A stretch of DNA of 64,000 nucleotides from an uncultured bacterium. Its GTDB lineage: Bacteria > Bacteroidota > Ignavibacteria > UBA10030 > BY39. A model generated the notes under the pieces. It did not search any database, was not told the origin of the DNA, and saw only the letters and a list, made by a program, of their open reading frames with translations. This document shows positions 1-64,000 of this stretch, piece after piece (the first letter of the stretch is position 1; the number at the start of each line of letters is the position of its first letter). The stretch covers positions 70,293-134,292 of the forward strand of contig CALCJK010000018.1 in assembly GCA_937967455.1 (NCBI GenBank), written 5' to 3'. A program made the translations under genes and the position numbers.

Positions 1-129
1 ATTTTTAGATTTACATTTAGGGCATATCAGACGAGGTGGAAATGCAATATAACCACAAGATGTGCATTTACCTGCCTCAAGACGATAACGCTGTGGTATT
101 TCTCTTTGATATCTTGCTACGTTTTTCAT
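1..129 (-). CDS. DUF35-type OB-fold/zinc-ribbon protein (partial, runs off window start); companion subunit of archaeal-type thiolase/HMG-CoA synthase
   Basis: Not in ORF track (edge-truncated). Reverse translation from ATG 129-127 reads [43 protein letters not shown] (CxxC..CxxC zinc ribbon). ATGA start/stop overlap with the upstream thiolase gene. Confidence 0.6.
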
Positions 130-1277
130 TTTCCCTCCAATATATGAATTACACAACTTGCACCAGTACCGCCCATATTTTGTGTCATACCGATTCGAGC
201 ATTTTTAACCTGCCTTGCACCTGCTTTCCCTAAGAGCTGTTCATAAACTTCAATTATCTGTGCTATACCTGTGGCACCAACTGGATGACCTTTTGCTTTG
301 AGACCACCACTCGTGTTGATTGCTATTTTACCACTTTCTATTGAAGTTAGTCCATTTTCCACCGCTTCACCACCTTTACCTTTTTCAAAGAAACCTAAAT
401 CTTCGCTGACTAATATCTCTGCTATTGTGAAGCAATCATGGACTTCAACTAAATTTACATCTTTAGGTTTTATACCTGCCATACGATAAGCTTTTTCCGC
501 TGCCTTTACAACCGAACCAAGTGTTGTAAAGCTTTCTCTACTATGTAATGCGATTGTATCAGAAGCTTGTGCAGATGCTATGACTTTCACAAAATCTTTT
601 TTGATATTCTTTGCTACTTCGACGGATGCTACAATTACTGCCGCTGCACCGTCAGTCACTGGAGAACAATCTAACAATCTCAATGGATCTGCAACCATAG
701 TTGAATTCATAACCTGTTCGGGGGTAATTTCAAAGCCGAATTGTGCATTTGGATTTTTTGAACCGTTACGATGATTTTTAATGGCAACATCTGAAAGCTG
801 TTTCCTGGTGGTACCAAATTGATGCATATGGGCTTTGGCAATCAAAGCATATAAACCTGGGAATGTTATACCTTGATAGACTTCGTATTCTTGATCCGCT
901 GCAGTAGCAAGAGCAGCCGTCACGTCTTCAGCGTCGGTCATTTTCTCTACACCACCAGCTAAAACTATGTTACTTGCACCTGAAGCAACTTCCAGAAATG
1001 CTTGACGAAAAGCTGCACCACCAGATGCACATGCCGACTCTACACGAGTTGCAGGAATAGGTGTTATACCAAGATAATCAGCCATTAGTGCACCTATGTG
1101 TTCTTGTTCAACAAACAAACCAGGCGACATAGATCCGATATACATCGAATCTATATACTCAACTCCAGCATCTTCTATTGCTTTTAAAGCAGCTTCAACA
1201 AAAATATCTCTTATTGATTTTGTCCAGAGCTCGCCAAATTTTGTCATGCCAGCTCCAATTATAACTACGTCTCTCAT
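126..1277 (-). CDS. thiolase-like acetyl-CoA C-acetyltransferase (SCP-x/archaeal type)
   Basis: 383-aa ORF beginning [16 protein letters not shown], with a thiolase-like fold and active-site Cys region. Lies between HMG-CoA synthase and DUF35 with 4-nt overlaps. Confidence 0.8.
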
Positions 1278-1286
1278 AATTCCCTC

Positions 1287-2333
1287 CTACTCATTTAATT
1301 TTATTTTCTTACGGAATTTTGCGTACTCGCCGTAGTTCAAATATATCTTGTTATTATTCAGCAAATCTCTAACTTTAGGAGCAAGATTTTGAACCTTCGG
1401 TAATTCATCAGTTGCTTTGAAGATAAACCCGTCGCTTCCAGCACCAGAACCAAACGAAACCATGAAAATCAAGTCTCCAGGCTTAGCTTCATCTAATATC
1501 GCTGCTAAACCAGTAGGTGATGATCCTGAATATGTGTTTCCCATCCATGGAACTATCCATCCTACTTCCAATTGTTCTTTAGTGAAGCCAAGTTTCTTTC
1601 CGACTTCCTGTGGAAACTTTCCGTTTGGCATATGGAAAACGGCGTGTTTAAAATCTTTTGGAGAGAGTCTCGATTTTTCCAGTAACGCTTTGCCAGCTCC
1701 AATAATATGTTTGAAATAAGCTGGTTCACCTGTAAATCGTCCAGCATGGCGAGGATAAAATTCACCTTCACGACGCCAGAAATCAGGTGTATCTGTTGTG
1801 AACGAATGTGTAAATAATACTTCTGCAATAACTTTATCCTTACCCATGATGTATGCTGTTCCACCAGCTGCAGTTGAATATTCAAGAGCATCACCTGGTG
1901 CACCCTGTGAAGTATCAGTGCCAATACCTAAAGCATACTTCATCTCTCCAGCTTTTACATGACTGTAAGCAACATACATTGCTTCACTACCAGCCTTACA
2001 AGCAAATTCATAACTCGCAACATGAACATGAGGTCCGATACCAAGTGCATCAACCAAAGTTGCACCACTTGGTTTTACAGCATAAGGATGGGACTCTGAT
2101 CCAATATATACAGCTCCTATCTCTTGTGGATTAATTCTGGCTCTCTTAAGTGCATTCTTTGCAGCTTCTACAGATATTGTAATTGTATCCTCATCCTGAC
2201 CCGGTACTGTTTTTTCATTTAACAATAATCCTCTTTTTATCGATTCAGGATCGCTGCCCCATTGTAGAGCTATTGTCTCAGACTTGATCCTGTACCTGGG
2301 CAAATATGCCCCATATCCTACTATTCCAATCAT
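1287..2333 (-). CDS. hydroxymethylglutaryl-CoA synthase (archaeal/PksG-like)
   Basis: Track ORF 1287..2426. The conserved N-terminus MIGIVGYGAYLPRYRI begins at the internal Met at 2333. The longer start would overlap the aspS 3' end by 47 nt. Confidence 0.75.
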   Translation of the reverse strand: MIGIVGYGAYLPRYRIKSETIALQWGSDPESIKRGLLLNEKTVPGQDEDTITISVEAAKNALKRARINPQEIGAVYIGSESHPYAVKPSGATLVDALGIGPHVHVASYEFACKAGSEAMYVAYSHVKAGEMKYALGIGTDTSQGAPGDALEYSTAAGGTAYIMGKDKVIAEVLFTHSFTTDTPDFWRREGEFYPRHAGRFTGEPAYFKHIIGAGKALLEKSRLSPKDFKHAVFHMPNGKFPQEVGKKLGFTKEQLEVGWIVPWMGNTYSGSSPTGLAAILDEAKPGDLIFMVSFGSGAGSDGFIFKATDELPKVQNLAPKVRDLLNNNKIYLNYGEYAKFRKKIKLNE

Positions 2334-2379
2334 AAGAACTCCTTTTAACTTGTTGATATGACTTTTGTTAATTATTTTT

Positions 2380-4146
2380 TTATTTTTCAATTTTAATATG
2401 AAGTTCACGAAGTTGTTCTTCGTCAACTTCAGAAGGTGAATCGTCCATTAACGACATTGCACTCGTAGTTTTGGGAAAAGCAATAACATCGCGAATGGAT
2501 TTTTGTCCAGTAAGTAACATAACAATTCTATCAAATCCAAATGCAATTCCACCGTGTGGTGGTGCCCCGTATTTAAAAGAATCCAGCAAAAAGCCAAATT
2601 TCTTTTGTGCTTCGGCCTCTGAAATACCTAATAAAGAAAACATTTTATTTTGTAATTCTCTATTAAAAATTCTTATACTTCCACCTGCAATTTCATTCCC
2701 ATTTAGAACAAGATCATATGCACGAGCTCGAACCTTCTCAGGATTTTTATCCAGCAATTCAAGATCCTCAAACTTAGGAGATGTAAATGGATGGTGTACA
2801 GCAATGTAACGTGACTCATCCGGATTATATTCAAGTAATGGAAAATCAATCACCCAGAGCAATTCATATTTGTTTGGATCAATTAAATTCTGTCTGTTTG
2901 CAATTTCAATTCTCAATGCACCCAAAATATTATATACCTTTTTGTATTCATCAGCTACAATTAAAATAAGGTCCCCCACTTTAGCATTAATTCTACTTAC
3001 TATTGAATCAAGAACATCTTTTGAAATATATTTTGAAGCAGGTGAATCTATTCCCTTTTCAGTTATTTTCATCCAGATTAATCCACCTCCGCCAAGTTTC
3101 TTGACAAATTCTGTAATATTATCTATTTGACTACGGCTATAATGAGCGCAACTTGGAGCAACAATTCCTGCAACAATCTCACCTTTTTCTATTGTATCCT
3201 TGAAAACCTTAAATTCAGTATTGGACAATATATCATTTAAATATTTAATACTTAAATCAAATCTCAGATCTGGTTTATCCGTACCGTATTTCTCAATTGC
3301 ATCTTTATATGTTAAAATTTTGAAAGGTGTTTTAATACTAATTCCTTTAATCTCTTCAAACATTTTTACAATTAACCCTTCAACCAATTTAAATATATCA
3401 CCCTCATCTACAAACGACATTTCAACATCGATTTGTGTAAATTCTGGTTGTCGATCAGCTCTCAAATCTTCATCACGGAAACACTTTGCAATCTGGAAAT
3501 ATCTATCAAATCCAGCCACCATCAGTATTTGTTTGTATGTTTGTGGCGATTGTGGAAGAGCATAGAACTTACCTGGATGTACTCTGCTCGGGACAAGGTA
3601 GTCTCTGGCACCTTCCGGTGTACTTTTCATTAAAATTGGGGTCTCAATTTCAACGAAACCATTCTCATCAAAATATTTTCTGGTTAATTGATATAACCGA
3701 TGACGGGTTAACAAATTTCTTTGCAATGTCTGCCGTCTCAAATCAAGATATCGATATTTTAAGCGGATTTCTTCACTGATATCAATATTATCTTCTATTT
3801 GGAAAGGAGGAGTTTCAGATTTATTAATAATATTTAGTTCATTTGCAATTAATTCTATTTCTCCCGTTGTAATTTCATTATTTTCCTGTCCAGGAGGTCT
3901 TCTTTTCACAATCCCAGTAACAGAAATAACAAATTCGCTTCTGAGTGCACTTGCTAATTCATGCAAAGATTTATTCTCTTGAGGATTAAAAACAACTTGA
4001 GTTTTACCATATCGATCACGAATATAAATGAAAATTATTCCACCAAGGTCTCTGCGACTGTCAACCCAGCCGTTTAAAGTAACAAATTGGTCGAGATGTT
4101 GTAAGTTTAATTCACCACAGGTATGTGTTCTTTTTTTATATATCAT
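2380..4146 (-). CDS. aspS: aspartate--tRNA ligase
   Basis: 588 aa with an N-terminal OB anticodon-binding domain (LDQFVTLNGWVDSRRDLGGIIFIYIRDRYG) and class II synthetase motifs (FQIAKCFRDEDLRADRQPEFTQID, GGSIR). Confidence 0.9.
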   Translation of the reverse strand: MIYKKRTHTCGELNLQHLDQFVTLNGWVDSRRDLGGIIFIYIRDRYGKTQVVFNPQENKSLHELASALRSEFVISVTGIVKRRPPGQENNEITTGEIELIANELNIINKSETPPFQIEDNIDISEEIRLKYRYLDLRRQTLQRNLLTRHRLYQLTRKYFDENGFVEIETPILMKSTPEGARDYLVPSRVHPGKFYALPQSPQTYKQILMVAGFDRYFQIAKCFRDEDLRADRQPEFTQIDVEMSFVDEGDIFKLVEGLIVKMFEEIKGISIKTPFKILTYKDAIEKYGTDKPDLRFDLSIKYLNDILSNTEFKVFKDTIEKGEIVAGIVAPSCAHYSRSQIDNITEFVKKLGGGGLIWMKITEKGIDSPASKYISKDVLDSIVSRINAKVGDLILIVADEYKKVYNILGALRIEIANRQNLIDPNKYELLWVIDFPLLEYNPDESRYIAVHHPFTSPKFEDLELLDKNPEKVRARAYDLVLNGNEIAGGSIRIFNRELQNKMFSLLGISEAEAQKKFGFLLDSFKYGAPPHGGIAFGFDRIVMLLTGQKSIRDVIAFPKTTSAMSLMDDSPSEVDEEQLRELHIKIEK

Positions 4147-4281
4147 TGAAAATTTTTAAGAATTAAGATGCTCAAGCAATATAACAAATAGAGCTTACTT
4201 TTGCAAAAATATATATTGGTTGTATTTTTCAAATTTTTTTCTATATTTAACTAGAATTTTAAAAAAATTGAGAGTTCAAAA

Positions 4282-5181
4282 ATGGACAACTCTGAAATAG
4301 AACGGATAATTCAGCTTGTTTTAAAGGATTACGCACCTGAGAAACTAAAAATCTCCTCAAATAATTCTACCTGTAAAGATGGTGTATGTACAGATGGGCT
4401 TTGTGTAATACATAACAAAGCTGGCGTCAAGAATATAGTTGATAAAGGTGCAAGTAGAATTTCGGCCAGTATTGGCGTCGAGGCTGCTGGTGGAGTCGAA
4501 AATGAATTAGCCCGAATGATTGATCATACCTTATTAAAACCAGAAGCAACAGTTGAACAAATTACACAATTATGCTTGGAGGCAAAAAAATATAATTTTG
4601 CAAGTGTTTGTGTTAATCCCTCATATGTTCCGTTATGTGCTAAGCTTCTGAAAGATACGCCTGTAAAAGTTTGTACTGTAATTGGATTCCCACTTGGTGC
4701 AACTTCAACAAAAGCTAAAGCATACGAAACAGAACAAGCCATAGAAGATGGGGCTACAGAAGTAGATATGGTTATAAACATTGGAATGCTTAAATCCGGA
4801 TTGTACGATTATGTCGAAAACGACATTTTTGCTGTCGTGAGTGCTGCTAAACGAAATAATGTATTAGTGAAAGTTATAATCGAAACAGCACTTCTTACAG
4901 ATGAAGAAAAAGTTAAAGCCTGTTTACTTGCGAAAAGAGCTGGAGCCGACTTTGTTAAAACTTCAACTGGATTTTCAAAAGGTGGCGCAACAGCAGGAGA
5001 TATTGCATTGATGAGAAAAGTAGTTGGTAGTGCTATGGGAGTTAAAGCCTCTGGTGGTGTTCGCACCAGAGAAGAAGCTTTACAAATGGTACAATCTGGA
5101 GCTGATCGAATTGGTGCTAGTGCAAGCGTGAAAATTATAAGCTCTGAAAAAGATACGAAAAAAAGTTCAGAAATGTATTAA
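4282..5181 (+). CDS. deoC: deoxyribose-phosphate aldolase with ~75-aa Cys-containing N-terminal extension
   Basis: The DeoC core begins around residue 76 ([16 protein letters not shown]...[11 protein letters not shown]...VDMVINIG...FVKTSTGF). The extension contains [11 protein letters not shown]. Confidence 0.8.
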
Positions 5182-5645
5182 TGAGAAACTTAATCCTTAT
5201 CATACCATTTCTAATTCTAAGTTGTGCATCTCAAAAGGATGCAAGCAAAATCGAATCAGGGCATGATAATCCATTCTCAGAATTTGAAAAATCGTTCAAT
5301 CCATCTGATTACGACGAGGAAATCAAGATTGAAGAAAAGAAAAAAGAAAATATTGAAATAAAACCAAAGGAAAAAATCAACCAGGAAATCCTAAATGGTT
5401 TTAGAATCCAGATTACTATGACTAAAGAAATTACAGAAGCTAATACAATTAAAAATGATTTAATTGCACTTTTCCCTGAACAAAATGTTTATGTAATTTT
5501 TGAAGCACCTTATTATAAGGTTAGGTTAGGAGATTTTCTGGATAGAGAATCTGCTAATAATTTTTTACCCAATCTAATAGACAAAGGTTTTAAAAGCGCC
5601 TGGGTTGTACCTGATAAAGTTGTGAAAAATATATATCCAAAATAA
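5181..5645 (+). CDS. SPOR-domain lipoprotein
   Basis: Signal peptide plus Cys (LILSCASQ), a Lys/Glu-rich linker, and a C-terminal SPOR-like module (FRIQITMTKEITEANTIKNDLIALFPEQNVYVIFEAPYYKVRLGDF). Confidence 0.6.
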   Translation: MRNLILIIPFLILSCASQKDASKIESGHDNPFSEFEKSFNPSDYDEEIKIEEKKKENIEIKPKEKINQEILNGFRIQITMTKEITEANTIKNDLIALFPEQNVYVIFEAPYYKVRLGDFLDRESANNFLPNLIDKGFKSAWVVPDKVVKNIYPK

Positions 5646-5674
5646 ATTACAATTCTTTAATTACTTATTGTTTC

Positions 5675-7372
5675 CTAAAATTTTATTGATACATTTTCAA
5701 TAGGCCAACGTGCTCTTAAATTAATCGTATCAGGATATACAGTAAAAATTTCTGAATGTACAAATGGTTTAATCCTTCCAAAGTCGTACTTCATATTCCC
5801 ATTTTTATCAGAAAATGCTTCTAAAATATATTTGCCCTCCGGAATATCATTAAACACAAATTCACCTGTATCGTTGGGTTTAGTCTCCATAATTTTTTGT
5901 CTAATTTTGTTGACCTCAAAAATTTCTATAATTACATTTTTATAATCCAGATTAATTGTTTTGCCTATTACCTTACCATTTATTGAACTCAATTTGTTTT
6001 TATCAATTGTTGAGAATTCCAAAATAATTGTACTATCTTTAATTGAATTACCAAAGATATCTATTAATGAGTCTAAATCAATTTTTACTTTGTATTTCAT
6101 TTTACTTTTAAGATTTTCTATAGGTAAAAATTTTACCTTTAGTTTTGTTTCCCATACGAAATTACCTGGCACATCATTTCCAGCAGAGTCCAGAAGGTGA
6201 AAACCATTCACAAAACTATTTTGAATTATTTCCTCATTAAATGAGACTAAAAAATATTTATTCATCATAACATTATTTTCATTGTTTTTTATATTTTGAA
6301 ACTCAAAATACGGGGCAATTGTATCATTGATTATCGAGCCATAAAATTCAATTTGATTTTTCTCCGGAATTATTTCGTTCCCTGCAGTATCACAGATTTT
6401 ATATGTTGTTAGTTTATATTTAATACTATCCTGACTATTAGTATACAATAGAAAAGTATTTGGTTTAATTAAAAAGTAAGAATTTACTTGTAAAGAATTA
6501 AAATTTAAAATATCAGAAATAAAAAATTCTGCAGAATCTTTAACCGGTTCGCTAAGTACTATTTGGATTTGGTGTTTATTTAATGATTTTACATTTGATA
6601 TAAAAGGTGGGGTTGTATCTTCCAAAGTAATTCTGAAGTTTAAGTTATTAAAAAAAGTAATCGAATCTTGTAGTAAAACATCAAACTGTGCTGTACCATA
6701 CTGATCCACCTGTGCATCATATATTAAATTATTATAAACATCCCTTATCGCAAACAGCCTATATTTTCCCGTGCCAAGATACTTTAAACTAAATGATCCA
6801 TCTTTAGATGTTTGAGAAAGGTAATCAGGTTTTGTGTGAGTTAGATCTATTGTATCCGATTGTCGGTCTAAAATCTTAAATGCAAAAATTTTTATTGCTT
6901 CAGGTTTTTCAGAATAAACTTTTCCAGTTATATAACATGAATCGATACTCTCTCCTGTTGAAAATGGAAGTGAAAATGTTTCAGCTAAATTATTTCCTCT
7001 TCTATCTTTTGCACTTGTTCCAACAATTAATACATAGGTTGTATTATCTCTGAGTTTTCCTTCGAAAGATATCTCGAGTTCTTTACCACTCCAATCAAAT
7101 TCCAGTGTACCCAGATCAGGCGAAACAAAAATAGCTTCTTGAACACTTCTTTGATCCATATATTTATCAAATTCCAGAAAAATTTTATTTTTCCTGAAAA
7201 AAGTCGAATTGAGCATTGGGTCGGAGTAAATGATATTAGGTGATGTCGTATCTATCGGTCCTCCTGGAGGTGGATATTGACCAGCACATCTAAACAGCAT
7301 GAAAATCAAGAAAGCTACGCAAGAAATTGAAAAAAGATTTGGAGTAAAGTTCCCAATTTTAATTTTTTTCAT
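5675..7372 (-). CDS. secreted/membrane-anchored Ig-like protein with C-terminal carboxypeptidase-regulatory-like domain
   Basis: 565 aa with an N-terminal hydrophobic anchor and a C-terminal GKVIGK...NDIPEGKYILEAFSDKNGN pattern. Overlaps mltG by 14 nt, so probably operonic. Confidence 0.4.
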   Translation of the reverse strand: MKKIKIGNFTPNLFSISCVAFLIFMLFRCAGQYPPPGGPIDTTSPNIIYSDPMLNSTFFRKNKIFLEFDKYMDQRSVQEAIFVSPDLGTLEFDWSGKELEISFEGKLRDNTTYVLIVGTSAKDRRGNNLAETFSLPFSTGESIDSCYITGKVYSEKPEAIKIFAFKILDRQSDTIDLTHTKPDYLSQTSKDGSFSLKYLGTGKYRLFAIRDVYNNLIYDAQVDQYGTAQFDVLLQDSITFFNNLNFRITLEDTTPPFISNVKSLNKHQIQIVLSEPVKDSAEFFISDILNFNSLQVNSYFLIKPNTFLLYTNSQDSIKYKLTTYKICDTAGNEIIPEKNQIEFYGSIINDTIAPYFEFQNIKNNENNVMMNKYFLVSFNEEIIQNSFVNGFHLLDSAGNDVPGNFVWETKLKVKFLPIENLKSKMKYKVKIDLDSLIDIFGNSIKDSTIILEFSTIDKNKLSSINGKVIGKTINLDYKNVIIEIFEVNKIRQKIMETKPNDTGEFVFNDIPEGKYILEAFSDKNGNMKYDFGRIKPFVHSEIFTVYPDTINLRARWPIENVSIKF

Positions 7373-8387
7373 TATTTCCCTTTATACTATTTCTCAACTT
7401 TCTATAGTTATTTACATTTTTTAAATGTTCCGAGTAAGTACGACTAAAGATATGTCCTTCATTTCCTGAGGCAACAAAGTATAGGTAATTATGTTTAGCA
7501 GGATAAAGTGCAGCTAAAATTGCTGCTTTACCGGGATTATTAATTGGGGTTGGCGGTAGCCCTACATAACGATAAGTGTTATATGGAGAATCAATTTTTA
7601 AATCTTTGTATTTTAACAATCTAGGACCATCCTCAAGTACATATTGAATAGTTGGGTCTGCCTGTAATAACATTTTCTTTTTTAAGCGATTGTAATATAC
7701 TCCGGCAATTGTTGCCTTTTCAGAATCAATTTTTGTTTCACCTTCAACAATCGAGGCTATTGTTAGGACTTCATTTATGGATAAACCAAGAATGCTTGCC
7801 CTTTTTTGAAGTGTATCATTATAAACTTTCCAGAACTGTTGCAATAGTCTTTCTATTACTTCTTCTTCTTCAGGTTGCCAGTAAAATTGATAAGTGTCAG
7901 GCATAAGATAACCTTCGAGTGAGATAGCATTGATACCTTGTTTTTTTACAAAACTTTCATCATAGACGAGTTTCACATATTTAGCTGAATCAATATCTAA
8001 TTCTCTCGAGAGTATTCGAGCCTGTGCACGCGCAGTTAAACCCTCAGGTATTGTTACATCAATCTGCATTGCCGACTCACCAGTTTGTAAACATTTTAAA
8101 ACATCTGAATTTGTCATTTTCCCATGAAATAAATATTTACCAACTTTAATTTCTCTATCCATTTTTTTTATTTTTCCAGCAAGTGCAAACAGAAATTTAT
8201 TTTTAATAATACCGTTGGCTTTAAGAGAATCTACAACTTGAGAAAAATTCATACCCTTAGATACTTTAAAAATCTTTTCCCCTTCGAAGCCCAATTTTGC
8301 TTCAAATGCTAAATAATAAAACCCAGCGATCAAAATTATTAAAAGCGCAGTTATAAATGCAATAAATTTTTTTAATGCTTTTTTCAT
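7359..8387 (-). CDS. mltG: endolytic murein transglycosylase MltG (YceG family)
   Basis: 342 aa with an N-terminal TM and YceG-like domain (VTIPEGLTARAQARIL...GLPPTPINNPG). Confidence 0.8.
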   Translation of the reverse strand: MKKALKKFIAFITALLIILIAGFYYLAFEAKLGFEGEKIFKVSKGMNFSQVVDSLKANGIIKNKFLFALAGKIKKMDREIKVGKYLFHGKMTNSDVLKCLQTGESAMQIDVTIPEGLTARAQARILSRELDIDSAKYVKLVYDESFVKKQGINAISLEGYLMPDTYQFYWQPEEEEVIERLLQQFWKVYNDTLQKRASILGLSINEVLTIASIVEGETKIDSEKATIAGVYYNRLKKKMLLQADPTIQYVLEDGPRLLKYKDLKIDSPYNTYRYVGLPPTPINNPGKAAILAALYPAKHNYLYFVASGNEGHIFSRTYSEHLKNVNNYRKLRNSIKGNNEKN

Positions 8388-10195
8388 CTTAAATTCTCAA
8401 TTAATTGTTTCGCTCCTAAATGGTTTGGATTCAAACGCAAAGTGTTTTCAAAAAACACCTTCGCTTTATTATTTTCTCTCAATAACATAAAAATTTTACC
8501 AATCAAAAAGTTTGTCCAATCCAAATTTGGATAAAAATTAATAGATTGATTTAACAATAACAAAGCTCTTTGAATATCGCCTGTCATAAGTAAATATTCA
8601 GCTTCTTCATTAATTCTAACAATATTTTGTGGTACGAAATCTGAATTATCAGTATACTCAAATACCTCCATTACTTCAGGTGTTTTTTCATTGGTTGTAA
8701 ATATCGGGTATTGATTACCAATATGGAACCAGTTTCTAAGTGTTGCTATATGTGTAACTTTTTTTGAACTTAAAAATTTCTTTAATCGATCAAAACTCCC
8801 AATATTGGGTATCATCTCCGGGCTGATGAGCCCCACCATATCAACTACCTGTAATTTCGAATAAAAAGCAATTGCGCCAATATCATGAGTTGCAACAATA
8901 GATTGTGGAGATAGATTTTTATTCAACCATTTACCAGTTATTATTTGACGATCATGGATATATTTAACATCATCAATATAAATTTTAATAAAGTTGATAG
9001 ATGCGTATAAAAATTGAAGTGTAATGATGATAGTTATTACCAATACTAAAAACATGTATTTATAATAATTTTTGATACTCTCAATTTTTTTTTGAATCAA
9101 ATTCATGGTAATCACAATACCATATATGCCCATTATTAGATATGCTGGAAAAATTGGAAATAAGTATCTACCTTTCTGATATAAGTAAGGCAGAAATAAT
9201 CCATAAGCCAATATAATTCCTAATAACCAGAAAGTATAAATTAGCTTTCCATTTTGCTTACGATTCAAAATTTCATAAAGAACAACTAAGATTCCAATAA
9301 CACTGAATAAACTTAATATTATCAGTTCATTTTCAGTAAATAAATTGTATACCTGAGTTATATAATTAACATTACCCCCTGAATAATATTTTATCTTAGC
9401 AGAAAATGTATTTGGAAACAACGTTCCTGATAAACTTAAATTGAAAACAAAATATGAGATTAATAATAAAACAAAAATTATTAAACCAGTTTTAAACTGT
9501 TTGTTCTTGAAAATAAATTCATTATTGTTTAATTTTTTGTTAAGCAAATATTTTTTATAGAGCAAATCAATAAAAAGTACTCCGTAAAAGATCAAAGCTT
9601 CTGGTCTTACCCATAATAAAATTCCCGCAAATACAGAGAAAATTAACCAGCTATTTTTTTTATAATAATAAATTGCTCCAAGCAGAAAAAATAATACCGT
9701 AGTAGTTTCCATACCAGATAAGGCAGCCCATTGAATTTTCCACATAAATGCGAAAAGAATGGTTCCGAAAATTGTAATCAAGAAGGAATCTTGAAATTCT
9801 AACCTCAAAATATTATAGAAATAAATTATCGAACCTATAAAAAAAATAATTCCCAAGCAGTAACTTAGGATAAACTCATTACTTGTGAAGAAAAATCCTA
9901 TAGACAACAAAAAAGTATAAAAAGGTGCTGTAGAACCAGAGGTAATATTCAAATCTTTAAAGTACGAAAATTTACCATATTCATTTAAATTTTTAGCAAA
10001 CTGAAGGTGAATCCATGGATCATCAAGTGGAAATGAAAAATAACCATTTATATGTAAGGATTTCAAAAGTACAAAAATTAGATATAACAAAGAAAGAAGT
10101 AATACTAAAAAAAATAAAGCCTTTTGGGCTTTTGGGGTTATTTTTAGATCATAAATCAGGCGTTGAGAAATTTGAGGTCTTGCAACTTTTTTCAT
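8384..10195 (-). CDS. polytopic membrane protein (ArnT/PMT-like glycosyltransferase fold) with C-terminal TPR repeats
   Basis: 603 aa with more than 10 predicted TM helices. TPR-like C-terminus (LLMTGDIQRALLLLNQSINFYPN...AKVFFENTLRLNPNHLGAKQLIENL). Confidence 0.4.
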   Translation of the reverse strand: MKKVARPQISQRLIYDLKITPKAQKALFFLVLLLSLLYLIFVLLKSLHINGYFSFPLDDPWIHLQFAKNLNEYGKFSYFKDLNITSGSTAPFYTFLLSIGFFFTSNEFILSYCLGIIFFIGSIIYFYNILRLEFQDSFLITIFGTILFAFMWKIQWAALSGMETTTVLFFLLGAIYYYKKNSWLIFSVFAGILLWVRPEALIFYGVLFIDLLYKKYLLNKKLNNNEFIFKNKQFKTGLIIFVLLLISYFVFNLSLSGTLFPNTFSAKIKYYSGGNVNYITQVYNLFTENELIILSLFSVIGILVVLYEILNRKQNGKLIYTFWLLGIILAYGLFLPYLYQKGRYLFPIFPAYLIMGIYGIVITMNLIQKKIESIKNYYKYMFLVLVITIIITLQFLYASINFIKIYIDDVKYIHDRQIITGKWLNKNLSPQSIVATHDIGAIAFYSKLQVVDMVGLISPEMIPNIGSFDRLKKFLSSKKVTHIATLRNWFHIGNQYPIFTTNEKTPEVMEVFEYTDNSDFVPQNIVRINEEAEYLLMTGDIQRALLLLNQSINFYPNLDWTNFLIGKIFMLLRENNKAKVFFENTLRLNPNHLGAKQLIENLR

Positions 10196-10196
10196 C

Positions 10197-11222
10197 TCAG
10201 AATTCCTGAATACTTAAATTAGCTTTTGCGTTTAGGTCAAATGAAGATCTAATTTTTCTCTCAAGTAACATCTCACCAACGAGAGCCACCATTGCTCCAT
10301 TATCTGTACAATATTCAAAATCTGGTATGAACACACGGATATTTTTTTCTTGCCCAATTTTTAAAAGTTGACGGCGGAGTTCAGAATTAGCTGATACACC
10401 ACCAGATACAGCAATATTTTTGACTTGAAATTTTTCTGCAGCCATAAAGGTTTTACTAATCAAAACCTCAACAATTGCTGCTTGAAAACTTGCGCAAAGA
10501 TTTTTCATCTCATCTTCAGGCATTTTTCTTTCGTACGATCCTGATAAATAATTTCTTTTCTTCAGCCAATATAAAACTGATGTTTTAATTCCACTGAAAC
10601 TAAATTCAAATCCTTCTTTATCAAGGTATGCTCTTGGAAATTTTACAAAATTCGGATCTCCTTCAGAAGCAAGTTTATCAATCTTTGGTCCACCTGGAAA
10701 ACCGAGACCAAGCATTTTAGCAACTTTATCATATGCTTCCCCAGCAGCATCATCAAGAGTTTCACCAAGTAATCTATGCTCAAGAGGTTTCTCAACATAC
10801 ACTAATTGAGTATGCCCACCAGAAACAATCAAGCAAATGAATGGATAATCAGGTTTATAATCACCCAAAAAGTTAGAATAAAGATGCGCATGCATATGGT
10901 TTACACCAACAAATGGAATTCTTAATTGATATGCGAGTGCTTTTGTAAAATTTAACCCAACCATTAAGGCACCAATAAGACCCGGACCATAAGTTACTGC
11001 CAGTCCTTCAATTTCACTTAAATTGGTGTTTGCCACCTGCAGTGCTTGTTCAACCACAGGAATAATCATTTTCTGGTGAGCACGTGAAGCCAATTCTGGA
11101 ACAACTCCACCATATTTTTGATGAATCATTTGTGAAGAAATAATATTTGATAGTATCTTACCATTGCTTAATACTGATGCAGATGTTTCGTCACAAGATG
11201 TTTCAATTCCAAGTATCTTCAT
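10197..11222 (-). CDS. tsaD: tRNA N6-adenosine threonylcarbamoyltransferase
   Basis: MKILGIETSCDETSASV...HMHAHLYSNFL...VSGGVSAN. The start is chosen at the conserved MKILGIE, inside track ORF 10197..11258. Confidence 0.85.
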   Translation of the reverse strand: MKILGIETSCDETSASVLSNGKILSNIISSQMIHQKYGGVVPELASRAHQKMIIPVVEQALQVANTNLSEIEGLAVTYGPGLIGALMVGLNFTKALAYQLRIPFVGVNHMHAHLYSNFLGDYKPDYPFICLIVSGGHTQLVYVEKPLEHRLLGETLDDAAGEAYDKVAKMLGLGFPGGPKIDKLASEGDPNFVKFPRAYLDKEGFEFSFSGIKTSVLYWLKKRNYLSGSYERKMPEDEMKNLCASFQAAIVEVLISKTFMAAEKFQVKNIAVSGGVSANSELRRQLLKIGQEKNIRVFIPDFEYCTDNGAMVALVGEMLLERKIRSSFDLNAKANLSIQEF

Positions 11223-11303
11223 ATACATAAAATAAGCAATTTTTGTATATACTTGCAACCTATTTTAAATTTTTTTATTTTATATAAAAATTTGGGAAAA
11301 TTT

Positions 11304-11750
11304 ATGAAAAAAATGTTATTCATCATTTTGTTATTATTATCCTTAAATGTCTATTCACAAAATAAAGGTTTCGGCGTCGGTATAATCATTGGTGAACCAA
11401 CCGGTATCAGCCTGAAGAATTGGTTGAATACAACCAATGCAATCGATGCGGGCTTTTCATGGACATTATACAAACCAGCTCTTCACTTACATGTCGATTA
11501 CCTATGGCATTCATATAATGTGTTTAATACTAAAGAACGCATACCACTATATTACGGAATCGGTGGAAGAATAAAATTTGCGGGCAAAGATGATGCGCGA
11601 ATTGGAGTAAGGGGTGTGATAGGAATAGATTTCTTTTTGCGAAATACACCAATAGACATTTTTATGGAAATAGCACCAATCTTTGATTTAATCCCCTCCA
11701 CATCAATTAGCGGAAATGGTGGTTTAGGAATAAGATACTTTTTTAATTAA
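11304..11750 (+). CDS. small outer-membrane beta-barrel-like protein (hypothetical)
   Basis: Signal peptide MKKMLFIILLLLSLNVYSQ with alternating hydrophobic strands and a C-terminal aromatic (..GIRYFFN). The track ORF starts earlier at 11253. Confidence 0.4.
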   Translation: MKKMLFIILLLLSLNVYSQNKGFGVGIIIGEPTGISLKNWLNTTNAIDAGFSWTLYKPALHLHVDYLWHSYNVFNTKERIPLYYGIGGRIKFAGKDDARIGVRGVIGIDFFLRNTPIDIFMEIAPIFDLIPSTSISGNGGLGIRYFFN

Positions 11751-11755
11751 AATTC

Positions 11756-13795
11756 CTATTTTATGAAACGTTTTAACCAATCGTAAAATTCTTTATACCA
11801 ATAAATCGAATTCTGAGGCGTAAGAATCCAATGATTCTCATCTACGAAATAAACCAGACGAGCAGGAATTCCTTTGCCTTTCAACACTCCATAACATTCT
11901 AAAGCGTGATTTACAGGAACACGATAGTCCTTCTCACCATGAATTACCAGCATCGGAGTTTTAAAATTCTCTGCATACTCTGCGGGGCTCCACTTCTGCA
12001 CACTCTGTTTGTTATACCAGGGGGATCCACCATACGAACGATCTCTACCATATGTAACATCAGATGCAAACTGTGCCATTAAATTATAAACACCAGCATG
12101 ATTAATTAAGGCTGCAAACCGATCTGTATGACCTGCTATCCAGCTTACCAGATAACCACCATAACTTCCACCAGCTGCTGCCATTCGTTTTTCATCAATG
12201 AAACCCAAATTAATTAAATAATCAGTGGCTTTCATTATATCCTCGAATGGTTTTTCAGGATGTGCTCCATTTATACAATCAGCAAAGTATTGACCGAAAC
12301 TTGTAGAACCGTGAAAATTTACAAGAGCAACTATATAACCTGGAGCAGCAAACAACTGTGGATTCCATCTGAAATGAAAATCATCACCAGAAATGCTGTG
12401 TGGACCCCCATGAATTATTTGTAACAATGGCCACTTTTTAGATTCATCAAAATTAGGAGGGAAAAGAACATACATCTGAACTGAATCATCATCTGCACCT
12501 TTAAAATAATATTCCTTTGCCTTAGCCATAGCAATTTGACTCAGCAAACTGTCATTAAATGAGCTAAGTTTTTTTACATTTTTCCCATCCATACTTGCAA
12601 TAAAAACTTCATTCGGATACATAAAAGATTGATTTAGAAATACAACCTTACCGCCTTTTAATGGGTGAGGCAAATTACTCGTTCCCATTCTAACAATTTC
12701 TTTTAAATTCTTTCCATCAATGTCTATTCTGAAGATTGATTTCTTAGCACGATCTTCAACTGCGAAAATTATAGTTTTATCATCAAACGAAAGTTTCCAT
12801 TGCTCTGGTGAGCGGTCATAACTTTCATCAGTGATTTGAATTTTAGTCCCCGAATTTCGATCATATTTAATTAATCTAACCTTATCAGCATAAAAGTCTC
12901 TGATCTTTTGCATTCCATAAATCAAATACTTTCCGTTGTTTGAGTATCTGGGACCGAAATCACTGGCAATATTTTCCTTTGTAATGTTAACAAGCTTTCC
13001 TGAACCATCGGTTGGAACTATAAATATATCCATATTTAATGAATCATAAGGTGAATCTGTAGAATTAGCTGCAAAAGCAATTTCTTTACCATCTGGGGAT
13101 ATGTCAAAATCGGCACCTTCCATCAAATCAAAATAATTTTTCCAGTTAGGTAGCAAATCAATTATTTTTTTAGTTTCGAGATCTATCATAAATAATCTCG
13201 GATAATTACCATCAGTTAACCACCTATCCCAGTAACGAATTAATCTATCTTCAGATACTTTTGCCGTCACTTTACTTTTTTTCTTTTGCTCGATTACTTT
13301 TTTCATTGAATCCAGATTATTAGCTAATTCAGGAATTATATTTGCTGCAAAAGCAATTCTTTTTCCATCGGGAAACCATTTGGGATTTGAAACTCCAAGC
13401 GGCATATCTGCAATCTTTACTGCTTCACCACCACTAATTGAAATTACATATAGTTGTGAATAGTCACCTTCTCTTTTCGAAACAAATGCTATACTCTTAC
13501 CATCAGGACTCCATGCAGGTGATCCGTCCATAGCTTTGGCAGTAGTTAGCTGCTGAATATATCCTGATTGATTATCTAATATATAAATATTTGATACTCC
13601 TTTATTCTCCTCTATGTTATATGACGTAACTGTAAATGCAGAAAATTTTCCATCTCTTGATACTGTTAATGCTGAGACACGTTTTAAATTCCACAAATCC
13701 TGTGGTGTTAAAGGTTTTTTACTAATCTGTGCTAATGAAAAATTCAAATTGATTATAATTATAAAACCAATTATCAACAACTTTTTTAAAAACAT
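11756..13795 (-). CDS. S9 family serine peptidase (prolyl oligopeptidase/dipeptidyl aminopeptidase) with N-terminal beta-propeller
   Basis: 679 aa with a signal peptide and TolB-like propeller repeats. The catalytic domain carries GGSYGGY (GxSxGG nucleophile elbow), then D and H further downstream. Confidence 0.8.
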   Translation of the reverse strand: MFLKKLLIIGFIIIINLNFSLAQISKKPLTPQDLWNLKRVSALTVSRDGKFSAFTVTSYNIEENKGVSNIYILDNQSGYIQQLTTAKAMDGSPAWSPDGKSIAFVSKREGDYSQLYVISISGGEAVKIADMPLGVSNPKWFPDGKRIAFAANIIPELANNLDSMKKVIEQKKKSKVTAKVSEDRLIRYWDRWLTDGNYPRLFMIDLETKKIIDLLPNWKNYFDLMEGADFDISPDGKEIAFAANSTDSPYDSLNMDIFIVPTDGSGKLVNITKENIASDFGPRYSNNGKYLIYGMQKIRDFYADKVRLIKYDRNSGTKIQITDESYDRSPEQWKLSFDDKTIIFAVEDRAKKSIFRIDIDGKNLKEIVRMGTSNLPHPLKGGKVVFLNQSFMYPNEVFIASMDGKNVKKLSSFNDSLLSQIAMAKAKEYYFKGADDDSVQMYVLFPPNFDESKKWPLLQIIHGGPHSISGDDFHFRWNPQLFAAPGYIVALVNFHGSTSFGQYFADCINGAHPEKPFEDIMKATDYLINLGFIDEKRMAAAGGSYGGYLVSWIAGHTDRFAALINHAGVYNLMAQFASDVTYGRDRSYGGSPWYNKQSVQKWSPAEYAENFKTPMLVIHGEKDYRVPVNHALECYGVLKGKGIPARLVYFVDENHWILTPQNSIYWYKEFYDWLKRFIK

Positions 13796-13900
13796 ATGTA
13801 ACTCCTTTGCTAATATTTATAAAAGCTTTTAAAGATTTTTATTTTTAACTTTTGAAAAATAATATGATTGATAAATATGACTACTTTGAAAACTTGGGGT

Positions 13901-14809
13901 TTATTCTGATGCTTCTTGTTTAAAAGCTGATTCAATTATTTTTCCTGTTACATAAGGCATTTCAAATTTTAACATTCGTGAAATCGTTGGAGCAACATCT
14001 ATTTGCTCATAAATAGTTGTATCTACGGCTCCAACTGGTGTATCAGGTCCAATTATAAGCAAACTTACATGTCTGCAACCTTCACAGTCATCACCATGAT
14101 CGTGAAAACCGGTCTTTACGCTATCAAGATGTCTGCCGTGATCATTTGTTATAAAAAGAGTAGTTTTATTCTTATAAATAGAATCATTCTGGATAAAAGT
14201 CCAGAGTTCTCCCATTAAACTATCTGCAGTTTTTATTTTTGATGTATAACTTACGAAATCTTCATCGTGAGCAGCTATATCCACACCAGCAAAATTAGCA
14301 ACTAAAATTTTGGGGTGATACTTTGTAACGACTTCTTTTATATTTTCTAAAGTTTTGCAATCATCTTCTTCTTTTTCAGAATACTTAATGGAAGCTGAAA
14401 ACTCCGGTCCATAATCAGGATGTAAACTATGTGACAACACATCAAGTTTACTTTTACCAAGGACTACATAACAAGCATTTGCAGAAGTATCTACTTGTTT
14501 GCGGTAACATTCAAAGAGGGTTGGCATCGATGGTCTCTCTGAGCCATCATTTTTTATTGATTGCCATGTTCCTGTTAAAATACTTGAATGACCTGAATTT
14601 GTTTTCGTTGTACCATTATTGTAGAATGAGCTATAAAAAGTACCAAGCGGTTTTAAAATATTCCACATAACTGGAATGTATGTATGAGTAGAGTCACCAA
14701 AAGTTTCTGAATATCTTGGACCATCAATAACTACAATAAAAACATTTTCAGTAAATTGAGAAAATGTGTTAATTGCAAAAACTAGTATTAAAAAAACATA
14801 TTTAATCAT
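13901..14809 (-). CDS. alkaline-phosphatase-superfamily metalloenzyme (phosphodiesterase/sulfatase-like), secreted
   Basis: Start placed at the signal peptide MIKYVFLILVFAINTFSQ. Motifs VIDGPRYSETFGD and HDHGDD...GxHxx are characteristic of the AP superfamily. Confidence 0.5.
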   Translation of the reverse strand: MIKYVFLILVFAINTFSQFTENVFIVVIDGPRYSETFGDSTHTYIPVMWNILKPLGTFYSSFYNNGTTKTNSGHSSILTGTWQSIKNDGSERPSMPTLFECYRKQVDTSANACYVVLGKSKLDVLSHSLHPDYGPEFSASIKYSEKEEDDCKTLENIKEVVTKYHPKILVANFAGVDIAAHDEDFVSYTSKIKTADSLMGELWTFIQNDSIYKNKTTLFITNDHGRHLDSVKTGFHDHGDDCEGCRHVSLLIIGPDTPVGAVDTTIYEQIDVAPTISRMLKFEMPYVTGKIIESAFKQEASE

Positions 14810-14979
14810 AAAATTTAATTTAAAATTGATAAACTTTATATTTTTTGTAAAATAATGAATATCCAAACCATTTCAAAAAAAAATCAAACAATAAAAATTC
14901 TTTATTTTTATTAAAATTTTTAGAAAAACTCATAACTCGACGGAGAATAAAAAATTAAATCCGAAATTTAATGTTCTAC

Positions 14980-15008
14980 TTGACAATAATTTCCTTATTT
15001 ACTATATT
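14980..15008 (+). promoter_or_regulatory. sigma70-like promoter upstream of multiheme cytochrome (TTGACA-17-TATATT)
   Basis: TTGACA at 14980-14985, a 17-nt spacer, and TATATT at 15003-15008. A strong RBS (AAGGAGG, 15061-15067) precedes ATG 15072. Confidence 0.4.
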
Positions 15009-15071
15009 GCATATAAGTTATTTGATTAATTAATTATAAAAAAATATTCAAAATAACAAAAAGGAGGGTGT

Positions 15072-16619
15072 ATGCGACATATTTTAATTTTTGTATTCAT
15101 CTTAATGATGTGTAGTTTGACTTTTTCTCAAGACTTATGGCCAGATTACGCAGGAAAACAAGCTTGTTTTGGTTGTCATATAAGCATTAAGCCGATAGAT
15201 TTAGCAGAGTTCAATAGGTCAGGCCATCCATGGAAAATTATACGTGTTGATAGTACAAAAGTTGATGTCGATGGTGTGTTTAAACCGTTTCCATCTGGAA
15301 CTAACGAGCTAGGAGTACCACTTGCCCCAGAGGCATTAGCACTTGGTTATCGTTATGATGAGCTATATCAGGATTCAAGTGTATCTTTTATGTTAGGAGG
15401 ATATGGATGGAAGGCACGCTGGATGAATAAAGATGGATATATTTTTGAAGGTACTAAAGCTCAATATAATCTTGGCACAATTCATCCTGATATGCGTGGA
15501 CATTCTTCTTATAATGCATCGCAGGTCGGGAATGCACCATTTGCTTTGCGTACACCAGTAGGAGCAATATACACATGCGGAAATTGCCATACTACTGGAT
15601 GGAAAAAATACGATCCTGTAAATTCTCCTTATCGCTTCGAGGATAGGCCAGGCTTCGACGGAACATTCTTCGAATTTGGTGTACAATGTGAAGGTTGCCA
15701 TGGTCCTGCAAAGGCTCATACTCAAAATCCAGCATCAATCAAACCACCGAAAGATGGGTTCAATATGTGTAAATCGTGTCATGCAAGGGGATTAGGTTTA
15801 CGAATACCAGTTAAGTCAGATAAACAATTTCTGGATCATCGTGAACAATATGATCAAATGTTATTTACAAAACACCGTCGTAGTGCATCTATGACTTGTG
15901 TAACCTGCCACGATCCACATAAGAGTACAGTCTATGATCTTGGTGGTTTAAAGTCGACTGCAAAAACTTGCCAACCATGCCACCAGAATAAACAAATAAG
16001 AATAATTAAAGACGGTGTAGAAATTCAACATAATGAATGTAGAGATTGCCATATGCCATACACTGGTCTTACTGCTGTAAAACAGAATAACAATCGTGGC
16101 GATTTGTCAAGTCATATATGGAAAATAAACACAAATCCGGTAACAAAACACGAAGCTATGTTTGATACAGTTAGTTTAAATGTAATTATCCCGCCAGATT
16201 CGATAGTATCCCATACACTTGACTTTGCATGTTTAGGTTGCCATACAACTCGCAATGTTACCTGGGCATCTGGTCATGCAACTGATATACACAACAAGAT
16301 AATAAGCATAACAAGTGTTACATCCAATAAGCAGATACCAAGCGCCTATTATCTTAAACAAAATTATCCTAATCCTTTTAATTCAAATACCACAATTTCG
16401 TTCGGATTACCTTCCGACGACAATGTAAGAATTGTAGTTTTCAATTCAACTGGCGAAATGGTACGAACACTGATTAATGGTAGATTCGAAGCTGGTACTC
16501 ATATCGTACAATGGGATGGTTTAGACGATGCCGGAAAGCCCGTAAGCAGTGGTGTATATCTATATAAGCTTGAAACAGATAATTATTTAGTTTCGAAAAA
16601 AATGATATTAATGAAATAA
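15072..16619 (+). CDS. octaheme c-type cytochrome with T9SS C-terminal sorting domain
   Basis: Signal peptide followed by eight CxxCH motifs (CFGCH, CGNCH, CEGCH, CKSCH, CVTCH, CQPCH, CRDCH, CLGCH). C-terminal QNYPNPFNSNTTISF...GVYLYKLETDNYLVSKKMILMK. Confidence 0.85.
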   Translation: MRHILIFVFILMMCSLTFSQDLWPDYAGKQACFGCHISIKPIDLAEFNRSGHPWKIIRVDSTKVDVDGVFKPFPSGTNELGVPLAPEALALGYRYDELYQDSSVSFMLGGYGWKARWMNKDGYIFEGTKAQYNLGTIHPDMRGHSSYNASQVGNAPFALRTPVGAIYTCGNCHTTGWKKYDPVNSPYRFEDRPGFDGTFFEFGVQCEGCHGPAKAHTQNPASIKPPKDGFNMCKSCHARGLGLRIPVKSDKQFLDHREQYDQMLFTKHRRSASMTCVTCHDPHKSTVYDLGGLKSTAKTCQPCHQNKQIRIIKDGVEIQHNECRDCHMPYTGLTAVKQNNNRGDLSSHIWKINTNPVTKHEAMFDTVSLNVIIPPDSIVSHTLDFACLGCHTTRNVTWASGHATDIHNKIISITSVTSNKQIPSAYYLKQNYPNPFNSNTTISFGLPSDDNVRIVVFNSTGEMVRTLINGRFEAGTHIVQWDGLDDAGKPVSSGVYLYKLETDNYLVSKKMILMK

Positions 16620-16645
16620 AATTATATTCTATAAGTAATATCATA

Positions 16646-16677
16646 AGCCGGTCTGATAAACCAGATCGGCTTTTTTA
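16646..16677 (+). terminator. rho-independent terminator after cytochrome gene
   Basis: AAGCCGGTCTG-ATAAA-CCAGATCGGC hairpin followed by TTTTTTATT. Confidence 0.6.
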
Positions 16678-16944
16678 TTAACATCCCTAAAACATAAATA
16701 GCGTACTTATCCTCAATTATAATTTCATACAAATAATTGAAAATATTTATTTCACAATGAAAGTTGTTCAGGTAACAATCTGTCAACTTATTACTTCTAC
16801 TTAAAAAGTGGTTATGTAGATATAAATCTTGCCGAGCTAAGAACTTAAAAAACGAAGAAAAAATATCAGCTTGAGCATTTGTTACAGAATAAAGTCAGGA
16901 AAATAAAAGTTTCATAAAACCTCAATTGTAAATTGTTAGCAGTC

Positions 16945-17790
16945 TCATTTTATTAAGATCATTTTTCCAGTTAAAATGTTATCCCCAACTCTTTCAGATA
17001 TGGTTTTAAGTCTATAAAAATAAATACCACTGGTTAATTTTGTTCCATCGAATTCCACTCGATACAATTTACCAGGATTTGTTCTACCTATGAATAAAGT
17101 CGAAATTTCAATCCCTAAAATATTGTATATTTTGAGTGTTGTAAAACCATCTTTAGCAATAGAAAACAAGATATCTGTTTTAGAATTGAAAGGATTTGGA
17201 TAGTTTTGTAGTAAAATGAAATCTGAATGTTGAGAAATGGAATTCTCGCTTACAGTTATCGGTTGAATTATTATTGTATCAACAGACATTGCTATACATA
17301 GTCCTGCACATTCACCAGAATCACCTCTTATCGCAATATAATGTTTTCGTAAGAAGAATAATCTCCATTTAAGATAATATATTTGAAATTAGGATTGTGT
17401 CTATACTTCATGTCTAACTCAAAAACTGTTCCACACATACATATCATAGGAATGTTTTTTACATAACCTTGAACTACAACTTAAATCGAATGTACACGAA
17501 AAACCGGACAGCCTTCAACGCAAATATCCCAATAACCTATTATCTCAACATGGAAATTGCTGTATGCAACAAAATCTATTTCGGAGTAATCTTTTGCTAA
17601 TTCAATATATCTTTTTTCTGGATCAATTCTATCAACTGAATCTAATTCAAATTTGATTCCACACATACAGAATGAACCTAAATCAGGTCTGATAAATCCT
17701 TGGATAGTATCCTGTACTCCTTGTGAGTAGGATTGTTGAAAGTTAAATGAGAGGATAGATAATAAAAAAATAAAAGAGATAATATTTTCA
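16945..17790 (-). pseudogene. fragmented small T9SS cargo gene (signal peptide, CMCGxxFELD repeats, T9SS CTD) split across three frames
   Basis: Four pieces in three frames. Piece 1 is MKILSLLFFYYLSS..* (signal peptide). Piece 2 is ..FCMCGIKFELDSVDRIDPEKRYIELAKDYS...CVEGCPVFRVHSI* (track ORF 17481..17666). Piece 3 is ..CMCGTVFELDMKYRHNPNFKYIILNGDYSS..*. Piece 4 is ..GDSGECAGLCIAMSVDT...QNYPNPFNS...GIYFYRLKT...GKMILIK (track ORF 16945..17289). Confidence 0.45.
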
Positions 17791-17802
17791 TAATCTACTC
17801 CT

Positions 17803-20355
17803 TTATTTTACCAAAATCATTTTACCACTTAACCAATTATTGCCTACTTGTAGTTTGTAAATATACACACCACTTGCAACAGCTTTGTTGTTATCATCAG
17901 TCCCATCCCAACGAGTTAAATAATTATTTGCAGGTAAGTTACCATTTAACAACTTTCTTACCAAACGTCCGTGTATATCGTAAACATTAAGTCTAACGTC
18001 CGAATAAGCTAAATTTGCATGAATCGTAAAGGATATAATTGTAGATGAGTTGAATGGGTTTGGATAATTTTGATGCAGAACAAACTGATCAGGATTTTTA
18101 TTCGGTTTAGTGTTTAATGAAGTAAATAAATTCAGACCCAGCCCTTTAGAATTCCCGGTACTATCAGCTAAATATAAATTCACAAACGATGGTCTGTTGG
18201 ATTGCATTAAATAAGTCGACTTCCATTCTTCATCCGATAGTCGCAGGAAGTTTGTTGAAACATACTCATGATAACTCATTACCGGCCCAACAAAAGCCAC
18301 ACTGCCAACGGTTGGAAGATTGGCAACAAAAACGCCTAAATTTATTAAACCGGTCCCAGAGTGTAACACCCATCCCACAAAATTTCCATAAGCATCAGTT
18401 GGGGCTGTGTGTAAATCGGCAACTATCAAATCTTCTTTCTCAAATCCTTCGTTCCCAGTGTAATACAGTCTATAATACCAGCCCTCAATTTCCAGCCCGC
18501 AGATTTGCTGAGTAAAGAGCATTCGCTTTAAGAATGATTTTTCTGCATTAGTGAGTTGTGTATTATTTAATTCTTTTTGAGCGATTATTCCTAAAGTATC
18601 CACAACGCCCTCAAAGTATGTAAAGTAGTTAATAATCTTTGTTTTAGTGTAACTGTCGGGAAAATTGATAAGGTTGAATTTGTTTTTAGCAATTTTTGCT
18701 AAATTCTTCAATGCGTCGTAAAAAGCAGGAAAAGGCTCAACATAACTATAAGGATATGAACATCTGATTCCGCCGGTGTAGGATTGCTTTGCATAAAGCA
18801 GAACGTCGTGCCTTAGCTGAGCCCACGAAGCAAGTTGTGTATTCATCTTTTCTTGCCACCAAGCTGCAGTTTGCATAAAAGGTGGTAGGTTATCTCTCTC
18901 AAGTGGTGGATTCAGTTTACGTATGGAATTTAGCCAGAGATTAAATAAACTCACACTCCAGAAATCGGAGCCGTATGAATCTATAAGGTATCGCAGTGCA
19001 GCGAGATTGGTCCCGTAGTGATACTGTTCTAACTCGTCCTTCAAAAGCTGTGCGGATGCATTGTTACCGAGAGCAAAAAGGACATCCAATGTGGATGGAA
19101 GTATACGCGGGACTCTGAATCCGTTATAATTAATTCTGTCGAATACAACCTGACCCATAACGTAGGAATCGATGATGAATCTTTGTCCGAGAAGTAAAAA
19201 AGCCGAGGCAGGCACGATGCTATCTGGATTCATAGGGTCGTTATACAGTATCTGCGATAAAATCCGCTGTAACGCGTACGACTTTGTTTTTAATGTGTCC
19301 TGAAATTTCTGAAGTATCTCGTTATCCAAAAGTTGATTTGCGTACGAAATATTTGCTGCGGTTACAAGCTGTTGTATATTTTCGATAGTAACGTTATCAG
19401 ATTCGCCAACAAAAAATTTTATTATCTCATCAATCTCTCCGATAATTGGGAGGGCGTTAGCCAATTTAGCAGCTTCCAAAATTAATACAGCATCAATCGT
19501 CTGTCTTTTGATATCTTCCAATGGAATTCCTGTATCAATTGATTTTGGTGGAAGAAGATATATTTCTGTTCTTCCTAACCACATCATTGCTTTGAAATAT
19601 TTTGCAAGCTCAGGATAGTCGTGATTAGTATAATGCCCGCGCACATTAAATTGACTGAAATCTAATGTTCGGTATTCGCTTGAAAAAAGTGGGTATTTTA
19701 CAACTTGTTCATTTTGTATTAAACTCATTAATTGATTTACGATTGTAGTATTCTCATCGTAATATGGAATTACATCATGTCCTAACAATAAGCGAGGGAT
19801 TGTTAAATATACATCAACATCCTTCAGCGATTGTATCATAGCGTTATCTGCTGCGTAGCGTGTTGCAAGAGCTGGAATTTGTGAGTGCAGTTTTGTAAGT
19901 AATTCGCTTAATTTTGGTACAAGAATTTGGCGCTCAACATCTATGAGAATATTATCGTACGACATATGTAAGGCATGCAAGATAGCATCTGTAGAAATGA
20001 AAACCGGTAAATCCTTATGCCAAATATCGAGAAATGCATTACCAAATGTGTTTTTACTTAACCGCTCACTCACCATAAAACCATGGTTATCTATGAGCGA
20101 TTGCTCGTAGCTTGTTAGATTATATTTTAGTATAATGCTATCGAGATAAAGAGGCGATTGATTTTGTGAAATTTTAAGAGCAAAACTATCAGCGGGATGC
20201 ATATCGAGCAATTGACTGGCTGTTAAATTCTTATGACTAGTTAGGAACTGCTTGTATGCGGTGAGATCGAAGTTATCAGCTTGTGCCTGGAGACAAGTAA
20301 TCAATCCAGCTTCACTCAATAGGATAAGCCCTATGATAAAATAAATTTTTTTCAT
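17803..20355 (-). CDS. large secreted protein of unknown function with T9SS C-terminal sorting domain
   Basis: 850 aa with signal peptide MKKIYFIIGLILLSEAGLITCLQAQA. C-terminal FVLHQNYPNPFNSSTIISF...GVYIYKLQVGNNWLSGKMILVK. Confidence 0.7.
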   Translation of the reverse strand: MKKIYFIIGLILLSEAGLITCLQAQADNFDLTAYKQFLTSHKNLTASQLLDMHPADSFALKISQNQSPLYLDSIILKYNLTSYEQSLIDNHGFMVSERLSKNTFGNAFLDIWHKDLPVFISTDAILHALHMSYDNILIDVERQILVPKLSELLTKLHSQIPALATRYAADNAMIQSLKDVDVYLTIPRLLLGHDVIPYYDENTTIVNQLMSLIQNEQVVKYPLFSSEYRTLDFSQFNVRGHYTNHDYPELAKYFKAMMWLGRTEIYLLPPKSIDTGIPLEDIKRQTIDAVLILEAAKLANALPIIGEIDEIIKFFVGESDNVTIENIQQLVTAANISYANQLLDNEILQKFQDTLKTKSYALQRILSQILYNDPMNPDSIVPASAFLLLGQRFIIDSYVMGQVVFDRINYNGFRVPRILPSTLDVLFALGNNASAQLLKDELEQYHYGTNLAALRYLIDSYGSDFWSVSLFNLWLNSIRKLNPPLERDNLPPFMQTAAWWQEKMNTQLASWAQLRHDVLLYAKQSYTGGIRCSYPYSYVEPFPAFYDALKNLAKIAKNKFNLINFPDSYTKTKIINYFTYFEGVVDTLGIIAQKELNNTQLTNAEKSFLKRMLFTQQICGLEIEGWYYRLYYTGNEGFEKEDLIVADLHTAPTDAYGNFVGWVLHSGTGLINLGVFVANLPTVGSVAFVGPVMSYHEYVSTNFLRLSDEEWKSTYLMQSNRPSFVNLYLADSTGNSKGLGLNLFTSLNTKPNKNPDQFVLHQNYPNPFNSSTIISFTIHANLAYSDVRLNVYDIHGRLVRKLLNGNLPANNYLTRWDGTDDNNKAVASGVYIYKLQVGNNWLSGKMILVK

Positions 20356-20702
20356 ATAACCTCCTAATCTTTGATTTTAATATAAGGGAATAAATTTTTA
20401 AAGTCAAATTATAAATGCACAGAGATATTTACTCTTGCTAATTCTCTCAATTTTCCTTATTTTTAAGCCCTATTTCATCAAATTTTTCCAAAAGGTACAC
20501 ATTAATTAAGAAAAATTTATAGTGTCAAAATACATAGGATGAATTTACGATTTGCTTATACATGGATAAAATCAAGTACAAATAAAAAATTAGTAATACT
20601 TTAATTCCTTGATTATGAACACTTTTTTCACTATATTTTAAATGATTTTTTTATAAATTTGCTAATTTGAGTTGTTTTTTTGAAATTTTAGGTAATCAAA
20701 AA

Positions 20703-21263
20703 ATGAAACCTCCGAGTATAAATCACATAAAAAAAGAAAATAGTAAGTTAAAAAACTCTGACTTGATAATTAATATATCTAAACTTTCGGAGGGAATACA
20801 CAATTATCATCTAAACACTAAATCAATAAATTTAGAATTAGATGAAAGATTTAATGATAATGTAGATCTTAATGTAGTTTTAGATAAAACAGCTTCACAG
20901 ATATTACTTAAAACAGAAATTGATACAAATGGAAATTTTGAATGTGATAGATGCTTAACAACTTTTTCACAGCATATTCATACTTCATACACCCTAATGT
21001 ATCTATATCAGACACAGGAATTTGATATCGAGAATGAAATACAAATTATCAATAAAGATACAGTTTATATAGATTTAGCCGAAGATGTAAGACAATACAT
21101 ATTATTAGCAATACCGATAAAGCTACTTTGCAAAGAAGATTGCAAAGGTTTATGTCCAATCTGTGGAAAAAATTTAAATGAAGGCAGATGTGATTGTATT
21201 ATAGATGCTATAGATCCAAGATGGGAAGCTTTATCTAAACTAATTAGAAACAAGAACAAATAA
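20703..21263 (+). CDS. yceD: YceD/DUF177 family protein (large-subunit rRNA accumulation protein)
   Basis: Conserved position upstream of rpmF-plsX. C-terminal Cys cluster CKEDCKGLCPICGKNLNEGRCDC. Start chosen at MKPPS inside the track ORF. Confidence 0.7.
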   Translation: MKPPSINHIKKENSKLKNSDLIINISKLSEGIHNYHLNTKSINLELDERFNDNVDLNVVLDKTASQILLKTEIDTNGNFECDRCLTTFSQHIHTSYTLMYLYQTQEFDIENEIQIINKDTVYIDLAEDVRQYILLAIPIKLLCKEDCKGLCPICGKNLNEGRCDCIIDAIDPRWEALSKLIRNKNK

Positions 21264-21277
21264 TAATGGAGAAATAA

Positions 21278-21463
21278 ATGCCAAATCCAAAGAGAAGACA
21301 TTCAAACTCAAGAACAAGGAAAAGAAGAACACACTACAAAGCTTCACTACCAGAACTGGGTGAGTGTCCTAATTGCAAGGAACCAAAATTACTGCATCGT
21401 GCTTGCCCACATTGTGGATATTATAATGGTCGAACAGTACTTATTCCAAAAGAAACAAAATAG
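21278..21463 (+). CDS. rpmF: 50S ribosomal protein L32
   Basis: MPNPKRRHSNSRTRKRRTHYK...CPNCKEPKLLHRACPHCGYYNGR. Confidence 0.9.
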   Translation: MPNPKRRHSNSRTRKRRTHYKASLPELGECPNCKEPKLLHRACPHCGYYNGRTVLIPKETK

Positions 21464-21506
21464 AAATCTTAGTATAATCATTTATTAAGGATTTGTTTTC
21501 AATAAC

Positions 21507-22526
21507 TTGTTCACTAACAGCGGAAAAATAAAAATAGTAGTCGATGCAATGGGAGGTGATTTCGCACCTGCCAACATCATTTCTGGTGGAATTAATGCAT
21601 TAAAAGAAAGCAATAACAGGTTCCAGATTATTTTCGTTGGTAAAGAGGAAAGTATCTTAGAAATAATCAACAAATTACCGCACGAAAATCTTGATTACCA
21701 GATTGTTAATGCTTCTGAGGTAATTGAGATGCAGGATTCACCAACCGCTGCGTTAAAACAAAAAAAAGATTCCTCTATTACAGTCGGTTTGCAATTAGTT
21801 AAAGATAAAAAAGCAGACGCCTTTATCAGCGCTGGCAACACAGGCGCAGTTATGTCGGCATCAACAATTATTTTAGGTAGAATTGAAGGAGTAAGCCGAC
21901 CAACGATTGGAACTTTCTTCCCAACAGAAAAAGGCAAATGTTTATTACTTGATGCGGGAGCAAATGTAGATAGTAAACCACAACATTTACTCGAATTTGC
22001 AATGATGGGCTCCATTTTTACAAGTTATATTCTTGGTTATCAAAACCCAACAGTTGGTTTGCTAAACATAGGTGAAGAAAGTTCAAAGGGAAATGAGATA
22101 GCTCTCGAAACTTACAAACTTCTAAAAGAAAGCTCACTTAACTTCATCGGTAATATAGAGGGTAGAGATATATTAAAAGGAAAAGCAAATATTGTAGTTT
22201 GTGATGGATTCGTTGGGAATATTTTGTTGAAATTCGCAGAAAGTATATTATCTTTGATGAAGTTTAAATTTAAGAACTATGCTTCACAAAGTTTCTTTAA
22301 GAAACTCTGGGTTGGACTAATATATGGCACATTAAAATCCGTATTAAAAGATATAGACTATCAAGAACATGGTGGTGTTCCACTATTAGGTGTTAATGGT
22401 GTTACAATTATTGGCCATGGTGGATCGACACCTAAAGCAATAAAAAACATGATCTTTCGTGCTGAAGAGATGGTCCAAAAAGATATAAATTCACATATAC
22501 AATCAAAAATGAAAAATCTGAAATAA
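21507..22526 (+). CDS. plsX: phosphate acyltransferase PlsX
   Basis: [13 protein letters not shown]...FISAGNTGA...[11 protein letters not shown]. Confidence 0.9.
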
Positions 22527-22528
22527 AT

Positions 22529-23530
22529 ATGAACAATATCAAAAAAAAGAGAGCCGCTATAACTGCGGTTGCACATTATGTACCTGATAAGGTTTTAAGC
22601 AATTTCGATCTCGAAAAGATGGTCGATACCACAGATGAATGGATTGTGACACGAACAGGAATAAGAGAAAGGAGAATATTAGAAAAAGGTGCATCTTCAG
22701 ATATGGCTGCTGAAGCAATAAAAAATCTTCTAAAAATTAGAAATATCTCTCCTGAAGAGATTGAAATCATTATTGTGGCTACTGTAACACCAGATATGTT
22801 ATTTCCTCCAACAGCTACAATTGTTCAAAGAAAAATTGGTGCAAAGAATGCCTGGGGATTTGATATGGAAGCTGCCTGCTCTGGTTTTCTCTACGCACTC
22901 ATAACTGGTGCACAATTCATTGAGACTGGAAACTATAAAAAAGTTCTGATAGTTGGTAGCGATAAAATGAGCTCAATAACAGATTACACAGACAGAAATA
23001 ATTGCATTTTATTTGGAGATGCAGCAGGTGCAGTATTATTAGAACCTTCAGAGGATGAAAATGTTGGTATTTTAGATCATATTTTTTATTGCGATGGGAC
23101 AGGCGAAGAATTTCTACATATGAAAGCAGGAGGGAGTTTAAATCCACCAACACATGAAACCGTAGATAAAAAATGGCATTACATATATCAAGACGGAAAA
23201 ACCGTATTTAAAGTTGCCGTAGTTGGAATGGCAGATGTATCAGAAGAAATTTTAAAAAAGAACAAATTAACAGGCAACGACATAGATTATTTTGTACCTC
23301 ATCAAGCTAATCTCAGAATTATCGATGCAGCTGCAAAAAGGTTGGGTATTGATTATTCCAAAGTAATGATTAACATCGACAAATATGGAAACACAACCGC
23401 TGCAACAATTCCACTTTGCTTATCAGAATGGTGGCAGGCAGGAAAACTAAAAAAAGGTAACACACTTGTTTTATCAAGTTTTGGTGCAGGTTATACCTGG
23501 GGTGCAATATTATTAAAATGGGCTTATTAA
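22529..23530 (+). CDS. fabH: 3-oxoacyl-ACP synthase III
   Basis: AACSGF active-site Cys, HQANLRII and GNTTAATIP motifs. Confidence 0.9.
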
Positions 23531-23531
23531 A

Positions 23532-24446
23532 ATGAACAGCATAGCTGTCATATTCCCCGGTCAGGGCTCACAATATGTTGGAATGGGAAAAGATTTATAT
23601 GATAACATTCCAAAAGCCAGGGAATTGTTTCAGAAAGCTGATGAAATTTTGGGATTTAACCTGAGTAGAATTTGTTTCGAAGGACCGGAAGAAGAATTAA
23701 AACAAACTAAAAACACTCAACCCGCAATTTTTCTTCACAGCTATATACTTACTCAACTCGTACAAAACTTACAAGCAAAATATACAGCAGGCCATTCGCT
23801 AGGTGAATATACAGCATTAGTATTTGCAGGTTCAATAACTTTTGAAGATGGATTAAAACTTGTCCGTTTAAGAGGTGAACTTATGCAAAAGGCTGGTGAA
23901 GAGTCGAAAGGTAGCCTTGCTGCAGTTGTAGGTTTGGAAGCTTCGGTACTAGAGGAAATATGTAAAAAAGCGAGTGAAAAAGGTGTTGTTCAATGTGCAA
24001 ATTTCAATTCCCCAGGGCAAATCGTGATTAGCGGCTCAGTTGCAGGATTACAAACGGCAATGCAAATGGCAAAAGAAGCCGGTGCGAAAATGGTAAAAGA
24101 ATTGCCCGTTAGTGGTGCATTTCATTCACCTCTTATGGCTTCAGCAAAAGATGGCTTGAGCAAAGCAATTGATAATACTCAATTTTCTAACGCAAAAATA
24201 CCAGTATATACAAATGTTACAGGTAAACCGATAAACAGTCCAATTGACATCAAATCTGCACTAAAAGAGCAACTAACAAGTGCTGTGCAGTGGGAAAAAT
24301 CTATAAAAAATATGATTAATGATGGTGCCGAAGAATTTATAGAAATTGGTCCTGGAAAAGTTTTACAAGGCTTAATCAAACGAATTGCCCCAAATACAAA
24401 AACCATTGGTATCGAAAAAATTTTAGACCTAAGTTTATTCAACTAA
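23532..24446 (+). CDS. fabD: malonyl CoA-ACP transacylase
   Basis: FPGQGSQYVGMG...GHSLGEYTALVFAG. Confidence 0.9.
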   Translation: MNSIAVIFPGQGSQYVGMGKDLYDNIPKARELFQKADEILGFNLSRICFEGPEEELKQTKNTQPAIFLHSYILTQLVQNLQAKYTAGHSLGEYTALVFAGSITFEDGLKLVRLRGELMQKAGEESKGSLAAVVGLEASVLEEICKKASEKGVVQCANFNSPGQIVISGSVAGLQTAMQMAKEAGAKMVKELPVSGAFHSPLMASAKDGLSKAIDNTQFSNAKIPVYTNVTGKPINSPIDIKSALKEQLTSAVQWEKSIKNMINDGAEEFIEIGPGKVLQGLIKRIAPNTKTIGIEKILDLSLFN

Positions 24447-25037
24447 ATGAAGCAAGACTTATTACAAATCAAAGGATACAAAATTGATCCTATAATCTTT
24501 GAATTAAGATTTGAGAAATCTTCACCTGATCATTGCCTTGGTTTATGTTGCAAAAGCGGTGTATGGGTTAGTTTGAACGAAAAGAATACAATCCTTGATC
24601 ATAAAGATCTAATTAAGCAATTTATGGATCAAACTCAGACAAAAGACGAAACTATCTGGTTTGAAAACAATATAACAAGCGATGAAGATTTTCCAGAAGG
24701 ATTATGTGATTCCACTAATGTATTTAATGATAAATGCGTTTTTTTAAATAAAGAATTTAAATGTGTATTACAGATTGCTGCAGTTGAAAATGGTTTTGAT
24801 ATATTTAAATTCAAGCCATACTTTTGTATAACTTTTCCTGTGGTTATATCACAGCATACAATTACTTATGATGATTTTTTATTAGACATTGCACCTTGTT
24901 GCAGTGCTAAAAAATCAAATAATCCTAATTTTATAGAATGCTGTAAGATGGAACTCTTGCATATAATAGGAAAAGATGGTTATATTAAGCTAAAAGAAAT
25001 AGAAAAAAGCTATAAAAATGAAAGAATTAGAAAATAA
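24447..25037 (+). CDS. Cys-rich hypothetical protein inserted between fabD and fabG (possibly DUF3109-like)
   Basis: 196 aa with about 14 Cys, including CLGLCCKSG, CDSTNVFNDKCVF, KCVLQ, APCCSAKK and ECCKM. Starts at the fabD stop and overlaps fabG by 20 nt, so co-transcribed with the fab genes. Confidence 0.5.
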   Translation: MKQDLLQIKGYKIDPIIFELRFEKSSPDHCLGLCCKSGVWVSLNEKNTILDHKDLIKQFMDQTQTKDETIWFENNITSDEDFPEGLCDSTNVFNDKCVFLNKEFKCVLQIAAVENGFDIFKFKPYFCITFPVVISQHTITYDDFLLDIAPCCSAKKSNNPNFIECCKMELLHIIGKDGYIKLKEIEKSYKNERIRK

Positions 25038-25764
25038 AGTTGCAATTATAACTGGTGCGGCTCGTGGAATTGGGAAAGCAATAGCTAAAGAACTTGCACA
25101 ATCAGGAGCCAAAATTGCGATTACCGACATTGCATCTGATGCTGATCTTGATGCGGCAAAAGAGGAAATCGGAACCGCTGGAGTTGAAACAATTGCATTC
25201 AGATCAAACGCTGCATCATTTTCTGAAACTCAAACAGTAGTCGATAAAATTTATGAATATTACAAAAGAATTGATATATTGGTAAATAATGCAGGTATTA
25301 CAAAAGATAATCTTCTTTTAAGAATGAGTGAAGAAGATTGGGATCTTGTTATTAATGTTAATTTAAAAAGTGTTTTTAATTATACAAAAGCTGTAATAAA
25401 ATATATGATGAGTCAAAAATCAGGTAAGATAATAAGCATTGCATCAGTTGTTGGACTTATGGGAAATGCAGGACAAGCTAATTATGCAGCTTCAAAGGCT
25501 GGAATTGTTGGTTTTACAAAATCAATAGCTCGGGAAGTAGCATCAAGAAATATTCAGGTAAACGCAGTAGCACCTGGCTATGTCGAAACACCGATGACTG
25601 AGAAATTAACACCTGAACAAAGAAAGGCACTTACTGATATCATTCCAATGAAGAGAACAGCTCATCCTGAAGAAATTGCAAAGGTAGTAAGGTTTTTAGC
25701 TTCACCAGAATCTGATTATATTACTGGTGAAGTTATCAGTATTAACGGTGGTTTATATATGTAA
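25018..25764 (+). CDS. fabG: 3-oxoacyl-ACP reductase
   Basis: SDR family with TGAARGIGKAIA, NNAGI and YAASKAG motifs. Confidence 0.9.
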   Translation: MKELENKVAIITGAARGIGKAIAKELAQSGAKIAITDIASDADLDAAKEEIGTAGVETIAFRSNAASFSETQTVVDKIYEYYKRIDILVNNAGITKDNLLLRMSEEDWDLVINVNLKSVFNYTKAVIKYMMSQKSGKIISIASVVGLMGNAGQANYAASKAGIVGFTKSIAREVASRNIQVNAVAPGYVETPMTEKLTPEQRKALTDIIPMKRTAHPEEIAKVVRFLASPESDYITGEVISINGGLYM

Positions 25765-25815
25765 AAAAGAAAATAGTTAATCATTAATATTCACAAAAAC
25801 AAAGGAGAAACAATA

Positions 25816-26052
25816 ATGAGTGATATTAGCGCAAAAGTAAAAGAAATAATAATGAACAAACTGGGTGTTGAAGAATCGGCTGTAACACCGGAAGCTTCTT
25901 TTACAAACGATTTAGGTGCAGATTCCCTGGATACTGTAGAACTTGTAATGGAATTTGAAAAAGCATTTAATATTCAGATTCCAGACGAAGATGCAGAAAA
26001 AATTAGCACCGTAGGTGATGCAATTAATTACTTAACTCAAAAATTAGGTTAA
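25816..26052 (+). CDS. acpP: acyl carrier protein
   Basis: [17 protein letters not shown] phosphopantetheine-attachment motif. Confidence 0.9.
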
Positions 26053-26065
26053 AATATTATAGCCA

Positions 26066-27328
26066 ATGGGAATTCAAAATATAAAAAAACGTGTCGTAAT
26101 TACAGGTATTGGAGCAGTAACTCCAATTGGGAATAATGTAGATGATTTCTGGAAAAATTTAATTGCGGGTAAAAGTGGAGTTGGAAACATTACAAGCTTC
26201 GATACCAAGGATTACGATACAAAAATAGCAGCTGAAATAAAAGGCTTTGATCCTACTTTATACATCGATAAAAAATCGGTTAAAAGAATGGACCCTTTCA
26301 CTCATTATGCATTAGCATCAGCTGAGATGGCTTTTCAAGATTCGAATTTAAATCTCGAAAAGGAAAATAAGGATCGCATAGGTGTAATTTTTGGATCAGG
26401 GATTGGAGGTATGTGGACATATTATTATCAAACAAGGGAATTATTTTTCAATGGTCCTCAAAGAGTCAGTCCACTTTTTGTACCTATGATGATATCTGAT
26501 ATTGCAGCTGGATATATCTCAATGCGATATGGGATTAAAGGGCCAAATTATGCTACAACATCAGCATGCGCGACTTCTTCACATGCGATAGCCAGCTCGT
26601 TTTTACATATACAGCGTGGAGATGCTGATGTAATGTTCTGTGGTGGTTCAGAGGCTGCTATATGTCCCATTGGCATAGCTGGCTTTAACTCTATGAAAGC
26701 AATGTCAACTCGTAACGATGAACCAGAAAAAGCAAGTCGCCCATTCGATGCATTACGAGATGGATTTGTAATGGGCGAAGGTGGCGCTGTTTTAATCCTT
26801 GAAGAACTTGAACATGCCCTAAACAGAGGAGCAAAAATATACGCCGAGCTTAATGGGATCGGCCTTACAGCTGACGCATATCATATCACAGCACCGGCTC
26901 CAGGTGGTGAAGGAGCAGTCCGTTCGATAACTCTAGCAATAAAAGATGCCAATTTAAAACCAACAGATGTTGATTACATAAATGCACATGGGACATCAAC
27001 GCCACTTAACGATAAAACAGAAACCGAAGCAATTAAAACAGTATTCGGAGATCATGCTTACAAACTCTTAATTAGTTCAAATAAATCTATGATAGGACAT
27101 TTGTTAGGAGCAGCTGGTGCAGTAGAAGCTGTTGCGACAATCAAAACGATTACAGATGGAATCGTTCCACCAACAATTAATTTAGAAAATCCCGACCCAG
27201 AGTGCGACTTAAACTATGTTCCAAATATTGCAGTCAAAAAAGAAATTAAAGTTGCAATTAGTAACACATTTGGTTTCGGGGGTCATAATGCCTCACTACT
27301 TTTTACAAAATTCAATGAAAAATTTTAA
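26066..27328 (+). CDS. fabF: 3-oxoacyl-ACP synthase II
   Basis: 420 aa with active-site Cys [22 protein letters not shown] and [11 protein letters not shown]. Confidence 0.9.
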
Positions 27329-27330
27329 GA

Positions 27331-28116
27331 ATGCTTTTCCTGAAAATATGGCAAAAATTCTTTGATCATAAAGAAAAGAAACAAAAACTTGAAATACCCG
27401 AAAATTATAAGAGAATCAACCTGAAAAAATTTGAAAAAATTTCCGGGTATAAAATTAACAATCCAATATTCTTTTATCAAGCCTTCACTCACCGCTCTTA
27501 CTTACAATATATCAATAAAACAGATGTATTATCAAACGAAAGGTTAGAATTTTTAGGAGATTCAATACTTAACTTAATTGTAGCAGAGTATCTCTATTCT
27601 AATTATTCAAATGCTGACGAAGGTGAACTTACCAAAATGCGTTCACGCCTTGTTAATCGTACAGCGCTTGCCACATATGCACGAAATATCAATTTGTGGG
27701 ATTTTTTACTTCTTAGCTCAAGCGCAAGTCAAACAAGTGGACAAGGATTAGATACAATACTTGCTGATGCATTTGAAGCAGTGCTGGGTGCCATGTATTT
27801 AGATAGCGGATTTGAGCAAATTCGAAAATTTATACAAAAGTGCATCACCACAGCAATTAAATCAAACTCTATAAACATTGAAGATACAAATTATAAAAGT
27901 ATATTACTTGAATATGCACAATCTAAAGGTTATGGTCCTCCAAAATACACAACTATTCAGGTAGATGGACCCGACCATGATAGAATTTTTACAGTAGAAG
28001 TAATTGTAAACAATGAATCTTGCGGAATTGGCAAAGGTAGAAATAAAAAGGCAGCAGAACAACAAGCTGCTGCAATCGCCCTAGAAAATTTAAAAGGAAA
28101 ATTTGAAAATGCCTGA
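27331..28116 (+). CDS. rnc: ribonuclease III
   Basis: [20 protein letters not shown] signature followed by a C-terminal dsRBD. The N-terminal ~40 residues are extra, and the true start may be downstream. Confidence 0.8.
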
Positions 28117-29554
28117 AAAATTAATATTTGAAAAAAGTAAATCTGATAGAAAAGGTTATACTCTTCCTAAGTTAGATGTCCCTGAACAACCGCTCGATAA
28201 ATTAATTCATTCAAAATTTCTGCGTAAAACTGAGCCTGCATTACCAGAATTAAGCGAAAATGAAGTAATCCGCCACTATATTCGACTTTCGTTAATGAAT
28301 TATCATATCGACAAAGGATTCTATCCTCTTGGTTCTTGCACAATGAAATACAATCCGAAAGTTAATGAATATGTGGCTTCACTACCAGGATTTGCAAATC
28401 TACATCCCCTAGAACCTGAAGAGTTAGTACAAGGTGCACTAAAATTAATGTACGAACTTGGAACATATTTAAAATCTATAACTGGAATGAAAGGTATTAC
28501 TCTTCAGCCAGCTGCTGGTGCACAGGGAGAACTCACAAGCTTGTTAATGTTTAGAGCATATCATAACTCTTTAGGAAAACCAAGAAATATTATACTTGTC
28601 CCTGATTCTGCTCACGGAACTAATCCAGCCAGTGTAACTATATCTGGATTTAGAGCTGTCAGCATCAAATCTAATTCTGAAGGAACAATAGACCTGGAAG
28701 ATTTAAAAAGAAATTTGAACGAAGATGTTGCTGGCATAATGATAACAAATCCAAATACATTAGGCATTTTCGAAAACAACATATTAGAAATTGAAAAGCT
28801 GGTTCACCAGGTGGGCGCATTAATGTATATGGATGGTGCAAATCTAAATGCATTATTGGGTATCGTTAGACCAGGCGATATGGGATTCGACGCAGTACAC
28901 ATTAACTTACATAAAACATTTTCAACACCTCACGGTGGTGGTGGACCTGGAGCAGGACCAGTTGCAGTAAGTAACCGACTTGAACCATTCCTTCCTGTCC
29001 CACAAATTGTTAAAAACAAAAATTCATATCAACTTATTGATAATTTACCCAAATCGATAGGTAAAGTACATTCGTTTTACGGAAACTTTGGAATTATGCT
29101 AAGGGCATACACTTACATTCGTATGATCGGATCAGATGGATTAAGACAAATCAGCGAAAATGCAATTATTAATGCTAATTACCTTTTAAGTAAATTAAAA
29201 GACCATTTTGAACTTCCTTATAAAAATACACCAATGCATGAGTTCGTACTCTCCGGTGAAAAGCAAAAACAAATGGGTGTGAAAGTATTAGACATAGCCA
29301 AGCGTTTGTTAGATTATGGCTTTCACGCTCCAACAACTTACTTCCCATTAATTGTAAAAGAAGCACTTATGATTGAACCAACAGAAACTGAAACAAAAGA
29401 AACTTTAGATGCTTTCGCTGAAGCTCTAATTAAAATAAATGAAGAAATTCATAATAATCCACAAATTGTACTTACAGCTCCACAAAATACTCCGGTAAAG
29501 CGACTCGATGATGCTCGAGGAACAAAACAACTTAATGTATGTTACAAAGAATAA
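28103..29554 (+). CDS. gcvPB: glycine dehydrogenase (aminomethyl-transferring) subunit 2
   Basis: [27 protein letters not shown]-Lys region. No gcvPA partner is adjacent. Confidence 0.85.
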
Positions 29555-29684
29555 AATTAGCCAATACCGATGTAGATTTAACCTTGAAAAATATAAAGAC
29601 AATCGCTGTTGTCTGGAGTTCTCCATCAAATACTAGAGATAGTTACCACATCACAAAATATTTAATCGAAATTGTAATTAACAA

Positions 29685-31010
29685 ATGAAAATTTTTATCA
29701 TATCATTATTGATATGCATGATGATTCCCATTCTTAGCTACTCACAAAAAGGAATTTATCAAAACTCAAATCAAGAAATAATCGGTATTGTTGATAGTAT
29801 ACTAATTTTAGGCAACACTAAAACTAAAGCATTTATAATCCTTCGCGAAATAAAAATCTATCCAGGAGATACCTTAACACAATTAATCATTGATGAAACA
29901 AAAAATCGACTCTACAGTCTACAACTCTTTAACAGCGTTGATATATTTACTTATCCAAAAGAAAAAAATCATTATGATGTAATTATTCAAGTTAACGAAA
30001 GATGGTTTATCTATCCTGTACCAATATTTGGTATAAAAGATCATGATTGGAAAAAATTATACTATGGAATTGCACTTCTCAATACAAATTTCAGAGGAAT
30101 GAACGAGAAAATTTATTTATTTGGGAACCTGGGATATGAACCATCGCTTCAAATATTTTATAGAACTCCAAACCTAACTCTATTTCAAGGTGGATTTTTA
30201 GAATTCACTTTATCGCTTTCAAAAGCTGAAAATCGCAGTATAAATGTTCCAGTTATAACAAAAAACTTCAATATTAAAAATTACAACACGTACATATCCT
30301 TAGGAAAAAGATTAAATCTGCATCAAGATATCTGGATGAATTTTGGATATCAAATATTAGAGGTAGATAAAGAGTTTTCAACAGCTACATTAAATAAATC
30401 CGGCATTGATTATTTTCCAATTTTGGGACTGGGTTATAGATATGACACTCGAGATTTAAACGATTTTACAATGTCAGGAACTTTTTTTAATTATCAATTA
30501 AAAAAATTTGGGTTCTTCCAGAAAAATATAAACTATTCAAAAAACTATTTTGATTTGAGAAAATATATTCCAATAATTAAACAAATTACCTTTGCCTTTA
30601 GAAATTATTTAGTATTATCGCACGGTAAAAAAATTCCCAGCTACAACCTAAACCATTTGGGTTATAGTGAAAAGATAAGAGGTCATTTTTCAAAAATTTT
30701 TGAGGGAGAAAATATTATTAATGCATCAGCTGAATTAAGAATATTGATTATCGAACCAAAATATATTAATATAGATTTTATTCCAATACCAGAGTTTAAT
30801 ACATGGAAATTTGGAATTGCAACAGTATTATTTGCAGATGCAGGTAAAGTCTGGGATAATAAAGACCAATTTAGATGGACTAATTTAATTAAAGGTTATG
30901 GTTTTGGTGTCAACTTTATATTACCTTATCATCTAGTTTTTAGAATCGAATATGGTTTAAACGAAAAAAAACAAAGCGAATTTATATTTGACCTGTATTC
31001 TTCTTTTTAG
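29685..31010 (+). CDS. Omp85-family outer membrane protein (single POTRA + beta-barrel; BamA/TamA-like)
   Basis: Signal peptide, a POTRA-like segment (IILREIKIYPGDTLTQLIIDETKNRLYSLQLFNSVDIF), and a beta-strand-rich remainder ending with an aromatic residue. Confidence 0.55.
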   Translation: MKIFIISLLICMMIPILSYSQKGIYQNSNQEIIGIVDSILILGNTKTKAFIILREIKIYPGDTLTQLIIDETKNRLYSLQLFNSVDIFTYPKEKNHYDVIIQVNERWFIYPVPIFGIKDHDWKKLYYGIALLNTNFRGMNEKIYLFGNLGYEPSLQIFYRTPNLTLFQGGFLEFTLSLSKAENRSINVPVITKNFNIKNYNTYISLGKRLNLHQDIWMNFGYQILEVDKEFSTATLNKSGIDYFPILGLGYRYDTRDLNDFTMSGTFFNYQLKKFGFFQKNINYSKNYFDLRKYIPIIKQITFAFRNYLVLSHGKKIPSYNLNHLGYSEKIRGHFSKIFEGENIINASAELRILIIEPKYINIDFIPIPEFNTWKFGIATVLFADAGKVWDNKDQFRWTNLIKGYGFGVNFILPYHLVFRIEYGLNEKKQSEFIFDLYSSF

Positions 31011-31022
31011 GAAGATATTTTT

Positions 31023-31739
31023 ATGTTAGATTATTTTTACACACAACCAGAATTTATAAAATCAGGCTTAATTATAATAACTGAAGATGAATTTAACCAT
31101 CTCGTACATGTAATGAGGAAAAAGATTGGTGATTCTATAATGATTGTTGATGGTAGAGGTAATGCGTATGAAGCAACAATAGTTGATATCCATAAAAAGC
31201 AAGCGGAAGCAAGAATATTAAAAAAATATCATAATCATAACGAACCAGAAATTAAACTCACATTAGCAATAGGTATTTTAAAAAATCCATCAAAGTATGA
31301 TTTTTTGGTTGAAAAAACTGTTGAAATAGGGGTATACGAAATAATTCCAATTTTCACCGAGCGCACAATACCTAAACATGCTAAAACAGATAGATGGCAA
31401 AAACTTGCGATTGCCGCGATGAAACAATGTGGAAGATCTTTTCTCCCGAATATTTCCGAACCAATGAATATAAAGGACCTGATTGAAAGTTCAGGAGATT
31501 ATTCTGAGAAAATCCTTCTACATAATCTTATCAATCCCCGACATAAAATATATACTTTAAAATCTATTCTTTCACAAAATCTTAAAGATGCATTAATTCT
31601 AATTGGACCGGAAGGTGGCATTACTGATAATGAAGTGGAGCTTGCTGTTAATAATGGATTTAAAATTGTTTCATTAGGCTCACGAAGATTGCGTACTGAA
31701 ACAGCTGCAATTGTTATCAGTACGATTTTGTTAGTATAA
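31023..31739 (+). CDS. rsmE: 16S rRNA (uracil1498-N3)-methyltransferase
   Basis: 238 aa with the LIGPEGG motif of the RsmE/SPOUT family. Confidence 0.8.
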   Translation: MLDYFYTQPEFIKSGLIIITEDEFNHLVHVMRKKIGDSIMIVDGRGNAYEATIVDIHKKQAEARILKKYHNHNEPEIKLTLAIGILKNPSKYDFLVEKTVEIGVYEIIPIFTERTIPKHAKTDRWQKLAIAAMKQCGRSFLPNISEPMNIKDLIESSGDYSEKILLHNLINPRHKIYTLKSILSQNLKDALILIGPEGGITDNEVELAVNNGFKIVSLGSRRLRTETAAIVISTILLV

Positions 31740-31951
31740 ATAAAACTACTTTTTAAAAGCAAGACACTTTGCATTTCTAGAATTATAATTCTTAAAGTAT
31801 CTACAATAGATTGCAATTTCCCTTCTACAATCACCCGATACAGACTTATCAGCAAAACCAGCGTACTTACAATTAAAATCACAATAATTTGGAAAAGTGT
31901 ATTTTTTTTGATTAAATTTCATAAGTTTAATTTAATAAAAGCAAAACAATT

Positions 31952-32494
31952 ATGCACAATTTAATTCCTTTTGAAAAATCAAGCGATATTTTGATAAAAT
32001 ATAAAAATACTCCAATAGAATTGTTATTAGAATATCATAATATTAATAAACCTTTCGAAATTTATAGTGCTGCTCAACTACTTATTGGAATGTGTATGGA
32101 TAATAGAAAAAAACTAAATATACCCGACAATTTTGCTTACATATTAAGAACTGGAGGAGCGAATTTGAGATACAGTGAATTTAAAATTTCTTATGCTGTC
32201 GCAGTTGGAGGTGTAAAATTTATAGCACTCTTAGGTCACAACAATTGTGGTATGGTTAATTTAATGTCTAAAAAAGAAAAATTTATTAAAGGATTAATAG
32301 AGAACGCCGGCTGGGATCAAAAATCAGCAGAGGAACATTTTATAAATTTTGCTCCAATGTTTGAAATAGAAAGTGAGATAAACTTTTTAGTAAGCGAGGC
32401 AAAAAGATTAAGAACTCGTTATCCCAAAATAATCACTGCACCGCTTTTCTACATACTTGAAGAAAACAAAATTTATCAAATTCAAGAAGAGTAA
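31952..32494 (+). CDS. beta-class carbonic anhydrase-like protein
   Basis: CxDxR (CMDNR) and HxxCG (HNNCGMV) zinc-ligand motifs. Confidence 0.55.
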   Translation: MHNLIPFEKSSDILIKYKNTPIELLLEYHNINKPFEIYSAAQLLIGMCMDNRKKLNIPDNFAYILRTGGANLRYSEFKISYAVAVGGVKFIALLGHNNCGMVNLMSKKEKFIKGLIENAGWDQKSAEEHFINFAPMFEIESEINFLVSEAKRLRTRYPKIITAPLFYILEENKIYQIQEE

Positions 32495-33223
32495 ATGTCA
32501 TTAACTTTAAAAATCGGTTGCTGTGGCTGGGGATATTTAAAACCCCTAAATTTACCAATAAAAAAAGTATTTCCAAATCAAAGTTTATTGCAATCTTATG
32601 CAACTATTTTTGACACAGTCGAAATAAACTATACATTTTATAAAATTCCACAAACAAAAACCGTGATAAAATGGCGCCAGGAAGTTGACGCCATCAATCC
32701 CAATTTTGAATTTACTATAAAAGCTTTCCAAATTATCACACACAAGCTTAGATTTAGAGATGCTTCTATCAGATATTTTGATACACTAATTGAGCTATGT
32801 AAACTTTTAAACGCAAAAATAATTTTATTTCAGACACCAGCTTCATTTATTCCTAAAGATGAAAATCTTTTATTGTTTGACAATTTCTTTAAAAATATCA
32901 AGAGGGAAAATTTTATCCTGGTATGGGAACCAAGAGGAAACTGGAACTTTGATACCGTTAAAGAACTCTGTAAAAAATATAACTTAATTCACTGCGTAGA
33001 TATTTTTATGAATAATCCTTTTATTATGAAAAAGCAAAAAATTTTATATTTTAGATTGCATGGCCTTGGTAAAAAAATGTATTTATACAAATTTAACGAA
33101 AATGAACTTCATCAATTAAATAGAAAATTAAAAGAAATTTCTCAAGATCACAAAACCGCATATATATTTTTTAACAATACTAATTGTTATGAAGATGCAT
33201 TCCTATTTAAGAAAATTGTATAA
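32495..33223 (+). CDS. DUF72 (UPF0759/YecE-like) family protein
   Basis: N-terminal IGCCGWGY, corresponding to the IGTSGW motif of DUF72. Immediately follows the carbonic anhydrase stop codon. Confidence 0.5.
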   Translation: MSLTLKIGCCGWGYLKPLNLPIKKVFPNQSLLQSYATIFDTVEINYTFYKIPQTKTVIKWRQEVDAINPNFEFTIKAFQIITHKLRFRDASIRYFDTLIELCKLLNAKIILFQTPASFIPKDENLLLFDNFFKNIKRENFILVWEPRGNWNFDTVKELCKKYNLIHCVDIFMNNPFIMKKQKILYFRLHGLGKKMYLYKFNENELHQLNRKLKEISQDHKTAYIFFNNTNCYEDAFLFKKIV

Positions 33224-33289
33224 TTTTTCTATAAATTAAGTTTTTCTTATTATTAAATTCACACAAACAAAAACAAAGGTACCAAAATA

Positions 33290-34624
33290 ATGATACAAAA
33301 CAGATCACAATGGGGTACAAGATTTGGTTTTATACTTGCCGCAACTGGATCTGCAATAGGCCTTGGAAATATATGGCGTTTCCCATATACAACTGGAGAG
33401 AATGGCGGAGCCGCATTTGTTCTCATTTACATCTTATGTGTAATCTTAATAGGTATACCAGTCCTAATAGCTGAATTAACTTTAGGTCGATATACACAGC
33501 GAAATCCAGTTGGAGCAATAAAAGCAATTACGCCTCGAGGATTATGGAAAATTCTTGGATATCTTGGAGTGATAGCTGGAATTGCTATTTTATCTTACTA
33601 TTCAGTTGTTGCAGGATGGACTATTGGCTACATTTTTAAAACAGCATTTCATGAAACAACTAACTTTGGAGCGTTTGTTGCAAATCCAATCAATGAAATT
33701 TTCTATTTTATTATTTTCCTAAGCCTCACAATGTTTGTAGTATTAGGAGGAGTTAAAAGTGGAATCGAAAGATGGTCAAAAATTCTTATGCCACTGCTCT
33801 TTATTATATTGTTTGGATTAATTATCTATGCTTTAACTTTACCGAAAGCGAGTGAAGGAATTAAATTTTATTTACAACCTGATTTCAGCAAAATAAACGG
33901 AAGGACTATTCTTGCTGCCTTAGGTCAAGCTTTTTTCTCATTAAGCCTCGGGATGGGTGCCATGATAACATATGGAAGTTATATTTCAAGAAATACAAAC
34001 CTGATCTCGTCAGCAACCATTGTTGCATTCTCAGATACACTTATTGCGATTATGGCTGGATTAGTAATTTTTCCAGCACTTTTTGCTGCAGGAATGGAAC
34101 CAGCCCAAGGACCAAGTTTAGTTTTCAATGTTTTACCAACAATATTTAGCCAAATGCCAGGGGGTACGATTGTTGGGATGTTCTTCTTTATACTTCTAGC
34201 AATAGCTGCACTGACTTCTTCCATTTCCTTGCTCGAAGTTGGAGTTGCCTGGGCAGTTGATGAATTGAAATTTAGTCGCAAAAATGCAACAATATTTTTA
34301 ACACTGATCGCTCTTATCTTAGGAATACCATCAGCTTTGTCACAGGGTTATAGCAAGTTTTTAAGTGAAATGAATCTCTTTAATAAAACAGGATTTCTAG
34401 ACATAATGGATTTCCTTTTTGGTTCGTTTGCACTAACATTTGGAGGCTTTTTACTTTCAATTTTTATTGGCTGGAAATGGGGTGCAAAAAACGCACTCGA
34501 TGAAATAAATTACGGCATTTATAAAAATTATGAATTCCTGAAAAGTGGATGGAGTTTTCTTATACGATTCATATGCCCTATAGTAATATTTTTGGTTCTC
34601 CTCAATATTTTTAAAATATTCTAA
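33290..34624 (+). CDS. sodium-dependent transporter, NSS (SNF) family
   Basis: WGTRFGFILAATGSAIGLGNIWRFPY N-terminal signature and about 12 TM helices. Confidence 0.85.
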   Translation: MIQNRSQWGTRFGFILAATGSAIGLGNIWRFPYTTGENGGAAFVLIYILCVILIGIPVLIAELTLGRYTQRNPVGAIKAITPRGLWKILGYLGVIAGIAILSYYSVVAGWTIGYIFKTAFHETTNFGAFVANPINEIFYFIIFLSLTMFVVLGGVKSGIERWSKILMPLLFIILFGLIIYALTLPKASEGIKFYLQPDFSKINGRTILAALGQAFFSLSLGMGAMITYGSYISRNTNLISSATIVAFSDTLIAIMAGLVIFPALFAAGMEPAQGPSLVFNVLPTIFSQMPGGTIVGMFFFILLAIAALTSSISLLEVGVAWAVDELKFSRKNATIFLTLIALILGIPSALSQGYSKFLSEMNLFNKTGFLDIMDFLFGSFALTFGGFLLSIFIGWKWGAKNALDEINYGIYKNYEFLKSGWSFLIRFICPIVIFLVLLNIFKIF

Positions 34625-34644
34625 AAACAAACAAGGATTACGAC

Positions 34645-36039
34645 ATGGACGAATTATATGCACAACTTGTAAAATCAATTGATGAAATTGCAACATGGAT
34701 TTGGTCTTATATGGTTTATATTCTCTTTGCAGTTGGAGTATGGTTAACATTTAAAACTGGCTTTATACAATTTAGAAGATTTAGAGATGCATACAAGTTG
34801 TTAATAAAAGGATTTATGGGAAAAAGATCAAATGAAAAACTTGAAGGTGATGTATCACCATTTGCGGCACTTTCAACTGCACTTGCAGCAACAGTTGGTA
34901 ACGGGAATATTGGTGGAGTGGCAACAGCACTTTATTGGGGTGGTCCTGGCGCAATCTTCTGGATGTGGGTGTGCGGATTTATTGGTATGGCCACAAAGTA
35001 TGCAGAAGCACTACTCGGCGTTTATTATCGTGAAAAATATCCGGACGGTACTATTGCCGGAGGTCCAATGTACTATATTAAAAATGGAATAACTAATAAA
35101 AAAATTGCATTACCTCTTGCAACTATATTTGCAGTATGTGGTGCTTTTGCAGCACTTTTTGGAACTGGCAATATGATGCAGGCAAACCAAATGGCGTTAG
35201 CATTTGATAGTCAATTTGGAATTCCAAAAATTGCAACAGGAATTATTATTACAATTTTTGTAGGTTTGGTTATCATAGGTGGAATTAAAAGAATCGCTAT
35301 GGTAGCTGAACGGCTGGTGCCAACAATGATAATAATTTATTTTATTTTGGGATTTGTAGTTATATTTAAACATTACACTGAAATTCCAAAAGTTTTTGGA
35401 TTAATATTCCAGTACGCATTCACTCCTTCTGCAGCTTTAGGAGGGTTTTTAGGTGCAACCGTAAAACAAGCTATACAGTTTGGTTTCAGAAGAGGCCTTC
35501 TCTCAAACGAAGCTGGACTCGGTAGCGCTCCAATAGCTCATGCTGCAGCTCAAACTCCATCTCCTATCCATCAAGGTCTGATTGGAACTATGGAAGTTTT
35601 TATCGATACCCTTGTGGTATGCACACTTACAGCTATTATAAACTTATCAACTGGTATGTGGCAAAGTGGGTTAACTGGTACAGCTATGACGGCAGCCTCT
35701 TTTTCTGAAGGCGTCCCTTACCTTGGAGGATTTGTTGTTGCGCTATCTTCATTCCTCTTTGGTTACACAACTTTAATTGGTTGGTGCTATTATGGCGAGC
35801 AATGCTTAAAATATTTATTTGGAATTAAAATCAAATATACTTACAGAATTATATATATAATTCTAATGCTAATAGGTTCAGTTGCTTCTATAGAATTAGT
35901 ATTTTTCGTTGGAGATATTGCAAACGCCTTTATGGCACTGCCAAACTTGATTGCCCTTACATTACTTGGTGGTATAGTCAGTAAGATAACAAAGGAATTC
36001 TTCAACAAATATCCAAAAGTAGAACTTTATAAAGAATAG
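34645..36039 (+). CDS. alanine/glycine:cation symporter (AGCS family)
   Basis: SPFAALSTALAATVGNGNIGGVATA signature in a polytopic protein. Confidence 0.8.
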   Translation: MDELYAQLVKSIDEIATWIWSYMVYILFAVGVWLTFKTGFIQFRRFRDAYKLLIKGFMGKRSNEKLEGDVSPFAALSTALAATVGNGNIGGVATALYWGGPGAIFWMWVCGFIGMATKYAEALLGVYYREKYPDGTIAGGPMYYIKNGITNKKIALPLATIFAVCGAFAALFGTGNMMQANQMALAFDSQFGIPKIATGIIITIFVGLVIIGGIKRIAMVAERLVPTMIIIYFILGFVVIFKHYTEIPKVFGLIFQYAFTPSAALGGFLGATVKQAIQFGFRRGLLSNEAGLGSAPIAHAAAQTPSPIHQGLIGTMEVFIDTLVVCTLTAIINLSTGMWQSGLTGTAMTAASFSEGVPYLGGFVVALSSFLFGYTTLIGWCYYGEQCLKYLFGIKIKYTYRIIYIILMLIGSVASIELVFFVGDIANAFMALPNLIALTLLGGIVSKITKEFFNKYPKVELYKE

Positions 36040-36043
36040 AAAT

Positions 36044-36826
36044 ATGAAAATAGCTGTCGTACAAACAAATCCAAAATTTGGAGATGTTCACAAGAATATA
36101 GACGATGCAATAAAAATAATGAGCAGCTCTCCAGCAGACTTTTATGTGTTACCTGAATTATTTAATACTGGATACAATTTCTCAAATAAAGACGAACTTG
36201 AAGATCTTGCTGAACCAATAGATGGACAAACATATACAATACTTCAAGCATATGCACGCCAACGGCAGTGTTATATTGTTTATGGTTTTGCAGAAACTGA
36301 TGGAATTGTTTTTTTTAATTCCGCAGCAATGGTAGGTCCAGAAGGTTTGATAGGATTATATAGAAAAATCCACTTATTCTATAGAGAAAAACTCTTTTTT
36401 AAAAAAGGCAATTTAGGTTTACCTGTTTTCAATACTGTTTTTGGTAAAGTTGGTATAATGATTTGTTTTGATTGGTTTTTTCCAGAAGCAATGCGGACGC
36501 TTACATTTAAAGGTTCTCAATTAATTGCGCATCCATCTAATCTTGTTTTACCATATTGTCCTGATGCAATGATAACGCGCTGTCTTGAAAACAAAGTTTT
36601 TGCAGCAACTGCCGACAGAGTTGGATCAGAAGAAAACACAGAACTCAAACTAAGTTTTATAGGAAAGAGCGAAATTATAAATCCCAAAGGAGAAATTCTT
36701 TGCAGATTGGATGAAATAAATGAAGGGGTTGGAATCGCAGAAATAAATTTAGAAGAAGCGCTCAATAAAAAAATAAACGAATATAATAATCTATTTGAGG
36801 ATAGAGACGAAAGAAATTATTTTTAA
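36044..36826 (+). CDS. carbon-nitrogen hydrolase family protein (nitrilase/amidase superfamily)
   Basis: MKIAVVQTNPKFGDV...E...K...C (MICFD) catalytic triad pattern. Confidence 0.75.
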   Translation: MKIAVVQTNPKFGDVHKNIDDAIKIMSSSPADFYVLPELFNTGYNFSNKDELEDLAEPIDGQTYTILQAYARQRQCYIVYGFAETDGIVFFNSAAMVGPEGLIGLYRKIHLFYREKLFFKKGNLGLPVFNTVFGKVGIMICFDWFFPEAMRTLTFKGSQLIAHPSNLVLPYCPDAMITRCLENKVFAATADRVGSEENTELKLSFIGKSEIINPKGEILCRLDEINEGVGIAEINLEEALNKKINEYNNLFEDRDERNYF

Positions 36827-37209
36827 CAACCTCGTTTGTTAAGATTGGAAAGTTCTTTTTTTGAGTATTTTACAAACTTGTTATTCTCATCAACAATTAC
36901 AATTCTGGGTTTAATAGGCTTTTTAGATAATTGAAAAGTCATTATTATAATTTCATCTCCTTTTTTAATCAGGTGAGCTGCACCACCGTTCATACATATC
37001 TGACCTGAATTTTTTTTCCCCTTAATCACATAAGTTTCCAGTCGGTTACCATTTGTATTATCTACTACAAGTACTCTTTCATATTCATCTATATTAGCTT
37101 TTTTCATTAAAGCTTCATCAATTGTAATAGAGCCTATATATTTAAGATTTGCTTCAGTAACAGTTGCATTATGTATTTTTGATTTTAAAAATTGTCTCAT
37201 AACAATCAA
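36823..37209 (-). CDS. panD: aspartate 1-decarboxylase
   Basis: MRQFLKSKIHNATVTEANLKYIGSITIDEALM matches the PanD N-terminus, including the self-cleavage G-S site. Confidence 0.85.
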   Translation of the reverse strand: MIVMRQFLKSKIHNATVTEANLKYIGSITIDEALMKKANIDEYERVLVVDNTNGNRLETYVIKGKKNSGQICMNGGAAHLIKKGDEIIIMTFQLSKKPIKPRIVIVDENNKFVKYSKKELSNLNKRGC

Positions 37210-37253
37210 ATTAATTTTGAATTAATATAAGAAAATTAGTTATAATCCACAAT

Positions 37254-38699
37254 TTAGCCTTTCATCACTGCAATTGGTGTCATTTTAGCAACTTTCTTTG
37301 CAATTCCAGCATTATGTACTACCTCAACGACCTCGCTAACATTTTTATATGCATCAGGTTTTTCTTCCGTTAATCCAGATTTTGTTTGAGCGCGAACCAG
37401 TATATTTTGTGATTTCATTTGTTCTAAAAGTTTTTCGGCGCTTGTTTCACGCTTTGCTTGAGTCCGACTCATTGCACGACCAGCACCATGACAGGATGAA
37501 CCGAAAGTTTCCTTCATTGCCTGTTCTGTACCAACAAGAACATATGAACAAGTTCCCATACTACCTGGTATCAAAACAGGCTGGCCAAACTTTTGTAATT
37601 CAACAGGCAACGCAGGATGCCCCTTCGGAAAAGCACGTGTAGCACCTTTTCTGTGAACAAGAACTTTTTTCCGTCCTCCATCAACACCAAAAATTTTAGG
37701 ATCAATCTCATGTTCTTCAAACTTGGCTATATTATGGCATACATCATAAACAATCCTCAAATCACCACTTCCCATTATTCGTTGAAATGCTTCACGCGTC
37801 CAGTGAGTAATCATTTGTCGGTTTGCAAACGCAAAATTTGCAGCTGCTGCCATAGCTGCTAAATAATTTTTACCTTCTTGAGATTTAATTGGAACACAGG
37901 CAAGTTGCCTATCAACAACTTTAATTCCATACTTCTTCATACCTTCCTGCATTATATCCAGATAATCTGTACAAACCTGATGACCAAGTCCCCTTGAACC
38001 ACTGTGGATCAAAACAACAATCTGTTTTTCTTGCATCCCAAAATTTTTTGCAGTCTCTTCATCATAAATCTCTGAAACCACCTGAATCTCAAGAAAATGA
38101 TTCCCCGAACCCAATGTTCCAAGTTGATCGTGTCCTCGTTCTTTTGCCCTCGAACTAACAAGGTCAGGATCAGCACCTGTAATTCTACCATATTCTTCTA
38201 TGTGCTTCAGATCCTCTTCACTACCATAACCATTTCGAACTGCCCATGATGCACCATTAGTCAAAACATTATTTAATTCAGCTTTAGTAACTTCAAGTAA
38301 ACCACTCCTACCAGTACCACAGGGAATATCTCTAAATAATTGATTTAAAAGTTGTTCAAGCTTTGGTCTTACATCGTTTTCCATAAAAGGACTTGCAAGA
38401 AGTCGAACACCACAATTAATATCAAATCCCACACCACCTGCTGAAACAACTCCCTCCTCAATGTCGGCTGCAGCAACACCCCCAATACAGAAACCATACC
38501 CTTGATGTGCATCAGGCATCGCTAAAGATCTACCAATCATACCCGGGAGAGTTGCAACATTAGCTACCTGTTCTTTTGTTTGATCCTTCTCAATATGCTT
38601 TATCATCTCTTCGTCAGCGTATATAAGACCATCTATACGCATTCCCGACTTGTAACTTTTAGGGATTAAAAATCTATAATCATATATTTTTTTAATCAT
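37254..38699 (-). CDS. rtcB: RNA-splicing ligase RtcB
   Basis: 481 aa with HSGSRGLGHQV and GTEQAMKETFGSSCHGAGR RtcB signature regions. Confidence 0.9.
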   Translation of the reverse strand: MIKKIYDYRFLIPKSYKSGMRIDGLIYADEEMIKHIEKDQTKEQVANVATLPGMIGRSLAMPDAHQGYGFCIGGVAAADIEEGVVSAGGVGFDINCGVRLLASPFMENDVRPKLEQLLNQLFRDIPCGTGRSGLLEVTKAELNNVLTNGASWAVRNGYGSEEDLKHIEEYGRITGADPDLVSSRAKERGHDQLGTLGSGNHFLEIQVVSEIYDEETAKNFGMQEKQIVVLIHSGSRGLGHQVCTDYLDIMQEGMKKYGIKVVDRQLACVPIKSQEGKNYLAAMAAAANFAFANRQMITHWTREAFQRIMGSGDLRIVYDVCHNIAKFEEHEIDPKIFGVDGGRKKVLVHRKGATRAFPKGHPALPVELQKFGQPVLIPGSMGTCSYVLVGTEQAMKETFGSSCHGAGRAMSRTQAKRETSAEKLLEQMKSQNILVRAQTKSGLTEEKPDAYKNVSEVVEVVHNAGIAKKVAKMTPIAVMKG

Positions 38700-38717
38700 A
38701 TTTTTTTCTCCTTATTA

Positions 38718-39137
38718 TTATATGTCCAAAAATACTCGTACCAATCCACGTTCAGCATTTTCACAAACTAATATTTGATGATAAGTAACTGCTTTAACAT
38801 CAAGTTTTGTAAGATGTTTCTTATTATCAAATATTTCACCTTTTACCTCAGCTATTAAATAATTCGGTTGCAAATCCTCTACATTAAAATCGCAACAAAC
38901 AAAATTATCACCATCGTATAAATATAAAATTTCACTTAACCATTTAACAAGTAGGTGTTCATAATCAGATGCTTTTATTTCAATCTTTCTATTCTGACTG
39001 GGTTCGATTGCTGCTATATCTAAAATGATAGAAGTTAGAGCTAGTGCAGCTTCCTCGAAGGCTTCTTTGAGATTTTTTCCGTATGCTTCAATGCCCATAT
39101 CAGCAGGGTGATCCAATATTACATATCCACGTTTCAT
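38718..39137 (-). CDS. archease (RtcB activator)
   Basis: MKRGYVILDHPADMGIEAYGKNLKEAFEEAALAL matches the archease N-terminus. Sits immediately upstream of rtcB on the same strand. Start taken at MKR inside track ORF 38718..39155. Confidence 0.75.
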   Translation of the reverse strand: MKRGYVILDHPADMGIEAYGKNLKEAFEEAALALTSIILDIAAIEPSQNRKIEIKASDYEHLLVKWLSEILYLYDGDNFVCCDFNVEDLQPNYLIAEVKGEIFDNKKHLTKLDVKAVTYHQILVCENAERGLVRVFLDI

Positions 39138-39240
39138 ATAAAATAAAATAATCAATCAAATAGATATTAGCAAAATTTGCATTTCCTTGAGAAATTAACG
39201 AAATTTTAGAAAATTTTGTATAAAAAAGCTATTATTCATT

Positions 39241-39576
39241 ATGAAAACAAATATTTGGATGATTTTATTTATTGCAGTAATTATACTTGCAGCAGTTGTA
39301 ATTGCATACCAAGATCTCAGGAGAGCTGATCAACCACTAATTTACTATAAAGAGAAATATGAAGAACTTCAAAGATCTTATATTGATTTAGCAAAATCAT
39401 ATTCATACATCCTTGAAACAATTATGAAAAACAACATAAACATACAACCATATTTAGTAGATTATGCTAACAAATCTCCTGAAGAATTTAATGAGTATTT
39501 AAGACGCAGAATTGTTGCAATGCAACTTGAAATTGAACGATTAGAATATGAAAAACAAAAACTATTTCAAAAATAA
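39241..39576 (+). CDS. TM + coiled-coil protein (possibly FtsB/DivIC-like)
   Basis: N-terminal TM (IWMILFIAVIILAAVVIAY) followed by a heptad-like charged region. Confidence 0.3.
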   Translation: MKTNIWMILFIAVIILAAVVIAYQDLRRADQPLIYYKEKYEELQRSYIDLAKSYSYILETIMKNNINIQPYLVDYANKSPEEFNEYLRRRIVAMQLEIERLEYEKQKLFQK

Positions 39577-39591
39577 TAACGAAAGGAGAAA

Positions 39592-40575
39592 ATGGTACCC
39601 TCTGAATTATTAACTTCAATCAAAGAAAATGCTAAAAAACAAAAAAAGACTATTGTACTTCCCGATGCTTTAGATGAAAGAGCAATTAAAGCCAGCCGAA
39701 TTATACTCGATGAAGGTATAGCTAATCCAATTTTAATTGGAGATGAAGTACAAATAAGAGCAAAAGCAGAAAGTTTAAATGTATCACTCCAAGGTATTAG
39801 AGTAATTGATCCAAAAAAGTCAGATAATTTAAGCAATTTTTCTCACATATTTTATAATCTCAGAAAAGAAAAAGGAATAACATTTGAAGATGCACAGAAA
39901 ACGATGACTCAACCACTTTACTTTGGTGCAATGATGGTTAGAGAAGATATGGCTCATGGAAGTGTAGCTGGTTCAGTTTCCACAACCGGAGATGTACTTA
40001 GGGCAGCAATTCAAGTAATTGGTATGAAGGAAGGAATAAACATAGTATCATCATTCTTCTTAATGGTATTCCCTCATAAGGTATTCTCATTCGCCGATTG
40101 TGCAGTGGTTCCTGATCCGACCGTTGAACAACTCGCAGACATTGCTATTACGACTGCAGAGAACCATCAGAAACTTACAGGTGAAGAACCTCGAGTTGCT
40201 ATGCTCTCTTTCTCTACAAAAGGTAGTGCATCACATCCATTTGTAGAAAAAGTACAGAAGGCTACAGAAATTGTACGTAGGAAAGCACCAGCCCTAATAG
40301 TAGACGGTGAATTGCAACTCGATGCAGCTATTGTTCCCAAAGTTGCAAATTCAAAAGCACCAGGCAGTCCTGTTCAGGGAAATGCAAATGTACTTATATT
40401 CCCTGATCTAGACGCTGGTAATATTGGATATAAACTTGCACAAAGACTTGGTGGTGCTGAAGCTATCGGTCCAATAGTACAAGGTCTAAAAAAACCAGCA
40501 TTTGATTTATCACGTGGTTGCAGTGTTGAAGATATTGTAAACACAACTGCAATTAACTGCGTTATGAGCATTTAA
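39592..40575 (+). CDS. pta: phosphate acetyltransferase (short form)
   Basis: 327 aa of the phosphate acetyl/butyryltransferase family ([16 protein letters not shown]...GSV...DAAIVP). Confidence 0.8.
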
Positions 40576-40578
40576 AAA

Positions 40579-41733
40579 ATGCAAACAACAAGTCCTAAAA
40601 CAAGATACCTGTTTATAGATTTGTATCGAGGACTTGTTGTTTTATTCATGCTTGAAGGGCATTTATTCCGTGAATTATTACATCAGGATGTAATAAAATC
40701 ACCTTTATTTCAGTTTCACGATCTTTTTCATGGAATAAGTGCCCCTGCATTTTTATTTGGATCAGGTTTAACATTCGTTCTATCCACCAGAAAAAGATGG
40801 GAAGATTATCATCACTGGGACCCACCATTCGCTCGTAGATTAGGTAGAATATTAACAATTCTATTTCTTGGATATGCTCTACATTTACCTTTTTTATCCG
40901 CAAAAAAATTAATTACGGAAGGTAAACTTGAACATTACCTACAACTATTTCAGAGTGATGTTCTACAATGTATAGGCTTTGGATTATTATTTCTTCATGC
41001 ATTGTTATTTTTCTTCAAAACAGAGAGAAGATTTTATGGATTAGTGTTATCAGCAACTGTTGCAGTACCATTATTAACACCACTTATCTGGGAAATAGAT
41101 TTTTTAAACTATTACCCAGCATTTATCGCACAACTACTTAATAACAAGCATGGATCAATTTTCCCTCTTTTCCCTTTTATTGGTTTTTTATTTGCTGGTG
41201 TAATAGTTTCATGGGAGTTTATGTACGCAGTTGAACATAAACGTGAACATAAATTTATGAGACGTTTTCTATACTTAGGAGTAGTTTTTTTCGTGTTTGG
41301 TTTACTTTTAGATACATTACCATTTCAGATTTATCCCGTCTATAATTTCTGGTATACAAGTCCAAATTATTTTTTGATTAGAATTGGTGCTTTATTATTC
41401 TTATTTGGATTAATTTGGAATATTACAGAAAAAGTAAAGAAACCACCTACCTGGATAACAATCCTTGGTAAAGAATCTTTGTTGGTTTATGTAGTTCACT
41501 TAGTAATTTTATATGGCTCTGTAATTAACCCCTTTATAAGTTTGAAAACTATATTTGGGACAAACTTACAACTTATTGAAACAATTCCAATATTTATTGC
41601 CTTTGCAATTTTAATGATAGCATTGGCATATTTATGGAGCTACCTGAAAGAGAAAAAATACAACCTCTACAGAATCATTCAAATAACACTTGCTGCAATT
41701 TTTTTAACAGTGTTTTTTACATTAGAGTATTAA
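40579..41733 (+). CDS. DUF1624/HGSNAT-like polytopic membrane acyltransferase family protein
   Basis: RYLFIDLYRGLVVLFMLEGH N-terminus typical of DUF1624, with about 10 TM helices. Confidence 0.5.
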   Translation: MQTTSPKTRYLFIDLYRGLVVLFMLEGHLFRELLHQDVIKSPLFQFHDLFHGISAPAFLFGSGLTFVLSTRKRWEDYHHWDPPFARRLGRILTILFLGYALHLPFLSAKKLITEGKLEHYLQLFQSDVLQCIGFGLLFLHALLFFFKTERRFYGLVLSATVAVPLLTPLIWEIDFLNYYPAFIAQLLNNKHGSIFPLFPFIGFLFAGVIVSWEFMYAVEHKREHKFMRRFLYLGVVFFVFGLLLDTLPFQIYPVYNFWYTSPNYFLIRIGALLFLFGLIWNITEKVKKPPTWITILGKESLLVYVVHLVILYGSVINPFISLKTIFGTNLQLIETIPIFIAFAILMIALAYLWSYLKEKKYNLYRIIQITLAAIFLTVFFTLEY

Positions 41734-41768
41734 ATTTATAAAATACAAAAACAAATACTAAGAGATTT

Positions 41769-44700
41769 TTATTTCACAAGCAACATCCTTCTTTGTTGAA
41801 TTTTAACATCCGAACCTACATCATGTGTTTTATTCAACTCATTAACCCATATTCTATAGACATATACTCCAGTCGGTAAATTACTGGCATTAAATTCAAC
41901 TTGATGATATCCTGATTGAAATTCTTGATTATCTATCAAGTTCATAATATGCTGTCCAAGTGTATTAAATATTTTTAATGACACGATAGAATTCACTTTC
42001 AAACCAAAATTAATTACAGTACTTGAATTAAATGGATTGGGATAATTCTGGTATAGAATAAATTTTTCTGGTATTTCCTGAATTTCAGTTATTTGTTCAA
42101 ACGGTGGTTTAGGTGGAAGTTCATTCGTAGGTATTACTCTGATCCTAGACAAAGCATTATAAATTCCTGAAGATGAAAGTATAAGCTTCCCATTTTGATC
42201 AACCTTCACCCAGTATCCCTTACCTGGATAAATTGTATCAGCTATTAAATAACCAGATGAATACTTATAAAAATCAGAGGTTACAATACTGCCGGGTATT
42301 GAAGTTATTGAATTAATGCTAACAGCATTTGAAGCTGAACCAATTAAATTCCAGCCCGCATTAACATCAACTGTTTCAGGATCACATAAATAGCCGGTCA
42401 TTACTACATTTCCTGTGTCATTAAATTTTAACCAGTATCCAACTCCAACAGATAAGGTTTCCTTTTCCACATACTCAGAATTATACACAAAAGCTTTAGA
42501 ACTCGATGTTGGATACAATACAACCTTTCTAAAATCAGAAACTTGTAGAGGTACTGAAAGCAAATTCCAGCCCTTATCAAAAACATAAGTATCCGAAATC
42601 ATACCAGACATTGCACCAGTATAAAATGACCATGGGGATCCGGAAGCTTGTATATTTGCACTTGAATTTAAAGCATTAATTTGCCAGTAGTATCTTTTAT
42701 TAGTATCAAGTAAAGTATATGAGTAAGTTGTATCTGTTTGGTTACTTACAAAATTAGGTGGATGTATAGTATCAAGATAAACTAAATAATAACCTGCTGC
42801 TTTTGAAGATTGCCAAACTAATTTTCCATTCGTAGGTTGGTTAAGAATTCCATTTGAGGGAGAAACTAATGTAAAGGAAGCTGGTGAATTTATAACATAC
42901 TCATCAGCACCAATGTCTGGTGAAGTACTTCTTGCATTTCCATCGAAATCATCAACAATTCCTATTAAAGGAATTCCATTATTATCTGCATAGGAATATA
43001 CCGTTGAATCAATATGCAAATTATTTGCGACAGTATTAACAAATTTTGGATCAGCATTAAAGCTTGCAAAATCACACATAGCAAGAGCATTCCATTGTGT
43101 TAGGTTAGAATAAAAATTTATCCACCGAGTAAGGTGGGAATTGTTAAGATTATAAAAAACATTATTATCTGAAGAACCCGGGAACCAATTTACTGGTTGA
43201 ACTGAATTTGAAATCGCAATATGGAAACCGCTTCCTGATCGCTCATTTGAAAATATATTGTTTTTGATATTTACTAGTGATATACCATCCCTTCTGTAAC
43301 AATATGAGGAATCCAAACCAGTTGAACTTCCACCAATGTAGATGGAGTTAAAAAATAGGTTATTGTAAAATTTACCAGTAACTATTATATCATGTATGCC
43401 AGTATAAGTACATTTATTTGAAAGCCCAACACCTAATGAAATTATGTTATTTACAATTGTTACACTATCATTTAAATTGCCAAGTAAAAATCCAACAACA
43501 TTACTTGATGCACTAACATTATTTGGCCCAACATTGTATAAAAAATTCTTGGAAATATTTGTATATTTACACATAATAAATACGCCAATAAAATCATTGG
43601 CAACTGGTTGAGATTGATTAACATTGACAATTGTATTTTTGATCACATTTGCAGTATCAGCAAACATGATTTTAATACCAGAAACAACCCCACCACCATC
43701 AATTCTAACTTCTTTACTCAAACTTGTGTCACCTATAATATTTCCATTAATATTTACTCGCGTAGGATTTAACATACTAATTCCATTAAAACTTATACCT
43801 GTAAAACCTGAAGATATTGCTGGACTGACAATAAATATATTTCTTATTACATTATCTCGAATTGTATTTAACAATACAGTATCAACACTTAGATCAATTC
43901 CAGTAAATGTGGAGTTACTCATATCAATAAGTGGAGCACCTTCTGCCATTGGATTACTACCACCAATAAAGTTCCCACTTATAAAATGCCCCCCGCTCTT
44001 TTGGGAAGTTGAAGGTAGTAAATATATACCTGTCATTTGCTGAGACTGAGGATAACTTTGATAAAGAGAATTTGAAATAAGATTCCAACTTAGTCCGTAT
44101 AATTTTATCCCATAATTACTCCAATTATAGATTTTACAACTCTGAATTGTATTAGAATCATTTGGAGCACCTGTAGTCCAATCAGAATAGATTGCATTCA
44201 TTGGTTGAACTGAAGAGATATCAGATCTATCTCTTATTTCACAATTATTAATAACATTATGACTGTTTCCTTGTGCATAAGTATGTTCACCAAAGTAAAC
44301 TGTTCCACTGTAACTTGAAGTATTCTGACCTTCTATTTTCAAGTATTTCAAAGTATTATAAGTAGCATCGTTATTTATGCGGATGGTTGGTCCAACGTAT
44401 GCAATACTAATGTTACGAATAGTCCAATAAATAGAATCACCAACTCCACCAGCTCTTCCATCCAATGTTAGTCTTTCAACACCGTTAAGGTCAATCAAGG
44501 GATATGCACCTGTTGTAATTCCTTGAGTTGTTCTCATACTTACACCACTTGCCGGACGAATTGTAACAGTCCAGTTTCCACCACTTGTAAGATACTGATT
44601 AAACCTTATTGGAAATGTTTCACCCGTATTGCCGTCATAATCTGATTGTAATTCAAAAATTACATTACCAGTCAGAATTTTTTTATTTAATGTATCTGCT

Positions 44701-45269
44701 ATCTGACTTAATTTCTTAAAGGTATAAGAATTTCCAACAGAATAAGTACCACCGGCAAACATTAAGGAACTAAAATTATAACTTAATGCATTTTGAACAT
44801 CAGGAAGTGGACCAATATTTTGGCTTGCTGGGAAATTACCGCTTTGTTGTGCTGAGCCTGTACTCATCAGGATTGATCTCATTGTGAGTGGTGATAATGA
44901 TCGATTATTAAGTTGTTCATATTTACTCTCAACCAATGCCACTGCTGCAGCTACTATCGGAGATGCGCTTGATGTACCCGCAAAACAACTATCATAATAA
45001 TAATTTTTCCCCGAAGCAATATATAGTGGTGGACATATTAGAAATGTACCCGTTGTTGTCACTTTTTCACCCCATCCTTGTAAGTTAACTCTGGAGCCAT
45101 AATTTGAAAAAGGCAATCTCGAACGTGCTACATCCGATCCAAAAAAACTGCTTGGAGCTGCACCCGCACCCACTATTATCGCACCGGAATTATTTTGCGA
45201 CAAAAACGGCCAATGTCCATAATTCCATGTACTGTAAATTGGAGAATCCAGATTTTGATGATGTCGCAA
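41769..45269 (-). CDS. large beta-helix/Ig-like T9SS cargo protein beginning inside a subtilase (S8) domain (N-terminally truncated?)
   Basis: The first ~110 residues match only the C-terminal third of an S8 catalytic domain (FSNYGSRVNLQGWG...AGTSSASPIVAAAVALV). The catalytic Asp and His regions and a signal peptide are absent. A parallel beta-helix-like repeat region follows. C-terminal T9SS CTD (QNYPNPFNSSTVINF...GVYVYRIW). Confidence 0.6.
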   Translation of the reverse strand: MRHHQNLDSPIYSTWNYGHWPFLSQNNSGAIIVGAGAAPSSFFGSDVARSRLPFSNYGSRVNLQGWGEKVTTTGTFLICPPLYIASGKNYYYDSCFAGTSSASPIVAAAVALVESKYEQLNNRSLSPLTMRSILMSTGSAQQSGNFPASQNIGPLPDVQNALSYNFSSLMFAGGTYSVGNSYTFKKLSQIADTLNKKILTGNVIFELQSDYDGNTGETFPIRFNQYLTSGGNWTVTIRPASGVSMRTTQGITTGAYPLIDLNGVERLTLDGRAGGVGDSIYWTIRNISIAYVGPTIRINNDATYNTLKYLKIEGQNTSSYSGTVYFGEHTYAQGNSHNVINNCEIRDRSDISSVQPMNAIYSDWTTGAPNDSNTIQSCKIYNWSNYGIKLYGLSWNLISNSLYQSYPQSQQMTGIYLLPSTSQKSGGHFISGNFIGGSNPMAEGAPLIDMSNSTFTGIDLSVDTVLLNTIRDNVIRNIFIVSPAISSGFTGISFNGISMLNPTRVNINGNIIGDTSLSKEVRIDGGGVVSGIKIMFADTANVIKNTIVNVNQSQPVANDFIGVFIMCKYTNISKNFLYNVGPNNVSASSNVVGFLLGNLNDSVTIVNNIISLGVGLSNKCTYTGIHDIIVTGKFYNNLFFNSIYIGGSSTGLDSSYCYRRDGISLVNIKNNIFSNERSGSGFHIAISNSVQPVNWFPGSSDNNVFYNLNNSHLTRWINFYSNLTQWNALAMCDFASFNADPKFVNTVANNLHIDSTVYSYADNNGIPLIGIVDDFDGNARSTSPDIGADEYVINSPASFTLVSPSNGILNQPTNGKLVWQSSKAAGYYLVYLDTIHPPNFVSNQTDTTYSYTLLDTNKRYYWQINALNSSANIQASGSPWSFYTGAMSGMISDTYVFDKGWNLLSVPLQVSDFRKVVLYPTSSSKAFVYNSEYVEKETLSVGVGYWLKFNDTGNVVMTGYLCDPETVDVNAGWNLIGSASNAVSINSITSIPGSIVTSDFYKYSSGYLIADTIYPGKGYWVKVDQNGKLILSSSGIYNALSRIRVIPTNELPPKPPFEQITEIQEIPEKFILYQNYPNPFNSSTVINFGLKVNSIVSLKIFNTLGQHIMNLIDNQEFQSGYHQVEFNASNLPTGVYVYRIWVNELNKTHDVGSDVKIQQRRMLLVK

Positions 45270-45730
45270 AATATTAAGAAGTAGGAAAAGAGAAAAATTT
45301 TTATTGTAATAACTATTTATAAGATTAAAGCGTATTAATTATGGTATTGATTGGACATATGTTTTTATTATACTCCCAAAAATGAGGTTATTATAGTATA
45401 ATTTAAATGTTCTAAATCGACATCCCGAAATATCCGAATCAATTAAACATTTATGCAGAACTTGTTCATTTAAAATTATAGGACTCAATTAATACCTTTT
45501 AAATTCTGTAAATAATATAGATTTTATATTTGCAAATTCCAAACAGGTTACAAATACAAAAAATTATATAAATTTAATTATTTTTAACCAAAATCCTAGA
45601 AAATTTAACATAATTTACATATTCCAATCTTATAAACTGTTGGAAAATTTTTTTTGATAAAAAAAAGATATATAAATTTTACTTTTATTATTCTAAATAA
45701 ATTGTTATCTTTTCGATAAATTGTTAAAAA

Positions 45731-46441
45731 ATGAAACTTGAAGAAAAATTATTAAAAAGTGTTTCTGATAATGATAATATCGTAAAGGGGGCTTGGATAG
45801 GTATTACCTGGACTGCTATTGAATCTAAATATGTAGGATTAAGCCATACTTATTGTACATCTGAAATAGTTGACATCGAAAATGCCGGCGAATTGACTTC
45901 TTGTAAAATTTCTGACCTTACAAAACGTATACTTTCCTGGAAACCCCTTGAAGCTTCTATCGGTGTTGCTGCAATTAACTCATTAATCGAACCACGAGGA
46001 AAAAAAGGTAACATAAAAGATTACATCAGAGAAAAATCGCGTGGAAAAATAGTTACTTTTGTTGGACGCTTTCCATTTTACAAAGAGATCTCCGAAATTG
46101 CAAAAAAATCCTTTCTACTTGAAATTAACGCATTTGGAGATGAATTACCATCATTTGCGTGCGAAGAAATCCTGCCAAAATCAGATGTAAACGTAATAAG
46201 TGCAACAGCATTAATAAATCACTCCCTTCAACGATTGTTAGAGTTAGGACAAAATGGAATTAATATCGTACTAGGTCCAACAACTCCACTTTCACCTGTT
46301 TTATTTGATTTTGGGGCTGATGTACTTGCTGGAGTCAAAGTTGTAAATAAACAAGATGTTGTAAAAAGTATTACTCAAGGAGTCAGAAAATCCACGCTAA
46401 TTCATGGAATAGAACCGATTTGTTTATTTAAAAAGCAATGA
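45731..46441 (+). CDS. DUF4213/DUF364-like Rossmann-fold protein (putative metal-chelation/cofactor-associated)
   Basis: 236 aa (MKLEEKLL...GAWIGITWTAIES...GVAAINSLIE...IVLGPTTPLSPVLFDFGADVLAG). Convergent with the TonB-dependent receptor. Confidence 0.4.
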   Translation: MKLEEKLLKSVSDNDNIVKGAWIGITWTAIESKYVGLSHTYCTSEIVDIENAGELTSCKISDLTKRILSWKPLEASIGVAAINSLIEPRGKKGNIKDYIREKSRGKIVTFVGRFPFYKEISEIAKKSFLLEINAFGDELPSFACEEILPKSDVNVISATALINHSLQRLLELGQNGINIVLGPTTPLSPVLFDFGADVLAGVKVVNKQDVVKSITQGVRKSTLIHGIEPICLFKKQ

Positions 46442-46453
46442 TATGGGAGTAAA

Positions 46454-48472
46454 TCAATTATATAATCTTAAATACATATAAACTGTTCTTCCAGCTTCCG
46501 GGTAACCTTCAACTATAGAGTAATTACGATCAAATATGTTATCAATACCCATATAAATTTGAATATTTCTGGACACCTTTATAGCAGATTTTAAATTAAA
46601 TAGTGTAAATGCCCCAGCTTTATAAATACCATCACTTGTACTATATTGTTCTGAGTTAGATTCCATTTCACCTGCAATCTCAAGAATAGAAAATGGGTTA
46701 ATTTGCATATTCAAAATTAGTTTATGCTCAGGCGTATTTATGAATTTTAGAGTTGGATCTGAAATATTTTTTCTTTTAAGAAAAGTATAATTTGTTTCAA
46801 TATTGATTGCGGAAATCGGATGAGCATTCAATTCAACTTCAACGCCGTAGTATCTTGCTTTTCCCATATTTTGCACTTGAGATAAACTTCCTTGAACATT
46901 ATTTACAAGTGTAATTACATCTTTTATATCATTAAAGAATGCACTAACTTTGTAAAAATCTTTTTCATTAAATTTTCCATAAAAAGAAATATCATAATTA
47001 ATGGCATTTTCAGGAATTAAATATGGGTTCGGAATTGCGATTCCTAGCTTATATGAGTACCGATCTTTCATTGTCGCAAATCGTGTTTTTCTGGCAACAC
47101 TAAACAAAATTTTTTGCATAGAAGAAATATCATATATACCTCCAAGTTGTATGTTCCACGCATTAGTATTATCTTTGGGGAAATCTGAAATAACTCCAGT
47201 TTTGCTATTATAATCCTGAGCTTGTAAACTTTTACGAACATTGTAACTTAACCCCCCGACGAGCGAAAAGTTTTCAAGCATTTTATACACATCTTCAATT
47301 CCTACTGAGACTATAGCATCGCGTACCAACCTTACCGGTTCGCCCAAATTATTCTCCCTGTGAATATCGTGCTTGTAATTAAATGCTAGAGTTGTATTAT
47401 GTCGAGAAAAATATCTCGTTTTGCCTTCTAACATTATCCCCCAGGAATCATCATCAAAATAACTGTTGAATGAACTTTTATTGTTCTGCGTTGAATAGGA
47501 GGCATCGTCGAAAGCTCTAAGCATATTTTTGAATTTGTCGTTGAATAAACGCAATTTAATTATTATGTTATCATTTGTTTCTTTATTACCTAACATTGTC
47601 TGCGAAATAAAATATTTGCTAATCTTATCCCATTTAGGCCACCGCCAATAACGAACTGGACTGTTCGGATTGATACCAGTATAAACCGGATTACCTTTTT
47701 CACCTTGTTGATTCATATAACTGAAAGAGTATTCATCGGTTTCGTTTGGTGTAAATCCTAATTTGAAATTATATTTGGTATCTTCCCTATAAGAATTATC
47801 CCTTTCACCACCATCTTCGGTTGTAGTAGCTGTGAATGATTTTGATAATCTGAAAGATTGTTGATCTATTTTTGAAACACTTCCCATAAAATAATACAAA
47901 GACTGATTTGAACCAACATTAACAGAATAATTATACCCACTGTTAATCACGACTCCGCCGGAAATATCATAATCTAATTTTAAAGATGGTTTTCGTGATA
48001 TTAGATTGATAGCTCCACCCATTGCATTAGGACCAAACAAAACTGAAGAAAATCCTTTACTAACAGAAATTCTAGAAATGTCCAAGGTAATAAAACGAGA
48101 TAAATCAACATAACCATCGTATGGAACGTACACAGGTATACCGTCAATAAATATAGGTACCTGCCTCAAATCATACCCGCGCATATAGACCATTGATTCA
48201 TTACGCACACCAACTTTAGAGATATTAAGGCCCGCTAACATTCTCAACGAATGGGATACATCAATATTTTGACGATCATTAGAATTCGATATTTGCAAAA
48301 TTGTTTGATGGAATGGGGATAATTGATCACTTTTATCAGCAAAAATCTCAATTCCTCCAAGGTAAAATACTTTCGAAGTATCGGGAATATTGTCAATAAA
48401 ACAAATAGCATGTTCTGAAAGAGAAATCAAAAATATTATTACTATTGAGATAAAATTATATAGTTTTTCCAT
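46454..48472 (-). CDS. TonB-dependent outer membrane receptor
   Basis: 672 aa with a signal peptide, a plug domain (GIEIFADKSDQ...PGSS-like) and a long beta-barrel. Confidence 0.75.
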   Translation of the reverse strand: MEKLYNFISIVIIFLISLSEHAICFIDNIPDTSKVFYLGGIEIFADKSDQLSPFHQTILQISNSNDRQNIDVSHSLRMLAGLNISKVGVRNESMVYMRGYDLRQVPIFIDGIPVYVPYDGYVDLSRFITLDISRISVSKGFSSVLFGPNAMGGAINLISRKPSLKLDYDISGGVVINSGYNYSVNVGSNQSLYYFMGSVSKIDQQSFRLSKSFTATTTEDGGERDNSYREDTKYNFKLGFTPNETDEYSFSYMNQQGEKGNPVYTGINPNSPVRYWRWPKWDKISKYFISQTMLGNKETNDNIIIKLRLFNDKFKNMLRAFDDASYSTQNNKSSFNSYFDDDSWGIMLEGKTRYFSRHNTTLAFNYKHDIHRENNLGEPVRLVRDAIVSVGIEDVYKMLENFSLVGGLSYNVRKSLQAQDYNSKTGVISDFPKDNTNAWNIQLGGIYDISSMQKILFSVARKTRFATMKDRYSYKLGIAIPNPYLIPENAINYDISFYGKFNEKDFYKVSAFFNDIKDVITLVNNVQGSLSQVQNMGKARYYGVEVELNAHPISAINIETNYTFLKRKNISDPTLKFINTPEHKLILNMQINPFSILEIAGEMESNSEQYSTSDGIYKAGAFTLFNLKSAIKVSRNIQIYMGIDNIFDRNYSIVEGYPEAGRTVYMYLRLYN

Positions 48473-48487
48473 TTCTTCCTCTAAATT

Positions 48488-50218
48488 TTAAACATTATCA
48501 TTTATAAGTGTGTTAACAATTTCGTTATATATATCACTGCTATTTCCATTTTGAATTTTCCATATATGTTTTGGAATAAACTGCCATCGCTCTTTTACTC
48601 TGTCTATTAAACTTTCTCTAATAACCAAAAGAACCGGAACAGACAATTGATTTATAATTTTATCAATTGAATCTGACCATCCTTTATTATTGAGTTCAAG
48701 CGGACCGACTTCATCAATAATGACTAATTTACAATCAGATAAATTTTTCAAATCCAGGACAGAATTACCAAAATTAATACCATCCTCAAAAAAGAGAAAG
48801 CCTCCTTCGTTAATTTTATTTACACCACTATCTATTCTGCAAAGAGGAACTTTATTTTTATTTTGAATATTCATTACGTCATAACCTATACGATTAAAAT
48901 TGTTATGAACAGCAGGCGAAATAATACCACATATTTTAAGATTGTTAATTTTATATTCATTAACAAGTTTTAATAGCAATGTTGATTTCCCATTTCCTTT
49001 ATCTCCAGTAAGGACGAATATGTTGTTTTGCCTTTGGACATTTTTCTCTATCTCCTCTAATCGATTTTTTGCTATTGCTAATAGTTGTGAAAGCGAAGTA
49101 ATTGGATGCCGCAATATTCTTCGCTGATCTTCAAGCAACGACACAGCCGTTGGTAAAGCATCAAAGGCAACTTCCATAGCATTGGCGATCTTGCCAAAAC
49201 CGATATGCAAAAACCAACCAATTATCTTAGGATTACGTAATTCTATACTAATAATATTAAATGCTATAACCATGAACAATGCTCGCAAGCTCATCTGAAT
49301 ACCAGCTATAAGACCACTCCAGGTCCATTCAGAACCTCTATTGGGTATATTCCCAAGTAATAATCCTGCAAGTGAAGTAATAATAATCAATTCAATCCAA
49401 ATCTTTGGCCGATAAAAACGCTTTAATAAATTTGGATACAAAAACAATGCAAATATTGTATAAATCATAACAATACTTGATGACCATATTAAAGATAATT
49501 TACCAATTGCAAGTAATACCAATGGAATAGCAATTACATTCGTTATTAATAAAAGTGTTGAAAACTTTTTTGATGAATTCGCTGCATTTAAAGAAAAAAT
49601 AGATTTGCTCTCACTTCTCGAAGGTGTAATAAAGTCGATAATTGCCGCTTTTTTACCAATTGCAATTCCAAGTATGGCTGCAAAAATACCGAACATTGCA
49701 TACAATAGAAATAAAATACCAATTGCCTGATATGCATTGATAGCTGTTACTCCAATATTCTTGGTAGCAAATTTATATACTTCAACATAAAGTATTGCGA
49801 TATTAAAACCGTATGTTATTATCAAACTTATAATATTTTGTAAAAATGGCAAGCAGGTAGTTATTGCCCCACCAATCAGTATCCCAAGTGTATTCCCACG
49901 CGACAGACGAATAATAATTTCCAGTACAATTGATTCAGTTATTATTCCTATCATTGGACCTAAAATTACAGCGCTCGGTGAAATAGATTTCATCAACGCA
50001 CAAACAACACCTGCTCTCCAAATTAGACCATTTTCTTTCCAGAGAAATCTTCCTCCAACAAGAAGCGATACCCCTATTGCTGAAAGTATCGTACCAGCCA
50101 GTGGTATACGCAAATTATGAAGGAAACTACCAATTATAATCTCAATTGATCCCCAGATGCTACCAAGTAATGCAGCTTTAATCCATAAAGGATTTAAATT
50201 TTTATATTTTTGTTTCAT
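48488..50218 (-). CDS. membrane-embedded transporter-like domain fused to C-terminal P-loop NTPase (THEP1/COG1618-like)
   Basis: About 380 aa of polytopic membrane region followed by a Walker A (VLTGDKGNGKSTLL) and Walker B (LVIIDEVGPLE). Track start 50221 is TTG, and ATG lies at 50218. Confidence 0.55.
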   Translation of the reverse strand: MKQKYKNLNPLWIKAALLGSIWGSIEIIIGSFLHNLRIPLAGTILSAIGVSLLVGGRFLWKENGLIWRAGVVCALMKSISPSAVILGPMIGIITESIVLEIIIRLSRGNTLGILIGGAITTCLPFLQNIISLIITYGFNIAILYVEVYKFATKNIGVTAINAYQAIGILFLLYAMFGIFAAILGIAIGKKAAIIDFITPSRSESKSIFSLNAANSSKKFSTLLLITNVIAIPLVLLAIGKLSLIWSSSIVMIYTIFALFLYPNLLKRFYRPKIWIELIIITSLAGLLLGNIPNRGSEWTWSGLIAGIQMSLRALFMVIAFNIISIELRNPKIIGWFLHIGFGKIANAMEVAFDALPTAVSLLEDQRRILRHPITSLSQLLAIAKNRLEEIEKNVQRQNNIFVLTGDKGNGKSTLLLKLVNEYKINNLKICGIISPAVHNNFNRIGYDVMNIQNKNKVPLCRIDSGVNKINEGGFLFFEDGINFGNSVLDLKNLSDCKLVIIDEVGPLELNNKGWSDSIDKIINQLSVPVLLVIRESLIDRVKERWQFIPKHIWKIQNGNSSDIYNEIVNTLINDNV

Positions 50219-50254
50219 CAATTAATTATTAATTTACATTTGATTTGAGCATAA

Positions 50255-50297
50255 CAAAAAACCCCAACCTTTTGGAAAGGAAGGGGTTATAAAAACT
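50255..50297 (-). terminator. intrinsic-terminator-like hairpin about 35 nt upstream of the NTPase start (possible riboswitch expression platform)
   Basis: Minus-strand RNA AACCCCUUCCUUUCCAAAAGGUUGGGGUUUUUUGUU: a GC stem followed by a U6 run immediately 5' of the start codon. Confidence 0.45.
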
Positions 50298-50384
50298 TTA
50301 TTTTTAATTCATTTTTTCATTGTATCGCTTCAGCAATTTAAATCATAATATTAACGATCCAATGACTAAATGAACAAATTGTCA

Positions 50385-50535
50385 ATTACATCATTCTCCT
50401 TTCCAAACACGGGAGGCACTAATCTTTCGGTTAGTACCCGTCGCAGCTTTATTAAAGCTGTGAAGTCTATTCCGACTTACTGGTCTGTTACCATATCAAT
50501 CTGACTTAGGTAGACAGACTCGGAGTTTTATCAAA
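50385..50535 (-). ncRNA. candidate structured leader RNA / riboswitch-like aptamer (class not identified)
   Basis: GC-enriched ~150-nt island in an otherwise AT-rich ORF-free region. Four compatible hairpins: ACUAAUC-UUUC-GGUUAGU nested inside ACGGG/CCCGU, then CAGCUUU-AUUA-AAGCUG, AAGUC-UAUUCC-GACUU, and GGUCUGUUACC/GGUAGACAGACU. Strand assigned by context, since it sits upstream of the minus-strand operon and terminator. Confidence 0.35.
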
Positions 50536-51364
50536 GAACTTGTAAAAATATAATCTATTTTAATTTAAAATACAAAGAAGTAATTTGTTGGTTTTTCACA
50601 TTAACAGCTGATATACAAACAAAAGTAACAATTTTAATTTTACTAGAAAAAGTTTTTTAGTTGAAATATTGCCACAAACATTCAAGCGGTAAAAGCATAC
50701 ACCACTTGCGAGATTTGATCCTTTAAACTAAAATTCTTCATTTTCTGCAGATTTGTGTTCATGCACTAATGTTAAAACTTCACGGATGAGCACATCATAT
50801 ATTTTCCATATCTTGAAATGGATAATGAGATTTAGAGTTAGAGTCTATATAAAAAAAGAGCAATATAATTAACAACCTATTTTCTAATATTTTATCATTT
50901 GATTAATTATTTTTGAAAAACATTTAAATTACAAGACTTTTAACGGAAAAATTCACTTATCCGGCATAAAATATTTATAAATATTAAGTTTTTTCAATAT
51001 TTATAGCCATTTCTATAGTGGTTCCACATCTTTCTTCTTAACAATTTCTTAATATTCTGTTAACTTACTCGTAACCTATAATTTTTATATTTATACAAAT
51101 TTTATTCTAGGTTTCGGGTTTATTATGGTAATCCAACAATTAATTTTGAAGATAACAAAACGAACTCATCAGTTGCGCTTAGGATTAAAAACTCAAAATA
51201 TAAATTCAGATAAAAATTATAATAGCTTTATACATAAAAAAATAACTTACAAAGTTGCACTCGAGCTGGACAACATCAATAAATGGTGAATTAATTTAAT
51301 AAAATTATTGGAAACTTTAAGCGTGTCGTAAACTTAGATAATTTTTAAAAAGAAAGGACTAAAA

Positions 51365-51472
51365 ATGATAGTTTTTAACATTAGCATATTTATTATTGCA
51401 ATACTAATATCCCTTATTTTCATGCTATATTTCCCAAAAATAATGAATTTCTTAGAAAGAAAATTCAGATAA
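51365..51472 (+). CDS. 35-aa hydrophobic single-TM micro-protein (hypothetical)
   Basis: MIVFNISIFIIAILISLIFMLYFPKIMNFLERKFR, preceded by an AAAGGA RBS 8 nt upstream. Confidence 0.3.
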   Translation: MIVFNISIFIIAILISLIFMLYFPKIMNFLERKFR

Positions 51473-51579
51473 TATTTTGATGTTAATAAAAAATTTGTTA
51501 ATTTAAATTGTTCTTCACTTAAGAATAAATATTTTTACTTAATTATCTGATTACCAACGAATACAAACAACATTAATTA

Positions 51580-52905
51580 ATGCCAATTTTAAAAAAACAT
51601 GAACTAAACCATACCACCGAATTTAGGCGAAGGCGAGCATTGAACTGGGTTACACTCGGTTTAACATATGCCTCAATGTACATGGCAAGATATAATTTCG
51701 CCTTTGCAAATAAAGATCTTTCTGATGTTTATGGATTTTCAAAAAGTGAAATCGGCTCAATAATAACTTTTTCAACATTATTATATGGTTTATCTGCAAT
51801 GTTAAATGGTCCCGTTGCTGATAAAATCGGTGGTAAACGCGCAATGCTTATTGGAGTTTCTGGTGCATTTCTCTTCAATTTGATTTTTGGATTTAGTGCA
51901 TATTTGGGTTTCCTTGGCACTGGTACATTACTGCTTGGTTTCTTGGCAACTGTGTGGACTCTCAATATGTACTTTCAGTCGTATAGTGCTTTGGCAATAA
52001 TAAAAGTCAACTCGGCATGGTTCCATGTCAGCGAACGAGGTGTCTTTTCAGCAATATTTGGGTCAATGATACAAATGGGTCGGTTTGGTGTGTATGCACT
52101 TATGACAATTCCTTTTGTTGTAGCGTTACCCTGGCAATGGAAGTTTTTTTTACCAGCTTGCTTCGCAGGATTTTTTGCGATCATGACATTCCTTTTTGTG
52201 AAAGATAGCCCAAAAGACTCAAATTTTCCTGACTTTGATACTCAAGACGCCACAAGTGGTGATACAGAAAAGGTTACATTCAAATATGTTGCAAAAAAAG
52301 TTTTTACCAATCCAATAACTATCACAATTGCCATTGCAGAATTTTGCACCGGACTTGTCCGCAAAGGATTTGAAGAATGGTTCCCAAGATATATGCAGGA
52401 GGTACAAAACCTTCAACTTGATAACCCAATCTTTCAAAGAAATGCACTTGCAATTGTGTTAGCTGGTGTAGTTGGTGCATTCATAGCTGGCATGCTTTCC
52501 GATAAGCTTTTTAAGTCTCGAAGACCACCTGTAGCTTTTTTTGGTTATGTTCTACAAGTAATTAGTCTTTCAATTGTTTGGCAATCAAAAAGTCTTGAAC
52601 TTGTGGTTATCGCTTTTATAATAAATTCTTTGGCGATTTCTATGGTTCATTCCATGCTTTCTGGAACTGCATCAATGGACTTTGGAGGTAAAAGGGCTGG
52701 TGCTACTGCTGCAGGTATGTTCGATGGTATGCAATATATAGGTGGTTCAGTAATGGGTTATGGTGCAGGATATCTGCTTGATAAATATGGATGGGGAATA
52801 TGGGGACCAAGCATGATTGGATTTTCTTTCATCGGTGCCATATTAATGTTGAAATTATGGAATGCCGTTCCAAGCAAACCAAAAGCTGCAGACGTTAAGA
52901 ATTAA
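51580..52905 (+). CDS. MFS transporter (organophosphate:Pi antiporter/GlpT-UhpC-like)
   Basis: 441 aa with 12 TM helices and the MFS motif near TM2-3 (GPVADKIGGKRAM). Confidence 0.75.
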   Translation: MPILKKHELNHTTEFRRRRALNWVTLGLTYASMYMARYNFAFANKDLSDVYGFSKSEIGSIITFSTLLYGLSAMLNGPVADKIGGKRAMLIGVSGAFLFNLIFGFSAYLGFLGTGTLLLGFLATVWTLNMYFQSYSALAIIKVNSAWFHVSERGVFSAIFGSMIQMGRFGVYALMTIPFVVALPWQWKFFLPACFAGFFAIMTFLFVKDSPKDSNFPDFDTQDATSGDTEKVTFKYVAKKVFTNPITITIAIAEFCTGLVRKGFEEWFPRYMQEVQNLQLDNPIFQRNALAIVLAGVVGAFIAGMLSDKLFKSRRPPVAFFGYVLQVISLSIVWQSKSLELVVIAFIINSLAISMVHSMLSGTASMDFGGKRAGATAAGMFDGMQYIGGSVMGYGAGYLLDKYGWGIWGPSMIGFSFIGAILMLKLWNAVPSKPKAADVKN

Positions 52906-53179
52906 TCAACTATAAATCAATTCTATCTCAACAGCAATAGTTTCTTAATTGCTACATACACACCGTTTTCACATAAGGCAGTTATCCGCTAAAACTACAC
53001 ACCACTTGGCAACTCGGCTCCATTGAATTCAACTTCATACCTTCTTGGATTTATTTCTTCATTCATCAATAAGTAAAGGTGTATTTTATAAAAAAAGGAA
53101 TTATATTATGCGCCATGATTAGTTTTATAAATATTAACTTTGACTTTCAATATAGGAGGCATAATTGAGGGGTTAATAA

Positions 53180-53920
53180 ATGGACCAAAATTTAATTATT
53201 ATAATTGGATTATTCTTTCTTTCTGTAATCTCAGGAATGTTAGGTTTGGGAGTTGCCTTTGCTGCTATTCCTTTCCTGGGATTTTTTCTCCCCGACCTTG
53301 TTCACCAGGTTCAACCATTGAGCCTATTGTTAAATGGTATAACTGCTTTATTCGCTGTATTTGGTTTTAGTAAAAGTGGTTATGTCGATTGGAAAAAAGC
53401 TATAATTCTTGCTGTCGTAACAACTGTTTCAGCACCAATTGGTTCTTATCTTGCACACTTCGTACCTCAAATCTATATATGGTATTTATATTTTGCTTCT
53501 GTAGTTTATTTGGCATATAGACTTTTTAAACCTGTAAAAGAAAAATCTGGAAAGGAAAACTTCAAATTAGCTCTTATGCTTGCAATACCAATATCTATTT
53601 TTAGTGGATTTTTAGGTGTAGGTCCAGGATTTCTGCTTTTACCTACACTCATTTTATTAGGATTCGATGTAAAAATGGCTGCAGGAATAAATGCTTTTGC
53701 AGTAACTCCTCCATCTTTTTCAGCAATATTGCCGCATCTATCAACTGCAAATTGGAATGTAAATCTAATGATACCTCTTCTTATTGTAGGAGCAATTGGC
53801 TCTTTCTTTGGAGCAAGAATCACAAGTATTTATATCCCAGGTAGCAGAATAAAACAAATTTTTGGAATTGTGATTGTTATAGTAACTCTATATAAAATTT
53901 ATACTTTGATCAATATATGA
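53180..53920 (+). CDS. TauE/SafE (DUF81) family sulfite/anion exporter
   Basis: 246 aa with two repeated 4-TM halves carrying GxGxGGG-like glycine motifs (GMLGLGVAF and GFLGVGPGF). Confidence 0.7.
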   Translation: MDQNLIIIIGLFFLSVISGMLGLGVAFAAIPFLGFFLPDLVHQVQPLSLLLNGITALFAVFGFSKSGYVDWKKAIILAVVTTVSAPIGSYLAHFVPQIYIWYLYFASVVYLAYRLFKPVKEKSGKENFKLALMLAIPISIFSGFLGVGPGFLLLPTLILLGFDVKMAAGINAFAVTPPSFSAILPHLSTANWNVNLMIPLLIVGAIGSFFGARITSIYIPGSRIKQIFGIVIVIVTLYKIYTLINI

Positions 53921-54214
53921 GAAATTTTTTCAAACTGGTACCACTTAATTTTCCGGTAAAAAATCTTAAATCGAAAGTGGATAATAAGTCAAAAAAATTA
54001 AATGGATAAAACACCCAAAATAGATAAAAACGACGGATACTGTTTTTACAGATGTTAAGCGAAATAAATATTTATCATGGGAGTGCCTTCCGCACAAATA
54101 GTCTCGCTTCACTTAAATGTTATAAAAACATTTTTGTTTACTGACTTACGGGTCAATAAGATTGCTTTCAAACGAAAAGATTAATAAATTAAGTGAAAAA
54201 ATATATCTATTATT

Positions 54215-56934
54215 ATGATGGATACTGAAACAATAAAACAGGAAATCAGAAAGCTTGTAGAGAAATACAATAAAGTTGTAGAAGAAAAGCGAGTCGGCAA
54301 GTACAACGAGGAGATGACTAAAAAAGATTTTATTCTTCCACTTTTTCGTGCTTTGGGCTGGAACACCGAAGATTCAAACGAGGTTACTGCTGAAGAAAAA
54401 ATCTCCAAAAAAAGAGTTGATTATGGTTTCAGAATTAATGGCATTCCTAAATTTTTCCTTGAAGCAAAAGCACTAAAAGAGGATCTGGACAATCCTAAAT
54501 TTATTGAACAGGCAATTAATTACGCATGGCATAAGGGCTGCACCTGGGCAGTTCTTACTGATTTTGAAAGCGTGAAAATCTTTAATGCAGAATGGAAAAC
54601 ATCTAACCCATTGCAAAGCCATCTTAAAACAATTCCATACCAGGAATTTTTAGAGAGGTTCAGTGAATTGTGGCTTTTGTCGAGAGAAAGTTTTGAGCAA
54701 GGATTAATTGATAAAGAAGCTGAAAAATGGGGAAAGAAAACAAAAAAGATTTCTGTTGATAAACAGCTTTTGGCTGACTTCACAAGATTCAGAGAATTGC
54801 TTTCAAAAAACATAATGAAGTTAAATCAAAACAAAAATATTACGGAAGAAGAGTTAGACGAGTCAATTCAGAGAATTCTGGACAGACTGATTTTCATAAG
54901 AAACTGTGAGGACAGAGAGCTTGAAGCAAAAACTTTAATCTCCAGCTTCAGGGAATGGGAAAGCAGAGGCAGAGGACAGTTAATAAAAAGTTTAAGAGAA
55001 GTTTTTGCCTATTTCGACGAACAATACAACAGCAAGATATTTGCTAAACATTTATGCGATAGTTTGGATATAGACAATGAGGTTTTGCACGAAATTATTG
55101 AGGGACTTTATTTTACAAAGGACAAATCTGTTTCTTATGATTTTTCAGCTATTGAAGCAGATGTCTTAGGCAATATTTACGAGCAGTATTTAGGACATAT
55201 TTTAAAGAAAAGCGAGAAGAGGGCGAAACTTACAGAAAGCCATGCACGCAGAAAAGAACAGGGAATTTATTACACACCTACATATATTGTTGATTACATT
55301 GTTAGAAATACTTTGGGAGAATTGCTTAAAGACAAAAAAGTAGATCTTGAAAAAATCAGAGTGTTAGACCCTGCCTGCGGTTCTGGCTCATTCTTGATTA
55401 AAGCTTTTGATGTTTTGAATGAGTACTATGCAAAGCACGACAAAAACTATTCACAGACGCAGATTGACTTTGAAACGAGTATGCCATTCACAACGAAAAT
55501 AAAAATCCTTAAAAACAACATTTTCGGTGTTGATTTGGATAAACAGGCAGTAGAAATTGCACAGCTTAATCTTTTATTGAAAATTGCAGAAAAAGGGGCA
55601 TCGCCTTCCATTGCTCCAGGAAAATATTAAATGCGGAAATTCCTTAATTGACGACCCAGCAATAGCAGGAGACAAAGCTTTCAAATGGGAAGAAGAATTT
55701 AAAGAAGTAATGCAAGAAGGCGGGTTTGATGTGGTGATTGGGAATCCGCCTTATGTATTTACAAGAGATGTAGAATTTCAACAATCGTTCAAAGAGTATG
55801 TTCAAAATAACTACTTTAAAGGTTTGGAATCAATATCTAAAAGTAAAGCAATCTGGGAAAGTTAATCTTTATGCTATCTTTCTGATTAAAGCAATTAAAT
55901 TATTAAGAAATCGTGGGATTTTTGGTTTTATTATTCCCAATAATATTTTGAGAACAACTACTTATGATATTATAAGAAAATTCATTTTGGATAATTGTAA
56001 AATATTAAAAATTGTTGATTTGGGGGCTGATGTATTTGAGGGAGTTACAGCAGCAACAATTATTTTAATTTTAGAAAAAGAAGACAGCAAAATCAAAAGA
56101 GATAAAAATAAAGTTGTAATTTATTCTGGAATTAATTTAAACGATAAAAAAGAAGTTGAGCAAAAAGAATTTTTAGAGAATACAAGTTATACATTTAATA
56201 TAACTCTCGGAAAGGAAGATAGAAAGATTTTTGATAAGATTGAGAAAGGTTCAATTTTGCTTGGCAACGAGTCAAAATATATAATTGAGGGAATTGTTGG
56301 AAATAGAAAAAAAGATGTTGTAGACTCCCCGATTAATGATAAATGTAGAAAATTCTTGGTCGGCAAAGATATAGGTAGATATAAAATTGATTACAAAGGC
56401 AAATATATTATTTATGATAAAAATAGGCTTAATCGTGCGAGACCAGAAGAAGTATTCACCTCTAAAAAAATAATTATTCAAAGAATAAGCGGCGGGAATA
56501 GACCTTTAGCTTGTGTTTTAGATACTCAAAAATATTATACCTTTGCATCAACAAATCTTATACTTCTAAAAGACGATTCTAACTTTGAATTAGAATATAT
56601 TACAGGGTTATTGAATTCAAAACTAATAAACTATTATTATGTAAATAAATTTACAAACAAATCAACTTTAACTGTGAATATTTCGAGGACATATTTGGAA
56701 CAAATTCCAATAAAACTCATCCAAGAATCCGAACAACAGTCAATAATAAACCTCGTCGACAAAATGCTCTCACTCAACAAACGCCTCAATGAAATCGGCG
56801 ACAAAAAGACAGATGAAAGAGCAAGAATTGAAGAAGAAATCAAAAATACAGATACTGAAATTGATGAGCTTGTTTATAAAATTTATGGCATAACCGAAGA
56901 AGAGAAAAAGATTATCGAGGATAGTTTGGAATAA
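54215..56934 (+). pseudogene. Type IIG (Eco57I/MmeI-like) restriction-modification enzyme, interrupted by two frameshifts
   Basis: Three consecutive overlapping ORFs. ORF 54215..55630 has an N-terminal nuclease-like domain plus MTase motif I (VLDPACGSGSFL). ORF 55584..55865 carries NIKCGNSLI and the NPPY motif IV. ORF 55798..56934 has the LYAIFLIKAIKLL...IIPNNIL helper region and a C-terminal TRD. Frame switches occur near the A5G4 run at 55592-55600 and at ~55830-55860. Confidence 0.7.
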
Positions 56935-57155
56935 CGTCGTTTAATCTAACGGCTCGGCGCATTTAAAAAGAATTATATTGAAATGAAGAAAGAAGTCCTT
57001 TTGATTTTTTAAAAAAAAATTATGATATTAATGAAAACTATATTACAAATAAATTGTTTGATTCAGGAGAAAAAGATAAAACAACTAAAAGAAATATAAA
57101 GTAATTATAAGAGTTATTAGCCATCGTAAACAAACTAATCAGAAAGTAATTCCAT

Positions 57156-57924
57156 ATGGCTAAGTATAAGCTTACGATCGCACATGACACATTCCATTAT
57201 TACCAACTTCAAGTTCTTTTTCTGTCTCTTATCAAAAATTCCAAAAGCGTCGAAGCTCTAGCCCGCAAACTTTCTGACCAGCAACTTAAAAGTAGAGAAT
57301 ATGAAACGATTCGGGATTGCAGTATGATCACGCGTAAGATGCCCACACTGGTCACGTTACTTTCTTTATCAGTTCCTAACGCCAATGAGCATTGTTAATG
57401 CATTTTTCGTCTTCGGCCTAACGCTTGATGTTCTTGGTGCGTTCTACTTGGCACAGAGTTTCATAACCAAAGGTCTAGAGGATCTCACCTTCGAGGGTAC
57501 GTCAGGCTATGGTAGTCCGCCAAACCTACGTTACATAAGAAGCAACCTTTATCAGAAAGCTGAAGCACAAATTGGATTCTTTCTTCTTGCAACCGGGTTC
57601 ATCCTTCAGGCATTTGATTACATCTATCTCAACAAGTCAGACTCTCTAACTATTGATACTTACTATGTTCTTATTGGCGTTCTTCTAATAAGCGTCGTCG
57701 GTTTTCTTTTAGCAAGAGTTGTGAGAAATAAGCTGTTCACCCGTTACGCTAGGCGAATGGCATTCATTGTCATCAGAGAAAGCAAGCCAGAAAATTTTCG
57801 CAATGACAAATGGATAGTCACTGTAGCTCATTACCTTCTTCCAAAACTTGAACGTGAACCGAACGAAGATGACCAATCATTTGCCAGTAGAGTATTATTG
57901 GAAATTGGTTTTAAATACAAGTAA
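57156..57924 (+). CDS. cassette 1: hypothetical 4-TM membrane protein (179-aa ORF 57385..57924) preceded by overlapping 80-aa ORF 57156..57398, possibly one frameshifted gene
   Basis: MSIVNAFFVFGLTLDVLGAFYLAQSF... with about 4 TM helices. GC content is higher than the flanks. The upstream ORF ends in a hydrophobic stretch (LVTLLSLSV) in another frame. Confidence 0.35.
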
Positions 57925-57935
57925 TTTGCAACGGC

Positions 57936-58030
57936 GTATAACAGAACCTATATTGAAATTAGATAAAGCGGTTCGCACAAATTTCCCTTCAGAAAACTTC
58001 ATAAATGCAATAAATCAATAAAAGTTATAT
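57936..58030 (+). repeat. attC-like site D (R'' GTATAAC ... R' GTTATAT)
   Basis: TATAAC immediately after the stop codon and GTTATAT at 58024-58030. Length is 95 bp. Confidence 0.4.
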
Positions 58031-58186
58031 TTGTTCTATACAGAGTCCATTTGAATCTTTCTTAAAAATAGCTTAAATTAGAATAGAAATAAAAGCAGAA
58101 AGAATTAAATGAATAATAAACTAAATGAAATAAAAACGAAATATTGCGTAATTACTGAAGTTATGCGCAATTGGCAACTTTGACCT

Positions 58187-58888
58187 ATGGTTACATCATA
58201 TCTCGACCGAATCAAGCAAGAGATTCGTTCTAGCCCGACGGCTTCGTTCACAGAATCAGTTGAGTACCATCTGGACTACCTTCAACCGAGGCTTGCGGGT
58301 TTCGACAAGCTGACAAGAAAGCTATATCATTCAATCAGCCAGCCGCAGCAGTTCTGTGACTTCCTGACCGAGGCTCATTGGGCGATGGTTCTACTTCATC
58401 TTGGCGGAAATGCCGAATACGAACCTTTGGGTGAATCTGGTCCTGACATTCGATTCCATTTCGACGGCCAGAAAGCGGACCTGCACTGCAAGCGTTTACG
58501 TAATGACCCCAAGACTGCTGAAAAATTGAAAAACTATCGAGGACAACTGGTCGAATATGGCAACGTTCTCGACGACACGGTGAGCCTCTTCGACAGAATC
58601 ACATCTGAGAGACCCCGACACATAGATTCTACTCTCCCACAGATCGTTGCCTATTGGTCTGACAGCGAGCGAATCGAGGAACACGAATTCGACTACGCAA
58701 TAAGAGACATTCAATCTGCTGCGGCTGGCGGCAAACACCTTTGGATTAGTGCGGTCATCTACAAAGTCAGAATATCCCAAGGGTTTATATATTGGTACAG
58801 TCCATTCGCAACTGTGCAGGTACCGACTGAATTGAAAATTGAATTTGAGAAATTGCAGCCTTGGCCATCAGTTGCCAACTGCACATAA
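58187..58888 (+). CDS. cassette 2: hypothetical protein (high GC, possible PD-(D/E)xK-like nuclease fold)
   Basis: 233 aa at about 48% GC against a ~33% background. Contains GPDIRFHFDGQKADLHCK. The stop codon is embedded in the R'' box. Confidence 0.4.
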   Translation: MVTSYLDRIKQEIRSSPTASFTESVEYHLDYLQPRLAGFDKLTRKLYHSISQPQQFCDFLTEAHWAMVLLHLGGNAEYEPLGESGPDIRFHFDGQKADLHCKRLRNDPKTAEKLKNYRGQLVEYGNVLDDTVSLFDRITSERPRHIDSTLPQIVAYWSDSERIEEHEFDYAIRDIQSAAAGGKHLWISAVIYKVRISQGFIYWYSPFATVQVPTELKIEFEKLQPWPSVANCT

Positions 58889-59100
58889 CAGCACAAACCA
58901 CGACACTCGTTTTATGAAAATGGATTATTGTACTCATTCCATTGTTTTTGCCGATAAAATAGATTGCAGCTCCAGCCGCACGAAAAAATTAGTTAATAAG
59001 AGTGCGGCTGTCGCCGCAACATTTTGCCCACCTCGTGGCTTCGCCACTTCGGTAGGCATTAACGGCAAAAACAACGGCGTGCTTACGCTAAACGTTATAT
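58883..59100 (+). repeat. attC-like site A (R'' ACATAAC overlapping stop ... R' GTTATAT)
   Basis: ACATAAC at 58883-58889, an internal 9-bp inverted repeat CAGCCGCAC/GTGCGGCTG, and GTTATAT at 59094-59100. The left 42 nt are homologous to the left end of site B. Confidence 0.45.
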
Positions 59101-59137
59101 GAAATGGCGGTTTCAAGATGAATAGAGGTAGAAAAAT

Positions 59138-60274
59138 ATGAAATCTAACGATAGTACTCAATTAACACTAGAAAATTTAGAAGATGTTCCACTTACTTAT
59201 GGAGCAGTGATATTAAATAAAGAAAAATTCATTGAAGTTTTATCTGGAATTGTTAATACGGACGATATGAATTCTGTAAAAAATAGGGTCATTATCTTAA
59301 AAGATATTTTAGCTAATCACAGAAAAGATCAAGAAGGGATATTAAATATTGATACTAACGGAGATACTATCCTACTTCGACGAGATGTTATTATTTCTGA
59401 ATTAAATCAGATTATAGAATCTCAGACGAAGGAAAGAGCCGATTACTATTTAAAAAGATTGATAGAGGGAGCTCAAAAAGTCAAAACAAGCAAAATCAAC
59501 GACATAAATCTTTTAAGGTGGAAGGAATATGGCGAAATTATTACTGATAGCCTTTGGATGTTAGGCAAAAGAGATACTTCGGGAGCACATCTTGGATGGT
59601 ACTGGGGGAACTTTATCCCCCAAATTCCGCATCAAATGATGTTAAGATACACCAAAAGAGGGGATTGGGTTTTAGATACTTTTGTTGGAAGTGGAACAAC
59701 CTTAATTGAATGCCGAAGATTAGGTAGAAACGGAATCGGTATAGAATTAAATACAGAAGTGGCACAGAGTGCAAAAGAATTAATTGGAAAGGAGCAAAAT
59801 AGAGATAATGTGGTCAGTGAAGTAATTATTGGCGATAGTAGAACTATAGATATAAGAGAAATTTTAGAAAGATATAAAATTAATCAAGTTCAACTTCTTA
59901 TTATGCACCCGCCTTATCACGATATTATTAAGTTTTCAAAAGACAAAAATGACCTCTCAAATGCAAAGAATACAGAAGAATTTTTAAAAATGTTTGGGGA
60001 AGTAGTGGATAATGCTACTTCATATTTAGAAAAAGGAAGATATTTTGCATTAGTTATTGGTGATAAATACTCCAAAGGCGAATGGATACCTTTGGGCTTT
60101 CTCTGTATGCAAGAGGTATTGAAAAGAGGATACAAGTTAAAAAGCATAATTGTAAAGAATTTTGAAGAAACAAGAGGAAAGAGGAATCAAAAGGAACTTT
60201 GGCGATACAGGGCATTAGTTGGCGGGTTTTACATTTTTAAGCATGAATATATTATGCTATTCAAGAAAAAATAG
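59138..60274 (+). CDS. cassette 3 gene 1: DNA methyltransferase (N6-adenine/N4-cytosine, PF01555-like)
   Basis: IPHQMMLRYTKRGDWVLDTFVGSGTTLIECRRLGRNGIGIEL (SAM-binding motif I region) and LLIMHPPY (motif IV). Confidence 0.7.
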   Translation: MKSNDSTQLTLENLEDVPLTYGAVILNKEKFIEVLSGIVNTDDMNSVKNRVIILKDILANHRKDQEGILNIDTNGDTILLRRDVIISELNQIIESQTKERADYYLKRLIEGAQKVKTSKINDINLLRWKEYGEIITDSLWMLGKRDTSGAHLGWYWGNFIPQIPHQMMLRYTKRGDWVLDTFVGSGTTLIECRRLGRNGIGIELNTEVAQSAKELIGKEQNRDNVVSEVIIGDSRTIDIREILERYKINQVQLLIMHPPYHDIIKFSKDKNDLSNAKNTEEFLKMFGEVVDNATSYLEKGRYFALVIGDKYSKGEWIPLGFLCMQEVLKRGYKLKSIIVKNFEETRGKRNQKELWRYRALVGGFYIFKHEYIMLFKKK

Positions 60275-60285
60275 GAGATAAAACT

Positions 60286-61119
60286 ATGCCATTATTAAGT
60301 CAAAAAGAAGTATTAAATTTAAAACTCAGTTGTATTCCATTACCGCAGTTAAAAACGTTCACTCTAAATTTAGGAATTAGTAACACTGGTTCAGCGGGAG
60401 AGATTATTAAAAGAGTTTTAGACAAGGAAATAGATGTAAAAATTGTGCAGGAATTCATAAAACAAAAATATAATGAGAAGATTCAAAAACGGAGAGAGAT
60501 TATTTCTGATGAGGATTTAAAGAGAGAGTTAATGAAGGTTAAAACTTTTTCTTGGGGTGTAATTCAGGGGCAATTGGATCAAAAAATACAAACTGAATAT
60601 GTAAGAAGAATTGTCCGATATGAAGAGTTGCTGAATAATGTTAGGGCGAAACTTCATGATGAGGTAACAAATTATGTAATTTGCACATGGTTTAACCATT
60701 GGACAACTGTGCTAATAGAAGAACATATAAGCACTCATTCAAAAGTAATCCCTACTATTAAAAACATAAAAGGGATTGATATTTTCTTTGATGGGCAACC
60801 ATTTGATTTAAAAGTAACTTATTTACCACGCGAATATAATCCAGTAGATGCGATAAAAAATCCTTCTGAATTGGCAATCTGGCTATATGAAAATCAAGGT
60901 GCTCAAAGATTTGGGTCTGATAACCGGTTATTTGTTGTTTTGTTAGATAAAGATAATCCTGAACGAAGTTGGGAGTTAAAAAGAGATTTTGTCCTTGTAT
61001 TTCAGATGATTGACAATTTCTTTAATAAGGAAACCGTTTCAAAGAAAGATGAGATTGTTTTCACTTTTGGAAGAAAAACATATACGGCAGTTACAAAAGT
61101 ATTAATAATAACAAAATGA
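60286..61119 (+). CDS. cassette 3 gene 2: putative cognate restriction endonuclease (inferred from context only)
   Basis: 277-aa ORF starting 12 nt after the methyltransferase stop and lying in the same cassette. No recognisable motif. Confidence 0.3.
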   Translation: MPLLSQKEVLNLKLSCIPLPQLKTFTLNLGISNTGSAGEIIKRVLDKEIDVKIVQEFIKQKYNEKIQKRREIISDEDLKRELMKVKTFSWGVIQGQLDQKIQTEYVRRIVRYEELLNNVRAKLHDEVTNYVICTWFNHWTTVLIEEHISTHSKVIPTIKNIKGIDIFFDGQPFDLKVTYLPREYNPVDAIKNPSELAIWLYENQGAQRFGSDNRLFVVLLDKDNPERSWELKRDFVLVFQMIDNFFNKETVSKKDEIVFTFGRKTYTAVTKVLIITK

Positions 61120-61132
61120 AACCGCTACTTCA

Positions 61133-61361
61133 TATAACACAGCATAAAAGTCACAGCCCTTTTTCCAAAAGGGCTGGATCCAGCCCATTCTTTAGAATGG
61201 GCTGTGAGTTCGTGTCTTATGGCACTCACCCAAACCCAGCACTTTTTAGGTGGGCAATGCGAACCTACTTCTTGAGGAGACGATATTATAAGGGTTTCAG
61301 TGATGTGTAGAAGAAAAACGATAAAAAAGTGCTGGGCTTCTTTTATGCTGGGAACGTTATA
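61133..61361 (+). repeat. attC-like site C (R'' ATATAAC ... R' GTTATAT) with strong hairpins
   Basis: ATATAAC at 61133-61139. Hairpins AGCCCTTTT-TCC-AAAAGGGCT and CAGCCCATTC-TTTA-GAATGGGCTG. A 13-bp long-range inverted repeat CCCAGCACTTTTT/AAAAAGTGCTGGG. GTTATAT at 61355-61361. Confidence 0.5.
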
Positions 61362-61404
61362 TGTAATTGGCGTGCAAATTTTAAAAAACTAGGAGGACAA
61401 AGAA

Positions 61405-61896
61405 ATGGCCAGAAAAGTATTTTATAGTTTTTATTACAAAGAAGATAACTGGAGAGCGTCTCAAGTTAGAAGTATGGGAATTATTGAAGGCAACCAACCT
61501 GTTTCAGATAATGATTGGGAACAAATTAAAAAAGGCGGAGATGAAGCCATTAAAAGATGGATTAATCAACAACTTAATGGTAGGTCATGTACTATAGTTT
61601 TAATTGGGACAAATACAGCAGGAAGAAAATGGATAAAATATGAAATTGAAAAATCTTGGAATGACAGGAAAGGATTATTGGGTATTTACATTCATAATTT
61701 AAAAGATAAAAATGGTAACAAAAGTTACAAAGGAAATAATCCATTTGATGATTTTCAGCTTAACGGTAAACCATTGTCACAAATAGTTAAAGCCTATGAT
61801 CCTCCATATTCAAATAGTAAAGATGTTTATGATTATATAAAAAACAATATAGCATCATGGGTTGAAGAAGCCATAAGTATTCGTAATAATTATTGA
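61405..61896 (+). CDS. cassette 4 gene 1: TIR-like (MTH538/DUF1863, Thoeris ThsB-like) protein
   Basis: MARKVFYSFYYKEDNWRASQVRSMG...CTIVLIGTNTAGRKWIKYEIEKSW...GIYIHNLKDKNGNKSYKGNNPFDDF closely follows the ThsB/DUF1863 pattern (KVFxSFhYxD..w..nqvRn ... CVLIG..T..R.WV.YEI ... GIHIN..KDK.GN...KG.NPFD). Confidence 0.65.
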   Translation: MARKVFYSFYYKEDNWRASQVRSMGIIEGNQPVSDNDWEQIKKGGDEAIKRWINQQLNGRSCTIVLIGTNTAGRKWIKYEIEKSWNDRKGLLGIYIHNLKDKNGNKSYKGNNPFDDFQLNGKPLSQIVKAYDPPYSNSKDVYDYIKNNIASWVEEAISIRNNY

Positions 61897-61908
61897 GAGA
61901 ATAAGAAT

Positions 61909-62343
61909 ATGGAAGAAAAAAAAACTGATATCAATTCTCAGGCTGTTCAATCACATTTAAACATTACCCAGTCTGTGATACAGCGAATGGCAACGAATAG
62001 TTCTTCATGCAAAGCGTGGTGTATAACAGTAGTTTCAGCAATTTTGGTTATTGTAGCAGATAAAGGGAAATCTCAATATGCTTATATTGCAATAATACCG
62101 AATATTCTTTTTTTGGTTTTAGATACTTATTATTTAGCCTTGGAAAAAATGTTTCGCATTTCATATAACGATTTTATAAAAAAATTACATGAAAATGTGA
62201 TTGACTTTTCCGATTTATTTGTAGTTATTCCAAAAGGAAACTTGATAAAAATGTTTTTTAAGTCTATTATATCATTTTCTGTTTGGCTATTCTACTTAAC
62301 GCTTTTAATTATGATATTATTAGCAAAAGAAATTATACTTTGA
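61909..62343 (+). CDS. cassette 4 gene 2: 144-aa three-TM protein (candidate membrane effector partner of the TIR protein)
   Basis: A soluble 35-aa N-terminus, then TM segments AWCITVVSAILVIVA, YAYIAIIPNILFLVLDTYYLAL and FSVWLFYLTLLIMILLA. Starts 12 nt after the TIR gene. Confidence 0.5.
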   Translation: MEEKKTDINSQAVQSHLNITQSVIQRMATNSSSCKAWCITVVSAILVIVADKGKSQYAYIAIIPNILFLVLDTYYLALEKMFRISYNDFIKKLHENVIDFSDLFVVIPKGNLIKMFFKSIISFSVWLFYLTLLIMILLAKEIIL

Positions 62344-62378
62344 AAGAATATGATTGAGAAGAATAACACGCCAACAAC

Positions 62379-62432
62379 ATATAACAGCGGCTATACGCCA
62401 TTAAAACGGCGCATAGCCGCAAACCGTTATAC
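62379..62432 (+). repeat. attC-like site E (compact 54 bp: ATATAAC-ag-CGGCTATACGCC-attaaaac-GGCGCATAGCCG-caaacc-GTTATAC)
   Basis: The R'' and R' boxes are inverse complements in 6 of 7 positions. The L''/L' 12-bp inverted repeat has one mismatch and asymmetric spacers, the classic attC architecture. Confidence 0.55.
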
Positions 62433-62456
62433 GCAATGTGCGCAACGGAGGATGAA

Positions 62457-62996
62457 ATGACTAAGACAGTTTTGATCTGCCTATTTACCTTTTTCGTAAT
62501 TGTAAGCGGATGCAAGAAGGAAACTATCACAGGACCCACTGAACCGCAAGATCTTATTTCGAACGTGTCATTCGAACTCAACGGCAATCCGTCCATCGAT
62601 GGTTGGATTTATTGGAGCAATGTCGACTCAATGGTTCAGTTTTCCAATGATGTACCGAACGGAGGCGGTAATTGGTCAGTCCATCTCCGGGTCGGTGATC
62701 GAGTTGTCAAATTCTTGCAGACGAAAATAGCCGCACCTACTGGACGCAATCGCTTCAGAATATCTGTATGGGCACGAAGAGGTCTCATGGAAGCCGGAGG
62801 AAGCCCAAGCGTTGCTGTTCTTTCCCTCAATGACACAACCCGAAAGATTCTCAACGTTCAGGATACAACGTGGGGATATTATGAAGCTTTCGATACGATC
62901 GACACAGTAATTGGAGATAGTCTAACGGTAAGGCTTGGTGATGGATATCTGAGTGAAACATATTTCGATCTGTGCCGCTTACAATTACTTAAATAA
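62457..62996 (+). CDS. cassette 5: lipoprotein of unknown function (beta-sandwich/CBM-like?)
   Basis: Signal peptide plus lipobox MTKTVLICLFTFFVIVSGC. Higher GC. The track ORF starts at 62436 (MCATEDE). Confidence 0.5.
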   Translation: MTKTVLICLFTFFVIVSGCKKETITGPTEPQDLISNVSFELNGNPSIDGWIYWSNVDSMVQFSNDVPNGGGNWSVHLRVGDRVVKFLQTKIAAPTGRNRFRISVWARRGLMEAGGSPSVAVLSLNDTTRKILNVQDTTWGYYEAFDTIDTVIGDSLTVRLGDGYLSETYFDLCRLQLLK

Positions 62997-63012
62997 CACT
63001 TGCGCACACTGC

Positions 63013-63167
63013 ACATAACACGGCAAACAACGACACTCGTTTATTTGATATGGCTATGTTGAATCTCGGTAAAACAAATAGTTGTGCTCGTTCCATCCCG
63101 TCCGCCACGAAGAATGAGTCATTTATGGTGGCGGAACGGGACGTCGTTGTTTGCCGAGACGTTAGGC
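63013..63167 (+). repeat. attC-like site B (R'' ACATAAC ... R' GTTAGGC)
   Basis: GGCAAACAACGAC pairs with GTCGTTGTTTGCC at 13 bp. An internal bulged inverted repeat CCATCCCGTCCGCCAC/GTGGCGGAACGGGACG. A canonical GTTRRRY core GTTAGGC at 63161-63167. Confidence 0.55.
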
Positions 63168-63195
63168 GAAACGGTGAAGTAAGAAGGTGAAGATA

Positions 63196-64000
63196 TGATA
63201 GATTTTATTGTATCAATTTTTATTGTGCTTTTCGCTGTATCGGTAGTGATTGTTGCAAGAGTTATTATTAATAAGCGTAAGAGACTGTGCGAGTTAAAGA
63301 AAGAAGAAGAAAAGAAGGCACAAGAGGAGCAAAAGAAAAGATGTCAAGAAGAAAATCCTCTTAGGGAATTAGAAGAAGCCAAAGACAGCAAAGAGAAGGC
63401 AGATATAAAACAATTGGAGCCTGAGGAGAAAGAATTAGAGGTAGAATCAGAAGAGATCAAACAGGAAGAACAAGAAGAATGGCCGGAGCCAGTGAAAACG
63501 ACCCCACCCAATAAAAGAGGGGGAAGACCAAGAGGCAATACAGAACAGGGATCTTCAAGTGAGACATCTCCTGAGGAGAGACCACGCCATTTGAAGCCCG
63601 AAATCATTTGTTGGAATAAAAATCGGAACTGGATTGTTTGCATAGAGGTTCCTGAAGAGATTGTATCGCCACGAGTAACTCAAAATGATGAATTACTTGA
63701 GCAGGATACTTCCGATAATACCCGTTACCATCTTAAATACCTCGAGGGTAAAGTAAAAGTTTCTTGGAACAATGGGGAACAAGAGAAAGAAATCCGTATC
63801 CCTGTTACCGAAGAAGGCAGGAATTATCTTGTTTTCAAAATGCGAAAAGATTGGCATGGATTGGGGAGGCTGGTCAAATACCCGACAACCGGCTACTATC
63901 TAATAATTGTTCCAGAAGAATGGCAACGCGACGAAAAGGCGTCAGGCTCCGCTCCTGTAGTACCAGAAAATGTTCAAGTAAACGGATATAAAGCACATTT
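63196..64000 (+). CDS. cassette 6: membrane-anchored protein with Glu/Lys-rich linker and C-terminal globular domain (partial, continues past window end)
   Basis: Not in ORF track (no stop before the window end). ATG 63196 follows GAAGGTGAAG. Manual translation reads MIDFIVSIFIVLFAVSVVIVARVIINKRKRLCELKKEEEKKAQEEQKK...RYHLKYLEGKVKVSWNNGEQEKEIRIPVTEEGRNYLVFKMRKDWHGLGRLVKYPTTGYYLIIVPEEWQRDEK..., open to position 64000. Confidence 0.55.

Follow-up and report, generated by a model that had tools for sequence, protein, structure and literature searches.

We conclude that positions 57.1–64 kb of the 64,000-nt stretch of DNA analysed here (hereafter the window) are very probably the visible part of an integron-type gene cassette array in the chromosome of a member of the order Ignavibacteriales. 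The region holds at least six co-oriented cassettes, with every ORF on the + strand and GC content alternating between ~0.28–0.33 and ~0.44–0.51 from cassette to cassette, as the initial annotation had described. That annotation had proposed an integron-like array lacking an integrase within the window, and the proposal is borne out by cassette borders at G|TT, by an attC family with a compensatory stem, and by an IntI-like recombinase and attI-like site found at related loci elsewhere. A CALIN is a cluster of attC sites (two or more) without an integron integrase within 4 kb; here, four model-supported sites lie within 4.3 kb, with one more junction, and no recombinase is present in the window. 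CALIN is the better reading of the array as it is visible here, a class assignment that depends on the sites being accepted as attC. We further propose, with a little less than even confidence, that the array is a stray fragment of a very common but as yet undescribed integron lineage of Bacteroidota/Ignavibacteriota. In this lineage, the integrase would never have acquired, or would have lost, the I2-helix domain; attC would carry an asymmetric loop instead of extrahelical bases; the integrase would be co-oriented with its cassettes; and attI would lie just 3' of its stop codon.

Five recombination sites of 54–231 nt were recognised, all on the + strand. The intact long site s3 (61132–61362) runs from R'' ATATAAC through a single A, an 11-bp L stem, a branched interior and GGAAC to R' GTTATAT; its bottom strand folds at -47.5 kcal/mol (z = -8.25 vs shuffles), with the R and L stems closing the structure. 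Site s4 (62379–62432), intact and 54 nt long, reads ATATAAC-A-GCGGCTATACGCC-loop-GGCGCATAGCCGC-AAACC-GTTATAC (bottom strand -17.4 kcal/mol, z = -5.84 vs shuffles). Site s5 (63013–63167), also intact and belonging to an environmental family marked by the motif CGACRCTC, reads ACATAAC-A-CGGCAAACAACGAC...GTCGTTGTTTGCCG-AGAC-GTTAGGC; its fold has z = -5.0 vs shuffles, and its entire length aligns with sites of two metagenomic arrays (L097 and L099). Site s2 (58883–59100; R'' ACATAAC, R' GTTATAT at 59094–59100) belongs to the same family and aligns with the attC 3' of a homologue of the cassette 2 ORF (ORF2) in L097. It is decayed: the L' arm is partly replaced, and most of the partner of the inner stem's left arm is gone. 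Its R'' box contains the stop codon of ORF2. Site s1 (57936–58166; R'' GTATAAC at 57936–57942, R' GTTATGC at 58160–58166) is a decayed, AT-rich attC with a weak fold. Of the five attC sites first announced, three are intact hairpins and two, s1 and s2, are degenerate. All ten heptamers quoted in the initial annotation were found in place (R'' at 57936, 58883, 61132, 62379 and 63013; R' at 58024, 59094, 61356, 62426 and 63161), but the first site had been wrongly bounded at 57936–58030: homology of cassette 2 puts its true right box at 58160, not at the GTTATAT of 58024.

The ends of the sites agree with the attC boxes (R'' RYYYAAC and R' GTTRRRY, mutually pairing), and all carry xxxxAAC...GTTxxxx, with several R' boxes, such as GTTATAT, deviating from RRR. 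R'' and R' pair at 7/7 positions in s3, at 6/7 in s4 and s2 and at 4/7 in s5, so that the earlier description of R' as the inverse complement of R'' holds fully for s3 and is reduced to TAAC/GTTA in s5. An inner L''/L' stem, which in attC is preserved as structure and not as sequence, is present in s3, s4 and s5 with 11–14 bp. The two or three extrahelical bases of L'' that determine the choice of strand are absent from these three sites, whose L stems show no bulges in bottom-strand folds, contrary to the extrahelical-base geometry that had been anticipated. Their sole asymmetry is a 1 x 4–5 nt internal loop between the R and L boxes.

The sites were scored with a log-odds model trained solely on attC sites taken from other metagenomic arrays. 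The top four distinct sites of the whole window were s5 (62.2 bits), s2 (30.4 bits), s4 (26.4 bits) and s3 (21.7 bits), all on the + strand; the only other score of that rank came from s5 read in an alternative, overlapping register (26.8 bits). Among 60 simulated windows the highest score was 22.8 bits, which places s3 within the top of the null distribution, and real GC-rich control DNA gave ~1 match of at least 25 bits per 78 kb. Site s1 scored 5.5 bits. The scan returned no further copies of the sites elsewhere in the 64 kb. Site s4 was also the top match (21 bits, E = 0.0087) of an Infernal model, R2, of the same attC family built without window sequences. A class 1 attC-core model recognised none of the window sites; this says little, because it also missed the genuine dfrA1 attC and is too narrow. 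Rfam holds no attC family, and the known aadA1 and dfrA1 sites match nothing there.

Cassettes join at the G|TT of the right-hand box. Homology of cassette 2 among the window and two other arrays (L097 and L098) begins exactly at G|TTATG, and the sequences upstream differ; the same junction is thus seen in three independent arrays and again at the attI-like site of two further loci (L221 and L222, below).

The cassette contents match those first listed (an RM pair, a TIR module, a lipoprotein and unassigned proteins), and the cassette proteins recur in related metagenomic attC arrays. Cassette 1 (57114–58160, +; GC 0.40–0.44) carries two ORFs (57156–57398 and 57385–57924) with no Pfam or PADLOC match. 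Its right border is fixed by the junction with cassette 2 and its left border is uncertain, the candidate GTTATTA at 57113–57119 being without support. The single ORF of cassette 2 (58161–59094, +; ORF 58187–58888; GC ~0.5) has no assigned function; its homologues (P0002–P0010, 57–76% identical) lie within arrays of co-oriented small ORFs. Cassette 3 (59095–61356, +; GC ~0.30) encodes a type II N6/N4 DNA methyltransferase (59138–60274; Pfam PF01555; PADLOC MTase_II, 492 bits) and a 277-aa partner, a putative restriction endonuclease (60286–61119); a 60% identical homologue occurs in array L210. Cassette 4 (61357–62426, +) is a candidate two-gene defence system composed of a ThsB-like TIR protein (61405–61896) and a PDC-M50A protein (61909–62343), with matches to Pfam ThsB_TIR and to PADLOC ThsB (251 bits), PDC-M50B (226 bits) and PDC-M50A (104 bits); array L190 contains homologues of each. 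Cassette 5 (62427–63161, +; GC ~0.47) holds a lipoprotein-like ORF (62457–62996) whose signal peptide, judged by eye from the sequence, ends in Cys. Homologues 32–38% identical occur in L204, L156 and L111, and in L204 a family attC begins 19 nt 3' of the homologue. Cassette 6 (63162–64000, +) contains an ORF that starts at 63195, runs past the window end and has no family match in searches that included PADLOC. To the left of the array, a type IIG RM gene (54215–56934, +; Pfam N6_Mtase, Eco57I and TaqI_C) is split into two ORFs (54215–55630 and 55798–56934) that match PADLOC PDLC03604 at profile positions 6–482 and 569–743 of 1011. Homologues of this gene lie inside attC arrays (L181, L162 and L220), and no significant attC was found 3' of it; it may be an older cassette, its membership of the array not being established.

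The family that includes s2 and s5 occurs in at least 120 metagenome stretches, compared with ~3 expected by chance from a rough estimate of the collection size. A complementary L' arm followed by GTT was present in 87/127 pattern matches, compared with 3–18/127 in scrambled-target controls, and gapless pairing over the first 10 bp or more of the L stem was seen in 87 of the 127 family sites. Compensatory changes were seen at 10 of 12 L-stem pairs, a count biased by site selection and supported by the scrambled-target control. L-stem mismatches showed no preference for G.U on the + strand. Wherever a locus had two or more sites these lay on the same strand (49/49), at a median distance of 789 nt. 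The length mode of the family is ~131–133 nt, and internal motifs are conserved. Three arrays (L094–L096) carry a second attC family, with canonical extrahelical bases.

An IntI-like tyrosine recombinase stands directly upstream of family sites, and co-oriented with them, in 11 related loci. Six of these (L121, L191, L112, L164, L165 and L132) are among the 126 loci fetched by attC pattern or ORF2 homology, where the recombinase has a fixed position and orientation; the other five (L219, with 12 sites, L220, L221, L222 and L224) were reached from the recombinase side. Cassette arrays are present in 10 of the 11, no site of L222 reaching the model threshold. A canonical IntI was found in none of the 126 fetched loci. 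In every copy readable there (at least five), the IntI-specific additional domain around patch III, the I2 helix, is absent: relative to IntI1, ~40 residues around this helix have no counterpart, and residues 180–237 of VchIntIA are unmatched. The catalytic R, K, HxxR, H and Y and the C-terminal SPLD motif are conserved. Identity to IntI1 is 35–38%, and the best PDB match is IntI4/VchIntIA (PDB 2a3v). TIGR02249 matches these recombinases in two stretches, at 220–247 bits for a cut-off of 265; the integron integrase models score 220–247 bits vs 172–187 bits for XerC/D, and 2/4 recombinases pass the NCBIfam model NF040815 (‘XerA/integron integrase’). An attI-like site lies directly 3' of the recombinase stop codon. 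Loci L221 and L222 share 99.98% identity across 5683 bp and part immediately after ...CAATAGTT, at a G|TT 66 nt past the recombinase stop, where different cassettes are inserted. These recombinases head a large clade: up to ~7,900 database proteins match at E <= 1e-40, a maximum in which ordinary Xer-type recombinases may be counted.

Within the window itself, tblastn with IntI1 and six related recombinases found no tyrosine recombinase or remnant in 64 kb (nothing below E = 0.1), which upholds the earlier statement that no intI is present, and the attI palindrome motif of the related loci did not rise above chance level. Neither an adjoining intI nor an attI at the array head, the marks of a complete integron, was seen here. 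The initial annotation had left the choice between a CALIN and an integrase beyond the window; the former is the better reading, and an integrase beyond the right end is unlikely because the orientation of the cassettes puts any integrase on the left. The tie between this CALIN and the recombinases is drawn from sequences of other contigs rather than from its own genome, and is proposed on that footing. Counting against the main reading, an integron-type array, are the lack of integrase and attI in the window, which leaves activity on this array putative, the decay of s1 and s2, and the missing extrahelical bases, which canonical attC recombination requires.

We weighed whether the array could instead be an ordinary CALIN of a canonical integron, with a standard IntI bearing the additional domain elsewhere in the genome and the domain-less recombinases as unrelated, for example Xer-like, neighbours. 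Complete integrons (IntI with its specific domain) have been reported in Chlorobi and Ignavibacteriae (PMC9024848), a record that also removes the novelty implied when the host was described as non-proteobacterial, correct as that description is. Arrays L094–L096, with their canonical extrahelical bases, fit such an origin as well, and the recombinase search of the source genome covers the 64-kb window. Yet canonical IntI is missing from all the fetched loci, and the judgeable copies in the six with an IntI-like recombinase all lack the domain; the contexts reached from the recombinase side again show arrays (L222 without a site at threshold); L221 and L222 part at G|TT just past the stop of a domain-less recombinase; and the missing extrahelical bases match the missing domain that reads them. 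We consider this origin unlikely. Far less probable still is that the hairpins are unrelated repeats (REP elements, MITEs or terminators) that happen to lie among defence-island genes. The RM and TIR genes of the cassettes and the terminator-like position of hairpins 3' of stop codons would suit this, but no T-run follows the stems, the 64 kb hold no more copies, the AAC...GTT termini are conserved and the junctions fall at G|TT, linkage to a recombinase and attI is seen, and L-stem mismatches lack the + strand G.U preference expected of RNA structure. Least credible of all is an array read from right to left, with sites inverted relative to the ORFs and an integrase past the right end, as the surplus unpaired bases on the + strand 3' arm (opposite to canonical extrahelical bases) and the lack of an integrase on the left might suggest, since cassette 2 homology sets in at the upstream site's right-hand box, the two GC-rich cassettes each have the same site family at their 3' side, and every related locus has its recombinase upstream of sites in the same orientation relative to the ORFs.

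The array resembles CALINs and sedentary chromosomal integrons (PMC4889954, PMC9024848) in its co-oriented cassettes, which bear a folded attC with AAC...GTT termini on the 3' side and join at G|TT, in its mixed GC content, in its many unassigned or defence genes and in having no integrase within 4 kb. Its sites and those of the family differ from the attC of such elements by an L stem without extrahelical bases, an R–L spacer of 1 nt vs 4–5 nt, great length (54–231 nt) and conserved internal family motifs. Class 1 attC (aadA1, dfrA1) share the R''/R' boxes, paired L box, variable loop and GTT crossover, whereas in aadA1 two bases are extrahelical (GTT-C-AAGCCG-A-C) and the spacers measure 5 and 6 nt. 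As in the reverse-orientation integrons of Treponema and Spirochaetota (PMC3607928, PMC9668308), the integrase of the related loci is co-oriented with the cassettes, with the insertion site downstream; this integrase nevertheless lacks the IntI-specific additional domain by which the class of integron integrases is defined (PMC9668308), and its hosts are Bacteroidota/Ignavibacteriota. It shares catalytic residues and SPLD with IntI1 and VchIntIA, minus ~40 residues, and has the length and architecture of XerA and of XerC/D acting at dif. It differs from XerC/D in scoring higher on integron integrase models and in heading cassette arrays, and its insertion site varies between contigs and is not a chromosome dimer resolution site as in Xer/dif. 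Our literature search found no description of integrons that combine a domain-less integrase with attC devoid of extrahelical bases. Such attC, with a 1 x 4–5 nt loop and beside domain-less IntI-like recombinases, do look new.

In the integron-type array as we read it, each cassette opens with a short leader, continues with one or two ORFs on the + strand and closes with attC. Once single-stranded, attC folds with its ends paired as the R box (xxxTAAC with GTTAxxx); beyond the asymmetric internal loop of 1 nt by 4–5 nt come an L box of 11–14 bp and a variable interior. The cassettes of the window would have been inserted by an integrase of the domain-less type, and the array later lost or parted from its platform, or else built in trans at a secondary site. 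By analogy with known integrons, recombination would proceed via folded single-stranded DNA, and its polarity may be set by the asymmetric loop, extrahelical bases being absent. Cassettes 4 and 5, which lie between intact sites, could be excisable by an integrase encoded elsewhere, and those adjoining the decayed s1 and s2 are probably fixed. Activity has been reported to require the additional domain (Messier and Roy 2001, as cited in PMC9668308), and the I2 helix has been presented as what took recombination from double-stranded to single-stranded DNA (PMC7790495).

Taken alone, the window adds one more integrase-less cassette array to a phylum already known for integrons. It carries RM and TIR defence systems as cassettes, in agreement with a 2024 preprint that presents sedentary integrons as reservoirs of such systems (10.1101/2024.07.02.601686). 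Detection software that depends on the IntI-specific domain would report arrays of a domain-less lineage as CALINs. If such a lineage is real, it could account for some of the unexpected abundance of CALINs and would give reason to widen integron detection tools. It would also offer a natural test of the real need for the additional domain and extrahelical bases, and possibly a glimpse of the integron in an early or alternative form.

The comparison of cassette 2 with its relatives in other arrays is the decisive evidence for the recombination sites. The protein of this cassette (ORF2, 58187-58888) has homologues of 57-76% identity, and the four homologue contexts examined, on metagenomic contigs, were all runs of small co-oriented ORFs. 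When the window was aligned with two other loci, L097 and L098, the upstream sequences differed and the three became alignable exactly from GTTATG(C/T)GCAATTGGCAAC. Because homology sets in at GTTATG, the alignment fixes the left junction of cassette 2 at the G|TT of 58160-58166, the end of the site that closes cassette 1 (s1, 57936-58166), and not at GTTATAT at 58024, where the initial annotation had put it. At the level of sequence, the same onset proves the standard polarity, in which an ORF is followed by its site and crossover would take place in the right-hand box. The sites 3' of the ORF2 homologues resemble s2 (58883-59100), and the site preceding the homologue in L097 is nearly identical to s5 (63013-63167).

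A fossil copy of cassette 2 was found amid ordinary genes in L093 (8470-9560), its left GTTATGT changed to GTCATGT and its attC collapsed to ACACAC|GTTAGC. A second, very homogeneous attC family was encountered in L094 (410-8946), L095 and L096, with sites of ~190-200 nt and canonical boxes GCCTAAC...GTTAGGC; two extrahelical bases are present in its L'' inner stem arm (GGCGCT-C-AAGCTG-A-CGG), exactly as far from the R'' box as those of the aadA1 attC. As an ORF2 homologue occurs in one cassette of this second family, cassettes appear to move between arrays of different site families.

Folded as single-stranded DNA, s3 (61132-61362), s4 (62379-62432) and s5 pair their terminal boxes, and beyond these come a small internal loop and an 11-14-bp stem; the z-scores are -8.3, -5.8 and -5.0, respectively, and none of 200 shuffles each folds equally well. 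The ten heptamers quoted as boxes by the initial annotation were all present where it had placed them; its expectation that the five sites fold held for these three and failed for s1 and s2, which fold poorly at their ends.

Several detectors proved unsuitable for scoring the sites. At curated thresholds, Rfam returned a Moco riboswitch as its sole match in the window, and a relaxed search gave chance matches only; its silence is uninformative because it has no attC family, and the genuine aadA1 and dfrA1 attC sites of a Salmonella plasmid match nothing in it. A covariance model built from ten known class 1 cores (R1) recognised its own family and missed all window sites, a silence that is likewise uninformative since this too narrow model also misses the genuine dfrA1 attC. 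Two generic hairpin scans were too unspecific, one recovering s3, s4 and s5 along with unrelated palindromes and the other giving ~10 matches per random window.

An Infernal model (R2) and a log-odds model were then trained solely on foreign sites, none of them from the window. With R2, s4 was the best match in ~98 kb (the window and three control loci; 21 bits, E = 0.009). R2 is blind to long sites, whose interior exceeds the maximum length of the model, and we therefore relied on the log-odds model, which ignores interior length and scores every AAC...GTT pair. The top four distinct sites in the window were s5 (62.2 bits), s2 (30.4), s4 (26.4) and s3 (21.7), with an alternative register overlapping s5 at 26.8 bits; the top-scoring sites lie on the + strand throughout, each just 3' of an ORF. 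Across 60 simulated windows the best score was 22.8 and the median 17.4. Real control DNA, much of it GC-rich, yields about one match of at least 25 bits per 78 kb, so that s3 and s4 are convincing only in combination with their folds, position and strand. Most of the L' arm of s2 is gone, and s1 is a decayed remnant (5.5 bits). No significant site was found left of 57.9 kb, and a search of 52.9-58.3 kb for a site or attI at the left border gave nothing above noise.

A pattern derived from the part common to s2 and s5 (TAACA-N10-CGACRCTC-N16-46-TTGTNNTCGYTC) matched at least 120 metagenome stretches, against ~3 expected by chance on a rough estimate of collection size. In 87 of 127 matches, the ten bases after TAACA have their reverse complement 60-330 nt further downstream, with 2-7 nt and then GTT behind it, compared with 3-18 of 127 for scrambled targets. 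The layout is constant, namely an R'' box of 7 nt, one A, a bulge-free L stem of 12 bp, a variable interior, L', four bases and R', and site lengths cluster near 131-133, 146, 155 and 203 nt. Ten of the 12 L-stem pairs have changed on both sides, and sliding the partner column abolishes pairing. Site selection biases this compensatory count upward, an objection answered by the scrambled-target control. We conclude that selection maintains base pairing across arms separated by more than 100 nt. The window proteins that recur in related arrays are the methyltransferase, the two members of the TIR system, the lipoprotein-like ORF product and a type IIG enzyme. Two sequences, CGACGCTCC and TTGTGGTCGCTCC, are direct-repeat-like and conserved inside the interior where variation is expected, for example at 63033-63095 of the window and at 2136-2200 of L097.

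Searching 126 loci, selected by attC pattern or ORF2 homology, with IntI1 (tblastn) identified six IntI-like genes and one weaker recombinase. All six IntI-like genes lie upstream of the sites and co-oriented with them, the stop codon being ~60-130 nt from the first cassette where this gap was readable. They are 29-56% identical to IntI1 (30-36% for the four full-length copies). These four keep the catalytic residues and a C-terminal SPLD motif and lack ~40 residues present in IntI1. The nearest NCBIfam model was 'integron integrase' TIGR02249, matched in two separate stretches at 220-247 bits, below its cut-off of 265; two of the four passed NF040815 ('XerA/integron integrase'). Among solved structures VchIntIA was the closest, likewise aligned in two stretches with residues 180-237 left out, and XerA was the next. 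As many as 7,869 database proteins match this large clade at E <= 1e-40, a ceiling that may also take in ordinary Xer-type recombinases, and several members are named by NCBI 'site-specific tyrosine recombinase/integron integrase [Bacteroidota bacterium]'.

A look-up from the recombinase side, with four proteins, added six further loci. The gene is followed by a run of small co-oriented ORFs in five of them, one of which, on a contig of 4.5 Mb, has twelve consecutive sites; in the sixth (L223) the contig ends ~0.5 kb beyond the recombinase gene. In L222, one of the five, no site reached the model threshold. Elsewhere, the recombinase gene heading the array of L165 (598-1194) appears disrupted, with a truncated N-terminus and an unrelated insert. 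At the end of a contig assigned to a Candidatus Eisenbacteria bin (L067, 3-155), a stretch of 50 encoded residues shares 78% identity with the C-terminus of IntI1 and may represent a class 1-like integrase, or contamination.

L221 and L222, which come from different samples, are 99.98% identical over 5,683 bp, recombinase gene included, and diverge directly past ...CAATAGTT, 66 nt beyond the stop codon, where their first cassettes differ. Judged from this alignment, the divergence is the footprint of insertion at a putative attI, with crossover at G|TT. An attI-like design common to seven loci consists of a palindrome such as ACGACATATGTCGT, a gap of ~25 nt, another palindrome of this type, a further ~11 nt and GTTRRRY. 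It follows the recombinase stop codon in L219 (10867-10950), L220 (10894-10975) and L164 (824-920), with equivalents 3' of the stop codon in L121, L165, L112 and L221. The attC family has the half-site AACGAC as well, at the inner end of L''. Site anatomy, junction positions and, in these other loci, the physical link to recombinase and attI are matters of direct observation. No occurrence of the attI palindrome motif beyond chance was found in the window.

Beyond 57.1 kb, all sizeable ORFs of the window lie on the + strand. The composition alternates between cassettes, as had been remarked, and successive blocks have a GC content of ~0.40-0.44 (57.2-57.9 kb), 0.47-0.51 (58.2-58.8 kb), 0.29-0.39 (59.1-61.1 kb), 0.28-0.33 (61.4-62.3 kb) and 0.45-0.48 (62.4-63.0 kb). 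The gene content announced by the initial annotation (a restriction-modification pair, a TIR module, a lipoprotein and unknowns) was borne out: a type II N6/N4 methyltransferase is paired with a 277-aa partner, a ThsB-like TIR protein and a PDC-M50A protein make up a candidate defence system, PDC-M50, one ORF is lipoprotein-like and several have no assigned function. The last ORF had no match in scans of genome and metagenome collections.

Directly left of the array, a type IIG restriction-modification gene on the + strand (54215-56934) is split into two ORFs and is probably a pseudogene. Its homologues sit within the attC arrays of L181, L162 and L220, and it may be an old cassette with a decayed site. 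Genes for TauE and MFS transporters lie farther left, as does the Moco/tungsten riboswitch (50380-50537, - strand; 72 bits, gathering score 36), which is situated 5' of a - strand operon with an NTPase gene (48488-50221) and a TonB-dependent receptor gene (46454-48472). A DUF364/DUF4213 'heavy-metal chelation' gene (45731-46441) adjoins this operon. A strong 60-nt palindrome (40583-40642) at the start of an ORF (40579-41733) bears no relation to the attC sites. The window contains no tRNA gene and, as the initial annotation had stated, no tyrosine recombinase (tblastn with IntI1 and six closer recombinases, nothing below E = 0.1).

The MFS protein is 87% identical to a protein of an Ignavibacteriales bin, the closest relatives are mostly Ignavibacteria or 'Bacteroidota' bins, and one window protein carries a type IX secretion signal. 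None of 80 MFS-gene relatives shares the neighbouring genes, and no comparable locus was found among them. The sole sequences retrieved by look-ups with window proteins were two short Logan unitigs from run ERR9287617 (L001, window 59064-62411, and L002, window 58135-59093), both identical to the window and ending at or inside attC sites. These ends look like assembly breakage at repeated attC sequence; the alternative is that they reflect cassette-level variation in the sample.

The initial annotation had described the host as non-proteobacterial. Complete integrons are known from Chlorobi and Ignavibacteriae (PMC9024848) and Bacteroidota are listed among integron carriers (PMC9668308, PMC8618304), so the taxonomic angle is not new. 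The extrahelical-base geometry expected by the initial annotation was not found either: unlike canonical attC, the present sites have no extrahelical bases, a 1 x 4-5 nt loop is their sole asymmetry, and their surplus bases lie on the arm opposite the canonical extrahelical bases. Mismatch types in the L stem revealed no bias that would indicate the strand used (8 G.T against 10 A.C on the + strand). The additional domain (I2 helix) is repeatedly stated to define integron integrases (e.g. PMC9668308), and the lack of extrahelical bases would fit an integrase without the domain that contacts them. The literature surveyed, which covered integrons in these phyla, the reverse-oriented Treponema integrons and the account of the I2 helix, contained no description of integrons with such an integrase, a silence that is weak evidence given incomplete coverage.

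We infer the chemistry, the strand used and present-day activity. On the model of known integrons, the folded single strand of attC would be bound by the integrase at its R and L boxes and cleaved at G|TT, and the cassette would leave as a circle and enter at attI. Cassettes 4 and 5, between intact sites, may be excisable in trans, and the decay of s1 and s2 suggests an old, fixed left part of the array. Neither an integrase nor an attI was found in the upstream 57 kb, which makes the array a CALIN, an attC cluster without an integron integrase; it would either have parted from its platform or been assembled at a secondary site. The array itself is of an already known type, and the lineage to which it belongs is probably a new variant.

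Follow-up and report, generated by a model that had tools for sequence, protein, structure and literature searches.

Can a TIR protein of the Thoeris type and a membrane protein of only 144 residues make up a complete anti-phage system, without ThsA? This question is raised by two adjacent genes found near the end of a 64,000-nucleotide stretch of DNA from an uncultured bacterium of the Ignavibacteria (assembly GCA_937967455.1, contig CALCJK010000018.1, positions 70,293 to 134,292), hereafter the window. The original prediction, made from the sequence alone, saw in them a self-contained module, mobilised as one integron-type cassette, in which a TIR-made signal could gate a small membrane effector, and held this architecture to be undescribed. 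We found the module itself well supported, and consider it highly probable that the thsB-thsF cassette encodes anti-phage defence of the type V Thoeris kind. This pairing of a TIR protein with a three-TM protein had already been catalogued in 2023, and was shown functional in 2025 under that name.

A ThsB-type TIR protein with an intact catalytic glutamate

The first gene, thsB (61405..61896, forward strand), encodes a TIR-domain protein of 163 aa, and a Shine-Dalgarno sequence, AGGAGG, was read 8 nt ahead of its ATG (61391..61396, forward strand). The second, thsF-like gene (61909..62343) lies on the same strand and encodes a protein of 144 aa, so that the two reading frames and the 12-nt gap between them were exactly as originally described. 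Besides its open reading frame, the assignment of thsB is based on profile matches. Its product matched the Pfam family PF08937 (ThsB_TIR, 8e-29) over the full model, and two PADLOC models, ThsB (1e-75) and PDC-M50B (7e-68). The HMM search thereby confirmed that the protein is a ThsB-type TIR.

Among proteins of known structure, relatives of the window ThsB include 8wcf_A (6e-49) and the Bacillus cereus ThsB, BcThsB (6lhy, 6e-23), with which it shares 41% identity. The catalytic glutamate is intact: E80, within the motif WIKYEIE, falls in the column of the catalytic E85 of BcThsB, and this column is invariant across the alignment. Closer relatives were found in Table S1 of Yirmiya et al. (10.64898/2025.12.03.692087), where two TIR proteins tagged “DUF2270 - Type V” are 65% and 58% identical to the window ThsB.

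No sigma-70-like promoter was found upstream of thsB within the cassette, and expression of the pair should therefore depend on the context of the cassette array. We infer that both genes are expressed and active at the window locus.

The partner protein is a homologue of ThsF

Hydropathy analysis of the 144-aa protein (Kyte-Doolittle) delineated three hydrophobic segments, at residues 31-52, 58-78 and 115-144. The AF2 model of the monomer was confident (mean pLDDT 85) and entirely helical, its helices spanning residues 10-52, 55-94 and 123-142. Pfam returned no Macro, SIR2 or SLOG match for this protein, and otherwise noise only (DUF6769 at 0.12). Three TM helices and no Macro or SIR2 domain is what had been expected of the partner, and hydropathy, AF2 and Pfam all agree with it. 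In PADLOC, four A models matched, PDC-M50A reaching 2e-30.

Yirmiya et al. (bioRxiv Dec 2025, 10.64898/2025.12.03.692087) scanned TIR operons systematically and validated seven new Thoeris types. Among them, type V consists of ThsB and a three-TM effector, ThsF, annotated DUF2270 (10.64898/2025.12.03.692087). The Table S1 ThsB from Bacillus thuringiensis DAR 81934 is 100% identical to a protein of our collection (P0391). At its locus (L017), a 141-aa gene (L017:3773-4198) starts 13 nt 3' of thsB; by hydropathy its product has three TM segments, and that of the 271-aa gene upstream has none. We took the 141-aa gene as the validated ThsF of Yirmiya et al. (IMG 2624526260). Three plasmid matches to the B. 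thuringiensis ThsB (H31, H32 and H37) had the TIR gene without an adjoining effector ORF.

BLASTP aligned the window protein with this ThsF over the full length (33% identity, E 1e-19). A profile of 89 diverse representatives of the effector family likewise aligned with it over the full length (hhalign 99.4%, E 2e-21), and the hydrophobic segments of the two proteins occupy equivalent positions. Family-wide invariance was seen for three residues, two of them (R26 and K35) on the predicted cytoplasmic N-terminal helix and one (E79) after TM2. Near-invariant positions are Q21, I24, M27, S31, W37, P64, D72, L76 and F82. The B. thuringiensis ThsF keeps all three invariant residues and most of the near-invariant ones, and two motifs are common to the window effector and type V ThsF, namely Q-x2-I-x-R-M-x2-N-S-x3-K-x-W and L-D-x2-[YF]-L-x2-E-x2-F-R.

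The DUF2270 annotation was of little help in delimiting this family. By hmmscan, PF10028 (DUF2270) matched neither the window effector (E≤1) nor the validated B. thuringiensis ThsF (E≤10). Among the 89 representatives it was the most frequent of the weakly matched families, with weak matches in 11 (best E 0.0012). The PF10028 label, in the Pfam copy used, does not separate members from non-members. Since the window effector and the validated ThsF both miss it, type V membership is based here on homology to the validated ThsF and not on the DUF2270 label. A weak resemblance of ThsF to PF24838 (“8xMP”) extended over the full length (E 0.012), and the search of PDB sequences found no relative of the effector family. 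The family is large, with 1,181 clusters at 90% identity in a word search and 4,156 clusters at 50% identity in a full HMM search. In the latter, nearly all members were standalone proteins of about 145 aa. They are spread over many bacterial phyla and some archaea.

ThsF homologues are nearly always associated with TIR genes

We surveyed the genomic context of ThsF homologues in 80 species-representative genomes. Five loci at contig ends were left out, so that 75 genomes were evaluable. A TIR neighbour was found beside the ThsF homologue in 74 of these 75, and at 68 of the 80 loci a TIR ORF lay at most 60 nt away. Linkage between the ThsF family and TIR genes is therefore nearly obligate, and the conserved co-occurrence of TIR and three-TM genes that the original prediction called for is borne out. 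In four cases (L053, L059, L079 and L093) the adjoining TIR-domain gene was confirmed by Pfam, and L060 was counted as linked through its near-identity to L059. At L039, the adjoining ORF has a weak Pfam TIR match and a second TIR gene lies 820 nt off. L025 is the sole evaluable locus without an assigned TIR neighbour.

The TIR partners are diverse: they belong to at least four clades, have several architectures, and are found in both gene orders relative to the effector. Besides the short ThsB seen in the window, we found a type of 252-287 aa, as in B. thuringiensis, that is also present on IncC-type plasmids of E. coli and Klebsiella and on a Terribacillus plasmid, a “YxxFISHxW” type, and a 998-aa LRR-Roc-COR-TIR protein. 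If the membrane protein were a signal-activated effector, i.e. a common receiver, one would expect a single conserved receiver combined with interchangeable TIR proteins, and the linkage pattern is as expected. No ThsA was present in the neighbourhoods of ThsF homologues that we examined. Integrons are not the only setting of the pairs, which also occur on plasmids and, beside RM, Gabija-like or OLD-family genes, in defence islands.

The pair is carried by a single integron cassette

In the window, thsB and thsF lie on an integron cassette of 1,070 bp (61357..62426, forward strand), whose left end, as placed by blastn breakpoints, is the TT of the upstream R' core and whose right end is the G of its own. 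Three intergenic attC or attC-like sites, all on the forward strand, mark the array around it; their stems of 11-14 nt are perfect or have at most one mismatch. The site of the upstream cassette (61132..61362) is unusually long, 231 nt, and was recognised by the motif scan, two nested inverted repeats (I2 and I11) and the breakpoint at 61356. It consists of R'' ATATAAC, L'' CAGCATAAAAG, L' CTTTTATGCTG, the spacer GGAAC and R' GTTATAT. A 64-aa ORF within this site (61116-61310) is probably not a gene. The attC of the thsB-thsF cassette itself (62379..62432), seen in the sequence and in the motif scan, reads R'' ATATAAC, L'' GCGGCTATACGCC, loop ATTAAAAC, L' GGCGCATAGCCGC, spacer AAACC and R' GTTATAC, and is kept in L019, L002, L020 and L021. 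The site of the next cassette (63013..63167), supported by inverted repeat I19 and the motif scan, has R'' ACATAAC, a perfect 14-nt stem (CGGCAAACAACGAC / GTCGTTGTTTGCCG) and R' GTTAGGC.

The first two sites share the arrangement R''-1 nt-L''...L'-5 nt-R': xATAAC is followed by 1 nt and a stem of 11-14 nt and, past a variable loop, the complementary half of the stem is separated by 5 nt from GTTRRRY. In the third site the right spacer is 4 nt. A loose scan for the attC motif over the whole window gave 57 raw matches, against 23-46 in shuffled sequences, which is not above background overall. For this reason the attC sites were called from the stems of the three intergenic sites and from breakpoints between loci, and not from the number of matches.

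For these breakpoints, blastn was used to compare the window with seven loci of four independent kinds. Identity of the cassette DNA was 93% with a Bacteroidales MAG (L019), 87% with a Spirochaetota bacterium (L002-L005), 86% with a Bacteroidota MAG (L020) and 81% with an Ignavibacteriaceae MAG (L021). The flanks were unrelated in all seven loci. The left-hand limit of homology coincided with the G|TT in the upstream R' box, GTTATAT, at window position 61356 (61357 in L020). In six of the seven, the right-hand limit was 62437/8, shortly past the GTT in the R' of the cassette itself. With L020, BLAST extended the alignment no further than 62420, but the boundary sequence shows the attC kept to GTT. 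Conservation of the five attC copies reaches as far as the GTT and is lost beyond it, which is the hallmark of integron recombination at G|TT. The segment 61357-62426 is therefore a genuine integron cassette with a history of transfer between phyla, and its boundaries imply that thsB and thsF form a complete mobile unit. The single attC-bounded cassette of the original prediction is thus confirmed by both the sites and the homology breakpoints.

A scan of 20 window ORFs, among them all ORFs of at least 110 aa between 41.7 and 59 kb, gave no tyrosine-recombinase domain and hence no integrase. As the array runs past the 3' end of the window, it is either a CALIN or has its integrase further on, beyond the window.

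Neighbouring genes

The upstream cassette (59094..61356, forward strand), opened by an R' GTTATAT at 59094, carries a type II N6/N4 DNA methyltransferase gene (59138-60274, forward strand; PF01555 1e-22, PADLOC MTase_II 3e-148) and a 277-aa ORF (60286-61119, forward strand). The latter has no family match and is a probable restriction endonuclease. The same four genes are found on contig L001. Further upstream, a type IIG RM gene of the Eco57I/MmeI-like kind (54215-56934) is broken into two ORFs. With this gene and the type II methyltransferase cassette, the defence neighbourhood reported earlier is indeed present. On the other side, the next cassette encodes a putative lipoprotein of 186 aa (62436-62996, forward strand), an ORF that precedes the attC-like site at 63013-63167. 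T9SS sorting domains are also encoded in the window, which gives it the appearance of FCB-group DNA.

A ThsA gene had been said to be missing, and none turned up: the cassette holds two genes only, a Pfam search of 20 further window ORFs gave no SIR2, SLOG or Macro domain, and no ThsA-type domain was found beside the same cassette in L002-L005.

Proposed mechanism and alternatives

We propose that ThsB would act both as the sensor of phage infection and as the synthase of a signal, made by cyclising the ADP-ribose part of NAD+; among the cyclic ADP-ribose isomers, 3'cADPR is the most likely product. ThsF would be the inner-membrane effector, with three TM helices and with cytoplasmic juxtamembrane helices that bear R26, K35 and E79. 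No soluble ligand-binding domain can be recognised in the window effector, so that the signal would have to bind at these helices or at protomer interfaces. ThsF would probably form a ring-shaped homo-oligomer whose positively charged inter-protomer pockets take up the signal, R26 and K35 being the obvious candidates as phosphate ligands; the invariance of these two residues on a predicted cytoplasmic helix is compatible with such a ring. Binding would then open or destabilise the assembly and breach the membrane, and the infected cell would stop growth or die ahead of phage release, i.e. abortive infection. Packed as one integron cassette, the pair spreads horizontally as a unit.

This scheme has two sources. 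Both family memberships, the intact catalytic glutamate, the three TM segments, the near-obligate TIR linkage and the cassette boundaries were established in the present analysis. Published work on homologues supplied the synthesis of 3'cADPR upon phage infection, the toxicity induced by the signal and the heptamer modelled with AF3. Both validated type V ThsBs made 3'cADPR, and synthesis was triggered by phage (10.64898/2025.12.03.692087). External addition of 3'cADPR was toxic to cells with the B. thuringiensis DAR 81934 system, and the 3'cADPR sponge Tad1 abolished type V defence (10.64898/2025.12.03.692087). The AF3 model of ThsF is a channel-like homo-heptamer with positively charged pockets between protomers (10.64898/2025.12.03.692087). 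Judged by these homologues, the initial intuition of a TIR signal gating a membrane effector was right.

The least certain point of the mechanism is the identity of the signal, because the window ThsB is related to BcThsB, a 3'cADPR producer, yet falls in a cluster of Yirmiya et al. (2661146773) that also holds type XI ThsBs, whose product matched none of the known signals (10.64898/2025.12.03.692087), and because one validated type V system was unresponsive to added 3'cADPR (10.64898/2025.12.03.692087). The clustering and the unresponsive system, to which the mere 33% identity of the window effector to the validated ThsF can be added, would suit another chemistry within the same architecture: the ThsB of this clade would make 2'cADPR, canonical cADPR or an unknown ADPR derivative, the ThsF subfamily of the window having co-evolved a different ligand specificity, and the pair would count as a functional subtype of type V instead of an ordinary member. 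We regard this as rather unlikely, given that 3'cADPR was the product of both validated type V ThsBs, that 41% identity links the window ThsB to a 3'cADPR producer, and that R26, K35, E79 and most near-invariant residues are kept in the B. thuringiensis ThsF. It is equally doubtful, if conceivable, that short BcThsB-like ThsBs and a divergent ThsF subfamily signal by a molecule other than 3'cADPR and so make up a chemically distinct Thoeris subtype, largely integron-borne and present across bacterial phyla and archaea.

Signalling through ThsF, whatever the isomer, must also be weighed against a scheme without any diffusible signal. The TIR protein would deplete NAD+ as the effector, like many bacterial TIRs that are NADases (10.64898/2025.12.03.692087), and the small membrane protein would serve as a sensor, anchor or regulator, for example of the membrane perturbation caused by injection; membrane proteins that interfere with injection, such as Deva, are known in integron cassettes (10.1101/2024.07.02.601719). 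This is very improbable in view of the toxicity of added 3'cADPR alone in cells with a type V system and of the loss of defence with Tad1. A common downstream receiver is also more in keeping than a specific sensor with the pairing of the membrane family with unrelated TIR clades, one partner even being an LRR-Roc-COR-TIR protein. Most improbable of all is that the pair acts mainly as an addiction or stabilisation module of the toxin-antitoxin kind that keeps the cassette array, and not in phage defence: toxin-antitoxin cassettes are described, in part of the literature at least, as common in chromosomal integrons, and a small membrane toxin would fit, but homologous pairs give phage protection and the pair is not confined to integrons, being found on plasmids and in defence islands too.

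Comparison with known systems

Type V Thoeris apart, several known systems resemble the window pair in part. It shares with type I and type II Thoeris the ThsB-type TIR and the signalling logic, and with type II also the membrane-disrupting output. It is nevertheless neither, because it lacks the SIR2-SLOG ThsA of type I and the Macro domain of the Macro-TM effector of type II. The small TM effectors of CBASS/Pycsar and of type VII Thoeris (SLATT, 2TM, S-2TMbeta) follow the same principle as proposed for ThsF, a nucleotide signal gating an oligomeric protein that breaches the membrane, but they differ in topology from the three TM helices of ThsF. Among the 89 representatives of the ThsF family, the only SLATT match was a weak one to SLATT_6, in a single protein.

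A precedent for Thoeris-like two-gene integron cassettes is “Tragantia” (brc22/23), found in mobile integrons, in which a ThsB homologue is combined with a membrane protein of about 300 aa and for which phage protection was shown (Kieffer et al., 10.1101/2024.07.02.601719). As in the window, the ThsB homologue comes first and the membrane protein second. The partner is, however, larger, and resembles the octameric Deva rather than the 144-aa ThsF family, and the Tragantia cassettes reside in mobile class 1-type integrons of Proteobacteria.

The same two-gene unit as in the window is listed in PADLOC-DB v2 as PDC-M50, its A component being the membrane protein (2e-30) and its B component the TIR protein (7e-68). 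PDC-M50 is one of 145 untested multi-gene candidates obtained by “guilt-by-embedding”, with 57 instances (Payne et al. 2024, 10.1101/2024.01.29.577857). In our literature search the name was absent from the main texts of papers and present in a supplement. Unlike type V Thoeris, PDC-M50 is a candidate without a mechanism.

Type V Thoeris is the closest system: it is likewise a two-gene operon without ThsA, in which the TIR gene is followed by that of a three-TM effector of 141-144 aa, and it was reported to be enriched in Bacteroidota (10.64898/2025.12.03.692087). The claim that the architecture was undescribed does not hold, in the face of the PDC-M50 match, the homology to the ThsF of a validated type V system and the Table S1 TIR proteins tagged as type V. 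Differences nevertheless exist. The two validated ThsBs belong to other clades than the short, BcThsB-like window protein, the effectors have diverged to 33% identity, and the integron cassette context of the window pair is not described in that study (10.64898/2025.12.03.692087).

Relative to the literature searched, the novelty is modest. It consists of a type V integron cassette, delimited to the base and common to Bacteroidota, Ignavibacteriota and Spirochaetota, and, judging from sequence comparison, of what appears to be a combination of the short-ThsB clade with ThsF that lies outside the validated pairs. The value added for the field is limited but concrete. Reading of the raw sequence led independently to a genuine defence architecture, the gating of a minimal membrane effector by a TIR signal, whose validation by specialists dates only from late 2025. 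The validated ThsF is now bridged, at the sequence level, to a very large Pfam-less family (the 4,156 clusters at 50% identity) that is almost always TIR-linked, and breakpoints precise to the base pair show an integron cassette of 1.07 kb carrying an entire Thoeris system between Bacteroidota, Ignavibacteriota and Spirochaetota.

Genes and cassettes around the thsB-thsF pair

The cassette immediately upstream of thsB-thsF, which carries restriction-modification (RM) genes, ends with an unusually long attC site of 231 nt (window 61132-61362), inside which two nested hairpins were found (61148-61210 and 61232-61339); the 64-aa ORF that lies within this site is probably spurious. Downstream of thsB-thsF comes a single-gene cassette (62436-62996) whose 186-aa product begins like a lipoprotein, with a signal containing …FVIVSGC…, and has no match in Pfam or PADLOC. 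The cassette after it (63195-64000) runs off the window end. Its protein, of at least 268 aa, has a TM helix at the N-terminus, joined to a C-terminal domain by a linker that is rich in E and K and highly charged; a match in Pfam was found for no part of it.

Elsewhere in the window, a type IIG restriction-modification gene (54215-56934; domains HSDR_N, N6_Mtase/MmeI/Eco57I and TaqI_C) is split into two ORFs of 471 and 378 aa. The region of the NPPY motif is present in the 167-nt gap between them, in a different frame. The split therefore probably reflects a frameshift that has turned the gene into a pseudogene, phase variation of the gene, or an error of assembly. Por_Secre_tail, the C-terminal sorting domain of T9SS, was also detected, in proteins encoded at 41769-45269 and 15072-16619, which points to a host from the FCB group (Bacteroidota/Ignavibacteriota).

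Distribution of ThsF homologues and their TIR partners

The short ThsB plus ThsF pair seen in the window is also found in archaea, namely in a Nitrososphaera and a Methanosarcinales MAG (loci L026 and L030), and the effectors of these two loci are 62-68% identical to that of the window. This implies transfer of the pair between domains.

A more distant homologue (152 aa, 34.5% identity) adjoins a 287-aa TIR gene on the E. coli IncC/IncR plasmid RCS46_p (L011), and about 75 other Klebsiella/Escherichia plasmids also carry such a homologue with a TIR gene. These are conjugative resistance plasmids of Enterobacteriaceae, on which the pair is flanked by IS26, IS110, IS903B and a RelE/ParE toxin-antitoxin pair.

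ThsF of B. thuringiensis DAR 81934 (L017:3773-4198) gave a weak, full-length match (E 0.012) to PF24838, the "8xMP, octameric membrane protein family", which 6 of the 89 ThsF-family representatives also matched weakly. Judging from these profile matches, the two families may be remotely related and, if they are, this bears on the oligomeric state of ThsF.

TIR partners of other types were found as well. In an uncultured bacterium MAG (JAZDHY010000099.1), the ThsF homologue lies directly downstream of, and overlaps, a gene for a 998-aa LRR-Roc-COR-TIR (ROCO-type) protein (L079:973-3966), suggesting a Thoeris-like system in which the TIR and a ROCO sensor module resembling those of eukaryotes form one protein. 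In a Magnetococcales MAG (L053:3282-3743), the partner of the ThsF homologue is a TIR of the "xxFISHxWxY" clade. Yirmiya et al. (Table S1, 10.64898/2025.12.03.692087) assign this clade to an effector category of its own, "3TM", which is unvalidated; this class may overlap the ThsF family.
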